DNA of 64,000 nt from Felis catus (lineage: Eukaryota), in assembly GCF_018350175.1 (NCBI RefSeq), contig NC_058368.1, forward strand, positions 42,968,001 through 43,032,000, given 5' to 3'. The number at the start of each line of letters is the position of its first letter. The first letter of the stretch is position 1. A model generated the notes under the pieces. That model had not been told where the DNA came from, did not search any database, and saw nothing but the letters and a program-made list of their open reading frames with translations. Both the position numbers and the translations under genes were made by a program. Below are positions 1 through 64,000 of this stretch, one piece after another.

Positions 1-224
1 TACTGTCTATTCAAAAATAATTGCCATTTTCTAACTAACATTTACTAATGCTAATTTCTTAATATAAAGTAGATTACTTAATTCTCACAACAACACATTT
101 AAAATATTCAGTCATCAAGTAGGAGAGAAATCTTATCTTCCTTTTGCAACTTCATGGAAACTTCATACCTGCCATTGAAGGGGCAACTTAGTCAATTAAT
201 GAGTCTGGGAGAAGGAAGTTCTTA

Positions 225-592
225 TATTTCTTAGTCTATTAGGGCTGCCATAGTGGAGTATCACAGACTGGGTAGCTTATATATAACAAAAATGCATTTG
301 TCACAGTCCTGGCAGCTGGAAAGGCCAAGATAAGGAGCTGGCAAATTCCTGTGTCTGGTGAGAGACTGCTTCCTAGTTCATAGACAGTCCTATTTTCACT
401 ATAACCTTACATGGTGGAAGCAGCAAAGAAACTCTCTGGTGTCTCTTTTATAAGGGCACTGGTACTATTCACGAGGGCTTTGCATTCATAATGTAATCAC
501 CTCCCAAAAGCCCCACCTCCTAATATCACCACATAGGGCATTAGACTTGAAACTATGAAGTTTGGGGGAGCACAAATATTCGGTCTATAACA
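225..592 (-). mobile_element. MaLR solo LTR, MLT1A-like
   Basis: Typical MLT1A reverse-strand text: ttagtctattagggctgccata...cacagactgggtagctta...tgtctggtgagagactgcttcct...ttataagggcact...aatcacctcccaaaagccccacctcctaatatcaccaca...tctataaca. Confidence 0.8.
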
Positions 593-1537
593 TAGAGTAT
601 TTTAGATTTTCTGGATCTTCATTTTTTGGAGAGGCTTATTTTCTGAATATGTGTTCTCTCTTCCATAATAGGGCTTCTGGATTGTATTGATGGGAGAATT
701 TGCAATTCAGGCTTATGACATGGGGAACAATCTGGACACTAATCAGCAGTAAAGTGTTAAGGTTCCTCCTTGTGTCTAGATATCTAAGACAAATTTTCCA
801 GTTCAGCTTTATGAAAAGTGTAACATATTTTGATCTCCATCTGTGTGACACTTGTGACTGTCAGTTCAGAAGTTGAAGGAGAAACATTGAGCTCCTTAAG
901 CCTCCAAAAATTACCGCCTCTTTCTTTAACCAGGCAATTCTAAACTCAAAAGTTCTTCCACAATTATTTTCATATTGTAGATCTCAGTTACATAAATGAA
1001 TCAATATAATGTTTGTGAAAGAACTTTATAAACAATAGTGGATATAAAATTTTTACTTATTTTACATTAGGTTGTAGTGAAGACAGGCACTTAGAACTAA
1101 TGACATGTAGTTTTTATTGGTCTAACCCCCAAAAAGAGAATTGGATTTAAAATGAAATAAAAGAAAAAATGTTGGACTATGTTAAAACCTGCTGGAGAAA
1201 GAACAGGCCCTGCCATAGACCATAATACTTATAATAATATCATTTTGTCAATAAAATTATGATATTAATAAATAATTTTATTATAATTTTAAAGGACATA
1301 GCTTTGAGCTAGAGCAATTAACTGGCACTCAAGTTTGCATTGCTGCTTGCCCCAGATGCAAGAATAAAACCCTGGTCTGCCCAAATAAGATTATGTATAT
1401 ATTGCACCCATTGCAGGGTCCAACACAGTACCTAGATCTCAGTAAATGTTAGTATGTTCTCTTTCCTTCTTTAACTCAAAGATTAGAACCCCCATATTCC
1501 ATTTGCTTTTACTTATTTTAAAATCTAACACTTTCTA

Positions 1538-1752
1538 GGGGTGCCTGGGTGGCTTAGCCAGTTGAGTGTCCGACTTTGGCTCAGGTCATGATCTTGCAAC
1601 TTGTGAGTTTGAACCCCACATCAGGCTCTGTGCTGACAGCTCAGAGCCTGGAGCTACTTCAGATTCTGTCTCCCTCTCTCTGCCCCAACCCACTTGCATT
1701 CTGTCTCTGTTTCTCTCAAAAATAAATAAACATTAAAAATTTTTTTTAAAAA
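1538..1752 (+). mobile_element. Can-SINE (SINEC_Fc-like)
   Basis: ggggtgcctgggtggct tRNA-derived head, CT-rich body, aaataaataaacatt tail; TSD-like ctaacactttcta / ctaacacgttcta. Confidence 0.93.
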
Positions 1753-3007
1753 GAGCTAACACGTTCTATATGGTCAATGACAGTGTATTAGGTGAGTAGT
1801 TTTCAGAGAGAGAGAGAGAAAAGTTTTTATCTTTAATGATAAAAATTATCAATTTTAATATTGATAGTGTCTCATATGGAAAATCCTGCAGTGTTGGTTG
1901 TGATCTCTCCTCTTTCATTTGTGATTTTACTCATTTGGGTCCTTTCTTTTTTCTTTTTGATCAATCTGGCTAGGGGGTTATGAATTTTGTTAATTCTTTC
2001 AAAGAACCAGCTCCTGGTTTCACTGATCTATTCTACCATTTTATTTTTATTTTTATTTTTATATCATTGATTTCTGCTCTAATCTTTATTATTTTTCTTC
2101 TTCTGCTGTCTTTGGGCTTTATTTCCTGTTATTTTTCCAGCTCTTTTAGGTATAAGGGTAGGTTATGTATTTGAGACCTTTCTTCCTTCTTTAGGAAGGC
2201 CTGGATTGCTGTGACTCTTATGACTTATGACTGCCTTTGATGCATCCCAAAGGTTTTGGGTTGTCGTGTTTTCATTTTCATTGGTTTCCATGTACTTTTT
2301 AATTTCCTCTTTAATTTCTCGGTTAACCCATTCATTCTTTAGTAGGATACTCTTTAATTTCCAAGTATTCATGGTCTTTCCAAAGTTTTCCTTGCAGTTG
2401 ATTTCTAGTTTCATGGCACTGTTGTCTGAAAATATGCAAGGTATGACCTCGATCTTTTTGTACTCATTGAGGGCTGATTTGTGACCCAGTATGTGACATT
2501 CTGGAAAATGTTCCATGCGCACTTGAGAAGAATGTGTATTCTGCTGCTTTAGTATGTAGTATTCTGAATATATCTGTTAAGTCCATCTGGTCCAGTGTGC
2601 AATTCAGAGCCATTATTTCCTTGTTGATTTTCTGCTTAGATGATCCATCCTTTGTTGTAAGTGGGTTGAAGTCCTCTACTATTATGGTATTATTATCAAT
2701 GAGTTTCTTTATGTTTATGATTAATCAACTTATATATTTGGGTGCTTTCATATTGGGGGAATAAATATTTACAGTTGTTAGATCTTTTTGGTGGATAGAC
2801 TCCTTAATTATCATATAATGCCCTTCTCTCTTGTTACAGTCTTTATTTTAAAATCTAGTTTGTCTGATATAAGTATGGCTACTCCAGCTTTCTTTTGACA
2901 ACCATTAGCATAACAGATGGTTCTCCATTCCTTTGCTTTCAATCTGCAGGTGTCTTTAGGACTAAAATGAGTCTCTTGAAAGCAGCATATAGATGGGTCT
3001 TGGTTTC

Positions 3008-3222
3008 TTTTTTTTTCTTAATGTTTATTTTTGTGACAAAGAAAGAATGAGACAGAGGGAGAGCTGGGGAGGGGCAGAGAGAAAGGGAGACACAGAATCT
3101 GAAGCAGGCTCTAGGTTCTGAGCTGTCAGCACAGAGCCCGATGCAGCTTAAACTCATGGATTGCAAGATCATGACCTGAGCCAAAGTCAGATGCTTAACC
3201 AACTCAGCCATCCAGGTGTCCC
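3008..3222 (-). mobile_element. Can-SINE inserted in L1 ORF2
   Basis: tttttttaatgtttatttt...gagacacagaatctgaagcaggctct...tgtcagcacagagccc...tcatgacctgagccaaagtc...ccaggtgtccc interrupts otherwise continuous L1 sequence. Confidence 0.92.
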
Positions 3223-3421
3223 TTAGTGTCTTATCTGTTCTGATACTTATGTCTTTTGATTGTAGCCTTTAGTCCATTGACATTTAGAGTGAGTACTAAA
3301 AGATATGAATTTAGTGCTACTGTGTAGCCTGTTGAGTTGGTGTTTCTGGTGATGTTCTCTGGTCCTTTCTAGTCTTTGTTGCTTTTGATTTTTTATGTTT
3401 CATTTCCTCTTTTTTCTCCAC

Positions 3422-4300
3422 TCAAAGAATCCCCCTTAAAATTTCTTGCAGGCCTGGTTTAGTAGTCACGAACTCCTTTAGTTTTTGTTTGTCTGGGAAA
3501 CTCTTTATCTTTCCTTCTGTTTTGAATGGCAGTCTTGCTGGATAAAGAATTCTAGGCTGCGTATTTTTCTGATTCAGCACGTTGACTATATCCTGCCACT
3601 CCTTTCTGGCCTGCCAAGTTTCTGTGGATAGGTTTGCTATGAGCCTGATCTGCCTTTCCTTATATGTTAAGGATTTTTTTTCTCTTGCTGCTTTCATAAT
3701 TCTTTCCTTGTCTGCATATTATTTTGTGAATGATATGCCTTGTTGATGGTTGGTTTTTATTGAATCTAATGGGAGTTCTCTGTGCTTCTTGGATTTTGAT
3801 GTCTGTGTCCTTTTCCAGATTAGGAAAGCTTTCTGCTATAATCTACTCACAAAAAACTTCTGTCCCTTTTTCTCTCTCTTCATCTTCTGGGACTCCTATG
3901 ATTTGGGTGTTATTCCTTTTTAATAAGTCACTGGATTCTCTAAACCTTGTATTGTTATCTTTTGCCTTTGTTTCCCTCTTTTTTTCCTGCTTCATTATTC
4001 TCTATAATTTTATCTTCCAAATTGCTCATTCGCTGCTCTGCTTCATCCACCCTTGCCATCATGGCATCCATTCAACATTGCATCTCAGTTACAACATTTT
4101 TAATTTTGTCCTGATTAGATTTTATTTCTTTTATCTCTACAGAAAGGGATTCTACACTTTCTTCAACCTTAGCTAGTATTCTTATTATCATGGTTCTGTA
4201 TTCTAGTTCAGATATCTTGTTTATGTCTGTGATCAATTAAGCTCCTGGCTGTTATTTCTTCCTCTTCTTTCTTTTGGGGTGAATTCCTTTGTTTTGTTAT
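3422..4300 (-). pseudogene. L1 ORF1 remnant
   Basis: C-terminal ORF1 peptide in the ORF track; N-terminus ..aggaattcaccccaaaagaaagaa with the start codon decayed to ATA near 4300. Confidence 0.85.
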
Positions 4301-7300
4301 TTTAGAGAAAAAAATTCATAATGTAAAAACTGAAAGTTAACATATTAAAAAGAAAACAAAAATTCAAATAACCGAAGCTAGATCTTAGGTGTGTTTTGGT
4401 CTGCTTGTTGAAGGAAGCATGATGGACTAGAGAAAAAAAGGGAAAGAAAATAAAAAAGGTAAGAAAAAATTTAAAAATTAAGAAAAAAATTAAATAATAA
4501 AGTAGAATAAAATGGAATAAAGAATATGAAATAGAATAAAAATTTAAAAAATAAAAAATAAAGTAAAAAAATAAATATTTCTCTTCCTATATCCAAGAAT
4601 GAGGAAGAAAGGGGGGAAAAGGGGAAAAAAGAAAAAAAAATGAAAGAAACAATTTAAACAAAAATGGAAGCAAAGAAAACGAACAAATAAATGAAACAGC
4701 AAACAGAATAAAACCCAAATAAAGTTATATACAGTTTCCCCTAGAACTGAAACTTTGAAGCCTTCTATAATCTGTACAGTAAGTAGGTAGAGTGACTTCT
4801 GCTGTTCTTCTAGTGGATGCGCCTGTAGGGCACAGTTGGGCAGGACTTGGTGTAATGGCTCCTTTCTACACTAGGTGGCGCTGCTTAGTTTACTGGGGTG
4901 GATGAACGCAGTGTGTGTGTGAGTGCACATGCATGTGTGCACATGGTAGAAGTGGAAATGGCTTTACCCAGCTCTCTAGTCTCTGACACAGGAATTTCAT
5001 CTCTCACTGACCAGAGATCAAGATCCCCTCCTTTGTCTTGGGTTTCTACCCTGCCTCTACCCTTTATGTGTCCAACCTGTCCCCCCTGCCAGGCAGCACC
5101 TCACTCCAGAGTTTTATCTCAGATGGGGTTGTGTGACCAATGGACAGGTGATAGCTTACCCCAGAAAATGTTTATCTGATTGTTCAATGGCAGAAGTTCA
5201 GAGATTATGGCAAACTACAATATACAGCTGGTGCCAGGTTTCACTGCACTCTGGTGTCTTTGTCCCAATATCAGCAAACATGGCTGCTCTCCAAGGTCCA
5301 CTGGGACCTTTGCCTGTGGGGAGGCCATATGGTCTCTACCAAATGCACTCCAAGCAGGGTAACTCTTTCTCCCCATGTGGCATGTGGACCACTCAGACCC
5401 TGCTGCCTTCTCCTGGGGATTATCCTTGCTTCCTCACCAGAGCACCACCTGGCACTGAGATTCTAAACTTCAGATTCTGTGCTTCACTATTTATAGAATC
5501 CTGGTGGTATTAAAACCTTCTCCTTTCTTCCCATCAGTGGTTTTGAGGAACAGATTTCTTGTTCGGTTTCCTGTGAGTGTTTTCACTCTTTCTCTCCCAT
5601 TCTCTCCAGCTACTTCAAGGGGAGTGCTTTTCTTGCACAATCCTGGTGTGCTCCACTCTCCCCCTTTTCTTTCTCTGTCATCTCTCCACAAAAACTGCTC
5701 CCTACTCTCCACGGCTTTTCTCTCCCCCAGTTGACCTCTCGGCACTGCATACCTGCCAAGTTCTGTGGCTCAAGTTATGCAGATTGTTGTGTTAATCCTC
5801 AGATCAATTTTCTAGGTGTTTGAAATGGTTTGGTGCTGATCTGACTGCACCTCAAGGACCAGACAAGCCCAGGGTCTCCATGCTGCTCCAGCATCTCAAC
5901 TCCTCCCCCCTAGATGGAAAATTCAATATGCAAACATTGTATTTTGTACAAGCATCATTGTAAAGCTACCTAATTTTGATGGATAATTGTGTTCCTAAAA
6001 TAAGTTGAAGTTAGACAAATTTGGAAAATGGAATTGCATTTCAAATAAAAGGAAGTGGCTCAATAGAGACTGAAAAAATGCTAGTAAATATTACAGTAAT
6101 TGAAAACCTCTCAACATGTTAATATTAAGTCTATAATCCATCTGCTGGCAATTAAAGATGTTTATTTTTTTTCTTCAAAGGGAAATTTTGAAGAAGTATT
6201 TTTAATTTCTATAGGATTTTGATTGGTGTTTCTCTACTAACATTGGAGTGGAGTGTGATTGAACACACAGGTGTGCATGTGAAAGACCATGTGAATAAAT
6301 GTGAGTGGAGTGTGCATGCGTGTGGATGTATGAGCAACATGTATGTGTGAAGACATAAGAGCACATACAAGCATAACCATGAGCTTATGTGCGGGTATAC
6401 GTAATCAGTGTAGGTTTATTCAGACAAGGATGGTGTTTAATGTATCAGTGCTAAATAGAATCTATGAGCTTCCTTTATCTCTACCAGCAAATCCACAGAT
6501 GCTTCCTGGCTGAATATTGCCTTTGCTCATATAATTTGAGAAAGACCCCAATGTGCTTCTGACACTCCTCCTCTCTTCTCTTGAGAAGCCATCCTTTAGA
6601 TTATGATATTGAGGAAATCATACCGCTGTTTTGGTTTATTTTTTTCTCTACTTTTCCTTCTTATAGGCAGACACTACTGTTGATAGTATCTTCTCAGTTG
6701 TGCAAATGTTGCCTAAACGACCAACAACTCAATGTAAGATGACATACACATGCAAAAGATGTCACTTTAGGTTTTTAACTGTAGCACCTAATCTTGGGCA
6801 AAAACGATACTCTATCTTTGATTGTAACTGCTACGTTAGTCAGGATTCTTTCTTTTTTCCTAGCCTTTTGCTACTGTTCAGCACCAATAATATTCTTTTG
6901 TAGGTAGTACCCATTTTGTGAAAAAATACTTTTTTTTAACTTAAATGTTTCCCCTTACTTAATCTATTCCAATAGATAATTCTTTTTTTTTGCCATTTCT
7001 TCTATCATGCAAATCAAACCAGAGTCTATAACTTAATATTCAAATATTTTTTGGTTTGAACTATATGTAGTCATATGGGAGACTTTGTTTTAATTTTAAC
7101 ATTGATTAAAGATCTTCACCATAACATAAAAAGATAATTTTCAACTGAAGTTTTAGTTTTTTGAGGTAAGCAAACTAGTGTTTGTTTGTGTCTATGTTTA
7201 ATTGCATAGAGTCTATTTGCTCCTCTATAAATTACTTTCTAGTAGGGGTATATAACTGGTAACAGTCCCTTATGTTTGATTTGACTAGTATAATGTTTTC

Positions 7301-9838
7301 TAGGTATTTGAATTTGAAAAATTTTATAAAGAACATCAAGTTCTAATTCTCCAGGTTTTGCACCACTCTGTATTACACGAGCTTGCATATATATGTATGG
7401 ATTGATCTGCTTGGCCTCTCACAGCATTTAAGACTGGGACTCCCAAATTAAAGGGATGTTAATACCCTGTTAGGACAACATAAAAACAAAAAAAAAATGT
7501 ATAACGAGCTGAGTACCATCAACAACTTGAAATAATTAAAATTATTTCTAATTAATTATAATAATTAAAAATTAGTTATAATACCTTATTGGTTGTCATG
7601 CAGCTGAATAATTAGGAAAAAGTAAATAAACAAGGCCCAACTTCTTTCAGTGTAGGAAGTCTCTTGTAAGAAGTGGGACTTTAAAATCTACTGTTACAAG
7701 AAGATATTAAAAAGAAAAGATATGCTACTCCCAAAAGTTACTTATATGAACTGAAAAGAAAAAAAAAAGAAGATGACAAAAAAAAAGCAGACAAGACAAA
7801 AATAGGATGTTGTGAAGAATATATGGAAAGGAGACATAAAGAAGAATATAGAAGCCAAGAGATCCTAAGGAACCTGTTGAAGACAATGAAGCAGTTCTCA
7901 GTTTTATAATTCAACTTGTATTTAGTTTACCCATTCCTATATTTTTAATATATTTTTTGTAAGATTTACCCCTTGTGACTAAGAATTTCATTTTTATTGA
8001 AATAGATATTGCCTCTTATTATGTTACTGAGTGACTGCTCTATGTCAGGGCAGAACCATAGAACTGGTGTACCATATTTGACTTGGCAAAATGTAAGGGG
8101 ACAACATTTAGAAAGATTTTCATATCATAATATTTGAAAATGACAAATATAATCCACAATCCATGTACACTTGGGTGCAGTGCACAGAAATATATACCTC
8201 TGACCTCATTTGAAGTTAAAGAGACCAATAAATATATAATCCCAGCGTAAAGTGGTTTGTTACCATCCGTTTCTTTTAGGCCAAATCTTATGTTCTGAGT
8301 TCTCAGAAGTGTAACGTGTCTCTTTCTCTGAGGTTATGAAAAGACTATACTTGTTATGTTGTCTCTCAAAACAGTGGTTAGAGAAAAAGTTATAATGACA
8401 TTAGTTATATATTCTTTGGCCTTATCAGAGTAGTACATGTAGTTGCTGCAATTAGAAAAATATATTAAGTGATTTAAATATAATTCTGAATATGCCTCAA
8501 GTTAGTTCACAGACACACATACAAGAGAATCTATTAAACAAAGCAGTAGGTAAAAGGACATGGGATATTGAAACCTCTCCTTAAATTGAACTATTTTCCC
8601 TTTTACTAAGAGTTATGATATATACAACACAGAGGTTTTTATTTTCTTAAACTCTTTTGGGTAGTGATCTAACCTTTAATGAGCTAACCTTTTGAGTTCA
8701 AATTCAGTTCATAAAATGGCATTTTCCAAAGAGCAGGAAGAGTCATATTTAGAAAATATAAGTACATCAGCCAAAAGTCAATTTGTGCATTTGCTATTCA
8801 CTTTCCTCAGTGTTCTCAAATCATCCAAAAATATCTTCCTGGGTGCTGCAGCCAAACTTTTTTTCTTCATATATTAGCAAAATATCCCTGTTGGATAAGA
8901 ATATTCAGTGTTTCTTTCTTCAAAATACCTTAAAATTCAGCTGGCAGTTCATACTTTTTTTTTACATGCTTGTAAAAAAATATACAGGGAAAAGTATATT
9001 CTGTGGATAAAATCTGATTATTAATCTCTTGAAATAACTACAACTGAAAGCAAAGCCAAAAAATAGAGAATGGTGGGAAAACGTTGAAAGAGATCCATAA
9101 AAACTATTCAAATTCTAAATTAAATTAAGCTAACTTCCTAGCGAAAGTTCGAAGAGACCTAATAATGTTCAGTAGTTTAGTGTGCTCAGTGTTTACTACT
9201 TAACATATAATTTGTAGGTATTTAACCCTAAGAGAGGGTGTTCTTGAGTAGACAGCCTCTGGGCAAAGGAAGCCAACAGAAGCCTTAACAAATGCCTAAT
9301 TAAACTAGAATCTATTTTGTATCAACAATTTACCTAACCCCACACCAGGTACTTTTGGGTTGAGGTTGAGAGAAAAAACAAAAATGAAAACAAACAACAA
9401 CAACAACAAAACACCAAAAGCAATTTCTGAGTGCCACAAAGCAAGACACCACCAAAAAATGAGAGCTGTTGGTGGTCTTCACTTAGTCTGTGGCGATCAG
9501 AGATGGGGGTGGAATTAGAAGAATCAGGAAAACAGCCAATGGCACAAACGTCTGCATGATTATTGTTTTGTAGGAACATGCATTCTAAAAGCAAACATAA
9601 TTATGACAGCCTGCTTGTATATGAACTGCCTCTCTCTCTTATTCACAGCTTAGGCATATTATGTAAATCTTTTTTATTTTAAGCTTCAAAAATAAATTAT
9701 TTTAGTACTCTTTTGAATAAAATTTAAAGAAGACTGCTTTCTATGGTAACTGACAAGGTTTATCTGAGCAGCATTTCTGCCCCCAGCTTCTTTCTTATTT
9801 TTACCATGACTTATAATGTTTTCTCTCTTCTTGAACTA

Positions 9839-9841
<3 letters not shown>

Positions 9842-9884
<43 letters not shown>
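9842..9884. repeat. (TA)n microsatellite
   Basis: Pure TA run of about 21 units. Confidence 0.97.
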
Positions 9885-9890
<6 letters not shown>

Positions 9891-10474
9891 GAAGTAATGT
9901 ACTATGTGTGCGGATGTGAGTAACAGGCCTTTCAAGCAGCCAGCCTGTCAAGGCACTGGTCTATCGGGCCATGCCAGTCATGTCAGGGGACCACTTATTT
10001 GGTAGGCCTTGTCACATAGTGAGGTATTTTCTAGATACTGGGGAAAAAAAGAATAATATAAAATGTTTTTATACTTTGCAAAAGATCCATTTTATTGTAT
10101 ATGTAAACAGAATACATACATATGCGTATATTATTTTTGTAAACAATGTGTGTGTGCATGTGGAGTGTGTGTATGTACGTGTATGGGTAAAAACAAGGAC
10201 TGCTATTTAGAGTATTATCTGTTTGCCTAACTCTATAGTAGATTTGGGTGCACAGCATTTGAAGAAGGGACAGCAACAAAGCTAAACAACCTGGTATAAT
10301 GAAGGAAGGAGTAGTATATAGGGAACTGTAGAAGGAGACTGTGATCAGGTAAGCCAGGTAAGCAGAATAATAAGAAAGAGAATAAAGGGACCCTGGCTAT
10401 GATCAACCATAGAATGGACTTTGGGTAATAATATTTATTGAGGATGGAAGTTGTTTCTTACAGGTATTTCATTT

Positions 10475-10694
10475 CATTTCTTTTTAAGTTTATTTATTTT
10501 GAGAGAGAGCGAGAACAAGAGAACACAAGCTAAGGAGAGGGGTAGAGATAGAGGGAGAAAGAAAATCCTAAGAAGGCTCTGCACCATCAGCACGCGTAGC
10601 CTGATAGGAAGTTTGAACTCACAAACAGCGAAATCATGATGACCTCAGCAAAACCCAAGAGTCCATCACTTAACCGAGGAGCCACCAGGTGCCT
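10475..10694 (-). mobile_element. Can-SINE (older, diverged)
   Basis: Reverse SINE tail, GA-rich tract and head; TSD-like ggtatttcattt / ggtattccattt. Confidence 0.88.
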
Positions 10695-11004
10695 ATTATG
10701 GGTATTCCATTTACAATTTTCTATTTCCACATATATAATCCTCAGTATTTTCTATGTTTCTCATGATTGTGTTTGTGTATATTTCAGGCATCCAAAACAT
10801 ATAGCCAATGATGTAAAAAACACACATGAAACCAGCACCCAGCTTACAAAATTTCATCTTCACAGTTATAGTTGAAGCATATTTACATCCTTCTCTCCTT
10901 AGAGGTAGCTACTGTTCCCATTTTTATCTGCATGTTTATACATATGTAGCATGTTATTTGAATAAATATAATTGACATTTTAGAGTACTTATCATTTTGG
11001 GGGA

Positions 11005-11672
11005 CATTTTTAATAAACTTTATCTTTTAGAACAATTTTAGGTTCATAGCAAAATTGAGTGGAAGGTACACAGATTATTGATACACACCCTGCCCTCACA
11101 TACGATAGCTGCCTCCATTATCAACATTCACCTCTAGTGTGGTATTTCTGTTACAATTGACACACCATTAACACCAAAAGTCCATAGTTTACATTAGGGC
11201 TCACTTTTGTTGTACCTTCAGTGGGCTTGGACACAGGCACAATGACATGTATTCACCAGTAACAGTGTTATACAGAATAAATCCTTTGCTCCGCCTAAAT
11301 CCTATTTGCTCTGTTCATCCCTCCTTCTCCCCTAACTCCTGGAAACCAATGATCTTTTTACTGTCTCCATAGCTTTCCTTTTCTGGGATGTCATATGGTT
11401 GAAATCATACAGTATATGTGCCTTTTCAAACTGGCCTCTTTCACTTGCTAATATGCATTTAAGTTTCCTTCATGTCTTTTATGGCTTGATAGCTAGCTCA
11501 TTTCTTTTTAACATTAAATGACATTTCATTGTCTGAATGTGCCACAGCTTATTTATCCACTCACTTACTGAAGGACATCTTAGCTGCTTCCAAGTTATGC
11601 AATTATGAATAAAGCAGCTATAAATATCCATGTGTGGCTTTTCATGTAGACATAAGTTTTCAACTCCTTTGT
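11005..11672 (-). mobile_element. Old L1 (L1MC-like) 3' end
   Basis: ORF 11479-11682 carries a degraded ORF2 C-terminal motif (WKQLRCPSVSEWINKLWHIQTMK...KRNEL); 3'UTR text ttttaggttcatagcaaaattgagtggaaggtaca. Confidence 0.8.
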
Positions 11673-11930
11673 TCAATAGCATTGAACAAAACAGGCAAAC
11701 TTATTTTTGCTTCAGAATGTTAGCTATGTGTCATCTACCATTTCTGTGTATTTTATAGCGAGACTATTGTTTTTCTTTAAGGACAGCAACTACAGTATGT
11801 TGCTGGAAATGACTCCTTTTTCTCTCTGTAACCAAATACATGCATAGAATTTTAGTAAAATAAATTTGTATGGTCAATAAACACATTCCTAGTATTGTAA
11901 CAGGCTCAGAATTCCCAAGTTTCCAAGTTG

Positions 11931-11967
<37 letters not shown>

Positions 11968-12482
11968 GCTGTAAAATATTACTAATAGTTTTAAGCCTCT
12001 CCTGGGTTATTATCTGCAGTAATGGCCTATGTTAACTTTTAAGATTATACTGATTCTCTGGAATATAAAATATTTAGTATATTGCATAATACATTATAGG
12101 TGTTCTATAAATAATAATTAACTATTTTCTCTCCCCTGCCATGATATAAGGCAGGCTATTTCTCTAATCTATCTTATTCTGCCACAAAATAATAATAAAC
12201 TTAACTATATGAGAAATAAAAGGCTCATAAAATATTGCACAATAAATTGTGCTGTCCTCTGGGTATTGATATTTCTTTTAAGTTTCATTTCCTTATTTGA
12301 AGGTGAATGACCAATCTACTAATTGCCATGAATTGATCATCTGTCTAATTGTAGTGCTATGCACTTTGCAGCCATATGTTTTCCCCTTGCTGAATATCAT
12401 GACCACAATATTATGTATTAGTAGCGACTCTCAAAGAACCACAAGGAATTTTCCAGGAATTAAGACAGAAACTGATACTAAT

Positions 12483-12681
12483 TTATTTTTTATGTTAATT
12501 TATTTTTGAGAGAGCACAAGTGAGGGAAGGGCAGAGAGAGAGGGGGACAGATGATCTGATGTGGGCTCAGCACTGATAGGCTGACAGCAGGGAACCCAAT
12601 GTGGGGCTCACTCTCACAAACCGCTAGATAATGACCTAAGCTGAAGTTTGATGCTCAACCAGCTGAGCCACTCAGGTGCCC
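12483..12681 (-). mobile_element. Can-SINE
   Basis: SINE body in reverse; TSD ctgatactaat on both sides. Confidence 0.9.
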
Positions 12682-12941
12682 CTGATACTAATGTTTTTGA
12701 GTTAATTAATATTGGTATGATCAGCTTTGATAGTTCATTACTGACATGATGGACCTATAACAGGAATCTGTTATATGCTAGGACTTGTCATTTGATATAT
12801 GGCATGTCTCTCTGAGCTTGTTTTTTCCTGTCAACTACTGCAGTACTGGCCCTACTATGTTCGATATGAATGACTTATAATTCACTCAGATGTAGTTTCT
12901 TCCTGTCCCCTCTAAACACAGGACAGGAGAAGTAGCTTTAA

Positions 12942-13330
12942 GACATTAATCTACTTGGGCTGCCATAACAATACCACAGACCGGGTGGCTTAAACAAATT
13001 ACTTTCTTACAAGTTTGGAGATTTTAAGTCCAAGATCAAGGTGCCAGCAGGGTTGGTTTCTAGTGAAACTTTTCCTGTCTTGCAGGTGACTGCTTTCTTA
13101 CTGTGTCCTCATATAGCCTTTCCTCTTTGCTTGCATGGAAACAGAGAGAGGTATCTTTGGTGGTATCTCATCCTCTTCCCATAAGGATACCAATCCTATC
13201 ATATTTGGGCTGTACCTTTATGATTTTATTTAACCTTAAGTACCCCCTCATGTCCTTATCTCCAAATACAGCCCCATTGGGGGTTAGGGCTTCCACATAT
13301 GAATCTGGGGTGGAGAGGGCCATTCTATAC
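12942..13330 (-). mobile_element. MaLR LTR, MLT1A/B-like
   Basis: ttgggctgccataacaataccacagaccgggtggcttaaacaa...aagtccaagatcaaggtgccagcagggttggtttct...ctgtgtcctcat...tctccaaatacagcc. Confidence 0.8.
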
Positions 13331-13539
13331 CAGATTTCTTTCCTTAAATATACTTAAATACAATTCTCTTTCTGGAAGCACCATAGCATACGATGCCAAT
13401 ACAACATCTGGAATCATGGATTACATGATTACAAGGTAATTTCTATAATTCAATGTTAGTGTTTGATCCCTAGATCATGTTTTATCAAGTATGTTTGCTG
13501 TACTCACCATAATAAAAATACAAGTTCTATAAAACCTTG

Positions 13540-13700
13540 GAGCTGTGGTTTTCAAATGGCATTCTTAGAATCCCTTGGATTCATTACTCACAGCATATAT
13601 GCCAACACCCACCACAGGGAGTTTAATTCAGTAGGTCTGAAATGAGGCTTGAAGAACCTGGTTTAAAAGCCTCACAGATCATTCTAAATTTAGTAACTAC
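13540..13700. mobile_element. MER5A-like hAT DNA transposon relic
   Basis: gtggttttcaaa...ttagaatcccttgga...tttaattcagtaggtctgaaatgaggcttgaagaa pattern. Confidence 0.55.
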
Positions 13701-15781
13701 TCAGATAGTTTGCATATTCCAATCTATTGGGTGGATAGTAGTTTATACTATAGGTGATCACTTTTTCACAGGTACATTATAAGGATATTTCTTTTTCAGA
13801 AGATGTTGCTCATGCATAATATTTTTGTTACCTACCTCAGAACATGGTATATAGCAGGTTACCAAAACTTATTTGTGGACTGAATTAGCAGAGGAATTAA
13901 TACATGGATGACAGAGGACAGTGATGAAAACCAAAGATGTACCTCTGAAATGCAGCATGATAAAATAAGTTCTACTATTCAGCAATTTTGACAGAAATTT
14001 TGAGAAAGGAAAATAAAGATAAAAGGAAATGTGTGAGCAAGAGGGGGGAAAATCTTGTATAAGAGCCCCAGAAAACCTGAATTGAAAATTGGAATGATAA
14101 CTTAATAGAACAAGAAGGTGACTTTGTGTCTGGTGCAGATGCTTTATTGTCCTTTAGCATGAGTCACAGACTGTTGGTTTATTTATAACTCTGCCGCCAT
14201 ATTCTGCAGTAATGTAAAATCCTTATGATAAAATAGAGCGGGAGTATACATAGCAGGGTTAGCTCTGCCTTTCTACACACTTTCCTTAATAAGACCTGGG
14301 GACTTGCAGAGGCTAACTCCTTATGTAGCAGGCTGGTGACAAGGCACAGCACAGCATTACTCTTTAAACTACTCTTCAAATGCTGTGATTACTGACATCA
14401 GCAACATATTCTTTCTTAGTGCAGAAAAGGAAAGCAGTAACATTGGTGACGGGGCATCTTAACTGTAAGGAAAAGAAAAAGAATTCAACAACTTGTGAAC
14501 CCTGTAAAGACTAAGAAATAAAAGGAAGGAAATATCAGGATCTCTATGATAGCAAGAACAATTTCATTGCTGTGGAAAGTGGAGTGCTTTCTCAAAAAAG
14601 GCCAACATGTTGAGATTGATACTGAGGGCAGAATTGGTTCTGTAAAGAGGTTTTCTGCTTGACTAAACTATATTTTCACATTTAAAAGTCACAGTGGGAA
14701 ACCAAGTACCAGACATTAGAGAACTTTTTTTTTTAATTTAAGGATCAAAGTTTGTCTTTAATCAAGAACAAATGACCCCTTTGAAACTAAAATGGGGAAA
14801 TAAATAAATCTGGTTTCTCAGGAGATTAGTAGTAGGATACAAAGATGTTAACTTCTAGCTCACAGATGCATTAAATTCAAACCAAACCACTGGTGACTAA
14901 ACATTTTAATATCCAATAGCTTTTCCAATGGCCTAAGTGAAATTACTTGATAGTCCCAGTTCAATTTCCAAACATAGTTGACACATAAATACAAAACATG
15001 GCTCAATTAGTGATTCCTGTCTTTAGCTTCAGCCAACATTAAAGGAGCGTTTTCCGAATCTGTAATGCAATTAGGGAACATTTCTTTGTGATTCAAATAG
15101 TGATTTCAGGGCAAAGACTTTTAAATCAGAAAATGAAAGCTGTGAACAGTTAAGAACTTGAACATTCGTTTCATATCTGCATTTGTCCTGTACAGTGTTG
15201 AGCATTTCAGATGACCCTTTTTTGAGATTTCTTTTCATATGATTGTATATAGTTTCTCTCTGAGTACTTTTTTCCTTTTCTTAGGAAATTAATACTAAAT
15301 GTAGAGCAGAAGCCTATCATTACAAAATAACTTTCATCAAGCATAAAACAGGATAATGCTAAACAGGAAGATTTAATACCTTCATCCTGAGAAGTGACCC
15401 ATTTATTTCAAAATATTTTTAAAATATCTAGTGGATATTAAATAATTTTCAGTATCTACTTACTTATTTACTTTTTCTATTTACTTAACAATTCAGGTCC
15501 CCTCCAAATAAAAAAAGAGAGAGATGCAAAATTATTGCATAGTAAAAGATTCTGAAATATCTGTAGTCTTAAAATTAGCACAGTTATATTAGAATCTATG
15601 GCATACACTTATTTTCTAAGTGGTTTTCTATTTAACATTTTCAGTTTGTCAACTCAGAAATGCCTTTTAAACTAGCATATTCATTCAATAGGACAGAATA
15701 ATTATTTAAAATTTTACCACAAAAGCCAATATTTCTCTTGATATTTATGAATCAATTCCCTCCAAATTTATTTCCTCTTTA

Positions 15782-15968
15782 TCTGCACAGTTCAACATAC
15801 TAAGCATTAGCCACATGTTGCTACAAAATTAAAAATTCAGCCCCACAGTCTCACTCCCCATATTGCAAGTACTCAAAGCCACACATGGTCAGTAGCTATC
15901 TAATTGGACAGAGAAGAAATAGAGCATTTCCATCATTGCAGTAAATTTTATAGGACAGCACAGCTTAG
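15782..15968. mobile_element. MER3-like hAT DNA transposon relic
   Basis: ttagccacatgttgcta...attgcaagtactcaaagccacacatggtcagtagcta...attggacag...catttccatcattgcagtaaattttataggacagca. Confidence 0.7.
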
Positions 15969-18834
15969 ATTACACCACGATGATTCATGTGATGTATATA
16001 TCATATATGATATACATAATTATATTAGGTCATGTATTTTACCTTCCTGTTACTCATGCATAATTTGTATTTGCCTCAATACATTACAATTGCTTTCAGT
16101 TTAATATGCCTATTTAAAGTAAACCCTTTTTCTTTTTGGCTGATGCTATAAAATGTAAACCAGGAAGTTGTTAGGTATGTATACTTTGTATGTATTAGAT
16201 TATAACAACGGAAGAAGCCAGGTGAAATAGATGGAGGGAGAGAGAAAAGAAATATAGAGGGATAGAGAATGAGAGAGAGAAGAGAAAGGGAATAAAGAGA
16301 AATAGCAAGCTCTATTATTATTTCATTCATGTGCTTAAACTTTCCTATCACTGTGACAATACTGACATAATAAATTACTCATTTTCTAAATAAATAAATG
16401 TTATACATGTATTATAGTTTACCTTATGATTTTTTATTCCCAAGTTTGATATAAGGACCTGTCTCACTGAGTAACATCATTGGCCTTATGTCAGCTGCCA
16501 TAATTTTTAATGCACCTTGTTGAAGGTATTGAGAAAGCTGATGCACTGGTTCATTAAAGGTTTTCTTTTTCATAAAGGAGAACCCAGAAAATGAGTGATT
16601 ACAGTAGTTTAAGTACACAGCTCTGGTGCAAGGCAGGCAGTCAAAGACTGAATTTGGGCAATTCCCTTAGCTTCTTTGAGCCCATGTTTTCTTAGTGGTA
16701 ATAATACCATCATTGGGTTGCTCTAAAGATTAAAATAAAGTAAAATACATTTCACTTACCACCTTGCCCTTAGAATGAAGCTTAATCAAAAGTAGATACT
16801 TTTATTTCTCTGGAAAATATTTTCTTTACTGTCAAATTCTATGTATATGTGAGTGAAACATCTTTATTTAAAAAGGGAGAGCTAATTATGACATTTAAAT
16901 GCTTATATGGTGTAAAATATAAATATAAAAAATGCAGAGGAAATCAGTTGTAAAACCTGCCCATGTTTATTAGTCAGAAGTTTAACTAGTTTTCCAATAA
17001 AGTAAGTCTAAATTAAACTGGCTGAAAAAACTGTTAAGAAATACTGAGTTAGCTCAAAGAATCAAAGGAGGAGTTTGTAAGTCCACCTTTGGGAATGCCA
17101 ACAACTTGGGAGCCCTAGGAATCCCAGTAACTTGAATCCAGAGTTTAGAATTTAGCACTCTCCTCCTTTGCCTTTATCTATCTTTTTTGGCTTTGTTTTT
17201 CCTAAAGCTGATTAGGCTTTTCCTTGTGACTGGAGACATGGGTACCAGCAACCACCACAGACATCTTCACAGCAAACCCACATGGAAACAACTCCTTCCA
17301 ACTAGCGTCAGATGAAAAATAATGTGAAATCTCTCATTTAACTTCTTCATTTACCTGTCTGTGCTATGACCCTAATCATCTCAAAGATATTTGTATTTTT
17401 ATTTATAGTTTTTATTTATAATTTTAATTATGGGCCCATTTTTTAGGCAGTGGAATGAAATTATGCCTGCTTATACTGGGACGTTACGTGAGGTATAGAG
17501 AGGCAGAGAAAAGAAGAGGGTGTTTGCAGAAGAAGGGAGGAATCTCAGCAATTAGAACAATTAATTTCTGCAGTTAGATTCACAGTCCTCATGTTAAATT
17601 AAATGTTTAGTGTTATTAGGTAGCATATATAGATCGATCAAGCAATTGCTAATATCGTAAACTGCTCTGGAATCAGGTGAAATGAAAAAAAAAGGCATAA
17701 GCCAGTATTCACAAGGTGGATATGATTCCCCACCAAATTAATGCAAAATTTAATTAATGCTTCTTTGACAGCAACTTTTAACTGCAGAGACTTGTTGTAA
17801 TACACAGTTCTCTATTTCAAAGGAGATTTCTTTAAAATTTGGAATACTAAAATTTCAGAAAATTGGGAAATATTTTAAGCATAAGATGTGCCATTCTCAC
17901 CCATGAATTGTACCACAGTACAAGATAATATATGTATGGGACACTAGGATACAGTATTTTTAAGCAGGAGATAGTGACATAGGAGCTGTTTAAATTAAGG
18001 ATATATACTTTACTTCTCAGGCAAGGTTGTACATCAAGACTTCTGCTAACCAAAAAAAAAAAAAACCAAAAAACAAAAAAACAAAAAAAAAACCTAGAAA
18101 TTAAAGACAGGAAGGTTTCACTTGCTACATGCATAGAGAGGTCTTACTAGTATAAGCCTCCATCTAGTCCTCTGCATGAAGGTAAACTACTCATGGTTCA
18201 AAAAGGCATTTGCCCTTTCTCTGGTGTTCTGCACTGTGGCGAAAGGATAGATTTACATGTATAAATGTAAATTTATTTTAGATTATAACATATTTTATCT
18301 ACTCTTAATGCTTTATTCAGGACAGAATTTAAGGGCTTGTTGTTATATCCAATCATATAATTTTGCTACATCTGAGACATAGATTTTTTTATTCAAAGAA
18401 ATAAGCAAATTTATTAAGAAGGAAAACTTTTTTCCTAAGGTATCTAAATATATCACCTGTGTTCATCACTCATTGAATAAAGGGAATTTGTTTCTCTTAA
18501 GGGCATATAGGTCTTAATACTGCTTCAGTAAGTCAATGGCCAATAGGTACAACCTCTACATTACATCTGTCTCTTGTGAGAAATAAATTACTCATAAACT
18601 AATGTAAGAGAATTATGCATGATATTTTGTTTTGTTGTATTATTTTTGTTTTTACTTTTGGTTTCCCCAAGACTAGTCTATAACAGATATGCTCATGAGT
18701 TTTCAGATCATCATGGACAACGTGGCAAGTTAGATTTAGAAAGATTACTGGATTTGAGTAGAAGATATGAGTATTTTGTAAGGCAGAGTTGAATGATAAG
18801 AAATGTATAGGAGCAAAAATACAGAAAATATTAG

Positions 18835-20412
18835 TTTTTTTAATAATTTATTTTTTAATTTACATCCAAGTTAGTTAGTATATAGTACAACAATGATTTC
18901 AGGAGTAGATTCCTTAATGCCCCTTACCCATTTAGCCTATCCCCCTTCCCACAACCCCTCCAGCAACCCTCTGTTTGTTCTCTATAGTTAAAGAGTCTCT
19001 TATGTTTTCTCTCCCTCACTGTTTTTACATTATTTTTGCTTCCCTTCACTTATGTTCATCTGTTTTTATCTTAACGTCCTCATATGAGTGAAGTCATATG
19101 ACATTTGTCTTTCTCTGACTAATTTCACTTAGCTTAATACTCTCTAGTTCCATCCACGTAGCTGCAAATGGCAAGATTTCATTCTTTTTGATTGCCGAGT
19201 AATACTCCATTGTATATATATACCACATCATCTTTATCCATTCATCCGTCGATGGACATTTGAGCTCTTTCCATACCTTGGCTATTGTCCACAACACTGC
19301 TATAAACACTGGAGTGCATGTGCCCCTTCAAAACAGCACACCTGTATCCCTTGGATAGATACCTAGTAGTGCAATTCCTGGGTTGTAGGGTAGTTCTATT
19401 TTAAATTTTTTGAGGAAACTCCATAGTGTTTTGCAGAGTGGCTGCACCAGCTTGCATTGCCACCAACAATGCAAAAGAGATCCTCTTTCTCCGCATCCTC
19501 ACAAACATCTGTTATTGGCTGAGATGTTAATGTTAGCCATTCTGACAGGTGTGAGGTGGTATCTCATTGTGTTTTTGATTTGCATTTCCCTGATGATGAG
19601 TGACGTTGACCATCTTTTCATGTGTTGGTTGGCCATCTGGATGTCTTCTTTGAAGAAGCAGGTATTCATTTCTTTTGCCCATTTCTTCACTGTATTATTT
19701 GGGTTTTTGGGTGTTGAGTTTGATAAGTTCTTTATAGATTTGGATACTAACCCTTTATCTGATATGTTGTTTGCAAATACCTCCTTCCATTCTGTCTGTT
19801 GCCTTTTAGTTTTGCTTATTGTTTCCTTCCCTGTGCAAAAGTTTTTATTTTGATGAGGTCCCAATAGTTCATTTTTGCTTTTGCTTCCCTTGCCTCTGGA
19901 GATGTGTTGAGTAAGAAGTTGCTGCAGCCGACATCAAAGAGGTTTTTGCCTGCTTTCTCCTTGAGGATTTTGATAGGTTCCTGTCTTACATTTAGGTCTT
20001 TCATCCTTTTTGAGTTTATTTTTGTGTATGGTATAAGAAAGTGGTCCAGGTTCATTCTGCATGTCTCTGTACAGTTTTCCCAGCACCGTTTGCTGAAAAT
20101 ACTATCTTTATTCCATTGGATATTCTTTCCTGCTTTTCCAAAGATTAGTTGGCCATACGTTTGTGGGTCTATTTCTGGGTTCTCTATTCTGTCCTATTGA
20201 TCTGAGTGTCTGTTCTTGTGCCAGTACCATACTGTCTTGATGATTACAGCTTTGTAATACATCTTAAAGTCCAGGATTGTGATGCCTCCTGCTTTGGTTT
20301 TCTTTTTCAAGATTTCTTTGGCTATTCGGGGTCTTTTCTGGTTCCATACAAACTTTAGGATTGTTTGTTCTAGCTCTGGGAAGAATGCTGGTGTTATTTT
20401 GATAGGGATTGC
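18835..20412 (-). mobile_element. Carnivore LINE-1 3' end, 5'-truncated, with poly(A)
   Basis: ORF2 C-terminal peptides in ORFs 19094-19309, 19499-19864 and 19816-20055 (KCPSTDEWIK..WYIYTMEYYSAIKKNEILPFA; LDHFLIPYTKINSK); 3'UTR; T-rich tail at about 18835-18857; TSD cagaaaatatt / cagagaatatt. Confidence 0.95.
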
Positions 20413-20426
20413 CAGAGAATATTCTT

Positions 20427-20702
20427 TTTTAAAAAGATGTTTATCTATTCATTTTTTTAAAAAGAATGTTTATTTATTTATTTTCTACAGAAAGAGAGAG
20501 AGAGAAACAGAGAGAGGCAGAGAGAGAAGAGAGAAAGAGAAGAGAAGGTGGGGCAGAGAGAGAGGGAGACAAAGAATCCCAAGTAGGCTCTGCACTGTCA
20601 GTGCACAACCCGATGCGGGGCTTGAAGTCACAAACTGTGAGATCATGACCTGAGCTGAAATCAAGAGTCAGATGCTTACCTGACTGAGCCCCAAGTCACC
20701 CC
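20427..20702 (-). mobile_element. Can-SINE
   Basis: Reverse SINE; TSD cagagaatattctt (20413) / cagaaaatattctt (20703). Confidence 0.92.
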
Positions 20703-20929
20703 CAGAAAATATTCTTAACATTTTCTGGTGCTATGAAAAAAGATTTGAAAAAGGAAGAAGCTTTAATTTGGGGTAATGGGTATGGATGGTCATAAATGCT
20801 ATTGTCCTTGATATTTTGTCGTATTATTCTGGCTTCTCCTGTAAAAAAACAAATCCCATTCCATTCACATTTAAATAAGGAAAAAAATTAAAGGATCCAA
20901 GTACTTTGTCTCGTCCTTTTGACTGTCAC

Positions 20930-21110
20930 ATTATATAATATAATGTAATTAATGTACATTATGTTAGGTATTATATACATAATATAATATGTATAATATA
21001 TAATAAATATATTTTATATACATACAGATGTATTATATATAACATTATATACATACATAATATATGTATGTATATATTATATAATATAATGTAATTCATA
21101 TATTATAAAA
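20930..21110. repeat. AT-rich low-complexity tract
   Basis: Degenerate (TA)n/(TACA)n with local palindromes such as atacatacata..tatgtatgtat. Confidence 0.8.
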
Positions 21111-21280
21111 GTTATGTTTGAACTTATACTTTGATACTCTGTTCTCTACTGTTTTGCTGTTAAAAACAGACTTTTGGTTCTGTATGACTAAACACTGACC
21201 CTCTCTATATTATAATATTCTTGACATATCATGTTTTGACAGATTTCAGGCATATATCTGCCTTAAATAATACCTGGCTG

Positions 21281-21489
21281 GTTTTTTTCTAAGTTTATTT
21301 ATTTAGTTTTGAGAGAGAGAACACAAATAGCAGAGGGGTGCAGAGACGGGGAGGGAGACAGAGTCTGAAGCAGGCTCCAGGCTCTGTATTGTCAGCACAG
21401 AGCCCGATGCAGGGCTCGAAGTCACAAACTGCAAGATCATGACATGAGTTGAAGTCAGACATTAAACTGACTGAGCTACCCAGGCGCCC
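21281..21489 (-). mobile_element. Can-SINE
   Basis: Reverse SINE ending caggcgccc; TSD-like cctggctggttttt / cctggttgttttt. Confidence 0.92.
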
Positions 21490-21550
21490 TTCCCTGGTTG
21501 TTTTTTAATGTCTTGTATTTGTTTTTAGTGATTTATAACTGATAATTTCT

Positions 21551-21735
21551 TTTTTTTTTTGAAGTTTATTTATTTATTTTAAGAGTGGGGGTAGTGGGAG
21601 AGAGAGAATCCCAAGCAGGCTCCACACTGTCAGTGCAGAGCTTGATGCAAGGCTTGATCTCACCAACAGTGACATCATGACCTGAGCCAAGATCAAGCGT
21701 CAGACATTTAACCAATTGAGCCATCCAGGTGCCCC
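21551..21735 (-). mobile_element. Can-SINE
   Basis: Reverse SINE; TSD ataactgataatttct / ataactgatcatttct. Confidence 0.92.
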
Positions 21736-22183
21736 ATAACTGATCATTTCTTAAGTGAGATTGTGACTTTCATCAATTCTAGAAATTTCACATATAAAAT
21801 TTCTTCCAATATTTTCTTTCTCTTACTATTTTACATTTAAATATGTATTACCTTCTCTCATCCTATTCTCTAGTAGCACTTAAACTTTTTTGTATTTTAT
21901 ATTATTTTATATTTCTGACTTCTTATGTTGAATGTTCTGTGTTTTCTTCAGATGGTTCATCCATCCAACTAATTCTTTCTTTGGCTGTGTTTTTTCTGTT
22001 GTTTAACTCATGTAGAATTTTTATTCTGAGTTATGGTTTTGAAAAGTCTTTACTAGTTGGTTTTTAGTGGGCTTTCCTCCACAAAAATCCCCATATACAT
22101 ACTTATAGTATACTCTCCTCAGGAAATTTTCAATTTATAATCTAATAACTTAAGTTCTTAAGTGTTCTTATTTCACATATATG

Positions 22184-22662
22184 TGTATTAATTTCCTATT
22201 ACTACCATAACAATTATCACAATAATTTGAGATAATTACTACAATAGTGAAGTAAATTAAAGCAATACATTTTTATTCTCTTATAGTTGTGGAGGTTAAA
22301 ATTCTTAAATAAATCTTAAGGGGCTAAATTCAAGATGTTGGCAGGTCTGGTTCTTTCTGTGGCTTTAGAGGAAAATCTGTTCTTTGCATCTTCTAGCTTC
22401 TAAACGCTGCTGGTATTCTGTGATTCTTTGGCTTATAGCTTTATCACTTCAGTCTCTGCTTCTATTATCACATTGCTTCCTCTGTCTGTAAGTCTACTCC
22501 CTATAAGACCTTTGTGATTATAGGATAATCCAGCATAATGTCTTCATCTTAAAATTTTCAACTTAATCACATCTTAAGGCCCTTTCACTATGTAAAGTAA
22601 CATATCCACAGGTTACAGGGATCAGATGTCAACATATTTGGAGGCCAGTATTCAGGCTAACA
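22184..22662 (-). mobile_element. MaLR LTR, MLT1C-like
   Basis: tgtattaatttcctattactaccataacaattatcac...tttattctcttatagtt...caagatgttggcaggtctggtt...acttaatcacatct...atttggaggccagtattcaggctaaca. Confidence 0.78.
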
Positions 22663-23589
22663 TAATATGCAATAATTCTAACACACAATGTTTATATATC
22701 TAGTTTTTAAATTACTTTTCCCTGATGCAGATAATTTATGGAGACTTGTTCTTATAATATTTTATGATTTTTAATTGGTATTTTTATTTTTTTATATCTC
22801 TATGGCATTTCTACGAGGTTTGGTTTTAAGTTTGATTTCTTATAGAAGATGTCTTTTTTTTTCTTTATTTCTCTGCCTGAGACCTGGAGGAAATACAAAT
22901 CTAGTCTGGTTTAAATTATTTTTTCTTTCATATTTTTTGAACCAGACAAACTGTGCAAATTCAATTCCCATACTTAGCCAGTTGCCATAAAATCTCAAGA
23001 GAAGCGATTTCTATTTTACTTATACCAAGAACCTGGAACACAAGAGGTAAATTTTCTTTCCTTTCTGTCTTCAAAATTTTTTCAGTTAACTTTTTCTTAT
23101 AGTATAGATCTTTCTCCATTCCTAACTCTATGTGTGGTGAATTCTTATATTGGTCCCTACCCTCCACAGGTGCAGATTCACTGATTTTCAACAACCCCCT
23201 CAGAGGTATACAAATTCAGGATTTATAGCAGCTTCAGAAATTGCATATTTTCCTAAATTTGTCATCTCAATTTGTTCTGACCTCAAAAAAATTACATTTC
23301 TGTGTGATATATACAACTACTCTATTAAAATATGATTTTGGTCTCACAATTTTAGATATTTTGTAGCCACTGGTTCATATGGAAGTGAGCATAACTATGC
23401 CTCAGCTTTTTTAAACAGTAATTTATTTAGTTCATTAAAAAGTGGATTCCATTTCAAAATGGTAATTTAATACTATTTTAGATCTATTTCAAGTGAATAG
23501 AGCTTACCAAATAAGTTTTAGAAATTTATTTCCATGTCCTAAGTTTTATTGCAGGAGAGTTTGCCAATATATGTTTGATAATTATTGAT

Positions 23590-23651
23590 ATTTTTTATAT
23601 TTACTTATTTATTTATTTTAGAGAGACAGTGTGTGTGAGCAGGGGATAGGG

Positions 23652-23694
<43 letters not shown>

Positions 23695-23818
23695 TCTTAA
23701 GCAGTCTCCATGCTCAGCACAGAGCCCAATGTGGGGCTTAGTCTCACAACGGTGGGATCATGACTTGAGCCAAAATCAAGAGTCAGACACTTAACCAACT
23801 GAGCCACCCAGGTGTCCC
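23590..23818 (-). mobile_element. Can-SINE with expanded (GA)n
   Basis: Reverse SINE ending gagccacccaggtgtccc. Confidence 0.92.
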
Positions 23819-24741
23819 TATAGCAGCTTTTAGATTACACATTTGGGATGGCAATACTCTGAAGTGCAATGCTCTGCATGGTGTGGATGAGGAAAAGGAG
23901 TTCAATATTCATTTCCCAAACTTAAATGCTAATTTGTCAGAGATTCTATAAAGCAGAATACTTCACATAAGCCAATATTTACCCACATGTTTTGATCAGA
24001 CCTCACTGAAACCAAAATGTACAAAGCCCAAAAAACAAACAAACAAAACAAAACCTTACAAAAATATCTTTAAATGAGCTGTAAAGGAATTATATTTTTA
24101 AAATAAGGTTACATTTCCATATTAATTGGCAAAATTGCAATTATACCTTTAAGTGTGATAATAATTACAAATGGTCTATTTCCTGTATATTTGGAAATAC
24201 ATTTTCTGAGTAATTTAGAAGGAGTATTTCAATATATTTTCACTTATGCCCACTAAAGCTAGTATTTTATTTATTAGTGTTTCCAACATGGAGTATATAC
24301 TGCAATCCATAGGTGATGTTCTATTCTTATCACTGACACTGAAGCAAATGAAATTTTGATGTTTATATATCCATAAACTGAGGAAGAATCAATAGAAATT
24401 AATACCTGTGACCAAAGGACAAGGCTCCTCTTGAGTATTAAAATCAAACTGTGAATTTCCTTACAGTATCTCAATAGCCACATTTTAAATCCAAAACAGA
24501 GAGAATGACTATTTTCATTTACTTCTCAGGAATATGTACTTTTCTATCATTCATTTTAGTGAAAGGGTTTCATTATTTTGTTTTCACAAGGAATTATTTT
24601 TATTGCCCATAAATAGTTTGCTTGTAAATTTGAGGAATGATTTCTTTAAGGATCCACAATTTGTGAAGCCTATAAAGATTTGGGGTAAAAGAATGACAGC
24701 ACGGTCTAGTAGACTTAAACTCTAATTTTAAGAATGTGACT

Positions 24742-24925
24742 TGGAGCACCTGGCTAGCTCAGTCGGTTAAGTGTCCAACTCTTGGTCTCAGCTTCGGTTA
24801 TGATCTCACACTTCCTGGGATTGAGCCCCTGTTGGGATCTGCACTGACAGTGCAGAGTCTGCTTGGGATTCTATACAAACAAACAAACAAACAAACAAAC
24901 AAACAAACAAACTTTGAAAAATAAA
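24742..24925 (+). mobile_element. Can-SINE with (AAAC)n tail
   Basis: ggagcacctggctagctcagtcggttaag head; TSD aagaatgtga on both sides. Confidence 0.9.
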
Positions 24926-25567
24926 GAATGTGATTTAAAGTAAGATTATAGAATTAGATAATCCTATGAAAAATGCATATGATGTAGCATTTATTGTTTT
25001 CTTGGCATTTGGTTTTCTACCAAATTGGCCATAATATCTTAGAAGTCCTTAGAATAGAAGTCCTGATAACCACAAAGCTATAATATAAAACAAATGCAGG
25101 GGGTAAAGAAAATTTTCTATAGCTATAGATCAATGATGCAGCTCTAGAAATATCTTAAAAACTTGCAGTAAAGCTGTTTCAGTGTTGTGTTTCCCAGATT
25201 CTGCTTCATTGCTCATTTGTGAAAACAAACATTTGCCATGAAGACATAACTGCCAATTTAGCCTAAATAAGACAAATGAGATAATGAGACCAGTGGCAAA
25301 TGCGAGTTGACAAATCCTGCAGAATGCCCAGCTTCAAGTAAAAAGCTTTCCTTTCCTGCCAAAAGGTCTATATGCTAATGCTAACTAATTTGCCAACCTT
25401 GGCCCTACATTGTTTGACAATAGCTGAGCATCCCAATTTGTTATAGTTGTGACATTAATTTGGATGTAAAATGTGGCTTGATCTAGTAATCTATGCAACC
25501 TCTTCACCCAGCAACCAATCACACAGATGTATACTTTGTACTGAAAAGGCTTACAAATGCAGAGAGG

Positions 25568-25628
25568 TTTTTTGTTTTTTTGTTTTTGTTTTTGTTTTTG
25601 TTTTTTGTTTTTGTTTTGTTTTGTTTTT
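25568..25628. repeat. (TTTTTG)n simple repeat
   Basis: Seen directly. Confidence 0.9.
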
Positions 25629-26851
25629 AAACTCAGGATATATTAATATAGAAAAGGTAGTGGTATAGACATCATAACTGTGACTTTCACCTGTGCATAT
25701 CTTGGTTAGAGTAATAAGGTGAAATAAAGTATGTTATTTACTTTAACATAATGAGGTCATTTGGAATATTTGCCCTGAATCAGTTATTCAAATATCTGTA
25801 ACTTAGCCACCAGTTTTGATGGACTTTGAGAAGTCAATTTAGAGGATTAAAAAATATATATATCTTTTGAATCTTTCCAGAATTACAAAATAACCACAGG
25901 TAATGATTCTCACACATTCTTCAATTCATTTTCCTTATTATTTAAAAGAAAAATGTTCCTATGTGTTTGCATTACTCCTGAAGTAACTTAATTTTGTGGA
26001 TTACAGTAGAAATAAGCTAAAATTTATTTAGAGAAATCTGGTATTTAAAAAAAAATAGGTACTTAACAGTTAATAAATGCTTGTTTTGTGCCTTTAACTA
26101 GGTTAAGCAATAATAGTACTAAAATTGCATATAGGAAGGATAGATTTTGAAAACAAGTGCTTATTTTGACTGAGTATGAATTGGTGTGGGTCATTCATTT
26201 TAGAAGTACACTAGAATTGCAGGGCGCTAATTCACACTTTGTAAACTGTACTAAGACATTTAGTTCCTCTCAGGTAGCTAAAAATGAATGTAAGACATTT
26301 TATAATTACAAAATTAGTACATACTAATTCTACCATCATAAAATCAATTAATCAAAAACCCTTTGGAAAGCTGTTTGGAATGAGGAAGTGAGGAAGAGCA
26401 AACCAGACAGAAGTCAAAGTCTTTTTGTAACCTTTGCTTTGAAAAACATCATTAAAAAATAAATTCATCAAACGGATATATTTCTTCCCAAATTAGGACA
26501 ATTCATGATAATACCCATAAGTTTCTGTAAATAACCTTTTAAATTTCATTTAAAATACATTTATAGAAAATATTGGAGCTTAAAATATTTTAAATTACAA
26601 AAACAGAATTTTGAAACAATATTTTGAATTTTTATCTCCTAGGTCTATATTCTTATTGAGGGGGAAATAATCTAAAAATATAAAGGTCTATTCACAGTTT
26701 TTAAAAATGCATTAAAATGTTTTTAACTCTGCCATCAACTTATAAAATTATAGAAATAAAGAACTGCAAAGAACTTAGAAGTTATATGAACACACTTCTA
26801 GACAAATGGTAACAAATGTTAATTTGATTCTTGAATATTTTCTATTACAAA

Positions 26852-27030
26852 TGTTGCAGGCAGCCTCTAAGATGGCTCCCAGTGATTGTCCCTCCTAGTT
26901 AGTATTCATGCCCTTATTATATATAACTGTCTTTTTTGTTTGTAGGCTGGTAATGACTCACTTATAACAAATAGAATATGGCAAAATTTATGGGACTTCA
27001 CTTCTAAAATTAGGTTACAAAAAAACTTTG
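26852..27030 (+). mobile_element. 5' part of a MaLR LTR, MLT1E/F-like
   Basis: tgttgcaggcagcctctaagatggctcccagtgat...gtattcatgccctt...aatagaatatggcaaaa..atgggacttcacttctaaaattaggttacaaaa. Confidence 0.75.
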
Positions 27031-27130
27031 ACTGATATATTCCCTAATATATCAAGCTACAAAATAGTAGTGCATCCATGGGTCTCATAATAGCCAGGGC
27101 TCTCCAGGCTCTCTAAGGCACAGGCCATAT

Positions 27131-27292
27131 TTGAATGCAAAAGAAGCTGGAGAGGGTCCAGACACCACCACTTGGTCTAAACTGCTAGAAGAACTTTATG
27201 GGAAATCAATATAAAAGTTAAGTGAGAAATGGAAAGGGTTGCTTCCCTGAGTGGTGGTGTCTGGACCCTCTTCAGCTTCTTTTGCATTTCAA
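27131..27292. repeat. Near-perfect inverted repeat: 42/43-bp arms, 77-bp spacer
   Basis: 27131-27172 ttgaatgcaaaagaagctggagagggtccagacaccaccact is the reverse complement of 27250-27292 agtggtggtgtctggaccctcttcagcttcttttgcatttcaa, with one substitution and one 1-bp indel. Confidence 0.97.
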
Positions 27293-27309
27293 GAGTAGCC
27301 ACAACTCAC

Positions 27310-29200
27310 TCATGGAGTTTAATGATAAACATTTCTGATAACCAGGTACAATATGCTTGGTACATCAGCATTCAGATTGTCAACACATTCCAGAACAGAG
27401 TGGCAAGAAGGTAAATCCAGAGTCATGTTATCAGTTGTTGCTTGGTATGAGTGAATTCAGACCCACTGTTAACACTTTAACATCAGTTTACCCCTAAATT
27501 CTGGATACAGCTATATCATGTATACTTTTTAACATCCTTTTATATCTCTTTTCAACAGTAAATTTTTGATCAGTCAAGTCAATCTTCATGTGAGCTACAT
27601 CAATTGAAGATTGAAGATCAATTTTCTTAAATAATATTCTTCTCTGTGATTTCTCATTGGAATATATCCTTTTTTACTCAGTGTCTTTCAAACAACCAAC
27701 ATATCTTTTATTATACCAAACACCAGTAGATGTGCTATTAAACTAATGTTTTGTACACCAAATATATAGTCACAATATATCAAGGGTGTCTTCCAATAAG
27801 ATAAGTGATTATTAAAAAGTTCATTGAATTTGGTTGGGGCCTATCAAGCCTGTGCTCCCAGTCATAACCCACTTAAAAACAATCAGCTCTGACAAATATT
27901 ATATTTTAAGTATCATTGTGTACAATGATTCATCTACTTCCCATTGAGATGACATACCACAGATTATATTTTGCCTTGTTCCTACCAATTGTGTTACCAG
28001 GAAGCCTTTCCTAGTCAATGCTTCTCGGACATTCTTCACAACTTGTTCTGTTGATATTTTTTCTATGAGTGAGTTCCTCTAGCCTGGACTTCCCTGATAC
28101 CCAGGAATTCTCCTCACAACATATTTGACTCCATGGTCATCTACATAAGATACCCATTCTAAACAAGGGATCACACCTTCTCCCAAAATGTCACTCAGGA
28201 AAATCGCCCAATTATTTTAGGGATATTTGTGCTCCACATACCTGTTGTTCATCATCTTTCTAAGTCTTGCCAAATTTGGCTAGTTTCTTGCCAAAGTAAT
28301 CCCTCTAAAATTTCTACCTGGGAAAGTATACACTTTTCAACATGTGGCATGCTTCCAAAAATGCTATTTCTGCTTGGCTCAAAACACTTTGTTATATATT
28401 AAAAGTTCCTGAATCCCTTCAAGATCATTGTGGTCAGTGTTGACTTCACCACTACACTTGCATTGCCACTATTAAGCATGAGTATGGTCTAGAGAAACTA
28501 TTTACATACCCCACGTCATATTGAGGTTATTAGTAAATCATTAATCACATATATTCTTTGCCAGAATCTACTCAATCTATGTGTACTGTAAGAAATTCCT
28601 AAAGGGAATTTGCTTGGGGCTCTAGAAGAGAACATCAATGAGTATGGATCTACACCTTCTCTATAATATTAACCCCCTCATTATGATCAACCTCTTTTCA
28701 GTTCCTATTCTTGATCTCATTACATTCACATTTACTATATTCAGAACAGCAGAGAAGGCTCTGGCATACCAAATAAGCTACAGCAATATAACATTCCTCA
28801 TATCTTGGCAACAACTTTAACAGTGTGTCAGTCTGGTTTGTGGTTATTTAATGCACAGGTGATCAAATATTGTACAATCATAGATCTGTCCAGTGTAAAT
28901 ATAATACTTCTTTCAGCATAAAAACTTGATTAGTGAACACTGCCTATAAACCTTTAACTAAAAGAAGGTTCCAAATGACAAAGATGCAGTAGGGTCATCA
29001 GTGAGTGATGCATCATACTTTTTCCCCTCTGAATTACACAAGAAGAATTTTTTGGCAAAATTCCTAATTCGTCTTTAGTGCAGTGACTTTTTTTCTGGAG
29101 AAAACTGCTGGTGGTCTTCCCCAAGGACCCCAAACTAACTTTTGTCATTTTCTTGCCTGGAGACACTCTTGAGGGAACAAAGCATTAGCAATTTTCCTGA
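27310..29200 (-). pseudogene. env: Envelope-like ORF remnant of the class III ERV
   Basis: RRCR|SILIDVLF furin-type site (28660-28649); EILEGLLWQETSQIWQDLER**T (28320-28246); WEVDES/CTQ*YLKYNICQS (27943-27886); KRYVGC; terminal hydrophobic LIT*LWIYLLATLFWNVLTI*MLMY (~27437-27355) then a short tail and stop. Confidence 0.65.
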
Positions 29201-29299
29201 CATTATCACTCACTTCCTAGTTCCTTTATTTAAGTTACTGTTTACCTGTTTTTCATTATCCCCAAATTTTACCTACTTTCTACTTGGATTGGGTTGAAG

Positions 29300-29540
29300 G
29301 GCTCAGGCACAATCCACAACCATAAAGTTGGGAAAAGCTGTCTTTTCTTTCATCCATTCTCATTCTTGGATTTGTGAGCCACAGATAACCTACATACCAA
29401 AAAAAAGTCAGAGCTGCCAACATAAGGCCTATTTAACCCAACAATTCTTTTGAAATAAGTGCTACAAGAGTCTTAGAGTTAATGTCATGTGCCAAAATGT
29501 CTCTCTTAATAGGAGCCAACAAACTGAATCAAGGCCTTGG
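29300..29540 (-). pseudogene. Possible degenerate dUTPase-like segment after integrase
   Basis: VPRP*FSLLAPIKRDILAHD..LISKELLG*I..LWLTNP..EWMKEK.. at the position where ERV-L carries dUTPase; similarity is weak. Confidence 0.35.
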
Positions 29541-30809
29541 TACCAAGGGATACTATATTACAATAGAAAAAAAAATGTCAAGTGGAAAAGACAAAGATTT
29601 GTATTATGACATCATCTGCTACATATGCACTCCCCATTTCTGCACCCAAAAATATTCCTTTTATATCCTCCCTATTTAAGCATTAAAACCAGTCATCTGC
29701 ATGCAGATAAGTTCTTTGTTCCGTGTTCCATTTTTTAGCAAATGTTTTCATTGACCCTTTCAATTTCTTTTCAAAGCACCACTCTGAAGGTGAGAATGAA
29801 AGAAATATCTCCAAATAATATGGTGCTTTTAGCAGATCAGTACATCACAGTCATTGTGAAGTAGGTCCCTTAAGAGGAGAAAATATATATGGGTGCTTCA
29901 AATTGAAATGATTCAAATTGTTCCTATATTTCTGTAACATTTTGACCATTGTTCCAGTATAGACATTTACAACAACAATAACAAAAAAAGTGGAGAATGT
30001 ACTAATGCCTATCAGAACCCTTATAAATCCTCCAGAAGCTTTAAGTAATGGTTCAAAATGATCTCCCTGATAATAATCAGCTGGACTCTCCCTGTGGAAT
30101 TCATTCCATGGCAAGTTAAAAAAAGAAAAAAAAAAGATCTTTTCTTATCATCATTCTGAAGAGCCATAGGCAACTATTGGTACCTCAACTGAGAACAAAG
30201 AAATATATCTTCATTCAGACGAACTGCCCCTATGGAAACTCATCTCTTATACTCAGCTTGCTACTTCAAATAGTTTTTGAAACATCCCATTCTTGTTCCT
30301 TTAGAATTTTCTGCTAGGATTTTTAGGGAGCATTCCACATCTACTACCTTTTCTTCCTTTCTTGGGATTCCAGAAGTCCTTCCAAAATTAGAGATCTCTG
30401 CAAGTTGGTATTTTTAAGTATCCAGTTGTCTATGACTCACTTAATCAAACACATAGGCAGGCTATCACCTCTGCCCTAGAATTTGTTAAAATCCACACAT
30501 ATTTCCTGAGAATAAACTCCCAGATTTTGTACAAAAAGCTGAACATACTACTCCAAGTAATTTAACCTACTGTACCAATTTGCCCTTTCCTACTTTTCCA
30601 AGAATATTTTTCCTCCACCAGCTGAATTGCTGAAATTCCTTTTTCTGAGTGTTGTCACAGGTACATCATGCTGCTTGCATTGTTTTATCAAAAAGAAACA
30701 TAGAGGTAGGTCATTCAGCAATGGCATATGGAGAAAGAAGGTCCTAGGGTTGGTTAATTGTCATGCAAATGGTAGCCATATTATGTGATGATTCTCCTGA
30801 GGCATCAGC

Positions 30810-30887
30810 TACAGGATTCTGTATATATACAGGATACTGTATATATACAGGATTAATATATATATTAATATATCTATACAGCACTTA

Positions 30888-30928
<41 letters not shown>
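30810..30928. repeat. Compound acaggat-tatatat minisatellite plus (CA)n inside ERV pol
   Basis: acaggattctgtatatat / acaggatactgtatatat / acaggatt.. then about 20 CA units at 30889-30928. Confidence 0.9.
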
Positions 30929-30931
<3 letters not shown>

Positions 30932-32188
30932 TTTCACTTGATAAATGAACTTTCTTTGGAAACTTCCAATGAGAGTCTCAATTGTCTTCATCATAGGCTC
31001 AGAGTTTCCCTTTGGTCTTCTGACACACTTTCTCTGAATTATTCTAACCTTTTTCCCAGCCACAAATCCCATGCAAGATAATTAAGAAAGTAAATTCATT
31101 ATTTTTATCCTGTTTGCCTTTAGTTGCTGGGTGCTGTCTCTACTAGAGCCCAATACCACGTGAATAGTTTTTGGTGAAAGAGGAATGAGTAGCAGTCTAT
31201 TATCATCGTAGCCTATAACAAGGATTTGGGGAAGCATAAACTGACTTCTGTCACAAAGTTCATCGAGCATGATGGCAAGTTGGTAAAATGTCTAACGTCA
31301 TATATTCATTTGGTTCTTATGGTCCCAGTGGCCTAGCACAAGTGCTGTGCTACAGCACTTTCTGTATCCCACAATATGAAACTCTGTTCAGATGTCCACT
31401 TGAATTGTCTTTTTCCTAGCCCACTTAGCTCTTCTTTCACTTTGCTTATTTTAAATAGGCAATAAAATTCCCAAAATTAGGAGGGTGTATAATTAAGAAT
31501 TAAATATATTCATTAAATGCTGGACTGTCTTATTAGTAGTCAAATTCTTCAGAAACAGTAATTTGTTCCTATTTTTGTAAAGCTCTCTTGAGGCACCAAA
31601 TGTATTTCAAAATTTTATTGTCTTAGCCTGCTTCTGAAATTTTGAAAACTATTAACCATTCTCTATAAAACTTATGTGTAACTTTTGTTATCAAGGGGTT
31701 TTTTTTTTGCTTCTTTTCCTCATTCTGTTACTATTATAATGCCAACAACCCAATAATTCAGTCTTTTCTTCACCAATATCATGCTCAAATCTGTCTTCAC
31801 AGAAGTATAATAGTACATGATAAAAGTATAATAGTACATGACAATACCTTTGACAATGTGGTAAAAATGTGTTCAATTTCTACCTATGTAAAGGCAAATG
31901 TGAGTTTTATTTTCTTCTGTTGAAAGTATGAAAATAAAGCATCAACACAATCAATCACAGTATATCAGTCTCCATTAGCTTGTTGTATCTTTTGGATAGT
32001 TTATATCAGATACTCCTATCAACTGCATTGCATTATTCATTCTTTGTTAGTCTACATCAGTCTTCACAATCCTTCTTCCTTTCTCATTCATCAAACTCAA
32101 ATTGCTATAGGGTACATTGATATTATTACCCTCACTTCTACCATTTCTTATGTCAAAGTTGAAATTTTTTGTTGCCCTTGGGAATTCT

Positions 32189-32408
32189 TTTTTTTTTTTA
32201 ATTTTTTAATGTTTATTTATTTTTGAGAGAGAGAGACAGAGTACGAGCAGGGAAGGGGGAGAGAGAGAGGGAGACACAGAGTCTGAAGCAGGCTCCAGGC
32301 TCTGAGCTGTTAGCACAGAGCCTGACACAAGGCTCAAACTCACAAACCGTGAGATCATCACCTGAGCTGAAGTCCGATACTCAACTGACTGAACCACCCA
32401 GGTGCCCC
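32189..32408 (-). mobile_element. Can-SINE (SINEC_Fc-like) inserted in ERV RT
   Basis: Perfect 16-bp TSD tgcccttgggaattct at 32173-32188 and 32409-32424. Confidence 0.96.
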
Positions 32409-32869
32409 TGCCCTTGGGAATTCTATATTGCCTAATATTTATTGACAAATAAGCCTAGGATGGTTCATTTTACATGTCCAATTTATTCTGAATGAGGATA
32501 GGCTTGCCTGAAATTTCACCTAAAGGAGATAACAGCAATGTTTGCCACTTAGATCACACTTATTGTGAAACATGAATTTAGGTAAATACCTTTCAGCTTC
32601 CAGGATTTTGATCTGCAATTGTATTTCACTCATGAATAACTTCATTCATTGAGTACTTTTCAAGAAAGCATTTTCATAACCATCCAATCCTACCAAAGTC
32701 CCTGTAGGGTCTCCTCACTGCCATAGGTAGGGATGCTGGTAAATTAGTTACCTTTATCCAACAAGCCAAAGAGGAAATGCTCCACGTGCCCTGGTATTCA
32801 ACCTAAAAATTTAACATAGCCTTAAGATTATGCTGGGGGAAGCAGTAACAAGTTCCTGGAGTAAGTCAG

Positions 32870-34330
32870 ACTTCACAGATGAGATTAATTTTGCACCATG
32901 TTTCAGCCCTCTTACTTAGTTCTTTTTTTCTTTTTTCCTATTTTAAAGTCATCCAGGTAAGGATAGATTGAATATAACAAGATCCTTTAAGAGAGATGAC
33001 TTTTAAGGTAGATGCTTTGTGGGTATTTTTTTTTTCCATTTTAATTCTCTCCTTTTAAAAAACATGGCAGCACAACTCTACTTGACTTAATATGCCTTCT
33101 TTTTTCAACCATTATCCTTAGGCTTCATTTCCCATTCTCCTTTTTTTGCCCTTTTAAAAATTGCTCTAACCTTTTACACATTCTCAAACTTTACAGAAAA
33201 TATTGAGAAATTAATCCTTTACTATATTGTAATGCTCTTTTGTCCCCTAAATAGAAAGATTGGAGTTTTCTGAATTATTACACCAACATTGTTTGGGGAA
33301 GGAGCATGTCAACAGGGACAACTCTATTTTGATTACTGTATAACTGATCCAATAAAGTTGCCACTATAAGCATTTTATTGTTCAATAGAAATGTTCCATT
33401 TTAACATGGAAGAGGAGACAAGGACAATTCTTTTTTGTGAGTACTTGCTTGATTGCCTTTTACCATTTTGAAGAAGATATATCTGTCACATATTGGTCAT
33501 TAATGGGATGAATGACAAAACCACAACTAATTTTAGGAGATACCCACTCCAAGTAGATGTCTTCATTCTGTAATGTCCAAGCATCAAATTATTAGATTAA
33601 ATTCAATTATCTTCCAATCTTCAAAAGATTACTGGAACATCAACATGAATCATTACTTTTTTCCCCAAATACTGATCTTAAAATTTTTATTGCTATTCTC
33701 TAGTTAATAGTTTAATTTTTGCCAATATAGTCACTGTATCTTTGGGCAGGGGTGGCCATTTTCACTGTTTGCCTCTTTTTTTCCTATTCATTTGTAGTCA
33801 AGTATGTCATATAATTTCCTTGGCAAAATTTTTACCATCCCAGATCACAGATGGACAGGTCACCGCCCAGGGACAAAGTTTTATCATTCCTTTCTTCCCA
33901 TGTTGCCTCTTACCTCATAAATATTTTGCTATATTGAAGAGGGGTCTTTGTGTCAATTCCATGTTTTCCTCTAATCTGCCTGTGACACAGCCATTGATTC
34001 AATTTCAGTTGATACTAAGTTTAGAATCCATGAAAATTCACAAGAAATTTTTGCTTCCATTTGAATGACATGCAATAGGCAATACAGCACTCTGACCTGC
34101 AGTTGCTTTGGGAGGTGAGGCTCCATCTCAAGCAGAACTTGCAGGTGTCTTCACTGTATAGGTGCACTTTTCTAAAAAGACAGGGTCGAAGACAGTTCTT
34201 TTCATTTCAATTAATTAAATCTATCCCTGCCATTTCTTTCCTATTTATTATACTCTGCATGTCACAGAGCCCATCAAGGAGTATGCATAAAGGCATATGC
34301 CTCCCATCACAGCTGCAGTTCACCAGTCAG
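32870..34330 (-). pseudogene. gag: ERV gag remnant (class III type; no zinc knuckle seen)
   Basis: Lies upstream of the protease; degraded RLEDN..I*CLDITE*RHL and C-terminal LSQVELCCHVF..KIPTKHL..SIYPYLDDFK resemble ERV-L Gag as recalled; many stops and frameshifts. Confidence 0.55.
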
Positions 34331-34359
34331 CAGATCACAATAAAGAATTCTGACAGCTA

Positions 34360-34785
34360 GGGGCGCCTAGCTGAGTCTTTTTATTTAAAAACAATTTTTT
34401 TAACATTTACTTATATTTGAGAGAGAGAGACAGAGCATGAGCAGGAAAGGGGCAGAAAGAAAGGGAGACACAGCATCTGAAGCAGGCTCCAGGCTCTGAG
34501 CTGTCAGCACAGGGCCCAACATGGGGCTTGAACTCACGAGCGATGAGATCATGACCTGAGATGAAGTCGGATGCTTAACCGACTGGGCCACCCAAGCAGC
34601 CCAAGCATCTGACTCTTGATTTTGGCTCAGGTAATGATCTCATTGTTTATGAGTTTGAGCCCCGCGATGGGCTCTGCCCTGACAGTGCAGGGCTGCTTAG
34701 AATTCCCTCTCTCCTCCCCTCTCTTGTTTGTGCTCTCTCTCTCTCTCTCAAAATAAATAAACATTTAAAAATATTTAAAAAAATT
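34360..34785 (+). mobile_element. Can-SINE (outer copy, split by a nested SINE)
   Basis: ggggcgcctagctgagtc head at 34360, resumes aagcatctgactcttgattttggctcagg at 34603, tail to about 34785; TSD-like ..agctag on both sides. Confidence 0.85.
34378..34602 (-). mobile_element. Can-SINE nested in opposite orientation
   Basis: Full reverse SINE body between the head and the remainder of the outer SINE. Confidence 0.9.
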
Positions 34786-35077
34786 GGTAGCTAGATGCAA
34801 CTGCCCAGCTTGGTAAAACACAGATAACATATCACTCCACATTCATTTCTGGAGGCAGTAGTCCTGGGTCATATTTCCAGGAGTTTCTGAGTCTAGGATA
34901 ATAGTTTAAAGCAGCTATTTTTTTTTACCTGCATATGTATCTGAATACATCATCATTATGATTATCAGCCTATAGACATATCTTGTCAAAGATATTTTGC
35001 AGTTGTGGAGTTCCGAAATAGATTCGATATATAAGATGTATCTGATTAGCAAAATCACAGAAGACTTCATAAAATTT

Positions 35078-35506
35078 TAGGATAAATTTCCTGTATTGCA
35101 AGCCCACTGCAAAACTTAGTAGCTCTAAACAAACACCATTTCTTTGCTCACTTTTCTATCAGTAGACAGTTTGGTGAGCTGGGGTCAAGCTGGGCTCGGT
35201 TCTTTTGCTCATCTTGCCCATGTTAACTCATGCAGTGACAGTTGTCTGGGACTGGATGATCCCACACAGATGATCTCAATTATATGTCTGGAGCTTTTGC
35301 TGGGTGTCTGGATATTCTTCATCTGTGTGATGTCTCTGTTTACATGATTTCTCATCTTCAAGGAAGCTAAACTGTATTTACTTGCAAAATGAAGGTTCCA
35401 GGGTCCTCAGAGGATGCATTATACCAGTAAAAGAAAGCTGCTGGATCATCCAAGATTCAAAAGGAAAGATGGCTGATCTCACATCTTGTGGGAGGAAAAG
35501 AAAGAA

Positions 35507-35558
<52 letters not shown>

Positions 35559-35615
35559 AGGAAAGGAAGAAAGAAGGAAAGGAAGAAAGAGGGAGAGATA
35601 TTTTAATCCACCACA
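35078..35615 (-). mobile_element. MaLR LTR, MLT1H/G-like, containing a (GAAA)n expansion
   Basis: caaaacttagtagctctaaacaaacaccatttctttgctcac...aagctgggctcggttctt...actcatgcagtgacagtt...ttttaatccaccaca (reverse of a tgtggtggatt LTR start). Confidence 0.72.
35497..35592. repeat. (GAAA)n/(GGAA)n microsatellite
   Basis: Seen directly. Confidence 0.95.
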
Positions 35616-35659
35616 ATCCCTTTAATCAGCACATTGTATTTTTAACAAAGCAGAATCAC

Positions 35660-36000
35660 ATTATGCAATGGAGGATAGTATAGTGGTTAAAAGTGAAGAT
35701 ACTGGTGCTTGGCAATTAGTGAGAATAACAGTATGAAAGGCCATAGAGCATGGCGGTTTAGATTGCAGACTTTGGAACCAATCTACCTAGGTTTGATTCT
35801 TGGTTTCTTCACCTAATATTTGTGTGCCTTGGTTAGGTTACTTAACAATCTGTATTTTGGTTTTTTCTTTGCACAATACAAATGATAATTATTAGTAACA
35901 CATGTGTCATAGGGTTATGTGAGAATCAAATGAGCTAATGTATAATATATGAAGTGCTTGATCTAGTTCCTGAAGCATTTTAAGAACTGAATAAATGTTA
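35660..36000 (+). mobile_element. MIR-like SINE relic
   Basis: agcatggcggtttagattgcagactttggaacc..acctaggtttgattcttgg..tgtgtgccttggttaggttacttaac..catagggttatgtgagaatcaaatgagctaatg. Confidence 0.7.
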
Positions 36001-36299
36001 TGAATCTTTTGTTACTTAATTTACATTGTGCATTGGTTATTATGTTGTTATTTCTTTTAAAAATTTTATAAATGATTATTGACTTGTGGTCAATTATAAC
36101 TCACAGGATTTTTTTCCACATGCGCCACAGTTAATTTCAAATAGACTATTCTTCAAATAGTATTTGAAACTTAAAGCCAGCGTACTGTTTTAATCGATAA
36201 ATTATGGTTTTATACATTCATTTTGGTTTACAAATATGTTTTTCATTTTAATTGTTTTACTATTGGAAATTTCTCCAGTAACTTTTCCATTATAGCTAT

Positions 36300-37650
36300 T
36301 GTGACATTCTGAAGTATGTGATAAAATATATATACAGTTTTTGTCTGAAGAAATCTAAACACTACCAAGGATTTTTTATTTTTCCTTTTTTCTGTGTCCT
36401 ATTGGATTAAAAATTAATCCTTTTCTCCTTTCATTTTTACAAAGCTGGAAAACTATACACTCCATTATATACTTTTACTAACTTTTCCTACCTCTTAAAC
36501 ATACTTTATTTTTTAATGTTTTTCTACTTCATTCATGTTAAAGAGGCTGACATGTTATAAAATTTGTCAAATATTCCCATTCCGTCCTTTAAGTTTTGTC
36601 CTACTAAATTGTATTTCTACTTTGTTTCAAAACAAACAAAAATAATTTATTTTATAAGCCTTATACTTATGCTTTATACTTTTTGTATACTTAATCTAAT
36701 TTATTGAAATGTTTTATTTATGTTTTGCCCACTATTATTTTTTGCTCCTCACTTTTTAGTGTGTTTGCATCTTTTCTTGCCCAACTATCTCATTTAGTAA
36801 ATTTTCAACAAATGTCTGGAGTTATAAACTCTATTGGTGAAAATGTTTTGTTTCCTTTCTCGATATTAATTTAGCTAGATATAGAGGCAAATACTGTGAT
36901 TTATTTTCTTTCACTATCCTAACTATTCTATGTATTGTTCTGATAGGATGTCCTACTTCAGATAACAGATTTCTAATTCAGGTAGTATTTGAGTATTTTC
37001 CCATTTTCCTTGAGATTTTATTTTCTAATTTATTTTTCCTAAGCATGCTTTTTATCCTTATGTTTGTTTGTCTCATACAGCAGTGGCATATATTTTCATT
37101 CTAATGCATTTTTTGTTGTTGTTAATTACAGAAAATTTGAGACATTGTTTATTTGAATTCGGATGTTCTCCCAACTGTTCTATTCTCTTTTACTGGAAAT
37201 TCCATGATATATAACTCATAATTACTCCATCTATCTTTTATGTTTTTCATTTTGTAATGCCTTGGATGATTATCTCAATGATAACTTTTGATTCATTAAT
37301 TCTCTTTCCCTGTTCTCAAACTACTATTTATCCTTTCCTCTTATTTTCATTTCAATTGTTTTCCGTTCTGACAATTTTCTTCTTTTTCTTATTTTCTGAT
37401 CTTGTTTTATGGACACTATTTTCTTCATAGTCACTCTGAGCTTTAAAAGTACACTTATTTTAATATCTTCAGAGCATTCTGGTATTTTTAATTCAACATT
37501 GTGAAATTTACTTATTTTTTGTGTTTTTTTCTGCATGGCTTTGGGTTTCTTTTTGTATGATGTAATTTTGTTCTGCAGGTCCACATTTCACATAAGTTTT
37601 CCTTTCTTTATGTTCATTTTTCTCCACAAATAATTTTACAGTTGTCTCAC
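36300..37650 (-). mobile_element. Very old L1 (L1M-type) fragment
   Basis: T-rich text typical of antisense old L1 ORF1/5' region; weak. Confidence 0.4.
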
Positions 37651-40600
37651 ACCCCAGCTACTTCCCAGGGACCACACCTCAGAGGCAATATTGCTTTGTA
37701 GATACCTTCAAGGAGACTGCATAATAATCTTCAACAGTACAGATTCACTAGGCTTCTGGATATGAAATTAGTTCTGTTTTCTCCCTTTTCTAAGGCAAAT
37801 AGTGAATTATGGACCCAAACCTGAAGAGACAGTTGGATCTTCTTTTGCTTCCTTTCACTTGTGAGGAAACATGATCCTAGTCCCAGACTTCACCCAGAGT
37901 GCATCCACCTCTAGTCAGTGTCATCCTGTTTCCTTGTCAAGATTGAAGTTCCAGGCCCCATTATCTTCTCACAGTATCCAAAGATATACTTTTAGTTCCC
38001 ACTCACTAATGTGAGTTTTCCTCTGACCCATAAAATCAGTTTTAATGGACGGAGAAGACTATGGAAAACTTGAATATCATATTTAGAAAGTGGCAGAGAC
38101 TAATGTCTCTGAATAACTATGGACAAGATCTGCCATGTGGACCTGTTTTTATAGTCACCTTTGCTATAAGAGCAAAAGGAAGACTCTTGAGTTACATATT
38201 TGAAGATTGTTATCAGAGGTTATTCACCTGGGTTAATGGTAAATGGTAAACACTTGAGTGTTTTAAGGTTTTAGTAGCAACTTATTAAGTGTTGAATTTT
38301 CTGCTGCACTATGGTGATAAAAAGAGGATTGTGCTTTTTAATTTTTTTTTCCTTTGCTTCAAAAGATTTGTTTGGAGTCTACCCCAAACCAAATCCATCA
38401 GCATATGAATATGCAAAAAGCATTATATTTCTCATATAATACTGTTAAAAAATCCCCCCAATTAATTCAAAATTAGATAACCATCACTAATGTTTATTAA
38501 CTTTATTCTCCAAATGGTATAAGTTTGGCTTTGCACATGTAACAATCTGGAAGTAAAGATTTTGGAAGACTTACTGCTATCCTTATCATCCACCCAGAAG
38601 TTACGATTCCTTATCATTCCTTTCTAAAAATATGCACTTCTAAATTAGATAATATTCTTTTATGTAACAGTTTATTAAGACCTCAGAAGATTCTTTCTAG
38701 GTGAACTTATATGTTTGATTTTTTTGTTTTATTATTGATCATATGATCTGCATATAGTTTTTGAAGATTTGCTCTTAAGATGTAGTGTCTTTATAGTAAC
38801 ATGGATATGTTACTTGAAGGATGCCATCCATGTCAAATTTTATATCTGTGGACGTTTTTAACTTATTGTCAGTTTTTTTCTTTTGAAATAAAAAAAAAAC
38901 TTCTTAGGTAAACTCAAATATTTTATCTGAATCTTTAGAAAGCTCTTTTGCTCAATTAAATAAGGGAATATTTTGTTTGTTGAAGATTTCTTAATTTTAC
39001 TATTTTAGTATCTGTGATGATATGACTATTCCTTGTATTTATTTCACTTTTCTATCACTAGTCTGTTCTGTATTTTTGGTCAGAATTAAGTCCAATGTAT
39101 GATTGTCTCCTCTTATAATTTTTGCATTAAAACATACTGTTTATTTAATTTAGCAGTGTTGCAAATCTTGTGTTTAGCTTGTTGAACTGCTAAGTGGACA
39201 TTCAGATATTCGAAAATTTCCTTTTTTCAAAAACAATTTACATATATGTTTTTAACTGTGATAGAAAAACACACACTTTGCCTACCTAAAGCATGCTGTC
39301 TTGTGGCCACATGATAATACTCCACAGCTCTTACCTAGTCTTTTCCTTCTTTCCTTTGGAATAACTTTTAGAATGTTTTATGCCTGTGGATTCCTCTCTC
39401 TATTATCTATTTATCTAAATATCTATCTATGTTATCTATCATTTTTTACTATTACACCCGTACTCCAAATAATGGATGGGTTATTTGGGGGAGAAAGTTC
39501 ATTTTCTTTTATCATATTTCTGTTATGAATTCCATATACTAGAATCATTCTCAAGATTTACCTGGTGGATGGGCCCATGAATTTTGGTATCAACTCTCAC
39601 ATAGCTGTGAACTTTAAGATACTGAACTCTAAGCCACCAAATGTGTGTATCTGCATATGTGTGTGTATATATGTGTACATATGTAGATACTATTCATGTA
39701 GTCATAGGTATGTGAAGTGAGTAGTATGTCAGATGACTTCAATAAATGTTAACTATTTTTTTTATTTTCTATGAAGTTGTTTTAATACTTCTTTTGTTAA
39801 AATTCCCATACAAAGAAACATTGATATCTGGAATATGAAAGGTTTTACCTTTTTCCTATTATTTTCATCAAAAAAATTATTAGTCACATCACAATCTTCA
39901 TTTGTTTTCAATTCCTGTTCCCCACTCATACGTTTAATTTTATCTGAGTATATTTCTTTATCTTCCTTAAGCTTAAAATTCCATTGATCAGAGACAAAAA
40001 TAGTAACCAAAAATTCCCCTTTTTGATTTTGTTTTGTGTGCTCCAGTCCTTACCTAGGGATCATACTTTCAGAGTAACAGTGCTTCTTGACATTAAACAT
40101 TTCATAGAAGTTTGGATACCAATAGTTTTAGTTTTGGGAATTCTGCAGATTCCTTTTCTTTTTCCCCAAAATACTGATGTTTTTATGTAAGCGGAGCTCT
40201 CTGTTGACCTTAAAAATGCTTTTATCATCAGCAATGACATTTAGAGACTAAATTGTCTTGCATGACAGGAAAATATGTGATATATTATTTAGTTTTTTTC
40301 TATTATTTAACTTAAAAACAATTAGTTTTGCATAGTGATTTTATTCAATCTTCCCTTTCTAATGAAAGAAGATATTGAGAACTAATATCTTTCCTCTACA
40401 ATGACTGCATCCACATTATATTTCAAAACAGGAGTTAACTGTAATTTTCCAAGGAATTTCAGAAGCTTCTAGTGCTGTGCTATATATAATCATGCGACAT
40501 AGCATTTCTGTTCTGCTATACGGTTTGCAAAACATCCTCAAGTACATATAATTTGTACGAAGAAAATAATTTTTAAAAGACCAAAAATGTTCAGATCACA

Positions 40601-41261
40601 CCCTCTTAGCTGATGATATTGGGATGATTATTCTGGCTTCCTTTTGGGAATCAGTTCTCTAAGAAAAAGGAGTAATTGCTAATATTATTTTGCTTCTATA
40701 GCCCATCCTTGCAGACAACACCATTTTAACTCATTTCTTTCTATGTGAAATATCAAGAATAGTTATAATAACAGGTCATCAACTGTCACATGCATTATAA
40801 GGAGTGGCCCCAGGACATAAAGCATTAATCTTATAAATTTGAAAATGATTATACAACCTGATTGCAAATGTTGACCTCATAATATTTGGAAAACTGAGAC
40901 ACAGATAATCCACAGTGCGCAAAGACAAATGCTTACTTAAGCTATCCCCTGTTGCCTGAGATGAAGTGATTAGTGAAATATGGCTGCACTTAACTGTTAT
41001 GGTGGGCAAGGCCTATAGGAATAAGGGATTTGTTGATTACTTCTGATTGTACTGGAGAGTTTACTGAAAAGTAATATGAGGTTTCATTGTTAAATTATGA
41101 GATCAAGGTCTAATCAGAGAATAAGTTAGTTTCTGTGATGACACTAAATAAAAACAAAATATAGTCTTACAACAGAAGTAGAATTCCAAGCTCCATCCAG
41201 TGACTTATGTGAAATATTATTTGGTAAGAACTGGGGACTTGCAAATAGTAATTGAAGACAT

Positions 41262-41513
41262 TTATTTTAATTTTCTTAAGTTTATTTATTTATTTTGAGA
41301 GAGAGAAATAATTCAAGCAGTGTAGGAGTAGAGAGAGAGAGAGAGAGACAGACAGAGAGAGACAGAGAGACAGAGAGCTAGAGAGTATCCCAAGCAGACT
41401 CCACACTGTCAGCACAGAGCCCGACATGGGACTCGATCTCACAAACATGAGATCATGACTTGAGCCAAAATCAAGAGTTGGACACTTAACCGACTGAGCC
41501 ATTCAGGTGCTCC
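41262..41513 (-). mobile_element. Can-SINE
   Basis: Reverse SINE with GA tract and head ..cgactgagccattcaggtgctcc. Confidence 0.92.
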
Positions 41514-41972
41514 AATAATGAACAAATACTTCAGTTTAAATATAAAGAATATTAGGAAGCTTATCAGATAGTTGAGATGAAAGGGGACAGAGAAAAATTC
41601 AGTATAGAAAGAAGTAAAAACAAAATAGAATCTAAATTATCAGGCATATTCTCTGCATTCATTGCTCTTAGGCTTTGCATATTGCATGACCGGTACTCCC
41701 ATTTGTTAGTGAGCAGCCACGCTAAAAAATGGTGTCTATAATTTTTTGCTGCCTCTGTGTTCATTTCCTGATGAGCACATAGTTCCTAAATTTCATTTTT
41801 AAAATACCTATATTGCATGGACACTCCTGAGATCTTCCTAGTGGTGAAAAAGGTACCGAGATGACTTTGATATGAAATAATACAACTTCTTACTAAGTTT
41901 TTTTTCTCCTCTCTGATTTCAGCTTTTAGAGTCAATAACTTCAATGCATCAGAAAACCACAGAAGTTTTTCT

Positions 41973-42610
41973 TTCTTTCTTTTTCTTATTAATATAGTAT
42001 TTGTCTGTCTTCCCTCTGTCAAACTGACCCAGCCACTTTCCCCAGGCTGCCTGGGAGGTATAGAAAAAGGAACATACAGGGCTGACAAGACATGGGAAAA
42101 AGACCTATGGGAGGTGGAGAAAGCTCCTTCACATGGCAAAGAGGATGAGAAAGGCCACCATCAGGCAAAAGAGCCCCATGACCTCCGAAAGAGTAAAGCC
42201 CAGAATGGCATAGGAGAAGAGCTGTTGCTTCAGAGAAAGATTCCTGGCATAACCAATGATGAGGATTCCAAACACGGTCACAGTCACAGTCACAGAGCCA
42301 GCCACTACTACCAAGGCAGACCCAGCCCCTGTGAACTTGGCTGCTATATCAATGCCCCTTGAAATGGCACTGATTTGGAAGCTGTAGCTAGGAGTAAATG
42401 AGGTCAGGGGACATGGGGTTGCCAAGCTGCTGAGGCTCTTATCTGTCAGTATCTCTGGTGGTTTTAGCACCACTGCAGACAGTGATCCGCTCAACAGCTG
42501 AGTAGTGCTCCTGACCAAGAAGGGGGTAGAGAAGGACTTTGCATGGGTGTACATTTTCAGGGAATGAGGTACTATGGCAGGAGAGATGCTCCTAGTGCAG
42601 AGAAGACAGT
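41973..42610 (-). pseudogene. ATP5MC2: Processed retrocopy of ATP synthase F0 c subunit P2; open 141-codon frame at 42554-42129
   Basis: Intronless [42 protein letters not shown] (P2-type presequence) plus mature ..[45 protein letters not shown]; 3'UTR; A-rich tail at 41973-41987; TSD cacagaagtttttct (41958) / caaagtagtttttct (42611). Confidence 0.95.
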
Positions 42611-45120
42611 CAAAGTAGTTTTTCTGATTCACATTAATCTGACAAAAAGGAGCAACTCCCTGCTATTAAGGGTCAGGCACTCAATAGCACCTTTACAGTC
42701 TTAGAAACTCTCAATATTATCAGGTAATTAGGCATTCAGGGAACTCTTGCTGTATATGTCAGGTTTAGAAATATTCCATTTTTTGTAGTTACCTGAAGAT
42801 GTAGACACCTTTTTGACTTTGTAATTGTATGGTCATGCATTCTGATTTTTTCCACAATATGAAATGTTCCCTGCGGTGCTTATTCTAAACTATCAGTGAT
42901 GATGACCACAATGGACTGCCAGTTACTTTTATTTACCATTAAAATCCCCACAAATGGAGAGAGCTTTGCATAGACTATTTAGAAATTGCTTACCAACAGC
43001 CTTCCCAATTAAATAATTTTAAATCGTACATTCTTACTGTCAGGCTTTAAAACCTACAAACAAAATGCTGCATTTGATTCACAAAATATATACAAATGGT
43101 AATGGTAGTGGTAAAGCAGTGTGAAGCAGCTTGACTTCTCTTTTATATATCTATAAAAATAGGAGAAATGAGTAAATATCTTAAAAAGATTTGAAATTTA
43201 GCAAGTGATATTTATTACTTCTGCTTTGCATTCACCATCGTCTGCAAATGTGAATAAAAAGATCTATGTGCAATAGAAAATATCTGTAGTTCACTTGTCA
43301 AATGAAGGAGCAGAGGAACTTTTACTAAGATCTAGCTAAGGGTGTCCAAATGCAATTCCACTGAAGACTGCCTCAGTCATCATTTTCTCAAGCCAGGTTC
43401 AAAAGGGTGAAGTCACTTTTTCAAACAAAATTTTAATTATTGCATATGCCCTTTCAAGTCAGTGAAAAACAACCACCTTTCCTCTCATCAAGTAATTGTG
43501 TTCAATGTCTACAGAGGACACCAGGCTCCAATAGTTCTAGCTGATATACAGACACGTTGTGCTAGTGTTGAATAATGTTCTTATTTTGGATGTGTCAAGG
43601 CCAAAGTAGCAAGCTTAATTTAAACATATAGCAAAGCATCAGTTTGTTTTCATTTTAAAGTAGAGTTACCAAATTGAAGACCGTTACTATAATAAAACTG
43701 TTAAAACAAATTGACAGTCAATATTCTTAAACTTTAATTTGATTAATCCCACTCTTAGCAATTGCGCTATTGCATTATGTATGATCCTTGGTTATGCAAT
43801 GAAGGAATGAGTAGAGAGTTTCCATGAGTAAATTTTTAACTTCATATTGAACTTTGCAACATATCAGTACTACTTAGAGATTCTATGTTCAATAAATGCA
43901 TTATATTATTGTATTTGTCATGACTAAAAGGATGATGTGAACATTCCCAGGTTTATATAACTTTAAAGGTATAAATAAACAACCTGATTGTATAATGAAT
44001 AATCAGAAAATCTTTAATTTTAAATACAGTTAACTAATGTTCTTAATCATACTGTAGACTAGTAAGTAATTTGATTTAACAATAGCAAGAAAAATAATCT
44101 TAAAAAGTAAATAAGAAATCTGTTTCTTAAGTGATCAGAGTAACTTTTATCCTTTAAAATAACCAGTATATGAATCTGTCATACTATAGTTTGTTAATTA
44201 ATATTGATTTATAATGATAGGAAGGAAATAATAATATAAGTAATTCTCAGATGCTAAAGTGACATGTTTATCATAAGTATATTCATAAAAATAATATGAT
44301 GCCTCTGAACTAATTGGTTACTCTTAGGATATTATATTTTTAATCATATATGCCATTTTCTGTATTTGATAATATAATATTTACCCAGTTTAATAAATTA
44401 CTGTCTATTCAGAAAAACTAAGTGTTATTTCACAAAGGCCTAAGGCAATTGTATCAATATGAATATTTTCAACTTCAGAGCAATGATTCTGACAGATTAG
44501 AAGAGTAAATTCATATAATAGAGTGTCATGATCCAAATAAAATCTAATCACTTAGGGTAAAATTATACCCTATCTATGGAAGGAAGACTAGAATCTTAAA
44601 GCACTATTCTTATGAAAGTTAATTTACTTTCGGTGTGATTTTTGTATTTATCTTTTTCAGCATATTACTGAACTAATGGAAAACAAAACCGATGTGTGGG
44701 ATGATTAGTTACAGTTATACTACATTCGCCTTCAAATTATGGATCTTTGAAAAAATAGACTGGTGTGCAATAAATTGATTTTCATGTCTTTTTGGCATCC
44801 TTTATTTAATAATTTGTGTTTTCCATTGATATATGACTTTGTTACTTAAGTTTTTTAGTTTTAAATCAATAAGCATATTAAATAGAAGAAGAAAATAAAC
44901 AAGTGTTTGAATTAAGCATCAACACTGTCTGTTTCTATTATCCCTTGCTTTTGTAATGTCATCCGAGCTTCTCCTAGTTCAGCAAATTAATACAATGATA
45001 TTTTCTGGACTTACTAGATAAAATATAGATGTAAATAAAGTATCTTAGTTTAGAGATGTTTCCAGATTGGCTATAAAGATACTCGAAGGAAATAAACTCA
45101 TCTTCAATAAATCTAGAGAG

Positions 45121-45172
45121 ACAGATAGGTAGGTAGATAGATAGATAGATAGATATGGATGGAGATAGATAT
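45121..45172. repeat. (GATA)n-like microsatellite
   Basis: Seen directly. Confidence 0.85.
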
Positions 45173-46016
45173 ATCTAAACTGACCATTCATAGCAGCTCA
45201 AGTTATTTGTAATCTATTCTGTTATATACATGTCTATATTTAGTAAAGGCAATATTTTAGGTTGAAAGGAGATAGGGCTAAGTCAAAATAAAAGTGAAGA
45301 TGTAAAAGAGTAATCCATTGGTGGTCTAATCTTGAAATGTGAACAAGGTGAATGTGAGGGCCAGGTCAAGGCATTTTGCCTAGTTTTATCATGGGTAAAA
45401 TTAAGCTGTATAATACTGTGTATGGGAAATAGAAATGAAAGTTGACCTGTGTGCACAGAGTATTTTTCCAATTAGTAAAGCCAAATAATTCTTTGTTTCT
45501 TTGTCTTTGAGAGGTTGGTCACCTTGGTAACAGTGAATACCAAACCCAGACTTTGGCTAATTATTAGATAATTGCATAGTTGCCTACAGCATTTCCATAA
45601 ACCTTAGGCATGTCTGGCCCTTTGCTTTCAAGCCTATAAGTATGGCCTACTGTGCTTACATATACTCCTATCAATTGCATAGTGATAAGGAAACAGAAAA
45701 ATCATACAGAGTGCTTTTGCTGGGTCAGGTGATAATAGTTCCAAATGAGTACCTTGAGCACCTTCATTCCACTTCACACTGTATGTTAAATTCATAGATG
45801 CTTGGCCTTGTATATTTTCTATGTTGTCAGCATTCTGGGAAGCAAATTGATATCTTGGTTAGAAATGGTCAAATTGAGTGCCATCTGTTACAGTGAAGGA
45901 CAACTTTCAGGCTAACTTTTATTGAGTGTGAGTTGGAGTTTTCATTATAGTAGCAAAGTTGAGAACCATTTCTAATAGGCCCAAGGGGTAGTGTTTTTCT
46001 AATATTATTTTCCTCA

Positions 46017-46208
46017 TTTTTTTAAAAAAAGTTTATTTATTTATTGGGAGGGGGGAGGGCAAAGAGACAGAGGGAGAGAGAATCCTAAGCAGGCTCCATG
46101 CTGTCAGCACAGAGCCAATGCAGGGCTTGATCTCATGAACCATGAGATTATGACCTGAGCCAAAATCAAGAGTTGAACACTTAACTGACTAAGTTATCCA
46201 GGCACCCC
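46017..46208 (-). mobile_element. Can-SINE
   Basis: Reverse SINE; TSD-like atttttcctca / attttttctca. Confidence 0.9.
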
Positions 46209-46431
46209 ATTTTTTCTCAATTTTTATAGGTTCTTCCCTCAAAAATTGTTGTAAATGACATGTGTAAGAATTTTTTTTTCAAACTGAATTGGCAGAAAAT
46301 AATTGCCCATCAAAGTTGAAGAAAGGCTGTCTAACAGACATATTCTCAGAAATCAAAGAACTAATATGTTAATTATCAAATGATAATGTGTAGAACATCT
46401 AGAGTGAAGCTCTATAGAAAAGTTGTAAACA

Positions 46432-46652
46432 GGGGCGCCTGGGTGGCGCAGTCGGTTAAGCGTCCGACTTCAGCCAGGTCACGATCTCCCGGTCCCTGAG
46501 TTCGAGCCCCGCGTCAGGCTCTGGGCTGATGGCTCAGAGCCTGGAGCCTGTTTCCGATTCTGTGTCTCCCTCTCTCTCTGCCCCTCCCCCGTTCATGCTC
46601 TGTCTCTCTCTGTCCCAAAAATAAATAAACGTTGAAAAAAAAAAAAAAGAAA
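46432..46652 (+). mobile_element. Young felid SINE (SINEC_Fc-type), CpG-rich
   Basis: ggggcgcctgggtggcgcagtcggttaagcgtccgacttcagccaggtcacgatctc..gagttcgagccccgcgtcagg; intact A/B boxes, long poly(A); TSD agaaaagttgtaaa(c/t)a. Confidence 0.97.
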
Positions 46653-46789
46653 AGAAAAGTTGTAAATAGCATTTGATCAACTTAAAAAAAAATGTCCTTG
46701 CTTATCTCATTGACATTCATGCTTATATTTGGTACTCTGTTGTGGCACTATTTCTATAATGGATTATCATCTTATAAAATACAAACAAT

Positions 46790-46986
46790 TTTTAATTTTT
46801 TGCTCATTTATTTATTTGTTTTTTAGAGAGAGAAAGAGGGCACATGAGTAGGGGAGTGAGAATCTTAAGCAGGCTCTAAACCCAGTATGGAGCCTGATAT
46901 GGGGCTCAATCTCATGACCATTAGATCATGATCTGAGCTGAAATCAAGAGTTGGATGCTTAACTTACTGAGCCACCGAGGTGCCCC
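46790..46986 (-). mobile_element. Can-SINE
   Basis: Reverse SINE ending gagccaccgaggtgcccc. Confidence 0.88.
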
Positions 46987-47878
46987 ACATAAAATTTTTT
47001 AAATAAGCAAATAATAGAACAAAATGTAAACTAAGAATCCTAATCTGATAAACACTATCTTTGAGTCAAGTTTTTTTCAAACTTGGTGAAGCATTTTAAA
47101 TATCTTTCATACACCCTTTTTGCCATATAGGGAATCCTACGTGTAACTTTACTTGTTTAGAAAGAGAAAAGTGTCCTTAATCCATTTCTTTAGTAAGTAT
47201 ATTTGAAACCAATTTCAAATAAGTAAACAAGAACAGAGTTCTTCAAGTTCTATCATAGATCCTGCTTCTTTGCAATTTATGCTGTAAGATCTTGGATTGG
47301 TAGTTTTTGATGAGGTGTGATATGTGGAGTCTGTTATGATGTAATGTTCCCAGTCCCAGGACCCATCCTATATGAACAACACAAAATGAAATAAACACAA
47401 TTTAAAATAAAGGAAAATATGTCTGATGAGACCATTGGACATCTTTCATAATTCAATCCTTTTTAATGTGACACAAAGCAATATACTTTATTCATACATA
47501 CTTACAAATTGCATAATTGTGTGACCTAACATCTTCTCTGGAAGACCTTTATTCATTTTCTTCTGCTAACAATCACTTCTTTGTTGGCCTATCCTTCATA
47601 TTTATAATAATGTTAATGCTTTTTGTTTTTATAACTAATATGTGAGAAGGAAGATAATTTTTTTAAGATTGAGAACGATGATATGTTTGATGCTAAGGAG
47701 GTAGGAGAAAAAATGGGGAAAATGTTTTTTGTTTGCAGGCAGCTTAATTTTGTTACTTACCTTCATGGAAAAAATCAGAATAAGTGTAGGGTAAACTATG
47801 CAAATGATTTAATCTAAATAGATTTGGGAACTTTTTTAGTAGCTAAATTGAGAATTATATTCTAAATATGATAGGGGA

Positions 47879-48272
47879 TGTTAAAGAAGAGACAACAAAT
47901 ACAAAATGGAGTCATTTGTGCTAAACCTACATCAGCAGACTTATTACCTGAGACTTATTACTTACCCAAATTGTGGTTTCACCCTCTACCAGAAATCTTA
48001 ACTGGTCAGTGTGGAATTTCCTGGTCAGCACTAGTGAGGTAATGTGCCTGATAGACCCCTGCCATCTCCCAAAGAAGAGTGACTCTGCTTGAAACAATCT
48101 ACTCTGCTAGTAACTTCTTTGTCCCATCTCCCACCTATCAGAGCCTTTCATTTTGTAAAGCTCTTTGGAGCTTCTTCCTGTCTGCTAGATGGGATGCTGC
48201 CTGAGAAATGGATCATTGAATAAAACCAGTAAGATCTTTAAAATGTACTCAGTCCAATTTTGTCTTTTAACA
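47879..48272 (+). mobile_element. ERV1 solo LTR (MER34-like)
   Basis: tgttaaa...tttaaca inverted termini, aaaatggagtc start motif, AATAAA near the 3' end, 4-bp TSD ggga (47875-47878 / 48273-48276). Confidence 0.85.
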
Positions 48273-51200
48273 GGGATTCCCCCCCCCCAAAACCCAGGAT
48301 AGCACTTCACTTAAAGAAGGAATAAAGAACAAGTATTCTAGGAGGTCCAGGAAAACTGAAGAGAATTGAAGGAAGTAATATGAAAGCTACTGAAGTTTTG
48401 AGGTGTTCCAGTTGTGGGACCATAGTGCCCAAAGACAAAACATATCAAAGCGAAACATTCCCGCTGGCTTAGTGCTACAAACCCCAGAAGTACATTCATG
48501 TGGGAGAAGGCAGTCCCCACATTATTAATAAGCTTAAAAATAGATTGAAATTAATCTCCTTTAGGTTATCTGACTTCTTTTATATTCTGTTCTCTCCCTT
48601 GTGTTTAATATCACTGGGTTTTAATCAGATTACTGAAAAATGTTCTGAACCCAGGTTAGGATTTAGCATGAAAACAACGGAAGAAGAGAGAAAGCAAGTT
48701 TTTTGAGTAAGGTATTTCAAATAACTCACCACAATGAAAGTGATGAGGACTCCTGAAGGGCAGAGAGAAGCAGAGGAAACTCATGTATTTGACACAAGAA
48801 AAGCTGAGTAGCCAGAAGAGTTAGTCAGAGAGAAGGTGCTGGGGATAAAACGTTGGCAACAACTCCCTTAGGAACTGCACTCTGAAAATCCAAGGTTTAA
48901 TACAAGCTTTTTTCATTAGTCTAAGTGTTTCTGCACAAATAACTTGTCATTATAATTCAGTTTAATCTTAGAAATTGGAGGGGCAAAAGACCTGTGAGGT
49001 CATAGTGCCTGTCACTCTGGTGCAAAATAGAAACAATGGTTCTAGATACAGGATTGCATAAATTAACATAGAAATAGAAAATATAGAACTATTTTTTTTT
49101 CTACAAAAAGATTTAAGAAGTACAATGTTTACTTTAGATTTTTCTTTTTTAATTGAGATCTTTGGGCAATAGGGCTCTTCAATAAAGGCTGAGGCGAGTG
49201 TTTTAGGACAAATAGTAGGAATGGTAAACAGCATCATGGTGTAAGGACCCATGGATAAGAGACTGACCTATTTTACTCTGTAACTTTGATACTGATGCTT
49301 AATCCCTCCCTGCAAGAGTTGCAATTAAAAATAGCAGTAGGATGCTATCTCAGATCATTGCTATGGAGAGCATTAAGCTATAAACTACATTTTAAACTAC
49401 TCTTTAAATGTATTCTGTTAAGAGAAATCCAGATGGTATAATTTATTTCCCTTCATATACAGTGGGAAACAATTGGTGTAACTGATAAGAAAACATGACT
49501 GATTGATAGGCATATTCAGATATGCTGATCCAAAATGCTCTGATCTTATGGTAGCTTTTGTTTGTTGTTTTACATTCAGAGGAAGAAAAAAAGCAGAAGA
49601 GTATTAAATCACAAACAAACCACTCAGCTCCCAAACTGCATAAATATTATAGAAGAGTGAAGATATGAATTATCTGAAAATTGTTTCTATGCTTTGGACT
49701 GTAAAACAATGTGGCATCCATAAATAATTTTACCCTCAGTATTTGTTCTGTCTTTGAAAATTTAAGTCGTAGAATCTCTTTTCATCTCTAATTTCAGATC
49801 ACATTTATTTCACTTACCTCTTCATTTAGCTGACAGTGATAATATGCCTGTAAAATATCATTTTTTTGATCATGTGTTTTTGACAGACACGTTTTTGTTT
49901 CTTTTCCCTGTTTCTCTAGGCTAGCATTCTGTCTAGATGATGTACCCCTGCTGGTGATGTCAGTCATCAAACACTATAGCAAATGATGGGAGATCAAAGG
50001 AAGCAGGAGATGGTTTAAGTGATCAATCAATTTAATATGTAGGTTGTTGAGGCATGGAAATATTCCAACCAACTGTAGCATTCCTGGCCAGATTTAGATA
50101 TATGAACTGCATGTGTATGGGTTTAACTGAGAAATATGATTTGATGATTTATATACTATTTTTTTCTTTTCATGGCAGTTTAATTCCAGTACTATCCTAC
50201 TGAGATTTCTAGATCTTTTCCCTTGGGAGATGTAGTGATGGTCCCATAATTTACTTTTTATGGTCTATTGAAGAGAAAAAGAGAGCCCAGAGTTTTTATT
50301 TGTTAATCAAAAAATGTTGTATGATGACAACAGTTTTTTTTTAAATAAAGGTGCATGCAAGTTTCAAAAGTGTCACCATTCAATTTTCTCAACAACTGAG
50401 TAATATGAATCTAAGAAGCAAGATTGCAGAGAAGGTTATATACAAGAGAGCTATTCACAAGCCTTTATATTGAAAACTCATAAGATGGATGTAAGTAACA
50501 GGGAATTTTAACTTTAGACAAATAATAGCAATTTCTAAGATCTTTGAGGTAAAGCATTATAATTACAAATGGAATAAGTGTTCTTGAGCAGTCTTAAGAA
50601 TAATTGTAAGTTTAAGTGATTAGGGTCTGCAAATAGCATCTCTAACTGCATATCAAAGAACAAGTATAAACTATGTTCAGCCTGGGATGGGCTGTTAGTA
50701 ATTTATTAGTCTTTTCATCCTCACAGAGATAATGATCTTCATCTTAAGTATTCTAGTTGGATTTGAATAGCTGCAATATACAATAGGCATGTACATTTAA
50801 AATTATTTTGCACTAATTGATTAATTTAAGTGCCCTCCCCCTGACCCTTTTGGTTGGGATGAAGTCCCACTCTTAACTTAAGATCTCCATCTAAAAATTT
50901 ATTTACTATTTGCATAAGGTTCTTTGTGTGGAACATCTTGGAATCTCATCTGAATCCTAGCTGCCTTTACCTACCTTCTCCTCTTAGGAATCCTTATGTA
51001 TCACAGCTTTCACAAATGAGGCTTGAATGCGAAAACAGCGTCTGTTCTTTCTGTCTGAAAACTATTATTTTCTGGATGTGGCTGTGGAATGTTCTGCCTG
51101 ATACAGTTAACTTGGGCTATTGTGTTGACAAAAATTTTGCCCTCTATACTACATCAACAATTATCCTGGATTGAGGATTGACAGATTTATGAAATTTGTT

Positions 51201-51330
51201 CCACGTGTACTATGAGACATACTTATACTAAAGATATTTATGTGCAATTCAAACTTAAATGGGCATCTTGTATTTTATATGACAACTTAAAGGACAAATA
51301 CAAATTAAAAATAAGTGGTGTAATACTATC

Positions 51331-51771
51331 TGTTGAAAATAAGGGAGAAGAAAAGAGAAAAGGAGGGAGTGATTTCCTTCTCCTCTTTTTTCGTGGAACA
51401 TTTTCCTTAGAAAACATGCAGTTGTAAGCACTTTCCCATCTCTTTGAAATGTATATACTTTCTTTTGAAGACTAGAGAGGTCCTTTTTTAACTGGCTTTT
51501 GTCACTTCTTATGTCCCAAGGATGTCTTTCTCAGGAATCTGGGAGTCATCTCTTTGAAACATCAAGGGAGATCCGGGTTTCTGTGGGAAGGTTGAAGCCT
51601 AATTTCAGTGAGCATGTTGTTCCTCATTGCAAAACTGCTTCCTATCATGAAGCTATGAAAAGGTTGTTTTCCTCTGGAGAAAGACACCAAGTGAAAACAA
51701 ATAGTCCCCTCAACTGCCAGATGAGTCTAGGATGAAGTGTAGTGTTGTCAAGTCCTCTTACTTTAGGACTA
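51331..51771 (+). mobile_element. ERV1-type LTR fragment (MER31/MER67-like)
   Basis: tgttgaaaat start; ttagaaaac..gttgtaag..tctctttgaaatgtatat..caaggatgtctttctcaggaatctgggagtcatctctttgaaacatcaagggaga; family name from recall. Confidence 0.55.
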
Positions 51772-52075
51772 GGCAAAAGAGATACTAAGTCAACTACTAA
51801 CCTTAAAACAGGATTGACAGATTTACCTAATTTATTCCCAATATGGCATGGGGCATACTCATACTAAAATTGTATTATTCTCAGAAATTTTTCTTTCTTG
51901 TTCAGTATTATTTGTTGAGATTAATCTTCGTTCATGTGGGCAATTGTAACATTATTTTTCACTGTCATATAGGTTCCACTGAATGAATAAGCCTCAATTT
52001 TTTACACCCTTTATTGATGATAGAGAATTGAGATGTTGATCTAACCTAACAATTATTTATATTTTGAATACTTTA

Positions 52076-52296
52076 TTTTTTTTAAAGTATTTTTTAATGT
52101 TTATTTATTTTTGAGAGAGAGGGAGACAGAGCATGAGCCAGGGAGGGGCAGAGAGAGGGAGACACAGAATCCAAAGCAGGCTACAGGCTCTGAGCTGTCA
52201 GCACAGAGCCCAATGTGGGGCTCGAACCCATGAACAGTGAGATCAAGACCTGAGCTGAAGCCAGACATTTAACTGACTAAGCCACCCAGGCACCCC
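52076..52296 (-). mobile_element. Can-SINE
   Basis: Reverse SINE; TSD-like tgaatacttta / tgaatatttta. Confidence 0.93.
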
Positions 52297-52319
52297 TGAA
52301 TATTTTAAATTTAAAGGAA

Positions 52320-53163
52320 ATAGATGAAAAAGCATGTGATGTTTATAAATAAGGTTATTAAATATTATAAAGTATTGATTGTTATAATACTGACTCATAG
52401 ATTAAATTCAATCTCAATAAAACTCAAAAAAATATTCATGGGACTTGACCAAATGATTATAAACTTTCTTTGTAATTATAAGTGGTCAAAAATAATTAGA
52501 AGAATCCTGAAAAAAAAAGAAGAAGGGAACTTGCCCTATCAGGTAATGTAATTTATCATAAGGATTTTATAAAATGTTACACGATTAATGTGAACAATGT
52601 GACATTAGATTATTAATGTGAAAATAGAAATAAAACTATTGAATAGACTAAGGAATCCAGAACAGATCCATGCTCATATGCAAATATGCTACACAACCAA
52701 TTTGCTCTGCAGAACACTGGGGAAAGGATGACTATTTACTAATTAATTTTGAAAAAATTATTGTTGGGAAATAATGCTTCATGAATATTTTCATATTGCA
52801 GCACAGTCTAGTATTAAATGACAAGCATTCCTTGGAATTTAGAGATAGGGAACTGCTCAGGAGAGATTTAAAGATTCATCTCCCCTGAATCCATTGGCAT
52901 AATTTCCAAAGGACATAAACCTAGAAATCTTTCTCTCTATCTAAGGATGATTTGTCTATTTTTTAAAGCAAAATTTTCTTTTTCATTTTAGAAAGGCAAA
53001 TGTATAGATCTGACAGCTGCTCCATATAGATAGAAGCTTCATCTTTTTAGGGATCCTCTACTATGGTACAAACCCCACTTCATATGTAGGTATGTCTGAA
53101 CATCATCACATCACTCTGTGTGGGAACATGTGCTACTAAGATGCTTTGCAGGTAAATGGTGTG

Positions 53164-53207
<44 letters not shown>

Positions 53208-53430
53208 TGTCACATGTTTACTTGCAGCAGGTTAACTTGTTAACTTGCACATAGGGTAATATCTCAGATCCTTTATAGTTTCAGATACTAGTTATCCTTT
53301 AATTGAAAACAAAAAGAACTCTAGCTCATTTAGTATATAAAAATCATTTTAAGACAGATTATCACTTAAATGTGAAAAGCAAATCTCTAATGTTCTAAAA
53401 TGAATGGATTTTATTGTGTTGTGTTATGAA
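52320..53430 (+). mobile_element. Old L1M ORF2 fragment interrupted by an LTR
   Basis: ORF 52324-52551 LTHRLNSISIKL..FMGLDQMIINFL..KIIRRILKKK..GNLPY resembles L1 ORF2 (LIYRFNAIPIKIP..FTELEK..LKF). Confidence 0.65.
52762..53287 (+). mobile_element. ERVL-class solo LTR (LTR40-like) with internal (TG)n
   Basis: Starts tgttgggaaa; ends gcaggttaacttgttaacttgcacatagggtaatatctcagatcc; same terminal motifs as 55180-55693. Confidence 0.65.
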
Positions 53431-54764
53431 GGAATTTCCTTAAGTTTTGTTTTCATGGGAGTCTGACAAAATACCTGGAAGTGATATTGTCACTGAAGCA
53501 TGGTGCGTGGTGTTATGTTTCAAAATGCCATATAGTTTCAACCTTTTAGAGCTTATAATGTGTATATGAACAAGAACAATAGTTTGGACATGTATGAAAT
53601 ACCTGGAGTTTGTAACTAAAGACAAATAGAAGAACTATGAAAGTTGATGAGACAAACTGGTAGTAGGGTATAGGATATGTCAGAGCACAGAAGAAAATGG
53701 TATAGGATATATAAATCAATTGCCTGTAAATTAATATAGGCAAAATACAATGACAGCCTCAGAGTGTTTAAGGTAGTAATAACTAAATAAAGTCACAAGT
53801 AAAAGGATCCATATCTTAACAATTATTCTAACCTGTGTGATTTGCAATAATTTTTTAAACTCTTGCATTTACTTTTAGATAACCAAGTGGAATTATTACT
53901 GTGTACCTCATAGATTATATCTAAACAGTGATATAAATTCTGAAACCATCAAAATGAAGACTATGAATATAACTATATTGCTTAGGAACAATAATCTATA
54001 GTAGAGAAGAGGTAACTGAGGGGAAAAAAATGAGAATCTTCATCATTTGAAGGCCAGGAGTTTCTAGTTCATGAAGTAAAACACTTAATTTAGGTATATT
54101 ATTGAAATTGAAAATTTAATTAAAGGGAGAATAAGAAAAAATACTTACACTATCAAAAATTGGAGGGTAAAAAGTTTGAGTATTGCTCTGAGAGCAATTT
54201 TGATATATTTACTAATTATGTATTAGTTAAACAAAAGCTGAGTGACAGGCACTATTCTACCACTAAGAATACAGCAGTGAAAAAAAGAGACATAAGTTTC
54301 TGCTTTCTTGGGACTTAAACATAGTATGTGGAGATAGAGGATAACTTATAAAACAGGAAAGTTACATGTAGTCAGGTGAAAATAGACCTCAAGGTCTATA
54401 ATGGACATACCAAGTAATAGCACATAAGCCTATTATTTAAACTTGTAGGTGACATTAGCAAATAATTTATAAATGAATTATTTAAAATAGTTCACAAGGA
54501 AGAAAAAAGGGAGTGGGGAGAACTGGAGCTGGATATTATTTTATATTTTAAATACATCTGTAGTGTCAGATTTTTTTTTTACTATTTGCAAATATTTTAA
54601 GATTCTAAGAAAAATGGAAGAATGCATGATTCAGCAAAAGATGGCAAAAGAACATTAAGAAAAACTCACATGAGTATAGTATCATGGCAAGAAAGATAGA
54701 GGGAATCTTTCTGGAGTAGGAAGTGATTTTCTACTTGATTCCTCAAGAATAGTAGCCTCCTTAG

Positions 54765-54840
54765 AGAAACTATTCTCTCTCTCTCTCCTCCCTTACTCAT
54801 CTCTTTCTCTCTCTAAAATAAATAAATAAACATTAAAAAA
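54765..54840 (+). mobile_element. Can-SINE 3' fragment
   Basis: CT-rich tract plus aaaataaataaataaacattaaaaaa tail without a head. Confidence 0.7.
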
Positions 54841-55179
54841 TATTTCCCAAGTTACAATTAATCTTTCACTAGGAGTAGGTACTTTTGGATTCCCAGTTCC
54901 TTCTCTTTCACAGATAATATCATTAAATATTTCATTAATACCTTATTTCAAGATGATGAGTGATGTGGCAAGGTGTATGTATACTTACTAATTGAAAGAA
55001 ATCTAATACTATAGAAACGAAAATCACATAAGGCCATATTTTGTTTTTTTTTTTAAATAAGGCCATTGTTTTTTGTATTTTTGAAACTTAGTGCTTTAAC
55101 AACTTTGGACAATCCATGACGATGCCCAAGAAAACTTACCTAGAAGATTCAAGGAAACTGCATGGTTAAAGAAATGCCC

Positions 55180-55693
55180 TGTCAGGAGCAGAGAAGGGTG
55201 TGAGATTTTATCCTACAAGCTAACAAGTTGGCCAAGTTAGCCAACCTCGGTTTCAATGATGCTGGTGGAAGATCTGAATCACAGATCTTTCTGGATCTTT
55301 TCTGGATCACAGAAAAGAACTTTATTATAGCTAGGCAGCATCAACTTCATGTTTGCATAGTTCCTCTTGCTCCCAAGTCAATGAGATGATGCAGAAACAC
55401 AGCCAGGTGAATTCCACACATATGAGTTAGTATCAGAGCTAAGGAAACACAATTTCAGATAATTCTAATCTTTTACAGTGCCTTCTAGCAAACCTGTCTG
55501 AATTTTGACCTGAAGAGGTATTAACTTCCTTATCCTCCACAGCAAACAGATCTGTAACATGATCTTGAGGGTAAGAGTCACCCTATCTTCCAGGGCCATT
55601 AGCTCTACAAATATCCGGGACCGTTAGTGCATAGAGAAGTTATTGACTGTGCTGAAGAATTTTGAGATACACAGGGAAAACTGTTTCCCAACA
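55180..55693 (-). mobile_element. ERVL-class solo LTR (LTR40-like)
   Basis: Minus strand starts tgttgggaaacag and ends aacttgttagcttgtaggataaaatctcacacccttctctgctcctgaca (TG...CA). Confidence 0.7.
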
Positions 55694-55724
55694 AACACCT
55701 CAAGGGCTCTTGGGCCCAGCCATG

Positions 55725-55910
55725 TTTTTTTTTCTTTCTTTCTCTCCCTCCTCCCCTCTCTCTTTCCCTTCCTTCCTTCCTTCCTTCTTTCCTTCCTTCC
55801 TTCCTTCCTTCCACTTTCTCTCCTTTCCTCCCTCCCTCCTCTTTTCCTCACCTCTCCTCTCCTCTCCTCTCCCCTTCCCTTCCCTCCCTTCCCCTTCCTT
55901 TTCTTTCCTC
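55725..55910. repeat. Polypyrimidine compound microsatellite (CCTT)n/(CCTCT)n/(CCCTT)n
   Basis: Seen directly. Confidence 0.95.
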
Positions 55911-55929
55911 CCAGAAAAAATCTCAAAAA

Positions 55930-56570
55930 GTAATACAATTTGTATTTTGTATAAATACCTAGTAGTGCAATTGCTGGGTCTTAGTGTAGTACTATTTTTA
56001 ACTTTCTGAGGAACCTCCATACTGTTTTCCAAAATGGCTGCACCAGTTATACTGTTGGTGGGAATTCACACTAGTGTTTATAGAAGCACTATCAACAATA
56101 GCCAAATTATGGAAAGAGCCCTAATGTCAATCAATTGATGAATGGATAAAGAAGAGGCGATAAATATACATACAAAGGAATATTACTCAGCCATCAAAAA
56201 GAATGAAATTTTGCCATTTGCAGCTAAAGTGTATATTCTAAGCATATTAAGTCTGTAAGAGAAAGACAAATACCATATGATTTCACTCAGATGTGGAATT
56301 AAGAAACAAAGCAGATGAACATAAGGGAAGGGGGAAAATGAAAAGAAAGGAGGCAAACCATAAGAGACTCTTAACTATAGAGAACAAATTGATGGTTGAT
56401 AAAGGGTGGGGTGGGTAGGGGATGGGTTAAATGGGTGATGGGTATTAAGGAGGACACGTGCTGGGATGAGGACTGAGTGCTTTGTGTAACTGATGAATCA
56501 CTCAATTCTACTGAAACTAATGTTACACTATGTGTTAAATAACTGGAATTTAAATAAAAACTTGAAACAA
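55930..56570 (+). mobile_element. Carnivore L1 3' end with inverted 5' segment
   Basis: 55930-56048 is antisense L1 ([11 protein letters not shown] on minus); 56049-56570 is sense ORF2 end and 3'UTR up to aataaa and an A-rich tail. Confidence 0.88.
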
Positions 56571-57789
56571 GAAAAAATAAAAACCCCAAACAATAACAAC
56601 AAACTCTCTATGTGTCTATAAATCTGCATGTTTGTACTTGAGAGATTTTCCCATTTGTGTAAGTGTGAAATGCTTTCCAACTACTACATCTCTTAAATGA
56701 AAGGAGCTCTGTTTTCATTGATTTATTGGTATTAATAAGTGCTTAAGTAAATAAAATATTCCCAAATTCTCAGAGGATAAAGAAATCAAATCTGAATATG
56801 TTAAGTATACAGTATTTTAAGGAAAAACAATCCTTAGAGCAACTGCTGGCTCACAAATATTTTCAGAATCTATGTTCATAGTTAAGATAAATTTTTAGAC
56901 TTGTATAACAATTTTGTGTGTCTTAAAAATATTAAATAGCTATGTGTATTTTTCTTGAGGATAATACACATGTATATCTTATTTATTTGCTTATTTATCT
57001 TTAACAAATTTGTATTTGCTTTAAATGAAAAGTCATTCTAGTTACATTTGAGTTCCTACATATTTTATGCTAGTTATCTGATCAAGTAAGCTGATATAAA
57101 TCATAACACAATAATTATAATAGGGTTTTTACATCACTATTTTTTCTTTGTCAGCCTAAACTATTTCCAAGACTTAGTTAACTTAAAACCTTGAATTATT
57201 AAAGTGAGTTAATTAATGAATAATCGTGGATATCTGAGTAATCTCTTAGGAAAAGTGAACAATAAAACATTGATTATGAAGCATAGATTTAAACTTATGT
57301 ACTCTCTTTTCTTATTTTTAGGTGCTATAGAGTGGTTTTCTTTTTTAGTCACATTAACAAATATGTTCATTTTTACCACTTTAAAAGAGGTGTAAAGAAG
57401 AGGTTTACAACTACAGAAAGTTGTGTTAGGTATATTTTGAAGCTTTGCTAACCTGCTAAAATACTTGATTATAGCACAGTTCTAAGCTTTCTATCTCCCA
57501 CTTTTCTCTGACTTAAAAGTTAGCTATTCTGATTAAAAGTTATTCATGTGGGTAGCTTAAAGTATGTAGAAAGCAATAATGACAAAGAAATAAAACCATG
57601 CATGCAAGATAATAGAAATAATTTTAATTTTTTCAAGGGTAAATAGCTTTGTCCTAAGGGATAGATATAGATTGTCTCAGAATATGTAAGAGTATAACAA
57701 AAGACATAACTTGAGGAAGTATAGCAAGTTATAAAAGGTATGAGAAGAGTGGATATTATTTGCCTTGATTTATAAAACTTTAAAATAGT

Positions 57790-58062
57790 TTTCTATTACT
57801 ACTGTAAAAAATTATCACAAATGTGTGGCTTAAAACCTCCCAAATTTATTATCTTACAATATTGGAAGTCAGACTTCCAAATTGGGTCTCACTTGACTAG
57901 GATAAAGATGTCAGTAAGGCAGCATGCTTCCTGGGACTCTAGGAAAACCTTGTTAACTTGTATTTCTCAGCTTCTAAAGGCTATATCCTTTCCATGGCTT
58001 ATGGGCTCTTTGCAGCCAGCAATCACATCGCTCTGACCTGTGCTTCTGTAGTTACATCTCAA
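57790..58062 (-). mobile_element. MaLR LTR fragment, MLT1C-like
   Basis: ttttctattactactgtaaaaaattatcacaaatgtgtggcttaaaac..atttattatcttaca..gggtctcacttgactaggataaagatgtcagtaagg. Confidence 0.72.
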
Positions 58063-58169
58063 GAGCCTAAAAAACTCACTGTGTTAGGGCATAAGCTAGT
58101 ATTCAGGGGGCTCTTTTTTGTTGTTCTTTGTTCAGGGATCAGTCCTAAGCTTCCAGTTGTTCAAATTCT

Positions 58170-58533
58170 TTTTTTTTTTTTAATTTAAGTTAAAGTTAGC
58201 TAACATGTAGTGTAGTATTGGTTTCAGGAGTAGAATTTAGTGATTCATCACTTACATATAACACCCAGTGCTCATCCCAACAAGTGCCCTCCCTAATGCT
58301 CATCACCCATTTAGCACCTCCCCTCTAGCAACCCTGTTCTCTGTATTTAAAAGTCTTTTTTAGTTTGCCTCCCACTCTGTTTTTCTTATTTTCCCTTCCC
58401 TTCCCCTATGTTCATCTGTTTTGTTTCTTCAATTCCACACATGTGTGAAACCATATGAACTTTGTCTTTCTCTGACTGACTTATTTTGCTTAGTACATAA
58501 TTTCATTCTTTTTGATCCCCAACAATATTCCAT

Positions 58534-58580
<47 letters not shown>

Positions 58581-59349
58581 CTTCGTATCCATCCATCAGT
58601 CAATGGACATTTGGGCTCTTTCCTTAATTTGGCTATTGTTGATAGTGCTGCTATAAACATTGGGGTACATGTGCCCCTTTGAATCAACAGTTTTTTAATC
58701 CTTTGGATAAACACCTAGTAGTGCAGTTGCTGGATTGTAGGGTAGTTCTATTTTCAATTTTTTGAGGAACCTCCATACTGTTTTCAAGAGTGGCTGCACC
58801 AGTTTGCATTTACACAAACAGTGGAAAAATGTTTTCTGCATTTTGCCAATGTCTGTTGTTGCCTGAACTGTTAATTTTAGCCATTGTGACAGGTGTGAGG
58901 TGGTATCTCATTGTGGTTTTGATTTGTATTTCCCTGATGGTAAATGATGTTGAACATATTTTAATACGTCTGTTAGTCATCTAGATGTCTTCTTTGGAAA
59001 ATTGTCTACTCATGTCTCTGCCTGTTTCTTCACTGTATTATTTGTTTTTGGGGTGCTGTGTTTGATAAGTTTATAGATTTTGGATACTAACCTTTTATCT
59101 GATATGTCATTTGCAATTGTCTTCTCCCATTCTGTAGGTTGACTTTCAGTTTTAGTTGATTGTTTCCTTTGCTGTGGAGAAGCATTTATCTTGAGGAGGT
59201 TCCAATAATTCATTTTTGATTTTGTTTCCCCTACCTCTGGAGAGGTGCCTAGTAGGAAGTTGCTGCAGCTGAGGTCAAAGAGGTTGCTGCCTGTTTACTC
59301 CTCTAGGGTTTTGATGATGTTCTGTCTTTTTTTTTAATTTTTTTTTTTA

Positions 59350-59380
<31 letters not shown>

Positions 59381-59775
59381 AAGTGTGAGCTGGGGTGGGG
59401 CAGAGAGAGGGAGACACAGAATCTGAAGCAGGCTCCAGGCTCTGAGCTCTCAGCACAGAGACTGACGTGGGGCTCGAACTCATGAACTGTGAGATTGTGA
59501 CCTGAGCCGAAATCGGATGCCTAACTGACTGAGCCACCCAGGCGCCCCTGTTGGTTTCCTGTCTCACAGTTAGGTCTTTCACCCATTTTGAGTTTATTTT
59601 TGTGTGCGGTGTAAGAAAGTGGTCCAGGTTCATTCTCCTGTTTGTCACCGTCCAGCTCTCCCAGCACCATTTGTTGAAGAGACTTTTTTCCATTGGGTAT
59701 TCTTTCCTGCTTTGTTGAAGAGCACTTGGTCATACATTTGTAGGTCCATTTCTGGGTCCCCTATTCTTCTGCGAC
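58170..59775 (-). mobile_element. Carnivore LINE-1 3' end, 5'-truncated
   Basis: ORF2 C-terminal peptides ([50 protein letters not shown]); poly(T) at 58170-58181; 13-bp TSD ttgttcaaattct (58157 / 59776); (CA)n at 58537-58578. Confidence 0.95.
59326..59548 (-). mobile_element. Can-SINE nested in L1
   Basis: Reverse SINE ending gagccacccaggcgcccc, interrupting ORF2. Confidence 0.94.
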
Positions 59776-59935
59776 TTGTTCAAATTCTGAAAGCTATTTA
59801 TGGTAAAAATCTTTTCTGATCTTTTCATTGTTTCGTGTGGGGAAGAGTAAGTCCATCTTAATCCAGTGAAAGTCCCAGAATACTGTTGGCCTTATTTTTA
59901 ATGTTCTACCTTATATGGGTATATCAAGCAGCTCA

Positions 59936-60194
59936 TTTTTTTTAATATTTATTTTTGAGAGAGAGTCAGAAACAGAAAGAAACACACAGAGACAGAGAGA
60001 GGCAGAGAGACAGAGCATGAGCAGGAGAGGGGCAGAGAGAGAGAGAGAGAGAGAGAGGGAGACACAGAGTCCAATGCAGGCTCCAGGCTCTGAGCTGTCA
60101 GCATAGAGCCTGATGCAGGGCTTGAACTCACAAACAGTGAGATCATGATCTGAGCCAAAGTTGGACTTAACCGACTGAACCACCAAGGCACCCC
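59936..60194 (-). mobile_element. Can-SINE
   Basis: Reverse SINE with long GA tract. Confidence 0.92.
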
Positions 60195-63100
60195 ACTCCT
60201 TTCTTTTTTTAAAAACTATCTCTAATCCACAATTAAGTAGATTGTGCTTTTTAAAACTGAAAAGGACCATTCTAATTTCTGATTTTCACTATTTCCTCAA
60301 AAATCAAAAACAATTGTTTTGCTGAGTCTTTGTAGTTATAATGGTAATCACTTATTTGCCTCCAGTTCTGTCCTCTGTCTTATCAGAGTATAATTGGACA
60401 AATTACTAATGCAACCAAGGCTATGATTGGAATGTTACATATGAGAAAAACCTCATTTAATCAGGTATAACAAGCCCATATTAATAAATAGGGATCAACC
60501 TAATACTTGGAGCCAAATTCTAAAATATCCTCCCAAGAAATCTAACTTGTTACCTGGATTATTAAGACTTAGTCTCATATATTTAGAACTTACAGGTAAA
60601 TTTCTCAGTAAGAAATTCAATATTTAGTAACCTTAACATTTAGTTAAGTCAACATTTAGTAACCCCCCAATATTTAGGGACCTTAACAAATCTTAGAGAA
60701 TCTCAATTCAAGGGAAATTTACCCAAATATATTGATATAACAGTTGAGGTCTAATGGAGAGTGTGCATTGGGCTTGGCTCCTTAGCCTCAGGAATAAAGA
60801 GTGAGTCATAATTTGAGAGCCAATCTATGTATGATTCCTTGTGAAACTCTACACACAGAAGTTAGTTATTTGGCACTATTGGTTGCCAAAACTACTCAAG
60901 TTTGATCTACAGAACAAAGTCAGGAAGTTTTATTGAGTTAAATAACACCCTTGCTTTACCTCTGCAAATAATCAGGCCAATTCTAATAAGATCAGCTTTT
61001 TGTGAACAAGAATAATTTTTGGAGATTCTGACCACAACCAGGAGAAACTGTCAAAACAAAATAGCCACAACTTTAATATAGGTAAAAGAGATTACTAAGC
61101 ATTCTTGTAGTACAGTGCTAGGTTTATTTACTGGTGATTTTCAACTCTGTAGGGCAGTGGTTAACTTGTGGAATTTTGACTGGTAGAGATGTAAATAATT
61201 CTGTCCAGTAGAAAAGATAACCTTAAATATTATGGCATATAGATTTGTTGGACATTAATCAGTTTTGCATTTTACCCAGCTATCTATCAAATTTCGTATC
61301 TATATTATCTATTTCTACAGTTACACTTAATTGTTCTTTAACCTGGTCATAACATGTTACTGCTCCCATTATAAATAGTAAGTTAAATATCAACTTTGAC
61401 AAGTGTTTATTTTATCTTTCTTTGAAGGTCATATTTTTTAACCTTTTGAAAATAACATATTAAAAAATTCTATTGGAAAGATTCTATTATTCCTGGATTT
61501 AAAGATGAATACACTTACATATTGTTAGGCTTTGTAGCTATCTTAAGGTCACATAATTAGACAAAGTAAGGTTTGCCTACAAGCATCTGGTTCTCTAGAA
61601 TATATTCATATTCAGCATTCTATATAAATAAAGTCACTTTAGAACAATAGATCCCATTACACAATACTTCCTTAATAAAAAAATTGAGATAAAAACAAGC
61701 ATGTTTGCAAAATTTCCCTACATCTGAATGATTAGAATATTGTATACCCTCAACAGAATGTTTTAAACTCAGCCTCTAATGCAATTCTGAAAGCTATCTG
61801 CAAGAGAAATTATAAAAGAATAAATCACAGTTGATGATTAAGTCTGGTACTTGACCTCAAATAACACTCTCTCTCTATATATATATTTTTGACCATAAGG
61901 TACTCTTAAAGTAAATGTATTATTTTTAATAAACAATTTAATAAATATTATAAATTAGGCTGAATACATGTCTTTCTGCTACAGCCAATAAGATTTGAGT
62001 TTTTTTACTATCCTAAATTACACACATCTTATGTAGACAATCAATATTAATTATATCAAACATAAAGTTTCATATTTGAAATGATTCCACTTTGAATGAG
62101 GAATCATAATTTAATTATCAAATAAATAAAACATACACCTACTTAAGATACATTATACTATACAATAATTATGGCGGTCTCATACAAATATAATCATAAT
62201 ATATTCAAAATCAGACATTATAAATTTCTTCAAAGGAAAACCTAATTAACATGTTCCATTTAATGAAATTAATATTTATTAAGCCGTTTAGGTGCTATAT
62301 TTTCCATTAAAAAGAGGATATAACACTGATATTTAAAACTACATTCAGTAACAAAGCCACATAAAATTTAAATAAATGTATCTATGCATCCTCTGTTGTT
62401 TACTATCTTATGGATGAAACTACAATGATGAGCCCTTAATTTTGCATTTATTTTTTAAAAAAACAAATTGCCTTCTCTTCTAGATGAGTTGGTGGAGTTT
62501 TGGAAATTTGACAACACCCATAGAATCCACATTGCCAAAATAGTGAACACATATTACATTGATTTGCTAAATGTACTTTGAAGTAACAGTAACTTCTGAA
62601 TGGCCTCTGCAGTATATTTTCTTATTTGAAGTGAATGGGATATAGACTGTTCTTGTACTATATCACAAGAATTAGTTTCTTGGGATTAGCATAATGCAAT
62701 TCTCTGAATCCTCCTTTCCACTTTACTGTTTCTATGTGCCTGTTTGTTTATAAGAAAGCACTATCACTCACTCCGATTCATTAAAGAAATGCCTAAGCAG
62801 CATAGTTCTGCATAATTCTGAGCATCACTTTAAAAATTGTGCATTGAGAAAACTGGATCTGTGCAATTTTTTATTCAGCTTTAACACTTTATGTTGAGAC
62901 ATATACCAGATTTATTTCAGGGCTGATTTTGCCAAAATATGATCAAACTGCCATAAAAGTATATAAAAGCAGCTACACTTCTTATTAAACAGGTTCATTT
63001 TGATATGAATATTCTCTGTTATGGGCTAACAGGGAAGATATTTTGCTATTCATATTATGGAAAAATTATATCCAACTTCTATCTAGCATTTCATTGCAAA

Positions 63101-64000
63101 ATATAACTCAAAATGGGAATAGATGATGCCAACTTGAGTGGGTACCATGCCTTACCTGAATATTTTGATCATTTTGAACAATAAGGGACCAAAGTGCAAT
63201 GTACTGTTTTGAAAATTCAGAACATCACTTTGCATTGATCAATTATGTGGAACATCTTTGAACATTTACTGTTTTATACAGAGTTTATATGTGATCATGT
63301 ATCTGTTATTTAATCTGCTTTACTGTCTATCAGGTTCTCCACACATAATGTAATCTTGCATAAAGCTATAAAAATCAGATTTTAAAACTGTCCAAATATC
63401 TGTAGATTTTGTGTCTGAAGCTACACACATTTTCCGATGAAAGGCCCTTTATATTCAGTTGATAGATTGTTAGCGGACTCATGCTAGCTACTTGGAGAAG
63501 TAGTGGAGAATTTGAAAAATAATACCTTTGAGTTAGGTTCAAATTAGGATAATGTTACAATGATACTTGCTAGCCTTTTGTTCCAATATCTCTGTTGATT
63601 GCTAACCAAGAGTCCTAACTAAAAATCCAGCTTTAAACCAATCAAGGATGATTTAATTTTTGTCTCTCCTTACCTCTGATTTCAAATATTCGGTCTGGAT
63701 TTATTATTACTTTCATGATGTTCTGCTGACCTTGAGTGACTAATTCCAATATTAGCTCACGTGTGTCACAGGTTGATTACATGAGTGTGTATATTTGAGC
63801 ATACACATATATTTGTGTTTGCTAGAGCTTTTCCTCTGGAAACATTTATCACATGCAGTATATGAAAAAATATTTAACATTGGTCCTTATGTTTAATAAA
63901 TTCACCACCTAGAGTGAAAAGGGTTTATGTATCTGTGGTATGTGATGTGAATATACACACAAAATTGCAAAGAACACAACTATGAATAAAGGTTACATAA

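Follow-up and report, generated by a model that had tools for sequence, protein, structure and literature searches.

ERV-L elements such as MuERV-L and HERV-L have been present in mammals for more than 100 million years, according to PMC3758187, and two reports describe them as having no env (PMC3758187, PMC5930517). According to the second of these, no ERV-L element with an env is documented. Mouse ERV-L contigs of 6.5-7.6 kb carried a gag of 576 aa and a pol of 1182 aa but no env, and a 494-bp LTR began 149 bp after pol. ERV-S (HERV-S), as portrayed in PMC8278194, has a class III pol followed by env-like sequence, and no identifiable dUTPase. The same source describes XtERV-S from African frogs, in which an ERV-L-like gag-pol with dUTPase is followed by an env.

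We analysed a window of 64,000 nucleotides from Felis catus (contig NC_058368.1), to which all positions below refer unless a contig is named. Between 32770 and 29279, its minus strand is homologous to retroviral pol, belongs to class III and keeps the pol domain order (Table 1). Our preferred reading, to which we assign a probability of roughly 0.65, is that this region is a dead pol, left by a very old ERV-L-type endogenous retrovirus of class III and followed by a tail that is not demonstrably env.

Table 1. Features of the pol region, its insertions and the sequence after it, in window positions.
Feature	Position	Strand	Basis
Two additional SINE copies, adjoining, where gag or the leader is supposed to lie	34394..34790		Repeat comparison (34396-34594; 34394-34615, 34603-34749) and translations
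FGLLDKG, remnant of the protease active site (DKG for original DTG)	32750..32770	-	Position only
N-terminal RT word INIRQYRIPKG, separated from the remaining RT by a SINE	32407..32442	-	Alignments to references
RQYRIPKG	32433-32410	-	Literal word
Carnivore SINE inside RT	32202..32406	-	Direct repeat and copies at other loci
Reverse transcriptase and connection, heavily decayed	31135..32207	-	P0006 q96-457, score 138
YTVIDCVDALFS (RT word)	31964-31929	-	Literal word
FAFT (RT word)	31898-31887	-	Literal word
WYWALVET	31158-31135	-	Literal word
18-bp tandem repeat and (AC)n microsatellite in the RNase H region	30810..30929		Tandem Repeats Finder rows 30810-30854, 30889-30929
YVWILTNS, possibly left from RNase H (TNS for original TDS)	30478..30501	-	Word and distance
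Catalytic core of integrase, with relics of WQVDYIGPL and SDQGTHFT	29706..30090	-	3/5 references significant
PADYYQGDHFEPL (integrase word)	30084-30046	-	Literal word
SS*GTYFT (integrase word)	29878-29855	-	Literal word
LQPNPSR, cf. LQQPNPSR near the mouse ERV-L pol end	29279..29299	-	6/6 residues identical to P0006 q1061-1066
Post-pol stretch, env candidate, weak paralogues	28086..29003	-	Matches on C13, C18, C1
Remaining tail, nothing recognisable	27300..28085		No DNA paralogue, Pfam family or RT

The best reference was mouse ERV-L pol (P0006, whose 90% cluster comprises Mus musculus and Mus spicilegus proteins). The frameshift-aware alignment proposed in the first-pass annotation gave a score of 138 with this protein, against 44.5±4.6 (maximum 54) for 40 dinucleotide shuffles, that is, 20 standard deviations over the shuffles. 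As controls, the plus strand and the reversed sequence scored 42 and 40. Fourteen other class III-like proteins scored 39-72 against the window, which bears out the earlier assignment to a class III ERV-L-related pol, and all three cat betaretroviral RTs remained at shuffle level (scores 28-38). Among the class III-like and betaretroviral sequences compared, the RT/pol was closest to ERV-L.

Homology could also be followed through other genomic copies. The window RT matched L012 (E 1.4e-5), which matched L058 (E 7e-19), which in turn matched Pfam RVT_1 (E 9e-13), and a reciprocal genome-wide search with L012 returned the window (E 0.0019). Genome-wide searches found no DNA-level paralogue of the region. 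A genomic copy located by protein search, L065, gave short DNA matches of 64-76% in RT (64-71%) and integrase (29727-29774, 75%).

All eight peptide words that the first-pass annotation had read from the minus strand are literally present, each in its place, and the ERV-L motifs with which it had compared them (QYRIPGG, CYWALVETE, WQVDYIGPL and SDQGTHFT) occur literally in P0006. Its claim of collinear motifs at roughly expected spacing also held. After subtraction of the SINE inside RT and the tandem repeats, spacing across the stretch between the protease and integrase words was within 45 bp of that in P0006 and in another class III pol, P0008; at LQPNPSR, it was 84 bp short (570 bp after the integrase G vs 654 bp expected). 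The QYRIPGG, IDLANAFF, FAFTW, CYWALVETE, TDSW, WQVDYIGPL and SDQGTHFT positions are thus ordered and spaced as in ERV-L, which the locus also resembles in the closeness of its RT and connection and in its significant integrase core.

The individual domains survive to different degrees. INIRQYRIPKG was identical to SMKQYRIPGGQE of P0008 at 6/12 positions and positive at 11/12, and identical to P0011 at 7/12 and to mouse ERV-L pol at 7/11. The integrase core scored 69 with P0006 (z 6.7-7.8), 71 with P0009 (z 10.1) and 54 with P0011 (z 4.1), and was not significant with P0008 (z 1.8) or P0013 (z 0.0). Protease, RNase H and dUTPase persist as single words only. From the protease D to the Q of QYRIP, we counted 328 bp vs 330 bp in P0008 (110 aa; D32 to Q142), and alignment of the protease domain to four references was not significant (z -1.1 to 2.5). 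YVWILTNS lies 552 bp from the CYWALVE position after repeat subtraction vs 522 bp expected, and none of five references was significant for RNase H (z -1.0 to 0.6). Likewise, none of five references was significant for the integrase C-terminus and dUTPase (z -0.8 to 1.1), where LQPNPSR is the sole P0006 match. In P0006, LQQPNPSR stands just past the Pfam dUTPase (952-1056) and 58 residues before the pol end, so that this near-end word is roughly in place in the window; we estimate that a word like this would turn up by chance within the expected band with a probability of ~0.003.

Great age, as the first-pass annotation had proposed, follows from the state of this sequence. We infer that the element is very old because the RT and connection retain 113 of 346 residues of P0006 (33% identity) and have acquired 14 stops and 10 frameshifts over ~350 codons, because a carnivore SINE lies within RT, and because genome-wide searches found no DNA paralogue, the short matches to one copy located by protein search being the only DNA likeness. 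The SINE, which we take to be a 'Can-SINE', forms a 199-nt direct repeat with 34396-34594 (83% identity), has copies at other genomic loci that are 77-82% identical and occurs exonised in proteins of Felis catus and Panthera leo. Canonical ERV-L copies in the same genome are far less decayed than the window locus; L062 is ~50-65% identical to P0006 and can be followed from RT to dUTPase by domain. HERVL40, HERVL74, HERV16, ERVL-B4 and ERVL-E are old eutherian ERV-L-related families in Repbase/Dfam. By description, the locus is like these families in their expected state, with highly diverged internal fragments that have no open frames, often no LTRs, and an age greater than that of carnivore SINEs.

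ERV-L elements are marked by a dUTPase domain downstream of integrase in pol, and have paired LTRs with TGT...ACA ends and a tRNA-Leu primer binding site. At this locus, the dUTPase domain, gag and LTRs are not recognisable. Mouse ERV-L gag (576 aa) aligned to 35700-32700 with a score of 39.0 vs 39.9±3.9 for shuffles (z -0.2), a failure that decay may explain. Direct repeats within 26000-37500 were SINEs only, and blastn (word size 7) of 33000-38000 against 25000-29400 found nothing beyond chance in the search for an LTR pair. The description of the locus as a near-complete provirus is therefore unsupported, since gag and LTRs were absent from these searches. As for its origin, the provirus would have been reverse transcribed and integrated in the germ line of some remote ancestor, and would then have decayed neutrally. 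Later insertions would include the carnivore SINE in RT, the microsatellite and the two SINEs upstream, with gag and both LTRs presumably decayed past recognition and the locus probably inactive today. The DNA at ~29100-27300 would then represent the decayed 3' end of this element and its flank, accompanied or supplanted by a piece of another old coding sequence.

This tail had been described as about 1.9 kb of further protein-like sequence that appeared to retain an envelope gene. Its ORFs, of 40-80 aa, are alike in length on both strands, so the protein-like character comes down to the weak matches on C13, C18 and C1. These fall in a stretch (29003-28086) that starts ~100 bp past the expected pol end on the pol strand. 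The frame containing 28578-29012 matched a decayed paralogue at C13:111052194-111052415 (E 8.1e-7, 42% identity). Two more of its matches fell inside long open frames: C18:133190746-133190943 (E 0.004) in an intact one of 690 aa and C1:178210007-178210213 (E 0.023) in one of 687 aa. A further window frame, 28344-28086, matched C18:133191301-133191564, which also belongs to the 690-aa open frame and is read in the same frame, and the two C18 matches are collinear (spacing 681 vs 659 bp). The ~0.9 kb after pol thus resembles a long open frame, as a decayed relative of a coding sequence, unlike in mouse ERV-L, where the LTR follows pol closely. No match to 29003-28086 was found in 68 other genomic loci (~0.28 Mb).

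Database searches with the tail gave one PDB match, which was unrelated, and an exhaustive comparison with 1.84 billion proteins returned none at E<=0.001, hence no env or other recognisable family. A YVDD word at 28147-28136 was considered as RT and rejected as chance (four RT references, minus strand, z -0.7 to 0.4).

Comparison with envelope proteins was similarly negative. The tail did not match three cat gamma-type env ORFs (z -1.4 to -0.1), a TLV_coat env from a viral contig (z -0.9 to 1.1) or the last ORFs of five betaretrovirus-like viral contigs (beta-type; z -0.7 to 0.1, with negative phmmer scores). A tail tile also scored negatively against six cat envs in phmmer. Tail tiles contained no TLV_coat or GP41 in Pfam and, in a test of low power, no foamy-type Env (PF03408). 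In the CX6CC region, the window offers only CQSLLCC (CX4CC), at 28766-28746. Genome-wide scans gave at least 81 TLV_coat matches (78 of 775 candidates scored), which did not include the C18 or C1 open frame, and 78 GP41 matches (104 of 104 candidates scored), which included none of the tail-matched loci. With no match between the tail and any env family or reference, the claim of a retained envelope gene is not supported. These tests are weak in power, as Pfam likewise overlooked the RT and integrase of this locus and the reference envs were confined to gamma and beta types. A scan of viral contigs with class III pol yielded one contig, which was non-foamy.

Two other explanations of the tail deserve weight. 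It could be separate DNA that lies beside pol by accident, either a gene fragment of another retroelement or a host processed pseudogene, related to the 687-690-aa open frames. We consider this somewhat unlikely. It accords with the failure to find the stretch in the post-pol regions of the ERV-L-type copies L058, L059, L062 and L065 or any similarity to it in mouse ERV-L post-pol sequence and LTR. The paralogues were also not near ERV-L RT matches (150 of 492 candidates scored), and their open frames lack TLV_coat and GP41 in the genome-wide scans described above. However, it would have to be coincidence that the stretch shares the strand of pol and directly adjoins its end, and we identified neither a target-site duplication nor a poly(A) tail nor an element boundary.

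That same adjacency, at the position proper to an env, would instead be expected if the provirus were an ERV-L relative with an env immediately behind pol, the front part of which survives in decayed form as 29003-28086. We regard this as unlikely, and equally so its implication that the element propagated through infectious particles and not as an intracellular retrotransposon. The collinear one-frame matches to the intact C18 open frame and the decayed C13 paralogue are consistent with an env, and an RT-like match lies 3 kb upstream of the match in the C1 open frame, an arrangement that fits the env position in a provirus. XtERV-S (PMC8278194) provides a precedent for an env-bearing ERV-L relative, but it differs from the window in its frog host, intact genome and class I-like transmembrane part, and four class I-type env references had no match in the tail. 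By description, ERV-S resembles the locus in that the dUTPase domain of the latter is not significant, and differs in that LQPNPSR suggests an ERV-L-type pol end rather than none. Against an env stand the nine negative env references and Pfam, the place of the C18 and C1 open frames outside the TLV_coat and GP41 matches, and the lack of any tail paralogue near an ERV-L-type RT match among the candidates scored. Related copies also lack the stretch: L059 does, and the closest copy compared, L065, has nothing tail-like within 6.1 kb after integrase, although it may be truncated there. Furthermore, no 3' LTR was detected beyond the stretch, ~1.8 kb is short for env and LTR, and no mammalian ERV-L with env is documented (PMC5930517). 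It is improbable that a mammalian ERV-L relative retains env remains after pol that are kin to the 687-690-aa open frames yet fall outside the TLV_coat and GP41 models.

The reading of the motif chain as chance, with no retroviral remnant at all, has virtually no probability left: although no Pfam retroviral domain appeared in three whole frames, 78 200-aa tiles or 27 100-aa tiles and the word-based protein search returned SINE-bearing proteins only, it is refuted by the P0006 alignment, the integrase scores and the reference-panel comparison, and opposed by the reciprocal matches with other RT copies, the L065 DNA matches in both RT and integrase and the exact motif spacing. Pfam was blind here also to the RT and integrase that the frameshift-aware aligner detects.

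As a decayed ERV-L-type pol fragment, the locus is one of many thousands per mammalian genome and matters little. If its tail were env, it would bear on how the ERV-L lineage lost infectivity and turned into an intracellular 'superspreader'. An env-bearing relative would represent the fossil of an infectious ancestor of the env-less ERV-L lineage, with an undescribed env type still open in a living genome. The 687-690-aa open frames are worth attention in their own right.

The minus strand of the window carries a very decayed further copy of an ERV-L-type element, a kind already known, whose pol remnant lies at 32770-29279. All eight peptide words that the first-pass annotation had read as class III pol were found on the minus strand where it had placed them (see the table), and the ERV-L motifs to which it had compared them, KQYRIPGG, CYWALVETE, WQVDYIGPL and SDQGTHFT, occur literally in the pol protein of mouse ERV-L (P0006).

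Standard searches of this region were blank. Pfam returned no retroviral family for the three whole read-through frames, nor, at E ≤ 10, for any of 78 overlapping tiles of 200 aa (unrelated matches on 8 tiles, E 0.037-0.35). When 868 aa of one frame served as query in a word-based protein search, just five SINE-bearing felid proteins came up. As these searches were blank, we tested the motifs by another route. Genome-wide searches covered the 2.43-Gb cat assembly of 71 contigs. A six-frame search with a 100-aa tile of the window RT found one other decayed RT, locus L012 on contig C17 (E 1.4e-5, 37% identity). With 150 of 492 candidates scored, the L012 RT gave at least 123 matches at E ≤ 0.1, the window among them (E 0.0019, 38% identity). 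In the best of these, locus L058, an RT frame stays open over 265 aa (Pfam RVT_1, E 9e-13), and this frame led in the protein collection to P0006, a protein of 1124 aa that is 65% identical to it. P0006 comprises RT (140-304), RNase H-like (368-467), RNase H (558-698), integrase core (772-868) and dUTPase (952-1056) domains, and its 90% cluster holds Mus musculus and Mus spicilegus proteins (3 of 40 members examined are named). Contigs of 6.5-7.6 kb encode P0006 at 100% identity, together with a gag frame of 576 aa, a pol frame of 1182 aa and a 494-bp LTR beginning 149 bp past pol, which is the published architecture of the env-less mouse ERV-L. PMC3758187 describes ERV-L as env-less and gives it an age of over 100 million years in placentals, and PMC5930517 holds that no env-bearing ERV-L element has been documented.

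Searching for ERV-L loci through dUTPase was of no help. The 54 genome matches (loci L017-L045 among them) were mostly betaretroviral gag-dUTPase-protease-RT loci, many on contig C47, and all 30 typed loci were either of this kind or host-type copies; L016, L026 and L030 resemble host-type dUTPase copies without retroviral neighbours. The read-through frames of six ERV-L loci matched only SINEs in the window by tblastn.

P0006 itself gave five collinear tblastn pieces in the window, each weak (E 0.01-0.43), and we therefore wrote a frameshift-aware aligner. It performs local protein-to-DNA alignment with BLOSUM62, permits frameshifts (cost 12), gaps (11/1) and long DNA gaps (14/0.25), and is controlled by dinucleotide-preserving shuffles; very cheap DNA gaps had yielded a z of just 4.7 and random chains, so the stricter gap costs were adopted. 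Against the minus strand of 26500-35500, P0006 scored 138, compared with 44.5±4.6 (maximum 54) in 40 shuffles, 42 on the plus strand and 40 for the reversed sequence. Over the RT and connection, residues 96-457 align to 32207-31135, discounting a 7-residue start inside a SINE, with 113 identities in 346 positions, 10 frameshifts and 14 stops. The integrase core, at 30090-29706, was significant with three of five references (P0006, score 69, z 6.7-7.8; P0009, score 71, z 10.1; P0011, score 54, z 4.1) and not with P0008 (z 1.8) or P0013 (z 0.0). The collinear ERV-L-type pol that the first-pass annotation proposed is confirmed and rests on solid statistics. None of five references was significant for RNase H (z -1.0 to 0.6) or for the integrase C-terminus and dUTPase (z -0.8 to 1.1), and none of four for the protease, where the QYRIP word alone scores. 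Mouse ERV-L gag gave no signal against 35700-32700 (z -0.2).

Peptide words of the pol remnant, with intervals between invariant P0006 positions (expected) and window words (observed), and genome matches of the 145-aa tile of the downstream DNA
Feature	Position	Strand	Remark
FGLLDKG	32770-32750	minus	peptide word
RQYRIPKG	32433-32410	minus	peptide word; Q103 to D189, expected 258 bp, observed 478 bp (273 bp without the 205-bp SINE)
YTVIDCVDALFS	31964-31929	minus	peptide word; D189 to F207, expected 54 bp, observed 54 bp
FAFT	31898-31887	minus	peptide word; F207 to W452, expected 735 bp, observed 746 bp
WYWALVET	31158-31135	minus	peptide word; W452 to S626, expected 522 bp, observed 672 bp (552 bp without 120 bp of tandem repeats)
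YVWILTNS	30501-30478	minus	peptide word; S626 to D780, expected 462 bp, observed 417 bp
PADYYQGDHFEPL	30084-30046	minus	peptide word; D780 to G841, expected 183 bp, observed 194 bp
SS*GTYFT	29878-29855	minus	peptide word
Tile match	C13		E 8.1e-7, 42% identity
Tile match	C18		E 0.004
Tile match	C1:39147238		E 0.016
Tile match	C1:178210007-178210213		E 0.023, within a 687-aa open frame
Tile match	C22:25016578		E 0.03

The outer words were compared in the same way. The Q of QYRIP lies 328 bp downstream of the D of FGLLDKG, and in P0008, where Pfam recognises a protease domain, the counterpart distance is 330 bp. At the other end, LQPNPSR at 29299-29279 corresponds in 6/6 residues to the LQQPNPSR directly after the P0006 dUTPase domain. 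It stands 570 bp past the integrase G, where 654 bp would be expected, and by our own arithmetic a word like this would turn up by chance in that band with a probability of about 0.003. The words of the protease, of RNase H and of the end of pol are thus probably genuine remnants of domains that are themselves statistically undetectable. The end of pol would then fall near 29100.

Over RT, mouse ERV-L pol scored 138 against 39-72 for 14 other class III-like proteins (fish, amphibians, reptiles and a bird), and three of three cat betaretroviral RTs scored at shuffle level, in a comparison without gamma-type, foamy or ERV-S RTs. Canonical ERV-L copies of the cat genome are much better preserved than the window copy; one of them, L062, covers P0006 from RT through the whole of dUTPase, the individual domains being about 50-65% identical. 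The only DNA-level relative found was locus L065, in short RT and integrase stretches (64-76%), and no other DNA paralogue of the element was found in the genome. A carnivore SINE interrupts RT and two more lie upstream at 34394-34790; exonised copies of this family occur in Felis catus and Panthera leo proteins. We infer that the insertion took place about 100 million years ago or more, which would predate the carnivore radiation. The RT scores, the decay and the SINE within RT bear out the class III, ERV-L-related and ancient character proposed in the first-pass annotation. Its claims of completeness and of an env are unsupported.

As no LTR pair was found, a near-complete provirus is unsupported, and the part detected is pol only. 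Direct repeats in 26000-37500 were SINEs and one 30-nt chance pair, and blastn (word size 7) of 33000-38000 against 25000-29400 gave chance-level matches only. Neither the LTR of mouse ERV-L nor its post-pol sequence matched the DNA after the pol remnant (about 29100-27300, minus strand; hereafter the tail).

Translated searches gave the tail relatives of its own. The frame holding 27300-29099 matched C13:111052194-111052520 (E 5.5e-6) and C18:133190620-133190943 (E 0.014), the latter within a stop-free 690-aa open frame, and the neighbouring tail frame matched C18:133191301-133191564 (E 0.4) within the same open frame. Since the two C18 matches share phase and are separated by 681 bp, compared with 659 bp in the window, we accept this homology as genuine. 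The results became sharper with a 145-aa tile (28578-29012; table). Judged by these translated matches, 29003-28086 is a decayed relative of a long open frame.

That this stretch is the env of an ERV-L-related provirus appears unlikely, but its resemblance to a long open frame keeps the reading alive. It begins about 100 bp past the expected end of pol. On contig C1, an RT-like match of the L012 search (C1:178213058-178213522) stands some 3 kb upstream of the 687-aa open frame and on its strand, which puts the frame where env sits in a provirus. However, the C18 690-aa and C1 687-aa frames are absent from both the 81 TLV_coat matches (78 of 775 candidates scored) and the 78 GP41 matches (all 104 candidates scored), and no tail paralogue lies near an ERV-L-type RT match among the 150 of 492 RT candidates scored. 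Nor did direct tests of the tail support a retained env gene. Pfam found no retroviral family on the 200-aa tiles or on 27 tiles of 100 aa (unrelated matches on 5 of the latter), and no env reference matched: z was -1.4 to -0.1 for three intact cat gamma-type env frames, -0.9 to 1.1 for a divergent viral-contig env of TLV_coat type and -0.7 to 0.1 for five beta-type last ORFs of viral contigs, and phmmer of a tail tile against six cat envs gave negative scores. These tests have low power, as Pfam also misses the RT and integrase of the window.

Broader searches of the tail were likewise blank. No DNA paralogue was found in the genome, and there was no match to 68 other compared loci (about 0.28 Mb); nothing in it recurs in the post-integrase sequence of L059 (3.4 kb) or of L065 (6.1 kb), or in what follows pol in L058 and L062. 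An exhaustive HMMER search of a tail tile against 1.84 billion proteins gave no match at E ≤ 0.001, a word-based protein search 13 candidates with none at E ≤ 10, and a PDB search one unrelated match (E 0.55). A 49-aa natural ORF, below the recognition threshold of the ESM Atlas, brought up bacterial nuclease clusters that we took as noise. A second RT (word YVDD) was rejected, as four references tried on either strand gave z -0.9 to 1.7, and so was a zinc-finger reading (words such as YSKCECNEIK), as Pfam showed no zf-C2H2. An L1 origin was rejected because the L1 pieces of the window and of the loci did not match the tail, which had just a handful of matches genome-wide. The tail word CQSLLCC (CX4CC) at 28746-28766, after ...LLKLLPRYEEC..., bears a faint likeness to the CX6CC of gamma-type TM, and phmmer against the six cat envs was blank.

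PMC8278194 states that ERV-S 'has associated env sequences' and that no dUTPase can be identified in it, and describes XtERV-S, an ERV-L-like virus of a frog, as having a class I-like env. A scan of viral contigs with class III pol yielded a single contig with a TLV_coat-type retrovirus and no foamy virus. This contig (L073, IMG/VR, 10305 bp), the only one found with class III pol patterns, is a complete retrovirus with gag (758 aa), pol (1360 aa) and TLV_coat env (687 aa); its pol spans protease to integrase and ends in an MLV-type C-terminus. By its env and integrase tail this retrovirus is not class III. In the cat genome, full-length TLV_coat env frames (671-785 aa, 0 or 1 stop) number at least 19 and belong to young gamma-type endogenous retroviruses; those examined (L067-L072, e.g. 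C16:135507815, C13:3168888 and C1:57397921) carry LQNRRGLD...CAALKEECC. Eleven open frames of 660-690 aa with a near-identical GP41-type TM domain (E ~2e-40; e.g. C17:91699344-91699925, C1:202250166-202250747 and C13:28767737-28768318) suggest a young family of betaretrovirus-like elements whose env frames are intact.

Several other repeats occur in the window. The SINE family of 32202-32406 recurs at 1537-1722, 3023-3194, 21307-21506, 46415-46633, 52084-52330 and 59389-59564. The stretches 19045-20004 and 58434-59327 strongly resemble the flanks of two compared loci (L034 and L039; 50-80% at the protein level) and probably represent a LINE-type repeat. At 35497-35590 lies an (AAAG)n microsatellite (23 copies) and at 25568-25628 a T-rich (TTTTTG)n array.

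What the first reader, a model, noticed from the sequence alone, without database searches (positions are those of the whole stretch)
27310..29200. Env-like remnant with a short N-terminal part and long Cys/Trp ectodomain, unlike gamma-type env
Seen: one frame reads MRNVILL*LIWYARAFSAVLNIVNVNV...RRCR|SILIDVLF, an R-x-x-R site at 28660-28649. Downstream come GISYST..ILAKNI, SQAE, EILEGLLWQETSQIWQDLER**T (the tandem TGA TGA plausibly from TGG TGG), WEVDES/CTQ*YLKYNICQS, YVGC, and a hydrophobic anchor LIT*LWIYLLATLFWNVLTI*MLMY about 15 codons before a stop. Roughly 170 codons precede the cleavage site and 440 follow it. No CKS-17 or CX6CC motif was seen. Established: gamma and beta env have a long SU and a TM of about 200 aa, whereas foamy-virus TM and paramyxovirus F1 have long ectodomains. 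Inference from recall only: motif spacing resembles env-like ORFs of avian/reptilian class III ERVs, so this may be a mammalian fossil of that fusion-protein lineage.
Basis: partly seen in the sequence, partly recalled or inferred. Interest (0 to 1): 0.75.

Follow-up and report, generated by a model that had tools for sequence, protein, structure and literature searches.

The report
Decayed fossil of F-like retroviral envelope
This stretch is a dead, heavily mutated remnant of an ancient retroviral envelope gene, and its intact relatives elsewhere in the same cat-family genome look more like the fusion proteins of RSV- and measles-type viruses than like ordinary retroviral envelopes.

Summary
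They lie in three frames, and the region has as many stops as chance predicts: 35, 49 and 53 per about 630 codons, against 49 expected. ORF statistics therefore show nothing; homology does.

A weak frame hit led to an intact 690-aa env-like frame on another chromosome. A profile of that family (154 natural sequences) finds the window's minus strand as its best hit among 2934 six-frame fragments (E 3.4e-5). Four collinear blocks sum to 30.2 bits, against at most 7.7 in 344 controls. A fifth block passes 0 of 200 shuffles.

The intact relatives split about 262 + 428 aa, with 22 Cys and 32 Trp. They have no CX6CC, no Pfam family and no sequence match to solved structures. Foldseek and language-model features point to pneumovirus/paramyxovirus F-type fusion proteins, but rigid superposition is inconclusive.

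The relatives sit in old proviruses whose pol resembles MLV (class I, not class III). The window copy has no detectable pol, gag or LTR and is non-functional.

Separately, two intact paralogues are conserved across felids.

The parts
27295..29180 (-). Approximate full extent of the env-homologous remnant (profile positions 1-678, extrapolated linearly from the anchor blocks). Only 28847-27548 is actually anchored.
Evidence: Interpolation from anchors 28847=hmm121 and 27689=hmm537. The ends themselves are not significant: hmm1-120 is reached by 59 of 200 shuffles and hmm538-678 by 14 of 200.
28719..28847 (-). Best-preserved block. It is the Cys-rich motif of the N-terminal subunit (profile 121-163), read in frame 2.
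   Evidence: hmmsearch E 3.4e-5 and 19.5 bits, the best of 2934 six-frame window fragments. tblastn with the intact relative gives E 2e-4. tblastx matches five different family loci here. The reciprocal genome search returns family members.
28332..28424 (-). Homologue of the family's subunit junction. Read in frame 2, with 3 stops.
   Evidence: Profile 271-288 maps to 28385-28332 (1.3 bits, collinear). In the family alignment 12 of 14 sequences have a basic pair before the Gly-rich stretch and 7 of 14 have QAE. Coordinates.
28018..28341 (-). Long-helix (heptad-repeat-A-like) region, about 108 codons in one frame (frame 1).
   Evidence: Profile 286-311 maps to 28341-28264 (7.0 bits). Profile 322-395 maps to 28236-28018: 73 codons with no frameshift and 18 identities to the commonest profile residue, a score reached by 0 of 200 shuffles.
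27548..27736 (-).
   Evidence: Profile 522-537 maps to 27736-27689 (2.4 bits) and profile 559-583 to 27622-27548 (0.0 bits). Both are collinear. The signal is weak when taken alone.
27360..27434 (-). Hydrophobic stretch at the place expected for the membrane anchor. The assignment rests on position only.
   Evidence: Coordinates. The intact relative's anchor is at aa 645-676 of 690. The similarity is not significant (14 of 200 shuffles).
28649..28660 (-). It is present but is not at the family's junction, and it cannot be assigned.
   Evidence: locates it. The interval hmm165-262 is not significant (15 of 200 shuffles). The junction maps to 28424-28332.

Best explanation
The stretch is a single-copy, non-functional fossil of an env gene. 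The gene came from an ancient retrovirus lineage that colonised the germ line of the ancestors of cats.

When intact, the gene encoded a type I membrane glycoprotein of about 690 aa with these parts:
- a signal peptide;
- an N-terminal subunit of about 260 aa with a Cys-rich motif;
- a basic cluster followed by a Gly-rich hydrophobic peptide (the presumed cleavage site and fusion peptide);
- a long helix;
- beta-rich domains, including an Ig-like sandwich;
- a membrane-proximal segment, a membrane anchor and a short tail.

This is the layout of a class I viral fusion protein of the paramyxo/pneumovirus-F kind ('class Ib'), not of the gamma-type Env usual for such retroviruses.

Shown: homology of the window to this family, its decay, and the gamma-like pol of the proviruses that carry intact relatives.

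Inferred: the F-like fold, cleavage at the basic cluster, the fusion function, and great age. The stop density is saturated, which would need roughly 0.3 or more substitutions per site. No pol, gag or LTR survives around the window copy, so it is either a truncated provirus or an env-only copy.
For: - Frame search of the genome led to an intact 690-aa frame.
- With that protein, tblastn puts the two best of 38 window HSPs, and a third one, collinear on the minus strand inside the finding.
- The family profile gives E 3.4e-5. The chain scores 30.2 bits against at most 7.7 in 344 controls, and the plus strand scores 2.6.
- An extra block is reached by 0 of 200 shuffles.
- The reciprocal search with frame 2 returns one decayed copy (E 6.3e-6) and both intact ORFs (E 0.016 and 0.12) out of 2.4 Gb.
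- The family has at least 67 matches in this genome and 204 representatives at E <= 1e-3.
- Relatives lie between LTRs, downstream of RVP, RVT_1, RNase_H, rve and MLVIN_C. The RT matches MLV RT at E 2.5e-41.
- F-like evidence from Foldseek: model 2 gives only RSV or hMPV F in all 39 rows shown, best E 8.7e-4, prob 0.92, 353-389 aligned columns on F1 chains of 351-369 residues. Model 1 gives pneumovirus F in its top 11 rows.
- Atlas features: P0001 is nearest to Fusion_gly clusters (0.94, 205 of 256). The rodent relative is nearest to Baculo_F, Fusion_gly, Foamy_virus_ENV and CoV_S2 clusters (0.88-0.90).
Against: - Only about 40% of the length is anchored by individually or jointly significant blocks. 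The N-terminal 120 positions, the interval holding RRCR and the C-terminal third are not significant.
- No sequence link to PF00523, PF12259 or PF03408, or to any solved chain.
- In BFVD only 4 of 50 rows are named F proteins.
- Atlas recognition for P0001 is 1539, below the 2300 mark.
- The intact felid proteins lack a canonical R-x-K/R-R site at the junction, so cleavage is not shown.
- No pol, gag or LTR was found around the window copy, so its proviral origin is inferred from its relatives.
Confidence: 0.72

Rival explanations
1. The remnant is not the tail of a provirus. It is instead a dead copy of an env-only unit. That unit could be a retroposed (processed) copy of a spliced env transcript, or a pseudogenised duplicate of an env gene that the host had already co-opted.
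For: - No pol, gag or LTR similarity within 7 kb upstream or 2 kb downstream. Pfam on six frames of 24000-36000 gave nothing retroviral.
- The 298 tblastx HSPs against two proviral relatives collapse to 17 intervals: 9 SINE/L1, 1 the env block, and 7 lone HSPs of 22-30 bits.
- The flanks are unique apart from common repeats.
- Intact, conserved env-only genes of this family do exist.
Against: At this level of decay, pol and the LTRs could simply be unrecognisable or deleted. Other decayed copies also show env signal only. No poly(A) tract or target-site duplication was seen.
Confidence: 0.15
2. One reading: the remnant belongs to a class III (ERV-L or spuma-like) lineage with a foamy-type Env.
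For: - Foamy Env has been shown to share a structural core with F proteins (PMC11468914: abstract and passages read).
- Foamy_virus_ENV clusters are among the feature neighbours of the rodent relative (0.88).
Against: - The proviruses carrying relatives have MLV-like RT, RNase H and integrase. The RT scores 2.5e-41 to MLV against 3e-12 to the chain I take to be a foamy-virus RT (7kse, named 'Peptidase A9/Reverse transcriptase/RNase H'; the foamy attribution is recalled).
- No PF03408 hit.
- There is one N-terminal signal-like segment and one C-terminal anchor. A foamy-type leader peptide with a second membrane span is not seen.
Confidence: 0.06
3. The resemblance is chance in unique AT-rich DNA. 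There is no gene remnant.
For: Stop density and open-frame lengths match chance. Most single blocks are weak: 7.0, 2.4, 1.3 and 0.0 bits.
Against: - Best fragment E 3.4e-5 among 2934.
- The chain scores 30.2 bits against at most 7.7 in 344 controls.
- Five family loci match the same block.
- The reciprocal genome-wide search returns the family.
Confidence: 0.03

Closest known systems
Paramyxovirus/pneumovirus fusion glycoprotein F (Pfam PF00523; e.g. hMPV F 5L1X, RSV F 3RRR)
   Same: - Precursor layout: signal peptide, shorter N-terminal subunit, basic cluster, hydrophobic peptide, long helix, beta domains including an Ig-like domain II, membrane-proximal segment, anchor.
- C-terminal subunit of about 428 aa.
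- Foldseek aligns the model end to end with F1 chains.
   Different: - No sequence similarity to PF00523.
- The N-terminal part is about 260 aa with a Cys-rich motif, much longer than F2 (the F2 length is recalled).
- It is encoded by a retrovirus-like provirus, not an RNA virus.
Lokiretrovirus Env (Wang and Han 2020, PMC7947760; abstract and passages read)
   Same: A retroviral env that resembles Mononegavirales F rather than orthoretroviral Env. It has a signal peptide, an RXKR site, a fusion peptide, a coiled coil and a TM domain.
   Different: - Lokiretrovirus Env hits PF00523 by sequence (E 2.2e-7 in the paper); this family does not.
- Lokiretroviruses were reported from lampreys, fishes, amphibians and reptiles, with an RT sister to all retroviruses.
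- Here the hosts are mammals and the pol is MLV-like.
Foamy virus Env (PF03408; Fernandez et al. 2024, PMC11468914; abstract and passages read)
   Same: A retroviral Env with a long fusion subunit whose core is F-like ('class Ib' in that paper).
   Different: - Foamy Env is about 990 aa, with a leader peptide, two membrane spans and an inserted receptor-binding domain.
- Its pol is class III.
- There is no sequence match here.
Gamma-type Env and syncytin-type co-opted env genes (PF00429; review PMC9967133, passages read)
   Same: It is carried by class I (gamma-like) proviruses. Family members persist as intact host ORFs while pol decays.
   Different: The hallmark CX6CC and immunosuppressive-domain motifs are absent. 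No TLV_coat hit. The subunit proportions are reversed.
Exogenous epsilonretrovirus Env (WDSV/WEHV)
   Same: The review PMC9967133 (passage read) describes it as a distinct Env lacking gamma-type hallmarks, on a class I-related virus.
   Different: Not compared here, because no sequence was available from a tool. The RT here is closest to MLV among solved structures.

Membership tests
Unnamed ERV env family of P0001 (felid 'uncharacterized protein LOC109503008'-type) | Significant sequence similarity to a profile of the family | tested here: met
   E 3.4e-5 for 28847-28719 among 2934 fragments. The chain scores 30.2 bits against at most 7.7 in 344 controls.
Unnamed ERV env family of P0001 (felid 'uncharacterized protein LOC109503008'-type) | Collinear similarity along the gene | tested here: met
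   Five collinear blocks, profile 121-584 mapping to 28847-27548. The ends are not significant.
Unnamed ERV env family of P0001 (felid 'uncharacterized protein LOC109503008'-type) | Open reading frame | tested here: not met
   35, 49 and 53 stops per about 630 codons in the three frames, plus frame changes between blocks. It is a pseudogene.
Unnamed ERV env family of P0001 (felid 'uncharacterized protein LOC109503008'-type) | Proviral setting (LTR-gag-pol-env-LTR) | tested here: not met
   Met for the two intact relatives. Not met for the window copy.
Gamma-type retroviral Env (PF00429 TLV_coat) | CX6CC and CKS-17-like immunosuppressive motif in TM; Pfam match | tested here: not met
   CX6CC is absent in 5 of 5 full-length relatives. 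No Pfam family at E <= 10 for the window frames or P0001, and none among 118 members at E <= 1. CKS-17 was not searched as a pattern.
Paramyxo/pneumovirus F-type fusion protein (PF00523; 'class Ib') | Sequence match to the Pfam model | tested here: not met
   No hit for P0001 or for 118 members. PF00523 run against the genome hit only three weak loci; two were inspected and are a different, beta-type TM, and none of the three is matched by the family profile.
Paramyxo/pneumovirus F-type fusion protein (PF00523; 'class Ib') | F fold (HRA, domains I-III, HRB) | tested here: inconclusive
Paramyxo/pneumovirus F-type fusion protein (PF00523; 'class Ib') | Cleavage at a basic site directly before a hydrophobic fusion peptide | tested here: inconclusive
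   12 of 14 aligned family sequences have a basic pair before a Gly-rich hydrophobic stretch. The intact felid proteins lack a canonical furin motif there. Cleavage itself cannot be tested here.
Foamy virus Env (PF03408) / class III ERV | Pfam match; leader peptide with a first membrane span; class III pol | tested here: not met
   No Pfam hit. The only hydrophobic peaks are at aa 15-35 and 645-676. The pol is MLV-like.
Lokiretrovirus | Env similar to PF00523 by sequence; RT outside the known retroviral genera | tested here: not met
   No PF00523 similarity. The RT fragment aligns to MLV RT at E 2.5e-41. No RT phylogeny was made.

The most novel reading that the evidence does not exclude
Mammalian gammaretrovirus-like ERVs once carried a paramyxo/pneumovirus-F-like ('class Ib') envelope. 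I found this pol-env combination in none of the papers my five searches returned.

The window copy would be one of the oldest traces of that lineage in the cat ancestry. Younger members were domesticated at least twice in Felidae: two intact paralogues sit in proviruses whose LTRs differ by 15-17%. Related intact ORFs of 814-815 aa exist, one of them in a rodent (Sigmodon hispidus) record. These could be host fusogens or entry-blocking factors of a new structural type.
Probability: 0.35. Interest if true: 0.85.

Novelty: new variant of a known kind. Interest (0 to 1): 0.6.

Why it matters
Orthoretroviral Env and F-type fusion proteins are currently treated as separate origins of class I fusogens (class Ia against Ib, PMC11468914). 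F-like Env is known in retroelements only from foamy viruses, lokiretroviruses of non-mammals, and invertebrate errantiviruses (PMC7947760, PMC13524379).

A family with MLV-like pol and an F-like Env in mammals would show env swapping across that divide. It would add a Pfam-less glycoprotein family to mammalian genomes. It would also supply natural, conserved host genes (felid LOC109503008-type) in which the function of such a protein can be tested directly.

The window copy itself is inert. Its value is as a dated fossil, once its orthology is mapped.

Tried and rejected
- Pfam on X-read six frames of 24000-36000 found no retroviral family. It gave only 5 weak hits (E 0.18-2.3) on a Lys/Glu/Arg repeat.
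- DNA search of the genome with the 1891 bases found only the region itself. Frame 1 alone gave E 0.42 to the intact relative.
- P0001 and the family profile found nothing among solved-structure sequences.
- PF00523 against the genome gave 3 weak hits. The two inspected are a different, beta-type TM, and none of the three is matched by the family profile.
- In BFVD the best hit is unnamed, and 46 of 50 rows are not named F proteins.
- The first MAFFT alignment (A1) misplaced 49 of 148 fragments. It was replaced by A2 (118 sequences) and A3 (106) after local checks. In doing so 32 of the 150 sequences of A1 were dropped, including 12 N-terminal fragments, so the N-terminus of the models rests on about 4 sequences.
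- My frameshift-aware local alignment returned only the top block. Chaining and interval tests were used instead.
- The flanks of three decayed copies share no DNA beyond SINE/L1.
- Rfam on the hairpin gave only plant miRNA models far below their gathering scores: 37 against 100 bits.
- The search of earlier findings returned nothing.
- Literature searches returned no paper describing an F-like Env in mammalian class I ERVs. Subscription journals and Repbase/Dfam notes were not searchable.

Full report
**Observation**

The region was read on both strands.

As a reading frame the region is indistinguishable from background. The three frames hold 35, 49 and 53 stops per about 630 codons, against 48.9 expected from base composition. 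The longest open run is 76 codons, below the median of 83 for 66 equal-sized tiles of the window.

Pfam scans of all six frames of 24000-36000, read through with X at stops, found no retroviral family. The 1891 bases are single-copy in the 2.43-Gb genome at DNA level.

**How the homology was found**

A frame-1 read-through searched against the genome gave a weak hit (E 0.42) to a place on another chromosome. That place holds a 690-aa frame without stops (P0001). P0001 has:
- a signal-like N-terminus and a C-terminal membrane anchor at aa 645-676;
- 22 Cys, 32 Trp and 11 N-glycosylation sequons;
- a basic pair followed by a Gly-rich hydrophobic stretch near aa 262.

Searched back against the whole 64-kb window with tblastn, the two best of 38 HSPs, and a third one, are collinear on the minus strand inside the finding:
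- q70-171 maps to 28991-28722, E 2e-4.
- q293-374 maps to 28344-28105, E 0.69.
- q533-556 maps to 27727-27656, E 7.3.

**Statistical test**

P0001 has 204 relatives at E <= 1e-3 among 1.84 billion representatives, nearly all of them short fragments. A profile built from 154 natural sequences, none from the window, ranks 28847-28719 first among 2934 six-frame fragments of the window (E 3.4e-5). It ranks 28398-28255 second (E 0.21).

The best collinear chain on the minus strand scores 30.2 bits. The plus strand scores 2.6. The maximum is 6.4 in 300 dinucleotide shuffles and 7.7 in 44 other window tiles.

Between the anchors, a further 73-codon block (profile 322-395, mapping to 28236-28018, no frameshift) is reached by 0 of 200 shuffles. 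The other intervals are not significant:
- The C-terminal third is reached by 14 of 200.
- The N-terminal 120 positions are reached by 59 of 200.

Five different family loci match 28910-28692 by tblastx. A reciprocal genome search with the frame-2 read-through returns one decayed copy (E 6.3e-6), both intact ORFs (E 0.016 and 0.12) and another decayed copy (E 0.25). The remnant is therefore real.

|---|---|---|
| SQAE | 28379-28368 | Falls on the motif that follows the Gly-rich stretch; QAE occurs in 7 of 14 aligned sequences |
| EILEGLLWQETSQIWQDLER | 28314-28246 | Lies in the long-helix block |
| YVGC | 27703-27692 | Lies in the profile 522-537 block |
| Hydrophobic stretch | 27434-27360 | Sits where the anchor is expected, but the similarity is not significant |
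| MRNVILL.. | 28801-28721 | Out of frame with the homologous reading |
| RRCR | 28660-28649 | About 75 codons upstream of the family junction |

The family junction maps to 28424-28332.

**What the family is**

At least 67 matches to P0001 occur in this genome, of which two are intact. Both intact ORFs lie between LTR pairs and downstream of decayed pro-pol with RVP, RVT_1, RT_RNaseH, RNase_H, Integrase_H2C2, rve and MLVIN_C hits.

The RT fragment matches MLV RT at E 2.5e-41, against 3e-12 for a chain named 'Peptidase A9/Reverse transcriptase/RNase H' (7kse), which I take to be a foamy-virus RT from recall. The RNase H fragment matches MLV/XMRV RNase H at E 4e-23. So the pol is class I, not class III.

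The Env has no CX6CC in 5 of 5 full-length members. It has no Pfam family and no sequence match to solved structures.

**Fold**

AlphaFold models of P0001 (pLDDT 50.2) and of aa 283-645 (pLDDT 58.2) are poor.

Foldseek against the PDB nevertheless lists only pneumovirus F proteins:
- Model 1: ranks 1-11, best E 3.3e-3.
- Model 2: all 39 rows shown, best E 8.7e-4, prob 0.92, 353-389 aligned columns on F1 chains of 351-369 residues. TM-scores are only 0.18-0.20.

In BFVD the best match is an unnamed 928-aa protein (E 4.9e-4). Four of 50 rows are named F proteins, including one baculovirus F.

Language-model features put P0001 nearest to Fusion_gly clusters (0.94, 205 of 256 features; recognition below the trust mark). 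They put the rodent relative nearest to Baculo_F, Gypsy, Fusion_gly, Foamy_virus_ENV and CoV_S2 clusters.

I read this as probable, not proven, membership of the F-like 'class Ib' fusogens defined in PMC11468914.

**Context of the window copy**

No pol, gag or LTR similarity surrounds the window copy. The 298 tblastx HSPs of 20000-42000 against the two proviral relatives collapse to 17 intervals. Nine are SINE/L1 repeats, one is the env block, and seven are lone HSPs of 22-30 bits.

The flanks are unique except for common repeats. Other decayed copies share no flank DNA with the window copy.

Stop density is at saturation. From the stop-creation rate computed (about 120 new stops per substitution per site), this needs roughly 0.3 or more substitutions per site. 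That is an inference of great age, not a measurement.

**By-product**

The LTR pairs of the two intact relatives differ by K2P 0.174 (572 sites) and 0.152 (456 sites). At half that divergence, at least 10 new stops per ORF are expected, and the probability of none is about 4e-5 before counting indels. With the rate of 2.2e-9 used in PMC7947760, the LTRs imply roughly 35-40 My.

One paralogue is letter-for-letter an annotated felid protein. It is intact (679 aa) in 8 of 10 felid species' annotations, at 96.5-97.5% identity. The other paralogue is 98% identical in two further felids. dN/dS between the two paralogues is 0.48.

An 815-aa relative is annotated in a rodent, and a 78%-identical 814-aa form recurs in 12 of the 15 listed members of its 21-member cluster of unnamed assemblies.

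Expression could not be examined.

**Literature**

Five searches were made, and passages of six papers were read (PMC7947760, PMC13524379, PMC11468914, PMC12583693, PMC10536682, PMC9967133). None describes an F-like Env on mammalian class I ERVs. PMC13524379 states that its vertebrate ERV survey will be reported elsewhere. No supplements were opened.

Noticed in passing
G000:C18:133190425-133192494 (L006/L008) and G000:C1:178208477-178210531 (L009): Two intact env ORFs (frames of 690 and 687 aa, 83% identical to each other) sit inside old proviruses with decayed MLV-like pol. Their LTR pairs differ by K2P 0.174 and 0.152. The ORFs are conserved intact across felid species. They look like co-opted genes and are annotated only as 'uncharacterized protein'.
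   Followed up: partly
P0194 and the P0004 cluster (protein collection): Intact 814-815-aa relatives with 38% identity to the felid proteins. One is annotated in a rodent (Sigmodon hispidus). The other recurs in unnamed assemblies: 12 of the 15 listed members of its 21-member cluster are 814 aa, on contigs of about 2.9-3.6 kb. At the junction they lack the Gly-rich hydrophobic stretch.
   Followed up: partly
window 27134-27288: A near-perfect hairpin directly after the env remnant. Its arms are 39 nt and 97% complementary, separated by 77 nt. It folds at -82 kcal/mol (z -11). It is single-copy in the genome. Only plant miRNA models match it, far below threshold. Such an intact palindrome is odd beside so decayed a sequence.
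   Followed up: partly
window 26412-27033: A 622-bp unit bounded by 22-nt inverted repeats that are 95% complementary. Its 26848-27033 part has at least 40 copies in the genome at 70-85% identity. It is probably a small DNA-transposon-like repeat.
   Followed up: partly
G000:C1:39147241-39147447 (L046) and G000:C13:111052191-111052517 (L043): Two more deeply decayed remnants of the same env family. L046 lies 3.8 Mb from the window and has four collinear profile hits over profile positions 80-618.
   Followed up: partly
G000:C1:126216769-126219909 (L052) and G000:C47:10051826-10054978 (L051): A different env type turned up in the PF00523 search. It has open frames of 221 and 155 aa that begin with an RQKR site and a hydrophobic peptide, like beta-type TM subunits.
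   Followed up: no
window 19100-20450; 20547-20690, 21281-21736, 23587-23821, 24741-24870, 32182-32409, 34373-34786, 41354-41516: A LINE-1 ORF2-like fragment, and many copies of a short interspersed repeat that is shared with every other locus fetched from this genome.
   Followed up: no
window 30882-30929 and about 35480-35600: A (CA)n microsatellite, and a purine-rich simple repeat that translates as a Lys/Glu/Arg repeat. The second is the source of the only weak Pfam hits.
   Followed up: no
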